Notes: generated by a model not told the origin, from the letters alone. Shown: positions 1 to 63,714, numbered from the whole stretch's first letter. The stretch is 63,714 bases of DNA, filler included, from Rhabdomonas costata (GCA_019059605.1; 23 parts of 23 records of this genome joined end to end with filler, not necessarily neighbours in it), one strand, 5' to 3'. Numbers and translations are program-made.

Positions 1-1068
1 TTGTTGTTGTGGGAGGGTGGGCACTTGACTGAATGCACAGCGAGTGAGAGTTCTCGACTAAGCCTTGGCGAGGGTTTTTTTGGTGTGCCTCTGTGGGGAT
101 ACCCAGGTCGGAAGCTCGAAGTACGGGGCGATCAAAGTGGCCAAGGACAACCTTCTGGAACGACCGGCTGCGCGCCGGCGAAACCAGAAAATGTGAGGCC
201 CGTCTTGGAAACTCCCCCCCCGCCTTCCCCGTGGGCTATGCTGCGGGGACTACAGACTTTGCTGGAGGGCTGTACTTTAGTGCGAGTTCTGCGAAAGGAC
301 GCTATGTTGCCTGCGCTCTTGCCTGCCTTTGGAAACTGGTGCTGGCAGTCGTAACCCTTTCCCCTGCCCTCCAACCGCTAATCCGTCTTGGTGTGGTCAA
401 AGCAAAGTCTGTCTCGAGGTTTTATCTCAAAAACCAAATAAGAATTTAACTTCAAGGTTCACCTCTCGTTCAGTTTATCTCACCTTTTTTCATCACAGGG
501 TTGACGTATGTTTCAAGTTGTGAGACTGCGTTGGCTGGACTTATCCTTGCCTTATCTTCAGCGCAGTGCGCAGCTCACCTGTGCGCATCCGCTGTCCTGT
601 TCCCATGTATTGCGTGTGATAATCATCAGCAAAGTACTTTTTGTGTGGCCACTAAAGCCGCCAGCCTTCAGCTGGTGGAGATTGTTGTCGTCTTCGAGGC
701 CATCCTCGAAACCGGGTGACCGCTCAGTGGTGACTTTTGACATTACTACGATACAGACGTTCATCTGGGTGTAGTGGCGACTGCAGAGTTAATGTTCAAT
801 CTGTCCAATCTGAAATAGACAAAATGGACAGCTTCTTCAGTTCTTCAAAAGTGCAGTGCCTTCTGCAGGGGGAGGTGGGCGCCCGTGGTATGACTGTGCG
901 TCGTGTCCCCTTCCTCACGCAGATTGCTTTTTATCATTTTTCTGATATCAGTTCGTTTGTGCCAATATTTGGGATCCCGTTTTCCAATTCTTCGTTCGGG
1001 TTCGATCGAAACACTGCAGTCTCACTCAAACCCACTCATCTCCTCCACCACTCCCACTATTACGACCA

Positions 1069-2449
1069 ATGGACATGCATCCTTCCCGAGCCCACCCTGT
1101 CCCGACCCTTGCCCCTGTACTCCCGGACACCTGCAGTGCGACCTGGTTTCGCTGGGGAGCCCATGACTCCAGCGGTGGCAGCAGCGCCAGCACCACCAAC
1201 GAGCTGTTCTTTATCTTTATGTCCCTGATGATCGGTGTGCTGTCTCGGCGGTACCTGGCCCGCCTGGGGGTCCCCTACAGTGTGCTGGTGTATTGTTACG
1301 GCATCGCCCTGGGGCAGATTGGGATTCTATCCTCAGAGTTTGAGGCCACGGTGGGGATGGGCATCTACCGGATTGACCCCAACCTGACCATGGCCCTGTT
1401 CCTGCCTCTGCTGATTTTCGAGGTCTGCCCCCCCACACACACACACACGCTTGCACACAAACGCACATTTGCGATTTGTGACTTGCTTCTAACATATCGT
1501 GTTCTGCGAATTCTGCAGGATGTTGCGTTGATTACAAGGACCCTTCATTACATCTTCCAGGACAAGCATGGTCTCCCCAGCTGCCTGACACCATTGTGTG
1601 CATGAAGGGGAATGTGTCAACTTTAAACGAATTGGGATGAAGATGGCTTTGTGAACGACGTTAACTGAGTATATTTCCTTCTCCCTTCTCCCTTGCCCCT
1701 TTCCTTTTGTTTCCCTCTCATGTTTTGGACAGGCGGCGTTCAACATCCCGTTGCATGTCTTCAAGAGGGTCTTCACCCACAGTGTGGTGCTGGCTGTTCC
1801 CGGGGTTCTGGTTAACGTGGCGCTTCTGGGCCTCACCTTGGGCTCTATGTACAAAAGCTGGCGGTGGATCAAGGCCTTAACGTTTGCGTGCATCGTCTCC
1901 ACCACAGGTGCGGTCAGGAGGGTCTGAAAGAGGCCAGTAAGCATTTGATGGGCTGGTGGGCTTCGCAGGGCTTGCATGCGTACATCTTTGTGCGGTGAAT
2001 GCTTTTTTGGTTGCTCTGTAATTTTCGTTTGCTGTCGCTTCCAATTTATGGTCATAAATTTTCCCTCATCGTGTGTTCGTAGTAACGCGCAAAAGTTGTG
2101 AGGCCTAAAAGTACGCACGCTGATGCCCGACCCATGATGAAACCGCGAGCTGCAACCATTATTACTGGAGGATAAAAAGCTCGTAAAGAGGATGTCGCCA
2201 ACATGTCTCGTGTCTTTTCTTTCTCGTAGAGGTGGCCAGAGAGCTTCAATAAGAAGTAATGGCGGAAAGAAACTTGCCCACATTAATGATATGCATCTGA
2301 AACCCGACTTGTTCGTATCCTGCGTGCTGTCTGGCATCCGCCCTGCCCATTAGTTCATCACGGCTCATGATGTAAGTAGCATATCTGATGTGGTACCATC
2401 CACTTCCGCGGATGAAAGGGATCAGAATGCCGGAATGCGAGGATTCTCA

Positions 2450-2483
<34 letters not shown>

Positions 2484-2678
2484 CTCCCTCTATCAGATCC
2501 TGTGGCTGTGGTTGGGGTCCTGCGAGAGCAGGGTGTGTCGCAGACCATCGCCACCATGATTGAGGGGGAGAGTCTGTTGAACGACGCCTCCGCGATTGCG
2601 TTGTTCATGGTGCTGAAGAAGGACCTCTCAACGAACGTGCTGGAGTGCCCGTGGTGCACTCACTATAACCCCCCCACA
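1069..2678 (+). CDS. CPA1-family Na+/H+ antiporter (NhaP/SOS1-like), partial; exons ~1069/1137-1422, 1733-1907, 2497-~2650
   Basis: GT-AG introns are phase-consistent. The spliced product reads ...VPYSVLV...IDPNLTMALFLPLLIFE|AAFNIPLHVFKR...LAVPGV...IVSTT|DPVAVVGVLR...IEGESLLNDASAI, with the CPA1 motifs FLPxLxFE, TDPVAV and GESLLND. The 5' boundary is uncertain. Confidence 0.92.
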
Positions 2679-2778
2679 NNNNNNNNNNNNNNNNNNNNNN
2701 NNNNNNNNNNNNNNNNNNNNNNTTAATTAATTAANNNNNNNNNNNNNNNNNNNNNNNNNNNNNNNNNNNNNNNNNNNN
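2679..2778. other. Artificial contig-joining spacer (N44-TTAATTAATTAA-N44); first of 22 copies, which split the window into 23 contigs
   Basis: Identical 100-nt spacer with stop codons in all six frames. Copies start at 2679, 5454, 8228, 11001, 13770, 16556, 19329, 22132, 24905, 27677, 30447, 33221, 35992, 38763, 41551, 44324, 47096, 49867, 52638, 55408, 58177 and 60946. Contig lengths are nearly constant, as expected for length-sorted scaffolds. Confidence 0.98.
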
Positions 2779-4149
2779 GGGGTTGAAGCATAAAATTGGC
2801 AAATTACGTCAGCACAAGACACAGGACACAGAACCAGAGCAAAGAGGAAAACATCATGAGCGCAGAAAATCAGAGGAGATTTAGGGATGGTGCAGGAATA
2901 GCGCATGGCCGCACCTCACAAAGCGGTGCCCCGAGACCTCTGGGTCGGATATTCTCCTCAGCACTGCCGCACATCCAGAGGGGAGCCCGGGGATTGTCCA
3001 GGCCCCCTGCGCTGTCACGGCAAGCGAATTCGCTTTCACAAGTGGAGCAGCTTCTGGAATAATGGGGAACGAGGGCTGACTCACCGAGCTCACCGGGTGC
3101 TTCAAAGTACCGCGTCCCAAGGAGATATTCGCTATCGGTGACAGCGGAGTCGGACTGACCGTAAAAGCGGGTGGTGACACAGAAGAGACCGGGGAAAGCG
3201 CTGCCACAGCCCCATGAGATACTTCAGCTGCAGGACCGGAAGTAATCAAGCCCTGGGAGCGGCGGTGAGAGGCCCACTCCCGGAACAGCACCAGCGACAG
3301 GAGAGTTACTAGGAGCCCACACAGTGTCCACAGAATGGGTTTCGCGGGAATCGCCGTCATTGCAGGCAGCAAGTAATCAAGAGCCGCTTTCTATCGAAGA
3401 AGGGCCGGGCGAACAGGGTCTCATTGGTGGGAGATGAGACACGAGGAAGGAGAAAGGCCATCAAGAGGAGCTTGAACTCAGGCTGTGGAGAAGACTGAGA
3501 AGAAATGACGTCACAGCAACATAAAGTTGGTAAAAAAAGAAGCTTCCGGGAATGCGAGGCATGGATCTTATGAAGAACTTCCGCTCCGTAAAGATAAACT
3601 CTCCAGCAGATCCAGCATATATATAGGGAACATATGGCCCGGGCTATGCCAAACTTGAGAAGCGAGACTTATGTCGCCCGAACATTAGAATAACATGGGC
3701 TCATACCAGAACCTGAACTTAGCAGCTTCCAATACACACGAACCACCTATACCAACACAGTTTCCATAGGGAGACTATTTTACTGCCTCAAAAACTGCTG
3801 CGAGTCCAAAATGTAACATTTCGGTAACGCTTTTTCCACCTCTCACTTTTGAGGTGGCACGGGAAATATTCAGAACAATAAGTGGCAGAAGACATCGTGT
3901 GGGTGGTATTTTCGGAGGAGTTTGAACAAGTATTGGGCAAAACGTCACCCACCGAGAAGCATTCCCGTCAACATTAAATTGACCAATCCTCAAGAGTTGG
4001 ACTCCATTCCGAGGGTACGCATATTCATTTACCCCATCCCCCGAACATAGTTCACTTCTAATCGTTTACGACATAGACTACTTCAGGAATGGAGTGCATA
4101 ATGGAGCCCGTGCAAAAATCTGAAGGGCAGAGGAGTGCAGGATGGGTGT

Positions 4150-4900
4150 GAAACAGAAGGGCCTGAACAAAAGAAACATCTCAAGTGCAGCCCACGTACA
4201 CTTGTTACTGAGAGCAAACAACTAGAAAAGCACCCACCGTAGGCATGGAGAGCTGAGAACAGGGAGGTCACGCCCCATTCGAACGGTGTCGACAGACGAG
4301 AAGACTCTCCGAAAAAAACGTCCATGTGGGGGGCTGCGCGCGACCCATAGGGCAGGTAACGGTGGGCCTCGGAGTATTCCTCCTTGGGTGTTTCCAGTTA
4401 AAGCCCTCAACTGAATGCTGCGATTAGGAAAGTACTCCCTACATGCCTCACCTCACATGGCTTCACCCCTGAACATACAAAACCCTCTTCACGATGGCTC
4501 GAGTAAGGTTCTTGTCCTGCAAAGCGCGCAGCACAAGCTCCGTGCCTGGGTCTCGGCGTGCGGGTCCGGAGCGAGGGGGGCTCGGCTTGGATCCCGCGTT
4601 GCGGCCTGGACCACACACTACGAAGCGCTCGTGGCGGGGCGACTCAAATATGCGCCGGGAAAACACTACCATTCCTGAGAACGATGCACACAGGACAGAA
4701 ATCAATTCAAATTGTCAGTTGCTTCCCTACCTCCTACCACTTCCTACTACTGTGCTGCCATATCCACATTATCATACATAAACCTCTGCATCTTCGGCTC
4801 AGCCTGTAGCCGAAGAACCCCCCAGCAGCAGCACAAGGCAGCGGTAGAAGTTGGCAGGAGTCGGAAATTGGATGTGTTAGTGATTGGCGTTGGGTTGTCT
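4150..4900 (-). mobile_element. Possible highly decayed tyrosine-recombinase (DIRS/Ngaro-like) retroelement remnant
   Basis: Stop-interrupted minus-strand segments resemble RNase H (..RFMYDNVDMAAQ) and a recombinase N-terminal region (FFRRVFSS..RDLPVLSSPCLRWVL..TWAALEMFLLFRP). No exon-like splice structure. Motif recall only. Confidence 0.25.
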
Positions 4901-5686
4901 TCGTCGTTGCTTGCGCTGATCTTACCCGACCCCGTTGCTGTGGATATTTGCGGTGGGGTACACTCCGTAGTTGGGTAAAAGGGATAGACGGCAACCGCAC
5001 ACAACGAGACGACTCTACGCTCCCCAAAAAACACCCGGAATTAGAGATTGATTCTAACACCCTCCGCTGCGGAGGCATTAGCGGATGTTCGGCAAAGGGT
5101 TTGTTGGGGCGGGGGCGGTTTTTTCCAGGATCATTGGTCGAGGGAAAAGCGTGCATTTGCAGCAGATGCCAAGCGGACGCAGCATGGAGAGAGTCATCCA
5201 AACTCCGAATTTCTTACATCTCCGACTTTATCGGCGATTCCTTTTACTGCGTGAATAGTGCACCGCCTCCTGCCTAGTTCAGCTGTCCCGTCGCTCGTCC
5301 TTTGTGCAGATCTGACTGTACAACTTTTCCATTGTACCAGTCCTACCTTTTGGGAATGTCTCACACTCTGGGGCAACAAAAAGTTAGTAGCCCCCTTCCT
5401 TTCGCCGGTTTCGAATCTTGCTTGGCACCTTCGTATAGATGCCCACACCACAANNNNNNNNNNNNNNNNNNNNNNNNNNNNNNNNNNNNNNNNNNNNTTA
5501 ATTAATTAANNNNNNNNNNNNNNNNNNNNNNNNNNNNNNNNNNNNNNNNNNNNGTTGGAATGGGGACCCAACCTCAGCCCCATCGGTCTGCAAGTGGGGT
5601 GATCACATTTCTCCACCGGCAGATGAAACGTCTCTGAGAACAAGCCACACAAAAAGCGAACCAAAGACGTAAGGAGAGCAAGCAAC

Positions 5687-7164
5687 CTCTCCGATCACCA
5701 GGGCCTTGCAGTCCAGAATGATGTCCACGCCACCAAGCATTTCCAAGTACTTCCGGGTGGTAAACTTGTGGCCCCCTCCAGTGACCACGGGGACCAAGGG
5801 GTCGCACAGCATGACCGTGTAGACGCGGTCGCCAGGGCGTAGGGCCTTCTTCCGGGTCAGAAGGTACTCGATCTTGGTACGGGCCTGGGTCACCTCCTGC
5901 ACAACAGCAATGGGGGGGGGGATTACGAGAGAGTTGGGTATCAATGAAACTCATGTTTCGCCACTTTGTCCTCTTCTCCTCATTACATTAGAAACTTGTC
6001 CTTTGTGTGGAACCCTGGAACCCTCTCCCAACCCATCCCACAGACACGTTTCTGCGGACTATATAAGCCGCCACGGCACCTGGCCCATCTCTGGTTGTGA
6101 GACGAGTGTCTGTTCCTGTCTTCTCTAGGGCAAACCAAATTTCTCGAAGCAAAGTCTCTATAAGTGCCAACAAACGAGGGCGAGCCGCACTCTGCTGATC
6201 ATTGTGAGACAGCCTACACACAGCCTACAGCCCACATTGCCTGAGAAGTGAAGTAAGTTTTCCCTCGTCTCGCTTCGCCATTGCGGTCTTGCCTGAGATC
6301 GAGCAAAAGGTTGTGAACAATGAATTCGAACAGGGATGAATGAAGCTACACAAAAACGGATACACAAAAACATATAGAACCTGCTCGACTCATGTCCTAA
6401 CTATGACACATGGTATTGCTTGTGACGCCGCACCTCTTACATCTCTTTGCAGTGCATGACACACATAAATGGCTATAATAACGCTTTGGGCAGTTGCATC
6501 TCATACATACTCCTGAGTTTACCAAGTCTCGCAGTCTCTGACTGCGTCCCTGCGCCCATTTACGTCATCTTGAAGGATTTTAGGGTCCTTTCGGCCTTGA
6601 GCATCGGACCAGATCACCACATGCATTAAAAACGCGAAATTTTTTATTGATCATCGCTCGGTCTGTGGCTTGACTCCGCTTTCTACAGCGCCTTCCACTC
6701 ATGCCCCCTGCATCCCCCCGCCACACCTGGAGCGTGAGGTCGTTCTGGGCGTTTTCTCCCCTCAGGAACACGCTGAACTCCACCGACGCGTCGGCCTCGA
6801 TCAGCATCACCCTGGACCCGTCCTGGCACCGCAGCATCCAGTCCCGACTCACACGGAACCCCCGCCACGACCGGGTGTCCCCGTACGACCCGTCCCGCAC
6901 GTGCCACGCCATCGGGATATTCAACTTGGTGTGCTCCACCAACTCTTCCTGGAAAGCCTCCACCTCCTCAAACACGGGCACGATGTGCCCAGGCTCGCCG
7001 TAGTCCAGAGAGAGCTTGGTGACGTTGCTAGAGCGCCCCACCAGCCGGACGACCCGCTCGGAGACTCCAATGCAGAGGAGCTTCTCGCGGCCGTTGCGGA
7101 CGTCCCGGGTGAACCGCCGCACGGCGGTGACGAACTCCAGCACCACCACGGCACCGGCGTAGAC
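5687..7164 (-). CDS. Hypothetical protein, two internal exons (7164-6727 and 5896-5687)
   Basis: GC3-rich exons of 438 and 210 nt bounded by AG/GT, both phase 0: VYAGAVVVLEFVTAVRR...NDLTLQ|EVTQARTKIEYLL...DCKALVIGE. No family recognised. Confidence 0.7.
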
Positions 7165-7652
7165 CTGAGAGGAGGGAGAGAGGCCATGTCTTTGGGGTGC
7201 CTGCTGACAGCGGATGTTAGCAAAGTAGTAGTTAGTTCACCTCGAAGCAGAGAATTTTCGAACATACACTTTCAGAATATGCTTGGGTATAAATAGGCCT
7301 TTGGGGTCAAGGCAATTGGGATGGTGGGCATCACCATCGTGTCTTCGAAATACGTGACTCGTTCGGAAGAAACCGTTCATATCGTTGCCCCTGGACCAAC
7401 AGCTATATGAAATGGAAAATGGGTTCGGGTCCAGTAGCAGTGATTAGTTTTGTTCAATGGGTTCAACTCCTACTCTTCTTGTGTGCTTGTCTACTCCACC
7501 CTGACGTACATCTGCGAGCAAGAGAAGGGCGAGTATGAGGGTGTGTGTGATGCTTGGGTCACGTGATTGAAAAAGCAAGGGCTCACGCCAATCACGATGC
7601 ATTTTTTTTTTGGATTTCAGCTTTCTGAAAGGGAGTGACGAGTGAGCGGCCG

Positions 7653-8227
7653 CTAAACCTGAAGCGCCAAGCGGGCAACGCCGTGCACGCGCTGTAGCAC
7701 AGTGGTAACCAGCTCGTCGACGTTGGGGACCTTCCAGCTTAACCACCCAGTATTGACCTTCACGTCCACTGGCCGCGACGCCAGCTGCCTCTGTAGCGCC
7801 CGCAGTGAAACCAGCGAGACCACACAGATCACAACCCGGGGCGGGGATAGAATCCCCAGCACCGCCTCCCGGGCCAACCTGAGGATGCAACCCCACGAAA
7901 GTGCTACCCAATATGTGATGGAGAAGCCAAAAGCAATAGCCTGAACCACAGGTCCAAGACCGCCGAAACCAATCTGTCCAAAATGAGAATCATTATTTGC
8001 CAAGACAAGTAGCTTGACATTGAACGACTCCGTCATGAACAGTGGAGCCGGACGTGAACATGGGGTGACAGTGATGCAGTACAGGCTGAAAGCGACCAAG
8101 AGCCAGTTGTCGAGCTCCTTTCGGCGTTGGTGTTTTTTGTAAAGTATGTTGTGGGTGCTGTCGCAAACCCTTCGCCGTGTGGTCAAGAAGCTGCGCAAAA
8201 GGAATATGAAAGAGCCGCCAAACCACA
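7653..8227 (-). mobile_element. Decayed non-LTR (LINE-like) retrotransposon C-terminal fragment; partly repeated at 45510-45639
   Basis: 8102-8221 is clearly homologous to 45510-45639 on another contig. The frameshifted translation HNxLYxxLPT..R....HCHPMFTSGSTVHDGVVQC resembles the zf-RVT region of LINE ORF2. Confidence 0.45.
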
Positions 8228-8420
8228 NNNNNNNNNNNNNNNNNNNNNNNNNNNNNNNNNNNNNNNNNNNNTTAATTAATTAANNNNNNNNNNNNNNNNN
8301 NNNNNNNNNNNNNNNNNNNNNNNNNNNCAATTCCTCCTCATTTGAGGCCGGGAACATGAATGAGGAGGGGGGGCAAGTGTGGTTGTGCCAAGTGATTCAT
8401 CCACGGTTATTTTGGCGCAG

Positions 8421-10347
8421 GACTTCTTCCAGCTTCCACCGATTGCCGACCAGACCCTCAGGCGGGTCTCCAAGCCCTCCCGCAATCGCCGTGATGATGG
8501 TGGTGATGGCAGCACCAATAACAGCAGCTTAAGCGACACCTCTACACAGCGCGTTTTCTTGCAACAGCTTCGGCAGGAGCAGGCTCTGCGGGTACAGGCC
8601 TCCACCGGGGCAGCGTCGACTCCCTTTGTTGGCGAAGCCACCTCCCGTGAGCCTCCTCTCTGTCCTCCGCACCGGTTTCTTCGTTCGTTCGTCGTGATGC
8701 GAGAACGAAACCCATTTATCGAAAGATGTATTGCAATCTTGAGCCCATGGAATAATGCTAAGTCGGTAACCACTCAGCCAGAGTTTTTTCCTGGGCACGT
8801 ATGCCGTTGGGCTTGAATCTCAAAAGAGGTTGGAGTTGGAGTAGAGAGGGGAATAGAGAGTAGGGACGAGGGAGAGCATCAGCACAAACCAGACCCACAA
8901 AGGTTTAAATAGAAAAGCACCGTCTAGGAGCTCGGAATTTCAGTTTGGGCGAGTTTTTAGCAAAAATTTTCCACACAGCTTTTCTGCAGTCACGTTCAGG
9001 CCGATCCACAAGAGGGTTTCCTGGTTTTGGGGTTTTTGGGTGACGTCACCCATTAAAACGGTTTCAAACGAACGAATGTTGACAGGGGTGTCCTCTTACC
9101 GACGAACGCGCTTTTCCTTTTCGGCTGAACATCACCTCCACCCCAGTGGCATCCTTTCGGCCCGCATCAGCCTTTCTGGGCGACTTCTCCAGTGCCTCTG
9201 CGGGGCCATCTCTGGCTGGCCCAAGCTCTGATTCCACCCAGGACACCACCTCCGCCCCCACTCAGCCGTCACAAGATGGGGAGATTCTGCTGCCCACCGA
9301 GACTGGATTCTGCTTTAACTCTACTGCCTGGGCGGAGTGTGTGGAGGAATGTTTGCAACTGATGGAGCAGCACCGCCAGAAAGACCCTCAGTTTGTGACC
9401 CTGCTGGATGAGATTCGCATCGGGGTTGTCTCGGCCAAAACCCGGGAAGTGCTGAACAGCCGAATGCGCCCACCACCAACTTCCGGGGTTTGTATCCATC
9501 CCCCCCGCCTGCCTTTCCTTCCCAGCTCTTTGGTAATAAAGACGTACTATTCCCCCAGTCCACACGGTGGGTGGGACCTGGAGTTGCACTGTGGAGGATT
9601 GGTGGTCGCACCGGTACTGGAGGTCACATGCGAATGCATTTAATATCCACGCAGCGGCTCACGAAGTTTTTTCGAATTTTCGAATATATGACACTGGAGA
9701 GACGTGTGGTCTTGGCTAAACTGTGAAGGATAGAGTGATGGTGGCAATTCTTGGAAACAGTCCCCCCCCCCGAAACTGGCAACGCTGTATCCGTGGACAG
9801 TGTGCTGTAGCCCGGACAGGGTTGACCACGGAAAAATGCTTAAAAAGAAACATATAAGTAAAATCCAAGGTTCCCAAAAAACATATAAAAAATCGCAAAA
9901 TATTTGCTGACATTGGAAAATTGTCAGTCAAAAAGTAAAAACTCGTGTAAAGAATTTGTCCTCTGGTTGCTTCTTGAGAAAAGTCATTATTTCCCTTTCG
10001 TTTGGGGTATACTGTGTTTGCTAATGTCCTTTGCCATTGCAGCCGTACAAAAAAACTTTCCCCCCTCCCTCAAACTTTTGTTATTTTCGCGATTTGCCCA
10101 TCCACCAACGCTCGCCTTCAACATTACGGCGCTCAACTTGCACAGCCCACATATGCGACCCCATCGGGGAATCGGAGTGGAGAAGTCAGTGCGCTCTCTT
10201 TTTGTGATTCCGCTTCTGCTTTTGTGTCTGCAGGACTTACGACCCACATTGCTGTTTCCGGTGAACCGGCACGTGAATCGGGTCAACTCGGAAAACCTGG
10301 CGAGAATTCCGGAGGAGCTGGTGGAGTACACTGCCGAGGATGTTCGG
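8421..10347 (+). CDS. PIF1: PIF1-family 5'-3' DNA helicase, internal exons 8421-8646, 9147-9487, 10234-~10347
   Basis: Phase-consistent GT-AG introns. Motifs DFFQLPPI (III), FCFNSTAW, QHRQKDPQFVTLLDEIRIG (IV plus PIF1 signature) and PTLLFPVNRHVNRVNSENLARIP. Confidence 0.92.
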
Positions 10348-10512
10348 GTGTGGTGGTCTCAATCCCGATCTTTTTTCTTATCGTCTTTCTGTGTGTGTGG
10401 TTGGAAAGGAGAAACCTGCTTTCCATTGCCCACGCTCTACCACAGCACAGGGGGAGACCATCCTAGGAAACGGTAATGTGATTAAAGGGTGGACTTACTC
10501 TCTTTGCGCAGT

Positions 10513-10514
10513 GG

Positions 10515-10557
<43 letters not shown>
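10513..10557. repeat. (GGCA)n tetranucleotide microsatellite, representative of many intronic microsatellites
   Basis: Read directly. Others: (CT)n ~2453-2480; (TG)n ~14685-14711, ~20645-20672, ~41374-41398, ~56546-56564; (CA)n ~60623-60646; (CTGT/CCTG)n ~27521-27561. Confidence 0.95.
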
Positions 10558-12753
10558 CTACACTCCTCTACTTAAAGACGCCCATCCGAGACCAGCAGCA
10601 GGAACATAGGGCATAAAGACTTCAGATCGATCAGAGTACCATAGACTAATTTGTCAATTTCTAATTTGCGGCCAACCTCGGATAGAAATCCGGACTCTCA
10701 GGGAGGGAGGAAGGCCTACAACAAACTCCCGACTCTCAAGGAAGGTGACGGTGTGCCAGCATATGTATCTCTCCGTTTTCAAGAATCCCACAGCAAAGAG
10801 CAACCGGAAAAAGTCTGCTCGAAGAACCCATATTGGCCCCAGCGGCACCACCATAAATTGCCTTCAGGACAGATTGAGGTTCGAGCATGCAGGCCTTTAC
10901 CCTTATACCCTTGTATATTTTCAGCAGCCCCGGCCGAAATCTCATTTTCAGGTTGGAAAAGCGCTTGCATGTTAGCGCATAATGTGGATGCCACACAAAC
11001 NNNNNNNNNNNNNNNNNNNNNNNNNNNNNNNNNNNNNNNNNNNNTTAATTAATTAANNNNNNNNNNNNNNNNNNNNNNNNNNNNNNNNNNNNNNNNNNNN
11101 CATCGATGCACCGATCCACGTATTGCAGATGTTTACACCGGGTCAGAGTGATGGCGTGCGCTGTACAGGTGTGCAGGGAAAACCTGTAAACTAGCACCCT
11201 TTGTGCCCACAGCATCCCTCTGATAAAAGCTCCTGTGTCCACTCATTGTTTGTTCCCATCTGGGGCTGAGCTACGCATGACCTCATGTGATTATTTTGTT
11301 ATTTTTATTTTTTTTTTGAAAAATTTTAAAATCGATATTTCTTGGGATTCTTCGAATTTTGAGAGTATGATAAGAATCGGCTTTGGCGAAACGGGAGTCA
11401 ATACTCCCCTTGCCATGCTCAGCCCCCTGACCCTGAGGTTTATTAAAACTACTTCGAGAGACACAGCAGATCGGGCCCAAGAATGTCCTCCACAAAATGC
11501 CCCGACAAACTAGACAACCAAGCCCCCTCGAACAAGAGCGCGCAAAAAAACGGCACACAATTCTCCGCACCTCAATCACTATCCGGTGGAGCTTGCCCGT
11601 GTTCCCAATGCTACAGAAAAAGAGAGAAAAAAACATAGATGGGAGAACGGGGGGAACCAGTCGGAGAGTCGTGGCAGAGCAATAAACACCAGCTCCAACT
11701 TATGCAATGGGCGCGGAAGACTTTTGCGATCACCGAGATCAAATGTGTGTGGTACCTTTTTTGGTGTTATATCAACTTACTTGTTTTATTGTCGTTGGGC
11801 CCATCAGCATCAGCCGGCGGATTTGTACGGACGCTATAACACTGGAATAAAAGCTCATTCAGCCCCTTCCTTCCTCAATCTCCCCGCCGGACTTGCCAAA
11901 CTCAATTTGCGCCTTCTCATTGTAAACGGACCCTTGGAATCAGATCAATTTCTCGTCCTTCCCTTCTCGATCTCTATCTCTCCACATCAGGTTTCCTTCC
12001 GAATCATCCCAACTTCCACTCATCATCCCACCACTGGTCTTGTGCGCAGTTTTCTGAACTTATGCAAATAATGCACCTCACTGTGTGCTGCTCGCGCGCG
12101 TACTCACTTGGAACCCTGCGCGACCTGACATCGAGGAAGACCGTCGTTCGGGGGCCTGGCAAGTAGTGTCTTAAGTACTGCTTGCCGCCATCGATGCTCA
12201 GGTTGACCAGCTCACTGGAGGCAAGGTTGCCTGCGGAGACAAAGCGCCGCTGGTCCCCTTCCGTCCATGTAGCCATGCCAGCAGGCAGGGGCAGGTGGCG
12301 CGGTGTACGCCTCCCCCCAGCTGCTTCCCTTCGAACGGCTCAGAAGGTTCGGAAACTGTTCTATGATACGTTGGGCTGGCGGGAGGCAGAATCTGTCCAC
12401 ACTAGCAAAAGCACGCCCCAACACGTCAAAACACCCAAAGCAACAAAACCTTCATCCAAATGCATCAAAAAGCAGGCAGTTTATCGGTCGAAAGGTTCCT
12501 ATAGGTTCAAAAGGGGGTGGGAGGATAAAATTTCCGATGTCCAGGATCTGGCCCGCCGCGAAGCGCAGCGGAGCTGTAGAGCGAGGGCATTGGGCGTGTT
12601 TCCGAGGAGAGGGTATTGGTCTCACAGGGTTTGGTGGCGATGCACTTGCCCCAAGATCAGGTTATTTGGTCGTGCACGCAAAAAAAAAAGGACACGGGGC
12701 GGGGACCCCTGCACCCCCCCTCACCGCGCGAATGCCATTTTCGGCCTATAAAC

Positions 12754-13216
12754 TTCATGGATTGTGGGGACGAAGATGCATTGAGGGGACGAAGATGTGC
12801 CGACGCACTGCGAGTAAAGGTGGCCGCAAGCGATGTCTTGGACAGCGTCCCACTCAAGGGTGTCGTTCCCGTGGTCTCCAAGTCGCGGCTGTGGGAAAGA
12901 GAAAAAGGGGAATCGTGAGACAAAGTTTCAAAACTCATAGTAAGCATATAAAATCATTCACCCTTGCCCGCGAAAACAGAGAGGTCGCTATTTTTGCCTT
13001 GCCAGTTGGCGTGATGTTGGATGTTGGGCAGCTGCACGGGGTGCGGTTACACCCGTGCGTCCGGACCACTAATAATTTCGAAGCACAGCAGAAGTGGAGC
13101 AACAGCGCGGAAACAAACCCTTGCCCAGACAGCTTCCAGGTGCCCGTGACAGTGCGAACAAACTCCGCGTCGTTGTCCGTCACCAAAGAAAGCCCAGCGT
13201 AGTACGCGTAGAACTC
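12754..13216 (-). CDS. Calcyphosin-like EF-hand protein, C-terminal exons (13216-13119, 12888-~12754)
   Basis: EFYAYYAGLSLVTDNDAEFVRTVTGTWKL matches the calcyphosin terminal pattern EFxxYYxgvSxxxDxDxxFxxxxxxxWkl. The next exon joins in phase 2. Further exons (~12100-12320) were not resolved. Confidence 0.65.
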
Positions 13217-14142
13217 CTGCCAGCCAGAGTTTGGAAAAAAAGAAACCCGGGAAAAAAAAACGGAGCAACCGTAAGGAGCGCAAACGTGAAAAAACAAAGG
13301 AGCCAGCAGAGAGCAGAGAGAGACCCACTGGACCGGTTTCAATGATTTGCTACTCTAAACTCCACAAACGGCGGGCGGGGCGCCGGATAAGAGGAAGGGG
13401 GAGCAAAGAAAGAAAGAGAGAGGCAAACCCCCCCGTTCCAAGCAAATACGAGCAACTGAAGGAAGTGGGGGAAGGTGGGAGCACAACGAAGCCGAAGGCG
13501 GCATCATTCCCACAGATTCAGAAAAGCAACTATAGTGCGAAAAAATGAAAGGTCGAGCGTAGACACATCCCTTCGGGGAAGAAGACATTAGCATCAAATA
13601 TTAAATGCGCCTTGTGGGTGTTTTCTGATGAATTTTGGTGGGTGAATTTGGTGCCGGGTTTAAACCAGAAAACGCCTGTGCTTCCAAGAGTTTGCTATAT
13701 TTCGCTGATAGTGGTTGTGCTAATGCAATTGAAGGAAACACAGGCGTTTTCTGGTTTAAACCCACCACANNNNNNNNNNNNNNNNNNNNNNNNNNNNNNN
13801 NNNNNNNNNNNNNTTAATTAATTAANNNNNNNNNNNNNNNNNNNNNNNNNNNNNNNNNNNNNNNNNNNNGTGTTTGTTTCTTGGCCCCCTGGCTCCCGTG
13901 GCATGTGCAAGTCTTGCCTTTGCTCGGGGAACGTTGTTCAGGGAAGGCGGCACATACCGTGGGAGAGTGGAGAGGTCCGGTCTCAATTGCAGATACTCTG
14001 GGTGGCTCAAAAGGGGTCTGTTTGGGAAGAAGTCCGCGAATGCAGACCGAGACTAAGCATCTGTTCTCCTTGGAGTGGGCTTGTGTGAAGCGTACTATAA
14101 GCTTGCTCTCTCGCTCTGTGTTCGTGGATATTTTTCCATCAG

Positions 14143-14304
14143 GCCCCGCTGTTGGCATGCTCGGGGAAGCGCCGGTGTGCCTGTGTGGCCTCGAGGCGGT
14201 CAGGGCAGCTGATGGTCGTAGACCTCGAGGAGGACCCCACGGAGGCCAGCAGCGTTAACGCTGAGGACGTGGACATGACCTCTGGCAGTGGGGAGGGGCA
14301 GTAA
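14143..14304 (+). CDS. ANAPC4: Terminal exon of a probable anaphase-promoting complex subunit 4
   Basis: After tttttccatcag: APLLACSGKRRCACVASRRSGQLMVVDLEEDPTE...GQ*. This resembles the APC4 C-terminal motif (pLavSxxRxvaCV...vxDLEED) plus acidic tail. Confidence 0.6.
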   Translation, partial: APLLACSGKRRCACVASRRSGQLMVVDLEEDPTEASSVNAEDVDMTSGSGEGQ

Positions 14305-14739
14305 GAGGTTCTGGACCGCTACGGGGTGGTGTGCAGATGACATGACTGGATGACCTCTATCTTGCGCTACTGAGGGTGCTGCCATTGGGCACGGAACAAT
14401 GTAGTGTCCTGCATTCTTCTTCAAGTTGTGCCTGTGATGTTGCCGGGGGTTAATGTCACACTTGCTGCGACGAGGCGTTTCCTTGTGAGCCCAACTCCCT
14501 TGGAAAACCGTTGCACGTTATTTTTTTCCATCGTGGTGGTTTCCGACGCTTTTTCGCACTCTTTCCTCATTGATTATATCAGCTTCGGGCAGGCTCCGTT
14601 TGTCGTTTCCCTTCCCCTCCTTGGCCTTACAAGGTTGCTCTTCTGGGTGCCGTCGTTCGTGCCTCTGTGCCTATTTCTTATCCCGTGTGTGTGTGTGTGT
14701 GTGTGTGTGTGCGGCGCCTCCATTTCCTCCACCACGCCA

Positions 14740-16524
14740 ATGCTGCTGAAGGTATGCTTCCAAAAGGTCATCCACGCCCTTAGTCTTCCCGCCGAGAGCA
14801 CTGTGGAAGTGCTTCGGCAGGAGATTGAGCGGCTGACTGGAGTCCCGGAGCCTCTCCTGAGACTCTTTGGAGGTGCGTTACCGCCTTCTCTCTGTCGTTC
14901 TCTTGCCCGCTTTTTGTCGTCTGCACTCCCTTATTCCCGTTTTTGTTTTCCCGAATTTGCAATGGGAAGATTGGAAAAAAACCTTGTTGCCGGTTTTGGG
15001 TGAGATTTTGTTGTGAAGAGAGGCCAACGATCCCATTATCGATTTGAATTAGAGAGACAAGTGATTATTCAACTCGAAGGTTCCAGGAAATGATGGGCCG
15101 TCTCAGGAAGGTGTTGGGAGGTGGGGTTCTTTGCTTCTGGCTGCCCTTTACTGTTCGGGTACTTTTCTTTTGCTTGTTTTGCTGGTGTTTTGATGTTCTG
15201 ATGGCTTTTGCGCAGGCTCAGGGGTGGTGCTCCAGGACCGCAGCCGGAGCCTTCTGCAGGCCGGCTTGAAAGGTGGTGCCCCACCCCTCGCTTCAGCGTA
15301 TTTCATTTCCTTCCTCCTTGCGAGCTGTCGTCTGAGGAGGTAAGTTTCATACAGTCTGCTGAGTAAGACGTCTCTCTCTCTTTGTTCTCATCCACACAGT
15401 AACGGTGGATGATGTCAATTGTAAACTTTCGCATCTCAGCCAGATCCCCTCGGATTTGTTATTCCGTAATTATTCTTTCGAGTAGTCCTGAGCTAGGAAT
15501 GACTGACCATTAAGAAAAGAAATGGAGGCGTTGGGATAAGTAGAAATGAGAGGACCCTGAACGATGTCGTGCTTTTATATCGCGATTGTATCAGATTCCC
15601 CCTTCCCCCTGCAAACTGTGGTAATTCAAGGAAAGCGAATGTCGGGCTCACTCTCGCTTTCAAGTGTAGATGGCAGAAGGCGGTGGGGGTTGTTATCCAA
15701 ATTCATTGGTCGTTCCACGTTTCCCAACCCTTTTTCAAAAAGTTTAAGCCTTTTTCATCTATGTGAGGATGTGTTTCGGTGGTCCCCGAGTTGAGGTGCT
15801 CTCCCTGCCTGGTCCGGGAGGAATCCCTCCCGCTCCTGCTTGTTGCTCTGTGTTACATGCAAGCGCCAGAGAGATGCTGACAGCGTGTGCTATATATTTC
15901 GGCCGCGTGCACGTCAGAGGGGAAGGGGGCGGGTTCACACAGAATGCGGGAAGATCTTTGTCGTCGGGGGTGTTCCCAAGAGCGAGCCCGGAGCCGCAGG
16001 AAGCTCCGCGGGGGTGTCCAGCGCAGAGCCATCCTCAACAGCTTCGGGCCCCTGCCCGGGGGGGTCCGCTGAGGTGGACTACTCTGAGAATGTTTTGGCC
16101 TGGAACGCGCTGGGGGAGCTGGTGACCTGCTCGTACCCTCAGGGGAACGTGCTGCAGGACGTCTACGTCTGCCGCACCTGCACGCCCCCTGAGGCCAGTC
16201 CTGCAGGTCATTGTTTTCGGGTGCTTTTGCGGCTTGCTCTGTCATTTTGCGTCTTTCATCAGGAATTCTTTTTTTTTAGTTTTTGCGAATGCAAAAAAAG
16301 TCGGCCCCAAAATTGCAAAAAGAATAAAAGAGTCCTCCTGTCATTGGAAAGGAAATGTGTTCGGGGATGAAGGGTTCATAAGTGAGTGGCCTTTCTCTCC
16401 GGCGGCTATCCTAACCAGGGTGATGCTGCTGCCATTTTTGTGTGCAGGGTTGTGCTACGGCTGCGTGACCGTTTGCCACAAAGGCCATGATGTCATTGAT
16501 CTCTACCCGAAGCGCGGGTTCAGG
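14740..16524 (+). CDS. N-terminal ubiquitin-like domain fused to a UBR7-type UBR-box zinc finger, 5' part; exons 14740-14872, 15216-15272, 15943-16206, 16448-16524
   Basis: All three introns are GT-AG, phase 1. UBL: MLLKVCFQKVIHALSLPAESTVEVLRQEIERLTGVPEPLLRLFG|GSGVVLQDRSRSLLQAGLK|ECGKIFVVG. UBR box: CSYPQGNVLQDVYVCRTC..PA|GLCYGCVTVCHKGHDVIDLYPKRGFR. Confidence 0.85.
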
Positions 16525-17586
16525 GTATTGCTCATCCCTATCCTCTCCGCACGTGNNNNNNNNNNNNNNNNNNNNNNNNNNNNNNNNNNNNNNNNNNNNT
16601 TAATTAATTAANNNNNNNNNNNNNNNNNNNNNNNNNNNNNNNNNNNNNNNNNNNNCTTTCACTTTTAGCCATGTTTACCTCCCCAACGATGCTGACGTGT
16701 TCTTTTCACTGCTACAGTGTATCAAGGACGGTTACTTCCCTTGACTTTGGCTGTGCTCTCTTCTGTGCCTTTGGGCCCGTCTAGTGCACCTTTGCCTTTT
16801 ATTTATACGTCTGATTTTCCAGCGAACACGAAGGATCCGTTCCGCGGGAAATGCCTGCCAATAGCTGCAAAATGGGCCGCTCCGCCTTCCCTGTCTCGAC
16901 TCTTTGCAAGCAGCCCAGCTCGACGTCGACCTGCTCGAAAGCAGCCCTGACCAAATGCTCGCTAACGTTATGTAACAGCGTGAACTGAGACTTGTTGAAC
17001 AGAACTTCTCAGGTAAGATAGAATGAACAATGGGCGAGCATTTCTGTGGTTTTTTTTTGTGGTTTCGTGAGAAATTGCCTTACAACTTTGCACACTACCG
17101 TGAAAACAAGGCCACAAACAGGCAGCACGCCGCTGGCGCCCGCAAATTTACGCCGCAAATCAGGCGATAACCCAGCAGCCTCAAAACGTATCTATCGAAA
17201 TTGACTTTCTATCGACCACGATCACTGCTGTTCGCTCCGTAAACAGAGCAAAATCGCAGCCCCAGTCTCCCTCGAGTCTTCCGTGTGTGCAGCCTCGAAA
17301 TTTCATCGGGTATGCTGCCATCTGCATGTCGACTCAAAGGCACACGTTCGAGACCAGCGGTTTAACTAAGGGCAAAGGACTCCGAATGGGCGCACCCCTG
17401 GAAAAGTACTTCACACGAAGAGAAGCTCATGCGGTGTCACAAGACAGGTGTACATTCACAACGAGGTGCCCGTGAAGGCCACCAGGAACAGCATGCTTAC
17501 ATGTAGGGGTGGGGGCGGTGGCCCCGCCAAAACGTTCCTCCCCTCACAACCCTCACAACCAAACCCCGGCCCCGGAACTCAAGCGC

Positions 17587-19328
17587 TTAGAACGGCAGCC
17601 GCATGGCAATGTTGTGGATGCGGATGCTGTCCAGCAGGAGGCTGGCTCCGCCCTCCCGGAGCAGAACTTCCTGGTTGGCCTTGGCTGTGGGGACCGCGCG
17701 GGTGCGTTGATTTCTATGCACGTATGTGCACAAAAAGCATTTGTTCCGTAATTCTGAGATTTTCTTGCACTGACATTTGATGACGTGCTGAAAGCGAACT
17801 TCAAACCTGCACTGCGGCTGCTGGGGAAACCTCGAAACAATCTTCACTTACATAATTTGGGCCCCTGGGGACCGAAGCCGGAGCAATATGGCATGGTACG
17901 GGTATTTATAACTTTAGCTTGACTGGGAGGTTGGGCCCATAATTGGTGTGATGGCAGTACTCTTGGCTGCTACCCAGCCACTGGCCACATCAGAGTACGC
18001 CCAGTTACAGGAAATTCAAGGGTCCATTTTGAGCCTTTCGGTTTCCTTTTTCTTTGTTGACTAAGCCAAAAAGTGAGCAATTCACTAAAAATAAAATAGG
18101 CCAGCAAGTCATTGTTTGAGAAAGTGGAGGTTTTTTCGAAACTCTGGACCTGGATGAGCCCATTGCCATTTTTCGTGGCTCCCTCTTTACAACGAACTTG
18201 GTCGCACGGAATCAAAGGAGAGAAGCGGGAGCCGAAACATTTGCGCAGGAGAGGTGAAGTTGCAGCAAAAAAAAAGACGAACCCGCGGCAATGGCTCCCA
18301 GGCACCGGCAGGCGTTCGTCACCGCGGTGCGGTCCTCGGGGTATCCGCGCAGCACACGGAGCACAGTCAGCACCCCGTCGTTGTCAGCGATCTCCTTCGA
18401 GGCTGCCTCTGCGTCAACGTGCAGGTGCGTTTACATGGATGCCGCTGAACGGCACACTAAATCTCGCTCGGAAAGGGAACGGATCCGTTGCATAGACACG
18501 CAATGGTGACTTTTAGCAGGAGTTGAAGAAGGTTAAGGGCCAAGCACCTGGAGAGGGCAACACTTAGGGTCCACTATAACCACAAGGTTCATGAACTTCC
18601 GAATTTACGTAACGTAACGTTAATGCGCACAAAAAAGAGAGATAAAGAGGAAGACAGGAGTGATTTGATGACGTTGAACAGAAACAACCTAGCAAGCCCC
18701 CCCCCCAACAGGAACGACACCGTGAATTTCAGTGCGTAGACTACAAACATTTGTAATTTCTATCAAACTATGCATGCCCCAACTTTTCCCAGCTTGAAAG
18801 AGCGTTATTCTTTGCGAGAAGCAAGCGCCTATGTGGAACACGTTTACACACCTGCGATTCAACTCTTGTTAGACGTGATTTCGGAACAACTGAATTTGGG
18901 TGGGGGCAGGGAGCGACAAAGCGCTTACTGCCGCTGAAGGTTTGACCCTGCAGATCTTTAGGGGGTAGCGGCTTTGAGGTGCATAATTATAGGGGGGGAG
19001 GCCGGCGGAGATGGCGAGCCACCGGGACGATTCACGAAATGTTCCCGTTTAACGGATAACGGTGTTGAACGTTCAATGCCACCCCCAATGCAAATGCCCT
19101 GCGATTTCAGTTGAGGGGAAAAGAAAAAATAGGTCTGTGCAGAATTCCTTTGCCACACTAATGATGAGATATTGTGATGTGCGTGTATGTATATGATGGG
19201 GGGTGTCGTGCCGTTGTACTGGTACTGCAGACCACCGAGCTGAAGGGCCTCACAGCACTGCGCGAGCAGCGCGGCCTGCTCCCGGTGGGACTTCATCGCG
19301 TCAACCACCACCCCAAACACACCCGACA
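17587..19328 (-). CDS. Armadillo-type repeat protein, 3' part; exons 19328-~19212, 18408-18283, 17684-17587
   Basis: GVVVDAMKSHREQAALLAQCCEALQ..|EAASKEIADNDGVLTVLRVLRGYPEDRTAVTNACRCLGAIAA|AKANQEVLLREGGASLLLDSIRIH gives two to three ARM-like repeats. Junctions are phase 1. Confidence 0.75.
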
Positions 19329-19578
19329 NNNNNNNNNNNNNNNNNNNNNNNNNNNNNNNNNNNNNNNNNNNNTTAATTAATTAANNNNNNNNNNNNNNNN
19401 NNNNNNNNNNNNNNNNNNNNNNNNNNNNGTTGTTGTTTTGCTGAGACGAGTTGCTTGACCGCTTATTAATCTCGGGTCTAAGTCTAGGCCAAGACATGAA
19501 GGTCCATTTTTTTTGGCCTTTCGACCTTGAAGGGTCCCGGGGTGGTTCATTTTCTTTCTCGGACCCCTTATCTCACAG

Positions 19579-20640
19579 GTCTGCGATGGCACCTCCGGCA
19601 GCTGTCCTGGGGACGCGCTCGTGAAGCGTTCCATCGTCTGCAGGGACGTGGCGGGATCCTGCGATGTCGCTGGTCTCGTTGCTCACTGGCCCCACATGCT
19701 CAACCACCCACACCCACACACCCACTTCACGCAAACACGCGGCATTTCAACCCAATTGCCTTTCACGCGGTGACGGCGAAGGACGAGATTCTTAGTGGGT
19801 AGACACACATACACACACAAACACACTCTCCCACCTACCCAGCCACACTCTGTTACAACATACCATCTCGCCCACACAGAGGTTTGTGACGGGGTGAGCA
19901 CCAACTGCCCTGCCGACGTCAAGGTGGGCAATGGCACTGCTTGCCGTCCTTCAGCTGGGGACTGTGACATTGAGGAGGTCTGCGATGGCAAATCCAATCA
20001 GTGCCCCGCGGATACTCTGCGGGGCTCTGACTTTACCTGCCACCCCTCTGCAGGTATTCGCTCATTGTGCGCCTGAAATAGGACGGCTTCCATACCGGAC
20101 CCTGGGGGGGGGGGAACCGAGCCTCGGAAGACTCCTTTTGACCTTTCACCTTACACACCTTACACAAGCGGGCACACAGTAAAACGCCCTACACCTAAGT
20201 GCCAAGAGGCTCCGTGAAAATGCACCAGTGGCCAGTACAAAAATTCGACCCACCCTCCCCATTGTGGTCAATGTTGGACTGGAAACTATGATGTTCCTTC
20301 CGCCCTTGCACTTTTTTGAGTCCAACACACTGACATGCCGGAAGGGGGTGACGAGATACTGAATTATTGTCCATCTTACGCCCCTTTTTATTTTTATTTC
20401 GAGGTTTGCCAGGTGTTGACGGAACGATGATCGGTGTTGTGGTGGTGGTGGGGAGTGATGGCGTTTTCACACCATCGCAGGCGTTAGGTCCGCGCAGAGT
20501 CGCTCGCACGCCGCGTTTTTGCGGCTTTTTGAGGCACGGGTTTCCCAGCGCACTCACACGCACCATGTATTTTTTTCAGCCACAGGACATGCCACCTCTC
20601 CCTTTCGTTCGTATCGTACCTTCTTTGCCACACCTGGTGT

Positions 20641-20672
<32 letters not shown>

Positions 20673-21034
20673 ACATGGGGGTTAAGCCAACCCTGCGTGA
20701 CCAGACTCAGGGACAAGACACCATGGGCCTACAAGGCTGTGAGGCCCGATGGGCCGATGAAAAATCCCCCATTGAACGTGGGAATGACTGAGGTGATTGG
20801 TTTCAATTTCTTTCTCAGGTTCGTGCGATCTAGCTGAGACCTGTGATGGGACGCACCCAACCTGCCCCCCNNNNNNNNNNNNNNNNNNNNNNNNNNNNNN
20901 NNNNNNNNNNNNNNNNNNNNNNNNNNNNTTCAATTTCTTTCTCAGGTTCGTGCGATCTAGCTGAGACCTGTGATGGGACGCACCCAACCTGCCCCCCTGA
21001 CGTTCTTCGCTCCAGTGGCTATATCTGCCTTGCG
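19579..21034 (+). CDS. Protein with tandem disintegrin-like cysteine-rich repeats; internal exons 19579-19672, 19880-20053, 20819/20946-21034
   Basis: A unit of ~32 aa (ExCDGxSxxCPxD.......Cxxx.GxCDxx) occurs four times. Phase-consistent GT-AG introns. Confidence 0.85.
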
Positions 21035-22234
21035 GTGTGCTGCAAAGCGATTCTGCATATTTCTTCAGTCTTGGGATTTTGGCGTTCGGGGACATGGTGG
21101 CGAACAAGATCTCAAATTCCATCCTGCCTGAACGGGGAGGGGGGGGGCGTTGACGTTTTCGCATGCAAGTGATGGAACGGTCAGGTGTTTTTCGAATCTC
21201 AAGCAAAGGGCAAGTTAACAGCATGCCCGAACCGACATCGCAAAAATAGATGCATTTAGAGGTGTTGACATTGATTACTTAAACCCACGCGCGATCGTTT
21301 TGCACTTCTAAAGGGAGCATCGCCCACACCATGGAACTTCCCCAGCCCACCCGCCGACACATGCTATTTTTTTTTTGCCCATTTTTGCCTATTTGGGCTA
21401 TTTTTTACCTATTTTTTTTTTGGCTAATTTTGAGCATCTTATGGTCGTCATCTTATGATCTTATCGTCTTAAGGTCAAAGTTGCTGCTTTGGGGGGGGGC
21501 CACCCCTTCACAAGAATGGTGCAAGAAGGAATTTCAGGGGAGAACTATGCCTTGGGGCCGTGCCAAAACTTTAGGTATTTGCCATTTTCCACTTTGGAGA
21601 GGATCCTTTTAAACTGCGTTTTGTCATTTAAATAGGATCTTCTTAAAATGCTTAAAGTGCAAAATGTGGCTTTTTTTTTGCCTGCGGCGTCGCTCCGCTC
21701 GGTGCTAACCACCAAAGTTACCCCGATACCGTTCTTCCTCCTTTGCAGCTGTCGAGACGCCGTGAAAAGGCAAATCCAAAACCATTTCGGCCTTAAACTG
21801 GAGCATAACCGCGGTTGCGGATGGCGGAATTTGTACCGTGGAAGTTTTTTTTAGCAACTGGAAACTTTGTTGTCCTGAAGCCTTGGCTTCAGCTGGGCTT
21901 CAGGTGGAAAATTTCTCGATGCAGACTCGGGACCCCCTGCTGGGATGAATAGGGTACTCACACAAATCGGGGGATTGGCCAACCGTCCAGATCGTGAGAT
22001 TACGCCGTTAAGGCTGTGCAAGCATATGACCGCCATGCCCCCAAATTCTCCAGGACCCTCATAAAACTATACGGTTCGGATGTGTGTGGAGCACCCCTCC
22101 CTCCACTCTCTCACACACCTGCCACACACCCNNNNNNNNNNNNNNNNNNNNNNNNNNNNNNNNNNNNNNNNNNNNTTAATTAATTAANNNNNNNNNNNNN
22201 NNNNNNNNNNNNNNNNNNNNNNNNNNNNNNNTGT

Positions 22235-22428
22235 TGGGGAAATGTTATTAATAGTGCATGTTACTTTTGTTCACTCTGTCTGTATATGTTGGGAACAACA
22301 ACAAGAATCCAGCCTGCTCTTTGCCTTAGTCTTCGTTGCAGAAGTGCAGGCTGGATTCTTGTTGTTGTTCCCAACATATACAGACAGAGTGAACAAGAGT
22401 AACATGCACTATTAATAACATTTCCCCA
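22235..22428. repeat. Long inverted repeat (fold-back) at contig start; 83-bp arms, 28-nt loop
   Basis: 22235-22317 is the reverse complement of 22346-22428 with one mismatch. Confidence 0.95.
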
Positions 22429-23229
22429 GCTTACCCCGTTGTTTGGATGTGACGAAACTATATCAAACAGCAAGTGTTTTGCATCAACTTCTTTGTGCTG
22501 CCAAAAAGGAAACGGAAACGTTCAGAAGTGCACCAACCACACTCGCCGTCGCATCTTGTCTCTTGGAATTGGCGATTTAGGCCTTTAGGCCGCTACCAAT
22601 TCTGAAAGATTTGATATAATGTGTACTTGATGGCACCAAATGGTGGTTCCATTCGGAAACCCAGCCATCGGGTCACAGAAATCGTGGTCCTGGAACTGGT
22701 CAGAGCCGCGGGTCCGACCTGAAAAACCAAGAATTTTCAACGGAAAAGTGACCGAAAGTTGGTACGGCGGGGTACGCTATGGAATTTTTTTTTTCGGTTT
22801 TTCGGCTGTTGATGGCAGGTGGTGACGAAAAAAAGAAGCAGGAGAATCAGACCCACCGGGTGAAAGAAAGAAAATGGAAAGAAATGAGGAAAGTCGGATT
22901 TTTGGCAAAGTGGTCGGAAGGAAAGAACCCGAAAACCACAAAATCTGCAGGAAATGAGTGGAAAGTTTAGGTAACTGACGCATTGGTGGAAACAAATGGA
23001 GAATCGCGACAGGAGTGCGACCGGGACAATGTGACGACGAGGTGGGAAATCATACGATGGATGTTGACTGGCCCGATGCGGAAATCAGAAAATCGAAAGT
23101 AAAAGAAAAACTAGGAAACTACAATCTCTCTCGCGCAAAACCTGGAAGAACCGGGAGCAGGTGTGAACTTGCGATGGTGTGTGAAATAGGGTGAACACAA
23201 AAATTACTCAAAATAAACGATGATGTTTC

Positions 23230-23760
23230 ACAATCCGGTGTCCCGCCGGTTGATCATGATGCCAAAGCTGTCCATACACGAGTGCCCCACTTGGACCGCC
23301 AGCGGAGAAACAGAAGGAGAAGTAGGACAGGTCTGTGGTGAGTCGATGGCGGGTACATAATCGACAAGTAAGCGCGCAGAACGTCTGTCAGAAGAGGGTT
23401 GGTGTTGACCAAGTCCTTGGTGGACTTAGCCGATCGGTTAAGGGAGGTCGGTCATGGCGATGTCGGCTTCCAAAAGCGTCGGCCGTCAGTCGTGGGGAGG
23501 TTCTTTTCGTGGAGCTTTTGCAGAACCCTCTTGATGGAGACTTTGGGGTGTTGGGCCTGGTGGTTCGACCGTTTGGTGTACAAGGCCATGCCGGCGGAAG
23601 CCCGGACGAAAAATGGGGCGGCATTTTCGACGTTCAGGGATTGTAGTTGTTCGACAAGTTCTGGTGGTCTAGCACGAAAAACTCTTTGCGGGGGGCTTTG
23701 CGTGGGCCGGTCGATAGCAATTCGATACCTATGGAATCAAGCCGGTTGGGCATTGGCGGG
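23230..23760 (-). mobile_element. Possible decayed tyrosine-recombinase element fragment
   Basis: Minus-strand stop/frameshift-broken reading: SIKRVLQKLHEKNLPTTD...NPLLTDVLRAYL...YFSFCFSAGGPSGAL. It is collinear with the fragment at 59330-59700. No splice signals. Confidence 0.3.
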
Positions 23761-25405
23761 ACTCGCCTCCAGGTCGTTTTCCGGGCTTTGACCGCGGGTT
23801 GTCGGTGACACACGATGCGTCGGCAATCCCTGAGGCCGGAAAGTTCTGAAACAAGCACCAGGCATACGTGGCCCCAAAAACCCAGGTACCTCGTCGACAG
23901 ACCTTGGTGGCCAACGGCCCTTCGGCTCGCTACTCCGGCGTTCGAGCTATGAGCAGAACCAGAAGACGTCAGTCCGGAAATGCGGTTCAATGCCCGGATG
24001 GGCCCGTTCAAATGAATACGGCTTCGGGATCCGCCTTGATACCCATATACTGGCAATCCGTTTTGCCCTCTTTTTAAGGGTCTTCCGCCGGCAAACTAAA
24101 AGGGAATCAGCTGCGGTCGTAACGACGGAAAGTCCAGAGATAGAGGATGAAAGGTCCGACGGTTCGAATCCACCACGGCTGGGCTATGCGTTCGGTATGA
24201 ATTACCCCTGACTCTGCGGGGTGGAAATGCGGCAGTCGGTCTCAGCTGCGGGGGAAGTTCGGCAGATGGAGGGAAGGAGGGAGAGGAAGAGATCCCAGTA
24301 ACACCATGGAGTTTTCGGTTCCTTGAGTTTTATTCATTAAGCAGAAGAACACCCGCATCAAAGCCCCCTAACCAAGCGTAGCCCCACCAGCAGGCTACCG
24401 TCCCAACCACGGCGGGTGCCATCTAGACGCCGCCGACGTTCGTATGAAACCCGTAGGTTCCACAACGTGTATGCAAGATAGTTCATGAATTGGAAAAAAG
24501 CGCAATGTAAAGGAGAAATGCCTTTACCTTTAATAGGATCTGTCCGCACCAGGAACGGTGCGCGCGCATTATTGTGGATGCGGAAAGAAATATGACAGAA
24601 AACATTTTATGGTTGTTTCGAACCAATTCAGACTCGTCCTCTATTTCTCAAGAACTAGCAGGCAAACCACGGACTGCCAATGCGAAAAATTGGTCACACA
24701 CTTTTCACATGCCGCTTTGGCCTGCTCTCAAGTTGCAGACATTCCTTCAATTGAGTTGTCAGCAGTCGCCAGCCAGCCGCTGAAAGGTTTAGCCTCACAG
24801 CTGATTCTTTTGGTGCAAGGTTCCACAGCCCTGCATCAGCTGGGGCACTGGCTGCGCAGGATCTCAAAGATGAGCATCCGCCATAGCTTCAGCACAACCA
24901 CCCCNNNNNNNNNNNNNNNNNNNNNNNNNNNNNNNNNNNNNNNNNNNNTTAATTAATTAANNNNNNNNNNNNNNNNNNNNNNNNNNNNNNNNNNNNNNNN
25001 NNNNTGTTGGTTGGGGTTCAAGGACCGAGTTAAAGGAATCCAACCCCGCCTCTGTTTCCACTTGCATTAATGAGGGTGGCAGAAAAGGAGAGACCGACGG
25101 GAAGGGAGAGGCAACTCAAATAACCACGGAAATTACCGAACACCCAGGCCCGATTGAGAGAAAGGCAGTGCTGTGGGGTCTGTGTTTCCATCTTTTGCTT
25201 TCAAGCTGGTTTCAACTGACTGCCGCAAAGAGAGGGAAGGGGGGAGGGTCAAAGCGTGAGGCACTGTATAAAGTGGCAACCCTGCCTTTTGTTTTTTTTA
25301 ATTTTCCCTAGATCTCCGAGCTCTTCTTTGCTACTTTCTTTTTGGTTGTGACTGGGTCCTCCGCACTTGGCAAAAATTGCGCAGTGTTTTCGTTCCCCCC
25401 AGGGA

Positions 25406-26461
25406 ATGCCGCCTGCTCCTTTCTCACTTCTTGCTTCTCTGGGTACCCGCCTTGGTTCATCTTTGGTGCAGCGTCGGTCACTGACGACCACAACGACCAC
25501 AAGGAGCAGAGGAGTCCCAGAGGATGGCCGGGGGGTTTGTTCCTTTGCGTGCTTCTTTTCATGCTGTTTTTTTTCCGAGCTGTTCTTGGTTGCTGCATCC
25601 CCTCTGAATGAAGAGGCAAGCCCTCCTTCCCTCCTTCATCCCTCACTTTTGCAGAAGCGCTTGTCCGCGTACAACCTGTATGTCCAGGAAGCGTTCCAAA
25701 CTGGGAGCATACGGGAGCTCCCTGCTTCAGAGAGACTTCGAGCCATCGGTATTCCGCGTTTGTCCCGCAGGCGGGTGTTTCTCCTTGAATCGGGTTTGTG
25801 GGCTCGTGCTTAACGGAAATGGCGTGTTTGGAACAACCCTGGGTGTGTTCGTCAAAAAGTCGTCACAAAGACTAACCAAGGTTTAGCTGGATTGGGATGG
25901 ATTTGGAATTAGATGGAATCAGTATAACTGCGCAGCCCACTACAACTGCTAACAGCGTATTTACTCCTGCAAAAGTTGCCGTGGAGAGTGTTATTGTGTG
26001 GCAAGAAGCAGGCTGTGACTTGGCAAACCTTTTCGCTGATATGTGGCCATTTAAGCGGAGTTTCCCACAGCACCCAGAATGTCGTCAACACACCTGGGTT
26101 CGAACCGTTTTTTCACTCTGCGCCAACGTCGTTTCCGGACTGGAGCTAAATGACGTCAATCGTGTCATTCGCACAAATGGCGCCGGTAAGTTCGTTTCGT
26201 TGCTTGCCGGGATGCACACCTGAAAAACAGTCGCAACCGAAGGAATGTAAGTAACCCACCACGCAGCTGCGAACTGGAGAAAGCTCTCTGAGTCAGAGAA
26301 GGACCGCCTCAGGGTCCGCGCCCAGCAGCTCGAGAGCAGGCAGCCGCAGCCAGAGCTTCAGGGCGGCGGCGGAGGTGGAGTCCCTCCCCAGCCCTTGGTG
26401 GCAACCCAAGCCGACAGCCCAGACCCTTCCGCAGCGCAGAGCTCCGCTGAGCCCGCTGCCG
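25406..26461 (+). CDS. HMG-box protein with a putative N-terminal mitochondrial presequence; exons 25406-~25534, 25655-25748, 26267-26461; possible further exon ~27572-27676
   Basis: MPPAPFSLLASLGTRLGSSLVQRRSLTTTTTTRSRG..|KRLSAYNLYVQEAF...ELPASERLRAI|AANWRKLSESEKDRLRVRAQQ matches the HMG-box pattern SAYxLY...WxxLSxxEK. Phases are consistent. Confidence 0.8.
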
Positions 26462-28058
26462 GTGTGCGTCCCATTGCACTCCCTGCGCTCAGTTTCCTCA
26501 GGATTCTGCAGCAGTGGAACGTGCCATTTGCATTGAAGGACAGCATTGGTTTGTCACGTGGTTTTGTTGAGGACGTGAGTTTCGTCACAGAATCGCTGAG
26601 TTAAGCTGGAACTTCATCAAACCCCCGGAATGAACCGTATTTTTATTAATTTATTTTTAATCATTCGTATTACAGTCTTGCGGTGCTTTTGTCGTTATTG
26701 AGCAGGGGAAGAGACACAGCTCCCGTTCTCCGTTTTAAATATCCAGCTCTGCGGTCCTTCGCTGGTGGTGAAACGAACGTTCGAAGGTGTTGGCGTGTTT
26801 TTCAAACAATCGCACCTCCATGCTGCTGGCGTCCTCTTTCTACGATCTCAGGGAACTGCTCTACCTCGAGACCTGCAAATCTGCCTTTTCAGATTTCCCT
26901 GGCACATGCGGTGTCTTTTTATTAATGTTTTTCATTCTCGCTGCTGTTTTGTTTTCTGGTCCACTGCGTGTTTTTGTTGGGTTGCTGACAACGTTGCCTT
27001 TTTTCGTTTTATTTTACAAGTTTTTCAATCTGCTCCGAACCTTCCTATCAACGACGTTTTTCTTTTGCTCAAATGACCTCAGTGATGTTCGTTCAGTGAT
27101 AATCGTTGCTGTATTCACAGGGTTGACATACTCATGTTTTAGCATGGCATGCGATAAAGAAGGTTGCACATCGTTATAACCAGGTATGGTTTGCTGTTTC
27201 CCCAGCGAAACAGAGGGAGGGGGGGGGGCGACTTGTCTCTGTTTCAAGCGTGTCGATCGAAACAATGATTTTTAGTTTGGTGCAAAAACCTCTGCCTTGA
27301 CACGCTCTGTGACATTGCCGCATTAAGTTACCACTATTCGGTTGGAAGAAAGCATGAAAAAAAAAGGTAACAACATTGGAGCAAACGCAAGGTCCAGCAC
27401 TGAAATTAAGGCACAGCGCAGCAGCACATTTGGTAAGGTATGAAATTCGCAATTTTCTTTTTTTTAATTCGTTTTCTTTTCAACGTTATCATAATTCAAG
27501 GGTTCGGGATGGTTGGTAATGCCTGCCTGTCTGTCTGTCTGTCTGTCTGCCTGCCTGCCTGCAACACTCAGGCGATTCAGAGGACTCTGCAGACGTTCTT
27601 CCACCGGCCGCAGTGGCAATACGTGCGGGACCTTCTCCGCCAGCGCCCTGAGCTTCGCGCCCTTCACCCCCCAACCNNNNNNNNNNNNNNNNNNNNNNNN
27701 NNNNNNNNNNNNNNNNNNNNTTAATTAATTAANNNNNNNNNNNNNNNNNNNNNNNNNNNNNNNNNNNNNNNNNNNNTGGGGGCGCCCATTCGATGGTTTA
27801 GGGGTTTGCCCTGCGTCGTCTACTTGGGATGGGTTGGAGGGCGAGCGCGGTTGTATGTGTTTCATAATTGACTGTAACCTTGAGTCGTTTCTTTGAGGTT
27901 GCTTGCACAGGCTTTCCTCTGGACACAGCCACCAGTAAAACCGTGAAGCTAACGCCTTTCACATATTCGGTGTGGTGGTGGTCTGTGTTCGGTGTGCTGT
28001 GGATGTGTGTTGGTGTGAGCGGCTGTGTGAGCGCCTTTGTGACGGGTGATCTGCGCAG

Positions 28059-30244
28059 GTGGCCGGAACAACAAGAAGCGGCTGTCCACGGTGGAGCGGT
28101 ACGATCCGCTTACTCGGGAGTGGAGCGCCCTGCCCCCAATGAAGACCATCCGGAGGTTCGTGTGGGGCGGTACTTTGCGTACAATGGACGTGCACGCTTG
28201 GGCCAAAATTTGCAGGCCCCCAGCGGGAACGCTGAGCTGCACATGATATGGGACTCGTGAAGCCAACGGATGTCACGCGTCCTCTTTTTCATGTGTGTGG
28301 TCATATGACAAGCTTGGGTGAACCTCTCCTCCGCTCTCTCTCTCTCTCTTCCTTTTGTGAGTTTTTTCGGATTGACGAGTTCGATTGATTTTTTCGGATA
28401 ATTTTTGGAAACGCTGTTTGCCATATCCCTTTTCTTCGTTTCGCTCCGTTGCCGTCGTATGAGCGTTTTGAACAGACTTTGCCACTATGTGTGTATTTGC
28501 CTGGTTCTATTTGCCTCGCAGTGCGCCCGCCGTGGCGGGGTTTCTGGGGTGCCTGTATGTCTTCGGGGGCTACGACGGGAAGGTGGAGCACCGCACCATT
28601 GAGAAGTTCGACACCCTGACCGGGCAGTGGTGCAGCCCCAGCTCCGCGGGGATGCCCGTGGAGGCCTGCGAGGTCTCCGCGGTGGTGCTGGGGCCGGACA
28701 TCTACATCATCGTATGCCCTGCGCCGCATCCCACCCCGCTTCTCCGTGTCCACCTGTCCACCGCAGTGAGCAGAGCCGTTCGCCGTAGGCTGCGGCCTGT
28801 CCGACTCACTTTCCCAGCCAAATGGAGCCCCGCCACCCCTACCCTCCGAACCCCATTCACCCACACCCGCTCACAGGAAGGTATGGAGTGACCCGCGATG
28901 CTTGCGTTTTGATCGGTTTGACCGAAATGGAATGAATCCGGTTGCACACCAAACGGTTTGCACCATTGCTGATTGTGGGTTGTGGCTTTTTTGGTGTGCT
29001 TGTTTTTGGGGCTCGTTCTCGTTGCTTTGGTCTCCCCCTGCGTGTGCGGTTGTGCAGCACACTTCAGCAAGCACCACAGAAGGGAGATAAGGCGGCATTG
29101 GAACGCCCGGCTGTGTGGTTGTGGTTGAGATGTTGAGATCCGAAAGTGTGACGTTATTCTTGGGGGCTGGAGGGGTGGGGTGCATTTCATCGGTGTTCCT
29201 TCCCGAAGGCGGGTTTGTATTTTCACGTGTGAAACTTCGGTTTAGGTCCAAGGCATCGCAGCCCCCCACTCCACCCCGCACTCTAGCTTCTAGCTGAAGT
29301 GAGGCCGCGCGCTGAGCACTGGCTCATCCGGAGACCTTGTCAACAAAGGGAGCTTCGATTTCTGATGAAATGAGCTGGCATAGACTGGGTAAGTGGACAG
29401 AAGTGGATCTGATGCCTGTGGTATGTATAGCCGGCAACGCAGCGCAGGATATCCGAATTCCCCCCACCTTTTTGCATGGTAGCCGTCGCTCACTGCAATC
29501 CCTCTTATGCCTTTGATTTGTGGTGGGGATCAGTGGGGTGGGGGGCTTTCGTTTTCCAGGGCGGCACGCAGTCCCGGTACTCGCAGCAGGAGAACGTGCT
29601 GGCGGTGTGCCAGAAATACACCCCGGCGGAGGATCGCTGGACCGTCGTCAGCCCCATGAAGCACAAGCGGATGGTGTGTGCGTGCATGCGTGCTTGTGTG
29701 ATTCTGGTGCCGTGGAAAGGCAAGCCAAAAATCTCTCACCCCCCCCCCCCTTCCCCAAAAAGTGAGGCCGCGGCCTGGCCCAGGTGATTTTTTTGCCCTT
29801 CTTCTTGAGAAGAAGCATTGTCTTCTGATGATGTTTGCGGAGAACGTGACGAGCATAAATTGACTGCGCCTCTCCCCCTCCGCTGAAGCCCGTGCCTGAC
29901 GAGCCAACAGAGGGCATTAAGAATTGTGTGTCCTTCGACAAAGAGGACGCATTCTGGCTGTTACTGTTGATCCCATTGGCGGGCTAGAGCAAGGAGTGGC
30001 GGCATGTTAGCGAGTATAGCCTGAGCGCGCATCCACTGTACCTGTGCATGGTGTTTTGGCTGAAGCCGTTCCTCTTCTTTTTGTGCAGTGTCCAGCGGCA
30101 GCCGTGCTGCACGGGAAGATCTATGTCATTGGGGGCAGCAACGGGGTGGCCAGCCTGGACGTGGTGGAAGTGTACGACCCCCGCACGGACAGCTGGCAAT
30201 CCTCCCCACCGATGAACATCTGCCGCTCCAACGCCACAGCCTGC
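28059..30244 (+). CDS. Kelch-repeat protein, internal exons 28059-28155, 28522-28711, 29560-29673, 30089-30244
   Basis: Four kelch repeats (YVxGG...VExYDP...W...PM...R). All introns are GT-AG and phase-consistent. Confidence 0.95.
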
Positions 30245-30546
30245 GTACGCTACCGCCCCCCCCCCCGGTCCCGACACTCCTCCCCTCTTCCTTCCGTCCT
30301 TTCTGAGAAATCCTATTTTTTAAGACGTGGTGTGGTGTTTCTGAGGACAATAGATGTCCTTCAGTCCCATTGGTCATGCCTCCAGCTTCTGGACAAGGCC
30401 AGGCATATTCGCCACACGAAAAATAAAAAATGAGCCTCACGACATCNNNNNNNNNNNNNNNNNNNNNNNNNNNNNNNNNNNNNNNNNNNNTTAATTAATT
30501 AANNNNNNNNNNNNNNNNNNNNNNNNNNNNNNNNNNNNNNNNNNNN

Positions 30547-32383
30547 GGACCACCTGGAGCAGATCGTTGATCTCCGAGGTCAGCGTCCTTGATTACGTGC
30601 TCTCCTCTTCTGTGAGCTTGTTTTTGTTCTTATCGTTGTGGTTTTGAGGCAATTGTGCAGTGTCTTCGCGCTGCTCCTCCTGCTCTCTCTAAGGCACTCC
30701 CTCCGAGGACCAGGTCCGCAGCGTGGATGCAAAGGAGTACATTCAAAAGAACCTCATCGGGCGCCCTGGCATGGACTTGTCCACGATGCTACACAGCCCT
30801 GATGGCACGGCGATTCCGAAGAAAGTCGTGGAGCTTCTCGACTGGGTGCTGCAGTTCAGCCCCACGAAGCGGCCGACAGTGGAGGAGGTGATGCAGCACG
30901 CGTTTTTCTCGGAGCACTACGACCCCGAGGACCTGCAGGTGTGTGCATGAGATGCCTCTGAGAAGCCTCTGAGACTGGGGGGGGATCTCTGGCACCTGTG
31001 CTTTTTTTACCCGATTGCGGTTGAGTATCTCTTTTTGTCTTTTGTTTGTTCGTTGTTTTTGTGTTGTGAGATGTTCGTTTCCGTTGGTTGCGGTTTTCGC
31101 CCGACGATTTCATAACCTGGTATGGTGATGATGGACGGGTTGCGTTTTCCAATGCTCCTAGGTAGATTTTTTCGTGGAATCTGCTGGTTATATTCACGGC
31201 CTTCACATGGAATCGGGTGGGCATGAACTCCCTGCGGGCCTAATTTTTACGGCAGATTCCCAGGGACGCGTTCCGCGAGCTGGACGACCTGGAGCAAGCT
31301 GCCGTGGACAAGGCCGAGGCCCGTGCCGCTCACGCCGCTGAAGAGCAATCCTCCACCCCCACAGCAGCTAAGGTTAGTTGCCAGCATCTCTTCAGCTCTT
31401 TCTTTCTCACGCAATCGCTCCCTGCATACCCCACTTCGCTGAGATCCGGGCATTCTGGCTTCGATGGGGCGGATATCCTTCCATCGTCAGCACCTGCCTT
31501 GCAAACCGCATGGCGTCTGCGCACTGCAAAATGCTTGTCGTGCCTCGGGGCAGCCATGTCTCTTTTAGTTTTTTGGTCTACCTTGCCGGGTGCTTTAGGA
31601 GTGGGGGGAGGGGGATGAGTGTCAGGCCTCGAGACTCCTAACTTTGGCCTTTTTCTTCCTTCACCCCGACTGCTGCAGGATTGTTCTGGTCAAGTCGATA
31701 TGGAGACTGAGGTCATTGAGCTCTTCATTGTGGCCTTCTCCTCGGATCTCCGCCGGGGCCTGGACTTTTCTTCCCCTGCGAATCGAGCGGCGGTCGAAGA
31801 GGTTGGATCGGGGTTCGTTCTCTCTGTGGGGTTTAAGAAGCCGGAACCGAGCTGGTGTCCTCTAATATCGAGTTCAATGGGACAAGACCTCTATCTGTCA
31901 TTGGTTCCGGAGCGTGTGGAGCGGGTGTGAGGAGATGGGGAGATGAAGACGTTTCTGGGCAGTTAATCACTTGCTTGGTGCCTTAATTTTAGTTTCTTTA
32001 GTTGACTGATTTTTGTTTGTTTTCTGTGTCAATTGATGTGTTAGTTGGTTGGTCAGGCGCGTGGTTGAACGGATGCATCGTCAAGCGAAAAGTGATCCAG
32101 GTGAGTTGCCACCTGTTTTGTTGTCGATGATTGTGGAATCATTTCGACGTGATCACAACGTGGCCCCACATCTCTGTAGATCTCCAACGAGGGCCCTGGC
32201 GGCAGTCCCGGCGCCTGCCCTGAGGATGAGAGGATGGCCCTCGGAGAGCAGGAGTGCGGAGTGTCGCTCACGCCCCCGGCCAGTTTTGATGAAGAAAAAG
32301 AAGACGAAGATGGAGACAACGATGACGACAACGTGGCAGATTGCATCGAGGACGTTGACTTCTCTGAGTTGACTCAGGTTTGA
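30547..32383 (+). CDS. CMGC/MAP-kinase-like protein, 3' part with long acidic tail; exons 30547-30578, 30694-30938, 31256-31372, 31679-31801, 32180-32383
   Basis: DHLEQIVDLR|GTPSED...VELLDWVLQFSPTKRPTVEEVMQHAFFSEHYDPED covers subdomains X-XI plus the MAPK common-docking-like HxxxxxxxDPxD. Tail exons were inferred from splice sites and phase only. Confidence 0.8.
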
Positions 32384-32736
32384 ACGCAAAGACCCTGCCG
32401 CTATCTTTGGTTTTCGGGGTTTTTTTCGAGGGGATTTTCGTGTGCTATTCAAAAGGCTATGATGCGCGCGCGTTTTCGGGACAAGGAGTAAAAGGGCGAT
32501 GTAGCGATGCAGCTCCAAAGCGCCAGCATTAATGCTAACTAATACTGCGCCAGCTCCAGTGCCAGCAGCGGGTAGCTCATGCCGCACGTTGCCTTTGGGT
32601 TCTAGCTTCCTTTCCACCTGTATAACTCGATTCGTAAAAAGGTCGCTTGTTACCAACACATGACCCCCTCTACACACACACACACACGCGCGCGCGCGCG
32701 CGCCAAGAAGGGTGAAGACGAGCTCGTGTGTCCCAG

Positions 32737-33089
32737 GAGTGCGATGCTGGCACGGGATGGCATGCAAGTTCCAACGGTGTCCCTTTGTGCACCCAAGGGA
32801 GGAACGCCTGCAACGAACCCGCGTAGAGACGGGCGTTAAGCCGACCGTCGAGCATCGCAAGAAATCAGAGCCGTTATGCTACCACCAACGGGAATCGACA
32901 GTACTCGCAGACGTACATTGCAAAAAGTCAGTTGAGGCAACCCCGAAGTACAGGAGGTTCAGCGGAAGAGGGCAACTTAAGCCCAAACACAACTATAGAG
33001 CGATGTGCTGGCACGGCAACGCCTGCAGGTACCGGTGCTGCCCGTTCACCCATCCGAAGGAGCAGCTCGTGGGGCTGAAGGGAGGTTAA
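32737..33089 (+). CDS. Small protein or terminal exon with two Nab2-type CCCH zinc fingers
   Basis: CWHGMACKFQRCPFVHP and CWHGNACRYRCCPFTHP (C-x5-C-x4-C-x3-H), ending at TAA 33087-33089. Start not resolved. Confidence 0.65.
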
Positions 33090-34469
33090 CCAGATGTGGA
33101 ACGTTCGGCGGTGAGCCGGTTCCGGTTCCCCACGGCACCGTTCGTTCCAACGGCACCCGTGGCCAACAGCGCGTGCGCCAGTCAGTCCACAGTGGTCACC
33201 AACCAGGCAACCACCCCCCCNNNNNNNNNNNNNNNNNNNNNNNNNNNNNNNNNNNNNNNNNNNNTTAATTAATTAANNNNNNNNNNNNNNNNNNNNNNNN
33301 NNNNNNNNNNNNNNNNNNNNTTTCTTTATGGAGAACGTCGTGAAGACGGAGCCTTCAAGACTGAGCTGTATTTTATCCGGCGCACTGGTCACGCCGAAGT
33401 TGATTAAAATGGTTCGGAACTCTGGTGGGTGGTGCACAGCCGCCGGCGGCGCTTGTTGTACTTGACTGTTGCTCCCTCAGAATAGTGCCGCGCGCAATGA
33501 GCTACGTTTCGGTGGTGAGTGCCGTTACCTTTCTTTGCTCTACGAGTCTTCACCAAAAATTGTATTGTCCAATAAAATCGCTTTGTTACTTCTGGTGCCG
33601 GTGCGCGGTGTCAGATTTGACCACCACCAGAAGCCCGCTCCACTCCTGACGCGCAGTTTTTTTTGGTAGCACGATATGTTGCTGTCTTTGGATTTTCTGA
33701 ACCATGCTTTATGGACCCTTCGTGCTTTCTTTGGGTTTCACTATGCCAGCAGAGGGTTTTTGGACTCATGCCTGTATTTCCTTCTACCAGGACAACGTGC
33801 GTTTGCCTGGTCATGATGAGAGGATACAAAACACACGACAACGAAACACCGGTATGTGCCATTCTTTACTGACCCTGCTATATCTGTTCAGCGCAGACTG
33901 TTTTTTTGTTTTTCCTTGGCACTATTTGTTGCCCCTGTCTAGGCAGTAGTTGCGGCAATTGTTAGGTGTAATTTTACGTAAACGGGAGAAGTGAACGTCC
34001 GTACTTTGGAACAGTCAAATGGGTAAGCCCAAAACAGCTTTGGAGGCCACGGAGGTCGGTGAGGGCTGCACGGATCCCAAGAAGGAGGCTGTGGAAGCTT
34101 CGAGGATGGAGAAGAGGGTGCTGGCAAAACGAAAGGTGCGACATTCGCCACTCCCTCTCGTTCTCTGAAGGTTTGTTGCATGCTGGGTGCTGCTCCGTTC
34201 GAACCAATCGCCATTTGAATTGTCATTTGAAATCACCAAAATGGAATAAAATAGAATTTTGGAGTTCATCTTGTCTTCATTCTTGGGTGCTTGCCGTAGC
34301 TTCCCGTTTTGCTTTCTTCGCAGAGGCAACCCCCCTTCTCGGCAGCAGTCGCGTCCATTGAGGCCCGCGTCGCTAAGACGGAACGGTTGGCGATCCAGAC
34401 GACCGGGTACCTGCCGCGTCTACTTTTTTCTCTCACACTCTTTTCTTTTTCGTTCTTTCCTGAAATTTG

Positions 34470-34678
34470 TTAGCGTAGGATGTGCAGATGCATTTCACGT
34501 TTTGGGGAGCCGCCTTGTCGAGGCGGAAGTGGTAGCAGACTCGTGTCGGGGCGCTCAGCAAGCTGGAGGAGTGAATGATCATGTCCACGGCCAGATCACG
34601 TCCGGGGTGCCACTGGCGAAGCGAGAGGTCGGCTGGCCTCCGCTCCGGGTGCTGAGGAAGCCGCTACTCCTTCTCAAC
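34470..34678 (-). mobile_element. Decayed restriction-like endonuclease domain of an RLE-type non-LTR retrotransposon (CRE/SLACS-like)
   Basis: Minus strand VEKE*RLPQHPERRPADLSLRQWHPGRDLAVDMII fits the VxxE...RPADxxxxxWxxGxxxAxDxT pattern of RLE endonucleases. Contains an in-frame stop. Confidence 0.55.
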
Positions 34679-36113
34679 CTGTCTCAAGTGTCAGATTAGA
34701 TTGGGTCCTCTATTCTAGCTTCCAGAAACCCTCCACCTTTCCGTAGCAATGGGCACAACACAAGTGAGAATAGAACATTCCCAGCGCTCTTTGCAAATGT
34801 GATGCCGGCTGTATATATTTGTCTGGTGGTGATAAACACGCTGCCGCAGCGCTGCAGCGCCGCAGCGCTTGTGTCACCTTGTCTATATTCACCTTCTTGC
34901 TGGTTGTTCGAGGCGGGTTCGCACTAATGTATCCTGTTAAATGCACCTCTAGGTCTCCAATGAGAAGCCGCTCTGCTTCTAGCTGTAAGGATGTGGGGAG
35001 TAAGGCCTGCGGGGGCTCTCACACCCTCGTTCCTCGCCACAAGGCTTCCGCGCCTCTCCCGAAGCCAAAGCCGGTGAAGCGGGTGAAGACAAATACTCGC
35101 TAGACCGGATGAATACCACCCTGGGCTCTTGTACAGTAATTTATCTTCCTCGAAAGGCATCATTTTTTCAGCATGAGATTTTTTTGCTTTGGCGACAAGG
35201 CGATGTCTTTGACTTCAGTCTTGGCCGCTTTCTGATTATTGTGATCTGGTTTTGGACGCACTGTCACCCGCTTTTAGTTGCCCGGCAGAATTGGGGGCAC
35301 AACAGCTGAACTGATATGGGCTTCAATCACCAAAATTAAGTCGTGGCGTAACGTAAGAAAAGTCACCCAGCATGCAGAATGGTGGTGACAGAGAGGAAAC
35401 AAAAATGTTTCTTTGCCAGAAGGGTCTTTTCCTCTCATAAGAGAATTTGCAGGGAGCTGGGTTGAGCTGTTTTGCTGTTTTTCTTGTCCCCGGGTTTCAT
35501 TAATTGGTTTGCATGGGACTAGCGATATACGTGCGCTTGGTGATTTCTAGGATGACAGGTGATGCGGCCCGTGATCCTTGGTGCTTTGTTTCTGCCTACC
35601 GCGTTTAACAAGGTGGTTCAGGGTGGAGGGGAGAGATGCATGTCCTCCACGAACCCCCTCCCTGTAATCGCTATAATGCCAGATTTGATTTCCATTTCAT
35701 GGCTTATCGAAGTCCTCAACTTCAGATTGCTGCAAAATTGCTGGCATTGCTGACATTTCTATCTTCGGCAGTTTTTTTCCAGCTCACCGATTCTTGCTTT
35801 ACCGAAGCTTGCTCTACACACTGAGTGAGGCAACTCAGCGTCGCTTGCGTTCCACTGTAGAGAAACTATTCGTGCGCGCACCTTAGCAAGCGTCTGGACA
35901 GGTGCACCACGTGGGGAGCTACCATGATGCCGATGCAGCCCCTGGCGGCGGCGATGCCGCCTATGCCGCCTATGCCGCCCCAAATGCTGATNNNNNNNNN
36001 NNNNNNNNNNNNNNNNNNNNNNNNNNNNNNNNNNNTTAATTAATTAANNNNNNNNNNNNNNNNNNNNNNNNNNNNNNNNNNNNNNNNNNNNGGGGGGTTG
36101 GGGGGAGCCACGC

Positions 36114-37672
36114 CTTGGCCTTGGCCTCGGCGTCGAAGGTCTTCATGTCTGCGGAGACGTAGGACGTGGTCATGAAATGCTTGCCGTGCTTCAGAGCCAG
36201 GCGGGCAGGCACCGTGTGAAGCAGGTAGGGCAGCAGAGAAATCACGGCGGAAGCCTCCTGTCATGCACACCAAAGGCCACAGCTGCAACGCCGCTCACCG
36301 TCGTTGGCAGTGGACAGATGCTGAGGGCCCGCTTCATCACAGGTTGGGATCACTGTTGCAGCTGCTGCCCTGTGGTGGCCTCACAACACTTGCCTCGTTG
36401 GCGAAGTGCCCTGGCAGGCGGCATCGTATAGAACGGGCAAACAGCCCCACCCCCCTCAGTATGTGCAGTTTCATGCTGAGGTGGCTGGGTATCGAACAGA
36501 GTTCGATTTGCCGCAGGCAGAGTTCTGAGAGCTGTTCCCCTGCAGAGCTCTTCCCCTCGTGTGGTAGGACAAAAACTGGCCACATTCCGTAGACCTATCT
36601 CAACATTGACTTGGGGGGGGCAAAATTGAAGACACAGGTGCTATTAAAAGGTAAATTTTGTCTAACTTGGCCTATTTTTGGCTACATTTGCTTAATTTTG
36701 GTCATTTTCAAGCATTTTGCAGTCGTTTTAGGTCAAATTCAACTCCCTTTTGGGGCGCCTCCCGGAGACTTCACCAGCGAGCAAGGGAAGATCATGGTGC
36801 AAGAGGAAGAATTTCATGGGGAGGACTGTAACTTAGGATCAAAAAGACCCCTTTGGATAGGAGTGCCAGAAAGTTTCGGAATAATTTGCCAATTTTCACA
36901 ACGGAGAGGATACTTTTTAAATTGAGTATTGTCAATTATCTGGGCGCCGTGGAGATGGTCTCAACATAGAAAACCACCAAAACCTCGACAACCTTGATAA
37001 GAGCCTCCATGGGCCCCACGTCGTCGGTGGACTCCGCGTCCAGCTGCTTGGCCTGAGCCCGCTTGCAGCCCTTGCACACCTCCTCGGCCTTCTTCAGAGT
37101 CCGCGACGCCACGATCACCGTGTAGCCATATACAAAGTCACACATACGTTTGAAAACACCAGGGCTCGAGAAGGAGGCCAAACAAAAGCTTCGCCCAGAG
37201 GATGTGCCTCGAAGATGGTCAGCACGATCACTGTCACGACATATTCAGTGCCCAACATCTGGCACAGCAGCAACGCAAATGCCAAGAGAGAGAGAGACGA
37301 GAAAGGAGTCATGATTAGGAGGTCTGTTCTCAGTGGTGGTTCAGTGACTGAGGAGGTGAAGCCATCCTGCGTCTCGAAGGTCAAAAAGGTATGTCCCACT
37401 CTGATGGAGTAATCGGCGCCTCATGGTGAGTCACAATTACGAGACGGACGATCGGCCCACAGCACTATCGACACTGGGAAGGTGTCGTGAGTTGCTGCAA
37501 GGAAACCGCAGTCCAACCCGAGGGCTTCCCATGACCATGTCAACGGTCAACAGCAAAGAATGCGGACGGGGAGGGGGGGGGAGTGGATGCCGACCTTGTC
37601 ATCAAGGTACTTCACCAGAGGAGGGCAAACCATTCCTGCGCCAAGCACCAGCACAACTTGTCCCGAGGCCAT
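36114..37672 (-). CDS. LYS9: Saccharopine dehydrogenase (NADP+, L-glutamate-forming), 5' part; exons 37672-37595, 37127-36993, 36257-~36114
   Basis: MASGQVVLVLGAGMVCPPLVKYLDDK|GYTVIVASRTLKKAEEV...ALIK|EASAVISLLPYLLH...HFMTTSYVSADM. Rossmann VLxLGxGxV, VAxRT, VISLLPY and TTSYVS motifs. The intron 1 acceptor is non-AG (see findings). Confidence 0.92.
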
Positions 37673-40600
37673 TGTGTGGGTCGCTCACTAAACGTGTAAG
37701 TTGCAGCACACGGCCAAAGAAACGTCACACTCGACACCTGAAACAAAAACCCATCAGAAGATCAACCACTAAACTCGGTTCACTGTCCAGCCACTTGAAA
37801 GCCAAACACTCATCAAAATCTTTCACGCACGGCACACACGGCACATCCCGAATGAAACGATCCACACGTGTGGTTTCCCACAAAAGAAGCTTTGGACGCA
37901 AATACTAACTGAAAGGCCCACCCCTATAATATGCAAAGTCGCCCCAGATACTTCCATTCACAATTCTACGGACTCTATCCTGCTTGTGGACCTCGCGTAA
38001 AGTAACTCTGAGAGTCTCGCCGTTTTCTTTAAGCCATCAAATTCCTGGGGTTTCCCGTCATTCATCCTTGACCGTCTGAAAGTTATAGCCGACAGTTTCC
38101 TTGCTCACCGTCATATTAGTGATATATATCGGACTTCTACAACACACACACGCATACTGAAATATACAACATACCTCCCGCTTGTCCATTTGCTGGTGCC
38201 CCACATTTCTATGCCCTAGTGATCAGAGGACACTGGACAACCCCGTTGGAAAATAAATTCGGTCAACGTTATCCAAACCTTCAAGTCATCCAGAAAAGGT
38301 CACCGTCATGCAGGCACGTCTCAAACCTCGAGGCGTGCTCGGTAACGACATGAACAAAAAAGAAAGGAAAGAAATCACTTTGAGGTGAAGTAGCGCTTGC
38401 TCTTCTGCTGTCTCGCACGTTCTTACGCAGCACAAGAAAAAGGGCGATGTCACCTCCCTGTAGGAATATGTAACCTCTAACTGACAGGGGCGGAGTGCAC
38501 CAGTGAGTAGGATAGGATTGTGTACCTGCGTGTTTTTCACAAGACCGCAGAGCACACAGAACCCTACAAGATTCGCACATAGTACAGAAAAGACAATGCG
38601 ACAAAAAAGGAAAGGAAAGAAGGGCCATTCGCCCCTCGCAAGGCATGGCCAGCACAAAGGAAGAAAATCATGAGAGTGGATACGGGCACGAAGATAGGCT
38701 GGAACCGGCCAGCGCTGGTATGGCCAGGCCCTGTTTTGCAGATCCCAACTACAAAAACACACNNNNNNNNNNNNNNNNNNNNNNNNNNNNNNNNNNNNNN
38801 NNNNNNTTAATTAATTAANNNNNNNNNNNNNNNNNNNNNNNNNNNNNNNNNNNNNNNNNNNNTTTTGGTTGGCAGTTGTAATCCCCGTACTTTGCACGTA
38901 CCTACCACCACTTTTGTATTTTTACAATTGTGAGCCATGCGAATGCTCTCTGTGCAAAGGATTTTCTGTCCTCCCGATTCGATTCCCCAGTAAACGTATT
39001 TTCTCCTGCGACCTTTTTTTTGTTGCATTTGGTGTGGAGGGGTGTTGGGGTGTGTGCGTGTGGTTCCCTGTGACGTTTCAGAGTTTTGTGTGCAGTTGGG
39101 TTTTTTCCGCCCCTTCAGAAACCTCGAAGAGAGTTTGTGAGATTGCAACATCGCTGCAAGGGCGGTTTATATGTTGGTTCATGTGTTCAAGGAAGAAGGG
39201 GGGGTGGGGGTGGAGTTGATGAATTCAAGAAGAAGTTCGAATTTTGAGAACGCCAAGATTTCGGAGGTCTTTTCCACGGTGAGCCCTATCGTGAGAAGCA
39301 CTGCCTAGGACTGCTGTGTGCGCTGCTTTGTGGTACACACCGCAGATGGTGGAAACAAACTTAATGGGGCCTTGGCTGGGCGGGGCGGGGGGGCTTCGCT
39401 AAAAATCGGGAACCGATTCGTTTTGTTGTTGGGGCTTAAATTCATTTGCATATTGTTATTGTTATTGTGTATCCACAAATAGAAACCTAGAAACTTAAGG
39501 GAACAACAAGCGACTATTTTTTGGAATTAATGTGAGCAGGTGAAGAGCCAAGTTTGGTTTGGATAACCCCCCAGCCCCCAGCCTCGATGCAAACAACGCA
39601 GACAAATTAGTAAAAGGCCATCACTGACCGAACAGAAACTCAATTGCAGGCCGTATGCTGTGGGGATGCAGCCAAACTGTAAAATACAAGGAACAAAAAG
39701 CCAAAGAAGTGTAGCATAACGGAGGAGCGTCAAATCGGCGGCGAGGGGGGGGGGTCGGCACACATTTAATCAAAGTAAAAGACAACGTGCGAAGACAGCA
39801 TGCACAGGAAAGTTTTCGCTTTTTTTCCCGCTAAGAGCTACTTCATTTTCAAAACAAAAACAAAGAAAGAAAAAGAAAGAAAGGAAGACTATACGGTACA
39901 CTCACAAAGGCAAGCCTCTGTTCCTGGGCTCTCACAGCCCCCCGCCACTCGCGCGTGTCGTGGTGGGGATGCAGGAAATCTCCCTGCTCGGTTTTGATCA
40001 CACTCGGCAGCCCATGGCTGACTTCACTGGCAACTTCGGCACCCGGGAGTGGAGCCATCAGAGTGAGGAGTCCTACTCTCTCTGGACCTTCCGCAGAGCC
40101 CCGAGTAAGTGAGCTGGCCAGGCTTGCGGGTGGTTGTTCAGGCATGTCCCTTAGCATCCTGCTGCTCTGGCTGCCCAGCGTACTGACGTCATGGCCACAT
40201 AATGGAGGGCGGTGGGCATCCTTCTCTGGCTCTGAGCTTTCGCACTGGGACAGCTCTCCGCAGAGAAGAAATGGCATTGGTACTGGGCAAGTTGGGCTAC
40301 TTTTCCATCAGCGCGACTTAGCCCCACGTGAACTCCCCCTGCCCCTTGAAGCGCCCCTGCCTTTGCTGCAAGTGGTTCCACGTCAAAGCTATGGCCCGTC
40401 TTTTGTTGCAGTGATCCGCAGCCCCAAGCAAATACTGTTGAGTGATTATGCAGCGCTGCGTGAAGGTTGACAACACGGTGTCCTGTCTGTGTTTCTGCTG
40501 CTTTTTGCTCCCTGTGGAGTGGTTTGAGGCAGAGTTCCTGCTGTCAGGCTGTTTTCAGACCACGACGCAGTACGCGTTTTGGCGTGGGTGTGCGGTACGG

Positions 40601-41650
40601 GACTTCGCTGTGCCAAAGGGTTTTTCTGTTTCGTGCCCCCCTCGACCCACCCGTACACACACTATCGGAGTTGGCCAATTTTTTACGTTCGTAAAAAAAC
40701 AAAAAGAAACGTAGGGGGAACGTAAAATCCAGGGTTCCCAAAAAACGTAAAATATCATTAAAGAAACGTTAAAAATGGATGTGAAAGATGTAGAAGTCGA
40801 CTATTGGTCTCCTATGAGGCAGGCACGGGGTGGCCTCACCGATCATCTTGTTGGTAAAGTGTTGTTTTGTGTTCATGCACACCCATGGATGGCTCCGCCA
40901 CTCACTCCGCCACCCATGGATGGCAGCGGCTGAGCGCCTCCTTCGCACCTGAAATAATTCCATTCCTTTTGTACTGCAGTCCTAAACAAAGCAACAGGAC
41001 ACAGAGCATGCCCGCACAAACGGGGTGCAACTGTAGCAGCGGTGCAAAGCAGAGGGTTGGATGCGCACGGGATGTACACGGCGGCAACTGAGGCGCAAAA
41101 ATTGCAGTCTTCTGGTAACCCTTCCGCCCTTCTGTGGCAAAGTTATGTCAAAGTTGGCATTAGCAGATCCGGTTTGGGTCGGAAGGGGACAATTTTTCAT
41201 ATAGAAATGCGAAAATATGCGAAGCGCTTCGTGAGCGACAGCAAAACGAGGTATCCAGGCCAATTCCAACACGAATGGTTGCATGGATTTTTCCGAAGTC
41301 CGCCGTAAATTGTATTAAAAAGTATATTAAAAAGGTTTATATTTTTTTGTATAAAAGAAGGCGCCCCTGGCTGGTGTGTGTGTGTGTGTGTGTGTGTGGA
41401 TGGGCACGACGCACACTCTCACCCCAATGCCCGTCGTGTCTTCCAGCACGAACAGCAGCACCGTGAACGCGCCAAAAAAAACCCAACAGGTGTGCAGAAC
41501 AAGCAGCACAAGGACACGCCACAGCACACCGCGCCAAGGCGCCCTGTGTGNNNNNNNNNNNNNNNNNNNNNNNNNNNNNNNNNNNNNNNNNNNNTTAATT
41601 AATTAANNNNNNNNNNNNNNNNNNNNNNNNNNNNNNNNNNNNNNNNNNNN

Positions 41651-44274
41651 GGGGTGGGGGGATGTGGTTCTTCAGTCCTCCAAAAGACCCGCAGGGCCGC
41701 CCGGCGTCTCCCGTGGAGTCCTGGCTCACCGAGGCGGTGTTTAACGACCTCTTCCCCAAGGCCAACATTGGGTGGGGCCCCAACCCCTGCCTCCCCTACA
41801 GCTACCAGAGCTTTGTGGTCGCGCTGCGGTACTTCCCAAGCTTTGGCTCGGGCCTGCCCGCGGCGACCGCGGACCCCACAGGGCGGCCCTTCCCTGTTGC
41901 GTACACCCCGGCACAGGCCGCCCGGCGCACCCTAGCGGCGTTCTTCGCGCATGCCATTCAAGGTCTCTCTTCTTCACTCTCTGTTGCTTTGTTACGTGTG
42001 TGTTCTTCCGCAGGGAAGAGCGTGCTAGTTCCGAGGCTTCCCGTGCTGAGACAGTCAAAGTTATTCCCTTGCCCAAAAATGTATTCACCACACAGTTCAA
42101 AATATTCAAAATATTGCTTGGAAAGTCTTGAAACTTAGAAAGCTGTCAACAGCAGGGTTGCTCGGTTCCTGTTGGAATACAGATGGGATTCTGAGCCAGC
42201 GATGTAACAAAACAGCCCACAGCACTGACTGACAGCCTCCAGTGGTTGGGCGTCCTATCACCGTCTCACACGGGACCTAAGGGAATAACCATAGCGCATG
42301 GTACAACCCAGTGAAAGGAACCCACGTGCAGTAGCAGTGGCGATAGTGGTAGTGGTCATGGCGTATGTTATGCCCGTTGATATTAATCACCACACAGGTT
42401 AGTCTATCTAACACACCGGTCAACTGCGCCAAAAACTACCCCACATACAGCACTCCACTCCAGCATTGGGTGGAAGGATGTGCGTATGTATAGTGGTAGT
42501 TATAGCAGTGGTAATCCCCTGCATAACACCCGTGGTAGGTTGGGGTAACATGCATTCACCAAACTATGACCAGCAGCAGCCAACACCCAAACCTAAACTC
42601 AAGGGTTCCTCATGCGTACGGCCGGACGGATGAAAGGACCGAAGTGACACGTGGGAGCAATCGCGCTCAAAGTCGTTGCTTTCCGCTTCAAACCATCCAT
42701 TGTCAGGACACCTGCACTCGCTTTCATTCGCCATTTCCATGAGCCTGTGGGGTTTTAACGAGCCGGCTCTCACTTTCGACAACTTTGCCGTACTTACCGG
42801 GAATAAGGTTTTGTGGCTCCGATGACGGCGGTGTTTGTTGCTTTGCGTACTCACACGCCCTCGCACGGACATGCCCGCACCCCCAGAGACCGGGGAGAAT
42901 GATGCCAACCTGTACACCATCATGGCCAACCCCACGGAGGCCGACGACTGCTTCTACCGGGGCGGGCTCTTCAACTGGGTGGAGGGGGGCCCCAGCAGCC
43001 TGTTCCTGCCCCACCAGCCCAGCTCAATCGCAGACGCTGAGACGTGCACCGCCGCGGGCAAGTACTGTGATCTCACCTCCGGCTACTTCTTTCCCTGCTC
43101 CACGGCCACCAGCGGGACATGGTTCCAGGCATGGCAACCTGCCTTATGCAAGGGATCCCCGTCCCGGCACCTCTGGCGCACTCACTCGCCGTGCTTTTTT
43201 CCTTTCCATTACTTCTTTTTTTGTGTTCCATTGTCCATTTTGCGACTGAAACAGGCAATGTCTCTGTTGGTCAGTTGGTATCCTGTGAACGAAAATCTCC
43301 CGCTTTGTAGTGAATGTGCGCGAGTCTGCGTCTGTGCTGCGATAGGATGAGTAGGACGCTGTGAGGTCGGAACGCGGTCTCCCCCTCTCTCCTCCTTTCA
43401 ATCCCTTCCATAGGGGTGCTACTTCGGCCGCGGGGCGGTGCAGTTGTCGTACAATTTCAACTACGGGCTATTCAACCGTTGGCTGAACCAGAATGGGGTG
43501 ACCCACAACGGTAACCCGGTGGACCTGCTCCAGGTGCTCTTCCTTTCCGCTGGTTGTTGGTTAGCCCATCGCTCGTGCAAAACCCCACCTAACAATAAAA
43601 AACAAATACGAAGATATAGAAGCAGAAACAGGCATTGTTATGACCTAAAGAGAGTGGCATTCCTTCTGCCTGCCCAACCCTTTTTTTGCCTGGCGTTCGA
43701 TACCCCCCCCCCCTTTTTTTTGCGATTTGCGATGTGTTGTCTCCTCCCTACTCGGCTATCAGGAGCCCAATTTGCTTCTGACCAAGACTGACCCCCCGCT
43801 TGCGCTGATGGCCTCGATCTGGTTCTTCGTCACCCCGCAGGTGGCCAGAGTTGTCGTACAATCCCTCCCTTCTTTTGACCCATTTCGATGGTCTCAGTGG
43901 TCCCTGTGGACTCTTTTCCCTACTCTTGGGCTATTCATCGGTATTCATATGCAGAAGGGCTGCGCACAATGAGAAACTGAATTGCATTCTGGAAATATTA
44001 AGTGCTTCTGTCAGGTACTGGACACCGAGCGTTAAGCGGAACCTGTATTGGGGGGGGGGCGTTTGTGTGCATCTGAAATGAACGGGCAGCTCTCGCTGAA
44101 CCTCTCCTTGTAAGATAATATGCACACATCCCGTGCCTTCGGTTTCAAACCTAGATGCAATCGGTAAATGTGGGTCCCTGTGTGGCGGTGTGCAGCCCCC
44201 CAAGCCTGCAATGGCGGATGTCATTTCCGGGCGATGGGTTCCCTCCGCCGCCAACCAGCAGAAGGGCTTCTTTG
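41651..44274 (+). CDS. Glycoside hydrolase family 19 chitinase (nematode-type subgroup), partial; exons ~41651-41962, 42887-43128, 43414-43533, 43763-43840, 44196-44274
   Basis: PYSYQSFVVALRYFPSFG, LAAFFAHAIQ|ETG (catalytic Glu), NWVEGG (second Glu), GCYFGRGAVQLSYNFNYG, ASIWFFVTPQ|PPKPAM. Phases are consistent given one GC-AG intron. Confidence 0.93.
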
Positions 44275-45509
44275 GTACGCGTCACGTTTGTTTGTTTGTT
44301 GACTCTTTGGAACTCCTCTCTGCNNNNNNNNNNNNNNNNNNNNNNNNNNNNNNNNNNNNNNNNNNNNTTAATTAATTAANNNNNNNNNNNNNNNNNNNNN
44401 NNNNNNNNNNNNNNNNNNNNNNNGGGTTTGTGGGGTTTTGTTTGCTTGTTCGCTTGTTTGCCTGTTTTCTGTTCCACGTGTTCGCATCTTCTTCGAGTTC
44501 CACCGCGGTCCCTTCCCTTTCCACTCGCGTATTCTTTGTTTCTTGTGAGTCCGCTATTAGCGAGCGGAATTAGAGATCGCCTTGGCGGATTCCCGCCTTT
44601 TCCCTTTCCGGTCTTTGGCATTGACCAAGCTCGCAATGAAGGGCCCGAGGTGCGACGACCCAAAGCGAGCTTTCAAAAGAAAAAGACTAGCCCCCACAAG
44701 AAATCAGTTTTGGAATGCCTCTTGCATCTTGCTGGTTTTTGTCAGACAACAGGACAGAAATATTTGAAGGCGGAGGCCCCACGTTGGCGGCGAGGCAGCT
44801 CCCCGGCGCCGCCGGAGCTGGGGACGGTGGGGGAATGTCTTCTACTCCCGGGTTTGTTTTGAACGTTCCTGACGCAGGTGTTTTTTCTCGACGTCTATAA
44901 AAGACCATACCGTTCCCGATCACCTTCTCAGTTGAGATGGCGGGAGCAAAAAGACGATAGCGACCCAAAATGCTGATGGCGTTCGCCATCGTCTTTTGAA
45001 AGACGATAGCAAACGCTGTACCAAGCCATTTGAGTGCGGACTTCCCAGCATTCCCAGCGCCGTGTCACAAGAGTTCGGTTAGCACAGGCTCGGCTCAGAG
45101 GAAGCGCGCAAAAGGAAAAGGAAAAGGAGGAATGGGGTGAGGACTATTTTTTCTTTCAGAATTCAAAGTTAAATTTAAGCGACAACGCTCCCCCCGCTCC
45201 CCAGAGAAAACGAGCTACACGGCAGGGGTGTCGCCCTTGCAGAACAGCCAGTTCCCGCTTCCAGCGGCCAGGCGAGAGGGATCTGCCTCCTCTCAATTGT
45301 AAACAATCGTAAATAGTATTTGAACACGCCGCAGCAAAAGCTATGTAAAACACCCATTGGGAAAAGGCCTCGCTCACCTGAGTATTGCTCGCTTTTCTAT
45401 TGCCGAGTTGCCCGGGTTTGTCAAAATGAACTTCACAAATTCCTTGGCTATCTTGTAGCCCTAGACCTAGTAGCCCCAGCCATTCATGGTTGGTTGCAGG
45501 CGGCCACGT

Positions 45510-45639
45510 GCCAGTTGCCGAGCCCTTTTCGGGGTGGGCAGTTCGTTGTAAAGTACGTTGTGGGTGCTGTCGTAAACCCTCCGCTGCGTGGCTGCGTGGA
45601 GCAAGAAGCGGCGCAAAAGGGTTACGAAAGAGCCGCCAA
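45510..45639 (-). repeat. Second copy of the LINE-like dispersed repeat at 8102-8221
   Basis: Aligned by eye: gccagttg.cgagc.c.tttcgg.gt.gg...ttgtaaagta.gttgtgggtgctgtcg.aaaccct.cgc...caagaagc.gcgcaaaagg..ta.gaaagagccgccaa. Confidence 0.85.
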
Positions 45640-47709
45640 GGGGCACTAAGGGGTGAAAGGTCGGGACTCCTAACCCCAAGGACCGGCCACGCAGCGTTTC
45701 GGGGGGGCCTGCTGTATACAAAGTAAAAGACCCCAGGCCTGCTTCGGCTTAGCTCTCCACTTGTAAGTACTATTAAACGTTTCGCATTAAAAAAACTACA
45801 CAAAAAGACAGCATTCGCCTGTTTCCCATGATTTACGAACAGCACAACTTCCTTTTACTTGCCCAATTGCACGAGCAAAAGTTCGGTCAAAGTGTACCCA
45901 CAAAGGCAGGGCAACCCATCGCACTGAACGGACCTTTGTAGAGCAGCTCATTGCGCTGACCATCATCGGCATCATCTATTTTCCGAGGTAGTGAAGAAGA
46001 ACTGACATGAGCGTCCATGTGAAATATAGCTACAACCAAAGGTCAAGGAGGAGATAAGTTTTCGAGACGAATGTCATGTCATCCTAATTAACGGTTTATG
46101 ATATATATTATTATAATATATATTTGACTGAATTTTGAATTTTTTGTCAATTGTAGATGTTTGCAGATGGGCTCATTCAAAACAGCATTTTCCTCACCAC
46201 AACTAGGTTCTATGCTTTGCAGAAGTGTCGTTTTGGTTAAAAAAAAAAGTTGGTATTTCAATTAAAACAAGATCGAGACAGAACTGTGTATACAAAACAC
46301 CACCAAAATACCGGAGCTTCTTCTTACCCATTGACCTTTCAACTGGGCGTTGTTCTTAGAAAATGCAATTGAACTTTTTGGAGGCTTTGGTTTGCCGCAT
46401 AGCATAGCATTGAAACGTTGATGTTTTCGATCCGGTCATGGCATTGAACCTTGGACGGTTTTCGTTGGATTAAATTGACCTTCAAGCTCGTGTGGGCGCA
46501 GTCCCGCTGGACTCCCCCAGGTGTGGTGACTCACCCCCGTCCGCGCTCGTTTGCTCCTCGACGCCATGCACCCCAGCCGATTGCTGCGCTGGTGTGCCGT
46601 GAGCCCCGTGTGTGCGCGTTTTTTGGCCGAAGGAGCCGCTTTTATGGGCTGAAGGGGGCAAAAAAGAAACACAGCAATAATAGGTCCAACCTCCTTTTCC
46701 ACAAAAGTGACCAAAGTGCCGAGTTTTTTCTGTCATCATCATGTGGTTCCGGTCACTGGTCACATGAACAGCTTTGTGACTTCGTTGGGCACAGAAAACT
46801 GCTGAAATCATCGCCCAAACGCGTCCGTTCGGCTCCTTTCGCTACGCGATGCCTACCCTGTGCCTCGATGTGGCAGGTGCGAAGCCCCCCCTCGAAGAAT
46901 TCACGCATTCGGCAGGACTTCAATGCCCCTGCAATGTTGCGGGGGGGGGTGCTGTTTGCGAATGTTTCCGCGGTCTAGATAGTGGTGGCGGGAGTTCTCA
47001 ATCACATTACCGGTAATACACGCGCAAAGGGAGAATTTTTTTTGCTTTACTTTAAAGCACACGATTGGGATAATAGAGTGGTCTCAAAACAAAACNNNNN
47101 NNNNNNNNNNNNNNNNNNNNNNNNNNNNNNNNNNNNNNNTTAATTAATTAANNNNNNNNNNNNNNNNNNNNNNNNNNNNNNNNNNNNNNNNNNNNTGGAC
47201 ATGCTAAAAAAGGTAAATGCAACATCAACACTACGTCTCGCAACTTCCTGGAGGGGCCTCCACTTATCCAACACTTGCAACGTTGGATACATGCCTTTCC
47301 CGAAAGTCTGCTGAAGACGAAGATCAAGGCACTGAACAAGTCCTTCCCAAGGCAAAAAAAACAAAGCGAAGAAAAGACAATCGCCACAGAGCACTTCAAA
47401 GCTCCACGAGCGCCATGAAATCACCATTTCAAAAACAAACATGTGCGGCAAAAGTACAAAGTAGACACAACTCAACCCGAGGAATTCCCTCTGAACGTGG
47501 ATGTAAACCCCTTTCGGACATGACGAGGGAGATACGCACACAGCGCACACTAAAAAGGGAGAGGAGGAAATCCCGTCTCCCAGCAAACGCTGCGACTTAC
47601 TGCTGAGCAAAACTCCTTAAAAAGAAGCATCTTGCTTTTTGAAATGAGTCACAGCAACAGGGAATGACACCAAGTGTAAACCTGACAGGGGAATCAAGGG
47701 TGCCGAATC

Positions 47710-49429
47710 TTACGGGTTGAACTGTACTATTGGAGGGGGAGATTCCACCGTGGGTCCCTCCTCAGTGTACTCCGGGTCATGTACCTGCGGGGCGTCCGAT
47801 TCCGAATGCTTCCTCGGAAATTCCGCTGAAGGCATCTCCCTCATTGTCTGCTTTGGCACCCCAGAAATGTCATCATTATTTTGTGTGGGCCGGGTTCCTT
47901 CTTCCAGCTGCTCTGCGGCACGGACGTGGTTGTCCGTGCTGACGTCACCACGCCTTCCAATCTTGTACCACGGCATGCTGAAGAGCTGATCCATGCTCTC
48001 AAGGCTGGTTCCTGCGGTCTCTGGGACGAAGAAGAAGACCCATATCCCGCCAATGATGGTAACTGCCGCGAAGAGCCAGAAAGTACCATGGGGTGAGATG
48101 CCGCCTGCCCCAAAGGGCAGCAGCATATTTGGAAAGGCACGTGAACTTCCATACTGGTTGGCGAAATGGATGGTCATCGACAGCGAGGTGCACAGGGCAC
48201 GAATACGCAGCGGGAACAGCTCGGCCGTGAGCAAGTACTGCATGGAATTCCACCCCAGAGCCCAACCAAAGCCACAAATGAAAATCATGGCGATCGCACC
48301 CTGGGAAGGTCCCAGCTCGGTCGGGCTGAGCTTGTATGAGGAGTCCACGCCAAGCTGGGGAACTATTGTCAGGAAGATGGCCATATAGACCATGGACACA
48401 GCTTGCAGAGAGATGCCCACGAGGAGCGAGAGTTTGCGACCGACTACGTCAACCAAAAAGAGCGCACAAAGCAGGCCAGCGAAAAACTTGAGCAACCCAA
48501 AAACGGCAGTTACCAGCAAGGACTCATTGTTGCCAGATATGCCCAGCAGCTTGAACAGGTCAACGGCATAGATGGTAATGGAGCCCGCACCTGACCATTG
48601 CGCCAAAATATGCGCAAACACGGTAAGATGCAGCCGGTACAGGTTGTTTCGCACGGTGAAGGTTTGCTTCAAAACGCCCAACCAGCCATCGGCGGCGGAG
48701 GCCTCCATTTCAGCGTTGTGGCCCTGCACGATGGCTGCCATCTCGCTCGCCACATACGCGTGGTCAAACGGAAGTTTCCGAAGCCACGACATAGCAGCCG
48801 CAGCCTCTTCCAGGCGGCCACATTTGACAAAGTACCGTGGCGACTCGCACTGGAAAAATGAGAGCACAAAAATCAGCCCCGCAAACATGATGTGTAGGCT
48901 CGTGGGCACCATCCAACGAAGATGAGAGGTATCGCCCAAATTCAGTTCACAGCCGTAGTTGGTGAAGTAGGCCAGTACGATGCCGATGTAAACGAAGCCG
49001 GTAAAGAAACAGGTACACAGACCGCGAATGCTGGAAGGCGCTATTTCAGCGATGTACACAGGGCCCACCACAGTCGTCTGGCCGATGCCCAGGCCCGCAA
49101 TAAAACGCCCAGCGTACATCATTGCTAGGTTGCTGTTGGACCCAAGGAAGAGGGCGATGCCAAGGACCCAGAGAGCACAGAGCTGGCGCGTGGCCCAGAG
49201 ACGCCCGATCCGATCGCAAAAGAGAAACGCCAGTAAGGCGCCGCCCACCGACCCGATGAGCACCATAGAGGACATAGTGGCCTTGATGTTTGTGTGCTCA
49301 ATCCTGCTGTACGAGCTCAGGTGTATTTCTCTCTGGAAGTCTTCGCTCATGAAAACCCCACTGATGAGGCCTTCGTCAATGCCGCGGGAAGCGCCCATCA
49401 GAGCAAAGGACAGCACAGCGAACCACAAT
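47710..49429 (-). CDS. MFS sugar-porter family transporter, fungal quinate-permease-like; single 1.7-kb exon, true start unresolved
   Basis: 595-aa ORF with about 12 TM segments and sugar-porter motifs DRIGR, GRFIAGLGIG, YIAEIAP..IRG, ESPRY, QWSG, VDVVGRK, ELFPLRIRA and PETAGTSLE. A pyrimidine-rich AG acceptor lies at 49430-49431, just before LWFAV. Confidence 0.95.
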
Positions 49430-52400
49430 CTGAAGTTAAACAGTAGATAAAAGTAAACGTAGAGTAAAAGTAAACTGTAGATACGAGCAATACACAACTA
49501 TGCCCTTCAAATCCAGCATTACAACACAAATTCCAAAGCATACTTTTCGAACTGGGAAATATCACCTGCGACGAAAAACGCCAACGGTAGAGTACAGAGC
49601 AAAAGAAAGTTAGGCAATAAGTTCAACGGGGCACACGCAAACTTGCAAACCTCGCTGCCGGTGCACTGGAATCCACCCGACAGCATCCACCATTGCCTGC
49701 AAACATGGGCCCGCAGGCGGGGCGGAAAGTCTAGCAAGGGCTTGATGTCTCGTGTCGCCGGCCCGCACAGCCGAACCACGGCCACCCCGCACAAATCTTC
49801 CGAACATTGCACCAAGGCGTTGATGAAGTGGGTTGTCCCAATCATCACAGCTACCAACACAAACCCNNNNNNNNNNNNNNNNNNNNNNNNNNNNNNNNNN
49901 NNNNNNNNNNTTAATTAATTAANNNNNNNNNNNNNNNNNNNNNNNNNNNNNNNNNNNNNNNNNNNNGGTTTGTGGTGGGTAACTCCAAACCACAACACTA
50001 GTTTTGGTCTCGGAGGGCTATTCAAGCCACTGGGGAGCAGGAAGTAGTGCAGAAAGCGTGCATGGTGCCACTGCGAGTACCCGGGGCATGCGTGGTTTTC
50101 CGGGTTTCATTGTTATTTTCGTTTTATTCAGCCCCCAGGGTAAGTTGATTCCAATGGAACGAATGATCTGATGTGCGTGTGGTCATAAAGCGGGTAAAGT
50201 ATGCCTCCCCTCCCCTCCCACTCTTCCTGAGAATCGTTCGCTTCTGTCAGCTGAGATCACCACGATCAGGGAATTTGGGAACGGAGAAAAAAGAAAAGTT
50301 GCAGAATACCACAGTTTCCATATCCGATTTGTGAGGTGATAGGCTTGGCACGCTCCAATCGTCCTCAAAGCGCAACGCTCGCCCCCCCCCCGGTCCAACA
50401 GAGCACTCAACAAAACAGAGCCACCGCCACCATCCCAGCGAACACACCCGGGAAGACCATGTCGTCACCATGTATGAGGCGCTGGCGGGAATCACCGGGA
50501 GCTTTTTCGGCGAGCACTTGGGGCTTTGAGACGACCCCCCCGGCTTCTCTGAGGCACCCGCAGGCAGCGGTCTTATGGAGAAGCAGTCCGGCACGGGCAC
50601 GCGGCCGTTCCCGCTGCCCGCAGCGGCACTGGGAGGCTGAGGGACCAGCATTGTATTGCCGGTCTGGGGCCGAGGGTGCCACATGCAGAACACCACAGAC
50701 CCCCCGCTGTCCGGACGACCCAACAACCGAAGGCAAAAACCCGTACCCGCAAAAGTTTAACGTTTAACACCCCTCCTTATCCGATCTCTCTCAGGAATCA
50801 AACCGCGCCACTTCGCATTTGACGAAAAACTAATGAAAAAGTGGACAAAAATCAAGCTGTCGGATGCAAAGCCTCGCCAAACGCTGGTTTCATGTGTTCA
50901 TGTGAAAGAAGACTGTGTTGCTGATTGCTGAGTGCACGAGATAAAGGAGTTTCGCGGGCGATTGGGCGATTGGGTAAGCGAAGATGGTCGGACGTTGGGT
51001 TTTTTGAATAAGACCGACTGGTTGATCGAAACTCTGGTGGAGGTGTCCCTCATTTTACATAGACAGTGCGGGTTTCATCTCCCCCCCCCCTTGTTGCGAC
51101 AAGCATCACAACCGTACGAACTCAGCTTAAATTCATTCATTGAATGAAGCAAATAAGTGAAATGTGATCAACGGATCAACGGCAGGTGGCCCTAGCCAAT
51201 GTAAGAATGTGGACCGCGTTATCTCAAAGCCTGCCACGTACACAAGCACAGGAACATACCGCAGAGTGGGGTTGGGACCGACAACGCAGACACGCCGGGC
51301 AACGGCAGGGTTGCATTAGCAGAAATACTACACGAGCAAAAAGAAAGCACAGCCAAAGGCACTGCACCGAAAACAAGGAAACACCAACGCTCTCGGACGG
51401 CGGAGGGTTCCGCCATAGGAACCGGCAGGAACCATTTCACTTTGCGGAAAAAGCTAAGCTACTCTTCGGAACTGATTTTCATTCCATCAGATCTGGAAGA
51501 TGGAACAATGCAACGGGTTTCCATGGCGAATATTGACCTTCTGTAATAATGCTGTCCCAGCGCAACCGCCACGTTCCAAAAACACCGGTATCACCAACGT
51601 TTAGCGCTCCCTCCCCCAATTCGATTTCAGTAATATCTCCTGTTTACAAAATAAAAAGGGTTGCCGAACTTGACAATATGCTTTGTTTGGGGGGACAAGG
51701 TGTACCACAGCAAACGGCATTCACGTGCAAGGCCATCTCAGCAAGGAAAAACCACACGTGCAGGGAGTGGAGCGGATTCAACAGGCAACGGGGAAATGGT
51801 GAGGCTTCGCACCGAACAAAAGAAGATCTATCCACATTCGCCGATAAATCGATTTGTGTGCCGTCGTAGTTAAAGCCACACATCTGGGAATGGCCAGAAT
51901 GACCGCGATGCATCTCATTCAGGAGGAGCCGAGGCATAAAAACCTTCCTCCACAGCACCGATGAGATAATTAAAAACTAAAGGAGCCCACAACGTTAACT
52001 AGGGGCGGGACGAGTTCAATGATGACCACACAAACTTCCACTGTCCACCTTTCCATTCCCAGAGAGACATGCAGGATCAACCAGATCAAACTGCCTGATT
52101 TGAAAAGGAGACGAACCAAAAAGAAACATGGCACGCAGGAGCGGAGGATGCCAAGATACAGGATTGGTTTCCTGGGAAACCACCGAGACACGGAAAGCAA
52201 AAAAATGAGCAAAAACCACAGAAGAAAAGAGAAGACGAATGTATCATGACACCCCCCTGCAGCAGCCGCCGCTGCAGCAGAAGAATGGGATTGATGAGCA
52301 CCGGTCCCCATTCCAGGCAGCAGCCTCGACATGGTGGGCTGGAAAAGCCCGAGTACAGAACACCAATCCAACGAAACGCATCCAATAATGAATGTGTGGA

Positions 52401-52744
52401 AGCGCGTCGGACCCTCCTGTAGTTCCATCCTGCCAGGTCTCGGCGAGGAAACTTCCCTCTTCCAGCCACTGGCACCCAGTGAACGAACCGGCAAACCTCA
52501 AAGCCCCATGACCACACTATCCCTCACTCCTCAGGGATTCCATCGCACATCTCCACCACCAGCTGGTACACCCGGCGGCTCACCCCCTTGGGCAGCTCCA
52601 TTCTCATCTCCCCACACACCCAACCACACCCACCACANNNNNNNNNNNNNNNNNNNNNNNNNNNNNNNNNNNNNNNNNNNNTTAATTAATTAANNNNNNN
52701 NNNNNNNNNNNNNNNNNNNNNNNNNNNNNNNNNNNNNTGTTGTT

Positions 52745-52951
52745 TTTCTAGCTTCTCTGGAACAGAGCTTGATGTATGCCTTTACTTTCTGCAACCACCA
52801 AACACAGGGAACTTCTTTAGATGAGGGTTGCATTGTGGCAGTTCCACTTGTGACGTGTCCTTTCGGGTTCCCGTTCTAAAGAAGTTCCCTGTGTTTGGTG
52901 GTTGCAGAAAGTAAAGGCATACATCAAGCTCTGTTCCAGAGAAGCTAGAAA
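52745..52951. repeat. Perfect inverted repeat (fold-back) at contig start; 77-bp arms, 53-nt loop
   Basis: 52745-52821 is the reverse complement of 52875-52951. Confidence 0.95.
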
Positions 52952-54268
52952 GCCAAGAACAAAGACCCGTTAACACGATCGGGTTCCCTGCCAGTGCCAA
53001 ACCCAGCGTTTGCAGTGTACGGCCTGCACCTCCACAGTGTCAGTGCCCCGCCCAACCGGCCCTCCGCAGCTGCCTAAGGCAGTACCACAGCACCTCCGAC
53101 ATCTCTCTGAGCTTCTACCCGGACACCCTCTCGGCGGTGTCATCCATCAGCGTCCCGGAGCCGGAGATTCCAAAGCGGTGCTCCGGCAAACCCAGGGTCC
53201 GGTTTCAAATGGACGAGATGATGCCCCGCCTCAACCCCAGCCCCACACCCGAGAAGGGAACAACCCGCCACAAAAGGTGTGTGTGCAAATGAACTTTCAC
53301 TCATGTACTTTCGTTCTCGCCTTCTGTTTCAGCACCCGTCATTCATGGTTTTTGCGATCAGAAGTGCACCGACCAGAAGACAAGATGAAAGGTGCCATTT
53401 CAAGATACAGCTGTGCCGTATCAAAACCTGCGCAGAGCATGGCACAAACTTTTTTGCTTCTTTGCTTCTTTTTGAAAAAGTGTGTAAAGCCGGACACCAT
53501 GGTTTCACCGAGGAGAGGACGACGCTTCATGTGTTTCATTGCCTTTTGCAGGATGGCTTCGCTGAAGGGGTTCCTGGTTCGTGTGCTGATGGTTTGTCGG
53601 GCGAACTGATGAAGCTCGCCCTTACCTAACGTTCTGCGTGTAAACGATCTCGACCCACCGTTGGTTGGTACGTTGGTGTGTTGGTGCTGATTACTCCTGC
53701 ACGCCAATGTTTCAGCTGGACTCTCGATGCGAATCCTCTGCCCACAACCTTGTGGCAGAGCTTTCTCTGCTTGAATGCGTTGATTTTCTTCTCTTTTTTC
53801 TCTCTACTTTTTCGCTAACCTTTTTTTCCAGCTTCCGAGCTTTGAGAGGGAAATCAGGGGGAGGGTGATTGCTTGCCAATGAGCTTGGCTTTTTCATTGC
53901 CCATGATAACAGAACGGTTCGCCGTGCTGTTATTTTTTTGCTTGTCATGTTTGCGTTTATTTTGGGAGAGGTGACCACTGTAAACTTGTTCACCAATGGC
54001 ATTCCCCTTCACGGCACTCTTTGTTTCTGTGAAACCGGTTTAGCTGGGGAAAGTCACTTCCTTTTCGGTCTTTCGGGACGCAAATCCAAAGCATTTTGTC
54101 TTTTTTTTAGCTGGACCTGCCCAGAGCACGTCTCTCGTTCACCGTTCTTTTTTTTGTGACAGTTCTGTGCGGAGGATTCTTGACGCTGAACAAACTGACC
54201 CCTTTTGATTTTCCTTTTTCCCTCCCCCTCATTCGTTTAGATGATTTTTTTGTCGCCTGGTGGCTGGC

Positions 54269-54468
54269 ATGTGTTTTGGTCTTTTTAGGGGCCCCCGCGG
54301 CTTGTCCTTTGTAGTGGGTTTTTGCTTTGCTTGCGGGGTTGCATTGGGTTACTTTGTTTTTGTTGATTCTGACGTGAGCTTTCGTCGCCTACCTGTTTAC
54401 GCAGCTGCTCCACATTCTCCTCCGCCTCCTCCAGCTCGCCTCATCCCAAACATAATTATCAAGCAGAG
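54269..54468 (+). CDS. Possible first exon of a type II membrane glycosyltransferase (GT32/DXD-like)
   Basis: ATG, a hydrophobic anchor (LSFVVGFCFACGVALGYFVFV), a Pro-rich stem, then IPNIIIKQ (compare IPxxIHQ), followed by a strong donor GTGAGT. Downstream exons not identified. Confidence 0.3.
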
Positions 54469-55298
54469 GTGAGTCTTGTATTCGCCACACCAATCTTTCA
54501 ATATCCGGGATACAGAGGCTGCGTTGATTTTGGTGCTCTACTCTAACGGTACGGCACAATGATGGTATCTTGTGGTACCTTGGAATGTCTGCACACGATA
54601 CCGTGGGTCAAGTGCGCTTGTTGGTCGCTGATTGCTTTGGTTTCTGCGACGACAGAGCTTTCAGAGTTCACCCGTATTGTGGGCCGTAATTGAGAAACCA
54701 ACACGATTTTTGCGCACTGGATTACAATGGCTTCCAATTTCGCCACATGATGCTACCCTCTCTTGCAGGGATTACGGTGCGTCTGTAATGCCTTGCATTG
54801 CATGATGTTCTGACCTGCTGGTCTTTTCTGGTTGCGTTGGGTGTTATTGAGGAAACAGTTGGAGAACAGTGCTGCTTCGGTCGATGGCTGGGCGCCTTGG
54901 CTGGGACCCTGAATATGGAACAAGCGCGCCCCCTGGCGCTGGTTATCTCGCGAACGCGCATGGCTCCCGATTGCCATCCACGAGCCTTCCCTCAGTTGTC
55001 GCATCCACTTCCGCTGGGGAGCGGGGCACCCCTACATCCAGCTGCAGCGGTTCCCTCTCAGGAGGAGTCCTCGCAACCTCAGAGTACCAAGATCCGCATT
55101 TTGTAATCGTACCGGTTCATGCTGATCACAATCGCCACACCAAGCTGCTTTCCAAGGGAAGGTTGCCGTCAGGGTGGCACAATACCCCAACATGCAAGAG
55201 CAGGGGCTTCAAAGGCGGGTGATAATATGGGAAGCAAGTTAGATTACAGCGGAGTAAATGAGTTCCTGTCTGAACGCTTCCTAGGGACCTGGGGTGCT

Positions 55299-55402
55299 GT
55301 GGTACGCTTAAGTTAAGTAAGATGGAGATTAGCCTCTGAGCTCCAAAATTGACAATGGAGCTCAGAGGCTAATCTCCATCTTACTTAACTTAAGCGTACC
55401 AC
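55299..55402. repeat. Perfect inverted repeat (fold-back) at contig end; 47-bp arms, 10-nt loop
   Basis: 55299-55345 is the reverse complement of 55356-55402. Confidence 0.95.
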
Positions 55403-56324
55403 CACACNNNNNNNNNNNNNNNNNNNNNNNNNNNNNNNNNNNNNNNNNNNNTTAATTAATTAANNNNNNNNNNNNNNNNNNNNNNNNNNNNNNNNNNNNN
55501 NNNNNNNCGGACCGGAGACCTAACATTGACCTCAGAACTCGAGATAGAGTGACGGGTTGGGGCTCATATTTGTTGGTATGGTAGTACTCCTGAGATGAAC
55601 TGCCCGGAGAACTTGCTGACGTGTGTGTTTGTGTGTGTGTGACGACGACGACGATGACGACGATGTATGAGTAACGACCGCTACACGCCTCCAAGTTAGA
55701 TAGCGCCTAAACGGCAGCGAGGGGGTCCTGAGGGGATCACCATACAGCAGCCCGAAACAACACCCGGACCCGGGCATGGTGTTCAAAGGCAAGCGAGGCG
55801 AAACAAGCAGTTACCAAGAAGCGATGAACCCTCGCAAACGAGTTTCGATGACGCAATGCAGGACGCGAATACCCAAGCCCGCATCTCTCTCACGCACAAA
55901 CTCCTCCCCACGTGATGAGCATGATAGAAACCCTGTGAGCCCTGTCTTTTGGCTGTGTGCTTCGTTTTTGTGGTTGCGTCTTTGTTGCCCCCGGTAAAAG
56001 CCGAAGTTTTCAGAGAAAAGTAAATTATGGTTGCGCCAAGCTGAGCAAACCAAGTTCCCCCCACATGAGCAGTCATTGTTGATAACCCGTCAGATTTTAC
56101 ACTGAAGAAGTTCCTCCGCGAACTTTTCGAGAGATGCTCCAGAAGATGAGTGAACGAAGAAGAAGTGAAGAAGCTTCCTTCCTTCCTTCCTTCCTTCCTT
56201 CCCGTTCTCGAAGCATCAAGGCGAGAACGTCCGCCCTGAGCAAGGTCGAGACCAGCACATACTTCAGATCGGGAGTGCCCCTGTGGCCCCTGTGGCCTGT
56301 GGCCTCCTGTGCTGCTGCTCGCAG

Positions 56325-57521
56325 GCCTTCCGTGACAAGGACAGCGCGATGTACGTCTTTGTGGTGTCGACGTACGGCAGCGGGGAGATGCCGCAGCGCG
56401 CGGCGAAGTTCTTCCGGTCCCTCGAGAGCACTTCCCCGGACCTCACTGGGGTGCGGTACAGCGTGTTTGGGCTGGGCAACTCCAGCTTCGAGGAGTTCAA
56501 CAACGCCAGCAAGACCCTGGACAGGACCCTGGAGCGGCTCAAGGCGTGTGTGTGTGTGTGTGTGTCTGTGTGCGGCTCACTGTCCGAGACTTTGTCTCGT
56601 GGGTATGTAGAGTTGGCCACAAAGCAGAGGCCGACCCCAGAGGTGCAAAGCCCTGCCTTCGCTGTCGGCTCTTTGCGAGTTCCGGCAAGATGTGTGTTTT
56701 GTTGTGATTTGTGTTTGAGCTCAATGAACGACATCTGTTCCCATTCCCTGGCTTGAGCCTCGGCTCCTCAGGATTTTTGCGGCGGGTGGCGGTGGTCGTG
56801 TGCAGGCCTCGAGGATCCACCCCCTTGGGCTGGGCGACGAGCGCGCCAGCGAGGGCCACCAGTCCGCCCTGGAGCCGTGGATGCGCAGCCTATGGGGCAC
56901 TGTGGGCTCGACGTCGGGCCAGGGGTCGATCAGTTTGCCGTGCACCGTGGAGGTGGGGCTTCATCTCTTTATCTCGCCCTCTGTACTCTCTCTACTGCTA
57001 CTCCCTTCAGCAGACTCCTCTGCTACGCCTGTTAACCCAACTGCAAGCCTTCACCAGTTCGATTGGGATTCAAGGTTGATGTGTATGTGCTGTTTGGTGA
57101 CGGCGTCGTAGCAAATAAATGGAACAAAACCCCCTTCAAAAGCTGTCAGCTGATACGCAACATCTGCTGCTTTTCCGTGGAACCTTCGAATTTTGTCTTT
57201 CTTTGCTGGCCACGTCTCTCTTCTGTGCTTCGCTCTTCTCGCAAGAGTACGATTGTGGTTGTGGCCGTGTTGCAGATCAGTGTGGCGCCGGCCTCGCAGG
57301 CCAGCCAGGGCGTGCCTGTGCCGGAGGGCTTCCAGGCCGTGTCTGTGGTGGGCAGCCGGCTGCTGACCCCGGTGGAGTCGCCTCGGCAGGCGTTCTGCGT
57401 CAGCCTGCGGACGGCGGGGAAGCTGCGGCTTGGGGTGCTGGACCACGTGCTGGTGCAGCCCCACAACAGCCCGGAGCTGGTGCAGCGGATGCTGCGGCGA
57501 CTGGGGCTGCAGGGCAAGCAG
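56325..57521 (+). CDS. Diflavin (CPR/CysJ-type) reductase module: flavodoxin domain plus start of FAD domain; exons 56325-56543, 56806-56952, 57276-57521
   Basis: FVVSTYGSGEMP, YSVFGLGNSSFEEFN, L.ASRIHPLGLGDE...W...LW, and DHVLVQPHNSPELV (compare GDHxxxxPxN). The first intron must be GC-AG to keep frame. Confidence 0.88.
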
Positions 57522-58276
57522 GTGGCTGTTGTGGGTTGGGCCTCTCTTCGCCGGGAGGGAGGGATCGCTTTTCTTCTTGTGTGTGATTGGGTCCTTTTCT
57601 TTGATGCGCATAGGAATGAATGCTAGCATTCTGCAGTGGGATCTTCTTCGACAAAACCTGTAAACTTTTGTGAAGTCTTTCATCGTGTTGTCTTCTTTTT
57701 TTCCGGCTCGCCCCACCGTTGCACGGTGATGTGCTGAAGTTGGGTTGAGGATCCCTGAGCTGGAGAGCTGGAGCAAGGCAGGATTTATCATAAAGTGTGG
57801 GAAGCCAGTGAAAACAGAGAAGGAGGACCAGGGCGTTGTTATCACCAGGAGTACAACTCGAGTCACTTAGTCGGTGAAGCCTGTATGAGGTGGAAGCCTA
57901 CTGAGATCCTGAATCCCGTATCCGGCTCTGCCTGGGATGTCGCCACGCGCTTTTTGGACCTGATACAATGACCAAGATATATGGCATGAGGCAGAAGACG
58001 TTACGAATAGGCGAAAATCCAGAGTAAGGCGAACCCAGAAAGGTGGAGTGGCGTAAAACTGCAGGAAAATCCGCCCCTGGAGTCTCCCATGGACCGCCCA
58101 GCGACAGGGGTGGGAGATCCGCAAAGCTGGAGAATATTCCAAAACCCGCCGGAGGAAGAGAGACCTACACAACAACNNNNNNNNNNNNNNNNNNNNNNNN
58201 NNNNNNNNNNNNNNNNNNNNTTAATTAATTAANNNNNNNNNNNNNNNNNNNNNNNNNNNNNNNNNNNNNNNNNNNN

Positions 58277-58663
58277 AGTGAAACGCCGGGGCTGGGGCAG
58301 CAACAGGGGTGTCGTAGAGCAGCACCCTCTGCACTTGCGGAAGCTGGCCCTGAAGCTGTAGTAAGATGTAAACAGTTTTCAGTAGCCGAAGAAAGGTACC
58401 GGGATTCTGCGAGGGAATTCCCCAATTTCGATTCGCTCGAATCCGCAGTATTCCTCTACTATGTGGGGGACTGGCATAGTGTAGACTTGAGAACATTGGG
58501 CGCTTTCCTATTGATGATAGCCGGCACAGACCAGAAAAAGGGAGGAAACGAAAGAGGCCCACACGAAAAAACCTTCTGCAGCTTCTCCAGCTGTGCCGGA
58601 ACATTCTCCACAACAACCGTCTGTGTGTCGGAGTGCTCGATAATGTAGCGGCATGCCTCCGCG
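58277..58663 (-). CDS. Long-chain fatty acyl-CoA ligase (ACSBG/bubblegum-like), internal exons 58663-58573 and 58355-~58285
   Basis: SAEACRYIIEHSDTQTVVVENVPAQLEKLQK|LQGQLPQVQRVLLY matches the SxEACxYxxxHS...VVEN..QLxK....LPxLxxIvxY segment of this family. Confidence 0.75.
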
Positions 58664-59329
58664 CTGGCGGGCACACAAAACCACACAGCTTTCCCCACAC
58701 AACACAAAATCTACACCGTAAACGCAATTTCGTATGTTGTCCAGAGTCCAGGATCCAATATCAGCAGCATGGTTCATGGAGTACAGTTGCAATACAATCC
58801 AACATCTGGGCAAGCGCTTACAGAGGGCACGTTACACGATGGTGAAAGGCCTGTGTACAGCTAACCTGGGAACAAGGGGGTGGCATATGGGCAGGGCGGA
58901 AGTTGACCTCTGCTTCCAGGCGGATTTTCGAGCGAGGCGGCACCTTACTCTGCACAGAGGGCTCACCTAGCGCGGGCTGAGTGCCGGGTCCCCGAGCACA
59001 TTCATTTAGGTTTAGGCTTTGCCTGTGGCGCTCCACTTGAGACCCAGAATGCGGTCCAGAATAAAGAACGAATAGCCGTGACTCCGGAGTCCTGGCCTGG
59101 CCTGTGCCTTGGTGGCTGTACCTACCTACATTTTGTCGGTCGGCATCCTCCTCTGCTAAGAGGTGTAGCAGATAATTCCAGCTTAAGCAGAGTATGAGTC
59201 AATGGTGGAAAGAAATGGTGGGAGGTAGTATCGATGAGAGTCAACGGAGGGGACAAGGGCATGCTGGGACGCCTTTCGGTGCTCAGTAAAAACAGGAAAG
59301 GATTGGGTCCGAATAAAAACGCAAGGAAT

Positions 59330-59700
59330 CAAGAAACCCTAGTCAAGAACGCTCTCAGGGTGATTCTTGGAATGCACTTCCTCTTCCGTGAAAACACGCC
59401 CAAGCGCACCACAGCGCATACCAGAACCAAACAGCAGCAGAAAGTCGGGGTGGTACCACGTGAAGCTGTCGGAGGCTCTGGAGTGGGAGTGGTAGGCCAC
59501 CGGTGCGGAACACTTATTGTCGGAAAAGTTCAAGCAGGTCGTCCCCCTAAAAGTGATGTCCAACCGCACCCACAAAACCGCGGATTGAGCCCTAGCCTAG
59601 AGCTAAAAGTCGGCAGTAGGCAAAACTGTGCTTCTGAGAAAGCACTGGATGCTAACGAAGAAGTTTGCCACAGTCCCCTGCGCGAGAGTTCGACCCGCAC
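59330..59700 (-). mobile_element. Decayed tyrosine-recombinase fragment (DIRS/Ngaro/VIPER-like element), probably intronic
   Basis: LAQGTVANFFVSIQCFLRSTVLPTAD (core-binding-like), then FLLLFGSGMRCGALGRV (box I, LLxxxGxR). Interrupted by stops. Confidence 0.4.
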
Positions 59701-61177
59701 CGAGGTTTACAAGACGACCAGACTACCGCCTACCACACACCCGCCAATTCCGCGCGGATAGAGAAAGAGACCACTGGGAAACCGCTGCAATGCTACACAG
59801 CGGCATGCAGAAGGACGTACCCCCCCCCCATTTCCGCCCGACCAGAGTACGAAGGGCATGAAACAACAGGGAGGGAAAAAGAGGGCCTTGCATATCTCTC
59901 CACATCCCATCATCCTACAAAGGAATCATCCTCCGGAGGAAAGGTTTCTCACTGGAGATCCCCTCTCCCAATCAAGATTAGTTTTGCGCAGGTCAAGGCC
60001 AGGTACGGAAGCACCAAGGAGAACCGAGCTTCAGAGGGAGCCACCACCAACCCACCACGCCTCCGAACTATTCGACTGTGGGCTCCGTTTTGCCCCCAAA
60101 AAGTATTCCCACGGGTCACTGGCTTCAAACCAGAGCAACGGGAATATGACACTCGGCGACCCCTTATTTGGGCGAAGTCCCTGATAACTTTGGGCCATGG
60201 ACCTAAGGCAGTATACTGTGAAAGCGTTGAACCCGTTTGCACGATTGCTAAACTTGCTTGCTCAACTGCTTGCTTCGTTCACAGAAACAGAATGAATTCG
60301 GCGCAACTCAAACATGCTCAAACTTGCTCACTTGGGGTTACCTTTAAAGCACCCCATACATAATAACCAACTTAGCTCCAGACCCCAAGAGTCTCTGTCG
60401 TTCATCGGAACACTGCCAGCCCACCACAACCACCAGCATCAGCAGCAGTCGAAGGCTTATCTGTGAGGTGGGAAACCGTTTCTCTTTGCATCACACCCAT
60501 CCACTTTGGGTAGTACCTAATGACGTGATGTGATGCACTGCGTAAAAAGAACGGTGCTGTGAACCAGCCTGAGAGGAGGCCTGAAGGCCCCAAATTTCCG
60601 ACAGAAGGTGACGCGGCGTCATACACACACACACACACACACACACCGGAGTATGCACCCAGCCTGCGACAAAGCGGCTCTTATACTTCCGGTCCAGATC
60701 GACGAGGTCGGTAAGGCTGGTGCCAGTCGAGGAGGACAACATGGAGGGGGCTTGAGAAGTCGCCGCGGTCCCCGTGGATCTGCCCGTCACGCCTATTGAA
60801 GAGGGGGCACCGAAAAGCGTCACGACAGCCCATTTGTCGGGGCTGGAGGGAGGGCACATATATGATCGCTGGAGGCCCAGCTTACAAACTGAAATATCAC
60901 TGCTAAATCTGAAATGAAAACGCAAGCAACACCTCAAAAACAAACNNNNNNNNNNNNNNNNNNNNNNNNNNNNNNNNNNNNNNNNNNNNTTAATTAATTA
61001 ANNNNNNNNNNNNNNNNNNNNNNNNNNNNNNNNNNNNNNNNNNNNGTTTTGTGGTGGATTTCTGGTCTATTCAACCAGCCTTTCTTCCTGTCTGGCACAC
61101 ATTTTCAGGCCATCATTTGTTTCCTCCGAATTCTCAGTGACCTCAGAGAATTACCTATTTGCACCCATTTGTTGCAG

Positions 61178-63326
61178 GCCCGGACCAGGCCACTGCGGAT
61201 TCCACGTGCGCCTCGCTGCTGGACGATCTGCAGAGCCCCCTTTCGCCCCTGCACCGCGCCATCTACGCGGACGCCTTCACGGGACCCCTGGTCACACCCT
61301 CCTCTTCCCCATCCTCTGAGGCGCTGGCCTGGCTGGGAATGCTCGGCCTACTTGCGTTGGTGCCCGTGGGCCTCGGGCTATGGTGGTGCGTCTGTGCGTG
61401 GGAGCTTGGGGGTCATGGAGTTGCTGAGTGGCTGAAGCGAAAGAGCGACTGGATCGCTAATGGGCTCTCAGATATGGATGTCAAACGGGCACTGTTGATT
61501 CGGGTGCACTGCTCCTATCAAATGTTTAGTGTAGTCGTTCACTTCATGTCTCCGCCCATCCAATGGAAGTGGGTTCTGCTGTTACTGAGGGAACCCACCT
61601 GCTTCCACACCAACACTCGCACACAGACACAAAAACCTTTGCAATAAGTTGCTGCTTTGGTTTACAACTGTGGGGGCTGCAGCTGCCCGCCCACCCTCTT
61701 TTTTCCGCTATCGTTGGGATGGGTCGGGGTTTCTCTCTCATGCTCGTTCAGGTTGTTTGCTTCGAAGACGCAGCGACGCAGAGCCTCTCCACCGCCACCA
61801 CCACTTCCACCTTCAATGCGGAACCCCTCACCCGTCATGGCTTTTCCAGAGGTCCCCGAAGATGAAGTCGACGAGTTCGGTGGTTAGTGCCCGTCGTGGT
61901 TGGTGCGGTCTCCTAAATTCGTTGAGGATGTGTTAGATCTGAACTTTTGCATCAGAAATTCTGTTTTCGTCCGTCCCATCTCCTATTGACATCCCCCCGC
62001 GGCATGGCACGGCCGCAGATAACTGGCGCGTGTGCAGGCGGCGGAAATTTGCCCGAAATTTGCGAACGCTGTCATGTATGCATTTCGTCTGAAGCTGCCC
62101 GCGAAAGAAATGAACCTCCTTCCTTGAGGAAAGGTGGCCGGTTTGGGCTTGTGGCGCCGCTTCAGGGTCTCCCGGGGTTCCCTATTCAAGCGTTGGATAA
62201 TTGTTTTCTAGGTCGAAGGTTATTGTAAGGTTTGTGCTTTTTTGTGTGGCAGGAGGCAGCCCGGTGGCCTTCGTGGAGACCTCCAGCATCCCCGGTACAC
62301 CTATTCCCACGCGAACCTCTCGCAGCTCAAGTGCTCCTACACCCACCCGCGTCGCTCACACCCTCACTCACACACCCTAACCAACAGGCCCTCTTCTGCC
62401 CACCTCTTACCCACTCTCCTTGTCCTTCATTTTTCGCACTCACCTCCCTTTGTGAGGACGCCATTCAAAGGTATGTACGTGTCGTAGCTTGGCGAGTTTG
62501 TTTGTTGAGGAAACCCCTTCCCCTTGCACGGGTCAAAGCCCTGTTAGAGCTGTTCTCCAAAAGGAGGTCTTTATAACTTGGGGCGTGTTTTGAAGCGAAT
62601 TATCTTTTGTTGCGGAATGTTTGCTGACGTGCCGTGTTTTGGTTTTTGATTTTTGTTCGAACATCTGCACAACTGTGTGCCATTGAGGAGGCGACATACA
62701 TGCAGTTGTCATGTGGTGTGCTCCCGATCGGGATGTCGGCCTTTTGTGTAAATACTTTTGTCTCTGACCTCCCGTGATTACAGACCTTATAATTATCTCA
62801 CTCACTTTCACACATTCCTTGTGCGGTGCGCCCATCTCTCCTCTCGGCTGTCCCGGGCGTCCTCAGGTGACTCGTCGATCGTGGTGGTGGTGCCGCCATC
62901 GCCCCGTTCCGGGGAACTACTTCCTTCCTCTCCGGACCTGTGTGTGCGCCAGGAGGTCCCGCCCTCGCCTTTCCGTGCCCCAACCTCAGCGGACTCCGCG
63001 ACCGCAGGTCTCTGTGAGCTCTGCTCACTTACTTTCTCTCTCTCCAGCCAAACTTTCACTTCGCAGTGCGGAAATGTCCAAGGGGTTCGCATGCTGACGC
63101 TACCATTTATGCTGAGATGTGCTCACCGACGATGTGCATCCAATCTGAGAATCCTTTTTGTTTCTTTGACCTCTGGGGAATCCCATCTCGTCCCCATCCC
63201 CACCCATTGTTATGTCATCCACCTCTTTCTCTCTCGTTCCCCCGCGCACACCACAGATGGGGTTCCCTTCGCCTCGGTCACCGTAGAGGCTTGCCTCTCC
63301 GGTGTCCCCTCGCCGTCATCCTTCAG
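61178..63326 (+). CDS. Single-pass membrane protein, C-terminal part with Pro/Ser-rich tail; exons 61178-61385, 61752-61882, 62253-62330, 62867-63007, 63257-~63326
   Basis: Four phase-consistent GT-AG introns. TM segment ALAWLGMLGLLALVPVGLGLWWLF is followed by basic KTQRRR and polyproline. No family recognised. Confidence 0.7.
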
Positions 63327-63610
63327 GTGGGAAAACGTGCTGCACGCGCCGCCCGCGTGGTCCAGAGCCTCCCCTGTGGAGGGACCCCGGGGTGTGTGTT
63401 TTTGCATGCTTTCAGGGGGAACGGGACTTGCTCCGGCGTTGTGGATACAGGCTCACCTCATCCCATCGTCACTGCATCATTCCTGTGAGTAAAGTAATTT
63501 TAGGAGCTGTTATTTCTTGGAGGTTCCGGATTGTCATGTGTAAATTTTTTGGGGACAAGATTGGAACCTCTCTCATGCAAGTGAACTCTATCCAAGTTTG
63601 CATACCAAAT

Positions 63611-63714
63611 AGCGCTCCAATGTGCTGCCACCACTCTTCCTCGAAAGCCACACAAACGTGCAGCGCTCCAATGTGCTGCCACCACTCTTCCTCGAAAGCC
63701 ACACAAACGTGCAG
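63611..63714. repeat. 51-bp tandem repeat (minisatellite); two exact copies plus the start of a third at the contig end
   Basis: 63611-63661 is identical to 63662-63712, with no spacer. Confidence 0.95.

Follow-up and report, generated by a model that had tools for sequence, protein, structure and literature searches.

Sugar porters such as STP6, STP10, GlcP, XylE and GLUT3 share a 12-helix fold, and the solved members carry a glucose-binding QQ motif in TM7. In XylE and the STP proteins, protons are coupled by a pair formed of an Asp in TM1 and an Arg in TM4. What does a given porter carry? Names can mislead: GAT-1 of N. crassa, formerly labelled a quinate transporter, carries galacturonate (PMC3933009), an example of how a 'quinate' label can conceal a galacturonate transporter. 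The group closest to the gene described here, An18g01700 of A. niger and its Pezizomycotina orthologs (e.g. Coniochaeta P0003 and Pyricularia P0055), is likewise automatically labelled 'quinate permease'. It is probably an ortholog group different from that of qa-y, GAT-1, QutD and GatA, for which A. niger has the separate genes An08g03850 and An14g04280. In the supplement of PMC5968117, which covers 86 A. niger and 61 characterised transporters, An18g01700 is the sole entry with the two diagnostic motifs (identified through motifs and visual inspection instead of an alignment) and is listed as uncharacterised. The text of PMC5923239 calls it a glucose transporter, referenced in Table S2B to the GatA paper. 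No transport assay for it was found in a search that took in part of the PMC5307856 supplements.

Transporter genes of fungi have also reached other lineages. Transfer of Jen-like carboxylic acid transporters from fungi to oomycetes is established (PMC6063262). It serves as a central example of osmotrophy aided by gene transfer. A 2026 survey of gene transfer among osmotrophs covers four osmotrophic groups, and its main text contains neither 'Euglen' nor 'Rhabdomonas' (PMC13345962). Rhabdomonas costata is a primary osmotrophic euglenid (PMC8219788). Little is known about carbon uptake by such euglenids.

Here we describe a locus suggesting that an osmotrophic euglenid possesses, and transcribes, a sugar-transporter gene from a filamentous fungus. 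As with the Jen-like genes, a fungal nutrient transporter has been gained by an unrelated osmotroph; the recipient here, however, is a euglenid (Discoba) and a single species, whereas the Jen-like family is kept across oomycetes (PMC6063262). The finding would add an unrelated lineage to the recipients of fungus-to-absorber transfer, a process known from water moulds. Being one gene in one species and a known class of event, it extends a pattern and does not overturn it. It offers a full-length expressed fungal porter in a euglenid as a directly testable candidate, and a compact case, open to checking, in which a foreign gene without introns gains splice signals of the host. No prior report of the transfer was found in the literature searched, which included few subscription journals; the main text of PMC8219788 contains 'quinate' nowhere and 'fung' once, and the transfer is absent from six of its supplements as well. 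A resident fungal porter with a putative role in scavenging and a putative second copy is the explanation that fits best overall, and we consider it probable.

The window analysed, 63,714 nucleotides with its filler, consists of 23 unlinked contigs of about 2.7 kb each, joined with N-TTAATTAATTAA-N spacers. They come from assembly G000, which is very fragmented (97 Mb in 104,289 contigs). The porter gene sits alone on contig G000:C2408 (47196-49866, 2671 bp), on which no second gene was recognised. Since the contigs are unlinked, the remaining window gives no linkage or synteny for it.

A sugar porter in one long exon

The main exon (47710-49429, minus strand) encodes a sugar porter from codon 27/28 of a 599-residue protein to the stop. 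It lies in a stop-free frame of 595 codons (47710-49497, minus strand), and the longest frame in the window's other 23 N-free segments has 309 codons. The initial annotation had singled it out as the longest exon of the window, and it does lie in the longest open frame; long exons are not unique to it in the genome, where another PF00083 gene (L012) has a frame of 409 codons. The translation contains all the motifs quoted in that annotation and matches PF00083 over the full-length profile (E 6e-78, 263 bits against a cut-off of 22.3) as well as TIGR00879 (239.9 bits against 237.8). The product is thus a sugar porter (MFS), with 12 predicted transmembrane helices in addition to intracellular helices. 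In an AlphaFold2 model (pTM 0.73) it resembles GLUT3, STP6 and STP10 (Foldseek E ~1e-16), with TM-scores by target of 0.81-0.87 to these and XylE. A hydropathy scan of the protein gave only six peaks above 1.5, and the topology therefore rests on the predicted model. Identity to STP6, STP10, GlcP, XylE and GLUT3 is just 20-23%, and the QQ motif of TM7 reads AQ in the euglenid protein.

The protein ends in an acidic, proline-rich tail (47713-47946, minus strand; residues 522-599) that is lineage-specific and predicted to be disordered, the model being disordered over 539-599. This extended tail had been noticed from the sequence and is borne out by the comparison: the protein has 599 residues against 549-573 in 119 fungal-clade proteins, and its last 78 residues hold 16 D/E, 6 K/R and 11 P. 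Compared with the An18g01700 group, the tail is about 40 residues longer. Searching for further carriers with the tail returned the EukProt record labelled Rhabdomonas costata alone among 15 candidates, and no second euglenid carrier was found there or among the best 120 protein matches listed. A single RNA contig covers the coding sequence together with the 3' UTR (47354-47709, minus strand), whose 4-mer composition is host-like.

Fungal ancestry

The best protein match is Rhabdomonas costata RCo007909 in EukProt (599 residues, 99% identical), whose N-terminus is the ordinary fungal N-terminus, letter for letter. The next 119 of the best 120 matches listed (1327 lower ones lie beyond these) are 63-71% identical, and the named ones are all Sordariomycetes or Eurotiomycetes. 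Of nine unnamed Logan matches, three that were looked up cluster with such fungi. In a first tree (46 rows, LG+G4) the protein falls inside a 36-row Pezizomycotina clade with support 100/100, and in both trees the An18g01700-type clade, the euglenid protein included, is monophyletic against an Aureobasidium-type sister clade, again at 100/100. The A. niger ortholog is An18g01700 and not An08g03850, which is annotated for quinate catabolism; QutD, qa-y and GAT-1 themselves are not in the alignment. Fungal ancestry, proposed initially from motifs typical of ascomycete transporters, is therefore upheld both by the identities among the matches listed and by the phylogeny, which place the protein in a fungal ortholog clade and not among native protist transporters.

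Which fungus was the donor? A second tree with short outgroups groups the protein with Sordariomycetes at 98/96. AU tests, resting like the trees on the LG+G4 model, did not reject placement as sister to the fungal core (p 0.18) or placement with the Eurotiomycetes (p 0.36). On these alignments the ancestry is fungal, the donor probably a Sordariomycete, and the exact donor is not fixed.

The euglenid protein has diverged far from this group. Its terminal branch is 0.51-0.61 in the two trees against a median of 0.16-0.17, three to four times the median. The 34 fungal rows share 71-96% identity among themselves and 66-70% with the euglenid protein; each of these rows has a neighbour at 77-96%, whereas the euglenid protein has no fungal relative above 71%. 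This protein departs from 21 of 281 conserved columns, the fungal median being 0 and the maximum 7. Relative to the An18g01700 group it also lacks an intron at codon 93.

Could the gene be a native euglenid porter that merely resembles fungal ones? The host does have PF00083 genes of its own, some with long open frames. The closest of them reach only 29-30% identity, however, against 66-70% for the fungal orthologs. With this gap, the fungal N-terminus shared letter for letter and the 100/100 placement, a native origin is refuted at present and can practically be dismissed.

A resident gene or a contaminant?

The gene is expressed and spliced, as seen in the X3 contigs (depth 44, with two GT-AG joints) and in the EukProt record; X3 was taken to be RNA on the strength of its splice joints. 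A Pezizomycotina-derived sugar-porter gene that is nuclear-resident and transcribed in R. costata, or in a very near relative, is the reading that we hold with high confidence. It builds on direct observations, namely the fold, the fungal placement, the spliced transcripts and the join to a repeat found elsewhere in the assembly.

How host-like is the surrounding DNA? Composition was scored with a 4-mer model that contrasts 43 host segments with 48 flanks of fungal orthologs (211 host and 191 fungal windows). The 3' flank lies at the 61st percentile of the 211 host windows, a score reached by none of the 191 fungal windows, while the score of the 5' flank is ambiguous, with 12% of host windows below it and 7% of fungal windows reaching it. 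The tetranucleotide check proposed in the initial annotation thus comes out host-like on one side only. A check on the linkage of the flanks ended similarly divided, as the 5' flank is a repeat present on two other contigs and no host gene lies on the contig itself. The contigs with this repeat score 0.006, also ambiguous (21-23% of host windows lower, 5% of fungal windows reaching it), and they are counted as host only by elimination, because the porter contig has no neighbouring gene.

The coding sequence itself is part-way to the host. Its codon-usage score, -0.024, is above all 25 fungal ortholog coding sequences (highest -0.038) and below eight of nine host transporter segments. Of 40 close-clade fungal loci, six were duplicates and eight did not span codon 93. 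Among the 26 left, by hand count, 20 have an intron at codon 93/94, three have other introns only and three are intron-less and possibly cDNA. This intron, found in 20 of the 23 intron-bearing loci, is absent from the euglenid exon. Given its loss, the long branch and the part-way codon usage, the initial suggestion that the transfer was recent finds no support.

Pieces at least 99% identical to the gene occur in two runs from other studies that are labelled as other organisms (X5 and X6). The sequence is therefore not an artefact of one library and exists outside the source sample, although these pieces do not name the carrier organism; their lack of coverage over the 5' flank carries no weight. 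The run comparison covers four of 12 runs (X1, X3, X5 and X6), and the shares of X7-X12 are 0.05-0.18. The JGI metagenomes gave no exact genomic copy. No spliced leader was seen in 30/111 loose 5' letters.

Gene transfer fits these data far better than contamination, which is unlikely. The initial annotation had offered a fungal contaminant contig as an alternative, and an unknown filamentous ascomycete in the culture or the amplification would explain the 63-71% identity along the full length, the place in a fungal clade and the short GT-AG introns, one of them with a CTAAC compatible with fungi. Foreign DNA is moreover present in the assembly (bacterial 23S), and the near-identical pieces in X5 and X6 bear the labels of other organisms. 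Yet where is the rest of such a fungus? A 5.8S search of G000, which scored 40 of 2699 candidates, gave three matches, two of them bacterial 23S ends and the third a divergent eukaryotic 5.8S (180 nt, 53.5 bits) within an rDNA operon, L111 (G000:C37:4765-7465), which is presumably the host's. A fungal 5.8S should score far above 53.5 bits, and no fungal-type 5.8S was found among the candidates scored. PF04082 (Fungal_trans) and PF00172 (Zn2Cys6) had no matches in G000, in a search made without a positive control, and no close paralog of the porter was found, with just four weak paralog matches in 97 Mb. The host-like 3' flank, the shifted codon usage and the missing codon-93 intron also count against a contaminant, as does the want of any fungal relative above 71% when all 34 fungal rows have neighbours at 77-96%. 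For the published R. costata assembly, which G000 may be, the culture is described as monoeukaryotic, with DNA taken from sorted or microdissected cells (PMC8219788). We consider an ascomycete contaminant quite improbable. Still less probable, and very much so, is a chimera of fungal and host DNA made by whole-genome amplification or assembly. The G/T-only, adapter-like tails of contig ends, the strong fragmentation of the assembly and the repetitive junction itself would suit it, but RNA contigs span the junction with two exact GT-AG splices, which is impossible for a DNA amplification chimera, and the host-like 3' UTR is on one RNA contig with the coding sequence.

Two 5' ends and their introns

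At depth 44.4, one X3 contig spans 47354-49429, beyond which it splits into two forms. The major one, at depth 38.4, runs on through 49442 into codons of the fungal N-terminus, whereas the minor form, at depth 5.1, skips 114 nt to a micro-exon and then 85 nt to an upstream exon. The two depths add up (38.4 + 5.1 against 44.4), with the fungal N-terminus present in about 88% of the mRNA. The fork falls on 13 nt of fungal-type coding sequence (49430-49442, minus strand), which are codons 23-27 in the major mRNA and, with a cryptic AG, the end of intron 2 in the minor one; homology to the fungal gene ends at 49442.

All parts of the minor isoform lie on the minus strand. Its intron 2 (49430-49543) has 114 nt, reads GTATGC..CAG and has no CTRAY within 60 nt of its end. 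The micro-exon (49544-49565, 22 nt) lies inside a repeat and is spliced in frame to the main exon. Intron 1 (49566-49650, 85 nt, GTTTGC..CAG), which is also found retained, has a CTAAC whose branch A is 44 nt from the end, and the upstream exon (49651-49856) has an RNA depth of 10.4. The spliced product is open in frame to the normal stop. A further 94 nt of the upstream RNA contig were not found in G000, and the upstream exon had no Pfam family near cut-off in three frames. What had been predicted from the sequence, an AG acceptor at 49430, a 22-nt micro-exon (49565-49544) and short introns, is thus real, but it belongs to the minor isoform only. Likewise, the termini are remodelled, as had been claimed, at the C-tail and at the minor isoform's N-terminus, and not at the N-terminus of the main product, which is the ordinary fungal one.

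Whose splice signals are these? The initial annotation had read the CTAAC as compatible with a fungal contaminant, an argument that proves weak. A CTRAY-type motif was found in 19 of 28 introns of fungal orthologs at 8-39 nt from the end, against 44 nt here; it is missing from the other 9 of 28, so that its absence is not diagnostic. As for donors, 22 of the 28 fungal introns read GTnnGT and none reads GTTTGC or GTATGC, one GTATGC donor called in a fungal locus having been excluded for stops. The euglenid donor consensus is GTGTG, with G at +5, in E. gracilis (PMC11170887). Both donors of the minor isoform match four of the five positions of this E. gracilis consensus. Donors and branch position would lean to the host and do not decide the matter.

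At the break, a tandem filler (49437-49483; 17 bp unit, 2.8 copies, score 71) spans the junction of the truncated gene and a dispersed repeat (49475-49568). Positions 49475-49533 of the latter are identical to the end of G000:C42395 (L007), and 49494-49568 are 79% identical to G000:C38423 (L008). The repeat belongs to a small dispersed family (L007:700-891 and L008:330-640), and sequence homologous to the micro-exon and to its donor region is present in the L008 copy. Beyond 49475, L007 and L008 stay alike, with a gapped score of 28 that was reached in 2 of 500 shuffles, against 16 for the window. An ungapped test of the same continuation gave 11/21, a value reached in 12,808 of 20,000 shuffles, its offset range having missed the gapped match. 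The 5' flank is continuous with the exon in an X1 DNA contig and spliced to it in X3.

The window also differs from the RNA and the EukProt record at five single bases (47951, 48610, 48768, 49134 and 49294, minus strand), all of which change an amino acid. Two of the five affect residues, G126 and Q300, that 119 of 119 fungal-clade proteins have in common, and the RNA shows the conserved letter at all five sites. X5 and X6 carry the RNA-form letters wherever they cover these sites. X1 has the window's letters at three and the RNA's at two, and with letters mixed in this way the copies cannot be phased from contigs.

One gene or two? We lean towards two gene copies or alleles, of which the window holds a 5'-truncated second copy, because the depths add up, the RNA-form letters differ, L007 and L008 stay alike past the break and a filler sits at the junction, and also because none of the close-clade fungal loci has an intron at codons 20-30. 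An intact copy, its 5' end absent from the assembly, would be the source of about 88% of the mRNA, while the window copy would have been broken at codon 23 and, by way of the short tandem filler, fused to a repeat of the host. From that repeat the spliceosome would then have recruited the 22-nt micro-exon, and from former coding sequence a cryptic AG, and these recruited sites would yield the minor in-frame mRNA. The window copy is probably decaying. The same transfer could instead have left a single gene, its N-terminal exon lying beyond the contig end, in which a repeat insertion with a duplication of 13 nt made a new first intron, spliced exactly at the AG at 49430; the micro-exon form would then arise by alternative splicing within the new intron, and a second allele or errors of amplification would account for the five differences. 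This account is possible but doubtful. In its favour, and counting against two copies, the X1 DNA contig 49320-49866 is unbranched at 49442, even if the missing branch could be due to a loose end in X1 at 49360 that resembles an adapter; directly adjoining this contig is another from X1 that carries RNA-type letters at 49134 and 49294. A working AG falls precisely at the end of the shared 13 nt, and no contiguous N-terminus was found in G000, where an intact N-terminal exon was searched for by protein, by degenerate pattern and by RNA loose end. However, a single gene requires an exact 13-nt duplication plus a donor not seen; the repeat cut at 49475 and its patch of tandem filler look more like a repair junction than the end of an intact element; and all five differences alter amino acids, with the RNA having the conserved letter at each.

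Function and substrate

Asp45 in TM1 and Arg135 in TM4 are kept and align with the Asp and Arg of STP6. Residues invariant in fungi are altered elsewhere, e.g. at Q84 and N455 (Q84L, N455S), and the changes at 21 of 281 conserved columns may have shifted specificity. What would such a protein do in a euglenid? For its A. niger ortholog An18g01700, the published expression values consulted are 25-44 with glucose, mannose, fructose, sucrose or maltose and 2000-3600 with rhamnose or galacturonate. They lie at 2300-7600 with the poorly used polysaccharides cellulose, xylan, mannan, galactan, xyloglucan and inulin, stay low, at 48-419, on pectin, rhamnogalacturonan and beet pulp, and rise about 100-fold after hexoses are exhausted. 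By analogy this pattern suggests a scavenger derepressed by starvation and is not proof of a substrate.

Judged from the retained Asp45 and Arg135, and from an A. niger ortholog that is off while good sugars are present and on when carbon is poor, the euglenid protein would be a plasma-membrane proton symporter, scavenging a dissolved monosaccharide or sugar acid from plant decay. Such a scavenger would be useful to a sediment osmotroph. The name 'quinate permease' given to it initially is an automatic database label for an ortholog group that is uncharacterised; the protein is likely a proton-coupled scavenger of sugars or sugar acids rather than a true quinate permease. A uronic or other sugar acid is a serious candidate for the substrate, though short of an even chance, and a hexose, deoxyhexose or polyol at low concentration is an equally serious one. 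Quinate itself is improbable, to the same degree as any other substrate. A type II dehydroquinase was not found in G000, which is weak evidence given the incomplete assembly and a control that was positive in 8 of 14 prokaryotes.

Taken together, these strands allow a broader reading, which we put forward as speculation. Primary osmotrophic euglenids may be further recipients on the route from fungi to osmotrophs. Rhabdomonas would have taken a starvation-induced sugar/sugar-acid/H+ symporter from a Sordariomycete by way of an intron-less intermediate, and its specificity would have changed (Q84L, N455S and others). A second copy would have been caught while it picks up host exons and introns from a repeat, so that its in-frame protein begins with a new N-terminus.

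Other features of the assembly

At many contig ends in the window there are tails of G/T only or C/A only, which resemble adapters used in amplification. Two contigs of the assembly, L112 (G000:C55209) and L113 (G000:C5062), are bacterial 23S rRNA contigs, one of them with two tRNAs, and the assembly therefore contains bacterial DNA. Elsewhere in the window, an intron-split gene (41651-44323, plus strand) has ORF pieces that we take to be a family 19 chitinase with a Cys-rich insert, and 19429-22131 (plus strand) holds multiple Cys-rich exons, presumably disintegrin-like repeats. Four fragments are rich in introns; we assume from their motifs a Na+/H+ antiporter at 1-2678, a PIF1-type helicase at 8328-11000, a kelch-repeat protein at 27777-30446 and a flavodoxin-domain reductase at 55508-58176. 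Long open frames occur outside the window too: among 20 consecutive contigs taken as a composition control, L106, L092 and L096 (G000:C2315, C2301 and C2305) have stop-free frames of 454, 396 and 344 codons. L012 (G000:C17995:1-1369), the PF00083 gene with the 409-codon frame and presumably phosphate-transporter-like, has paralogs, L011 and L013, that appear interrupted. It is possibly a retrocopy, and its codon usage is the least host-like among the host segments.
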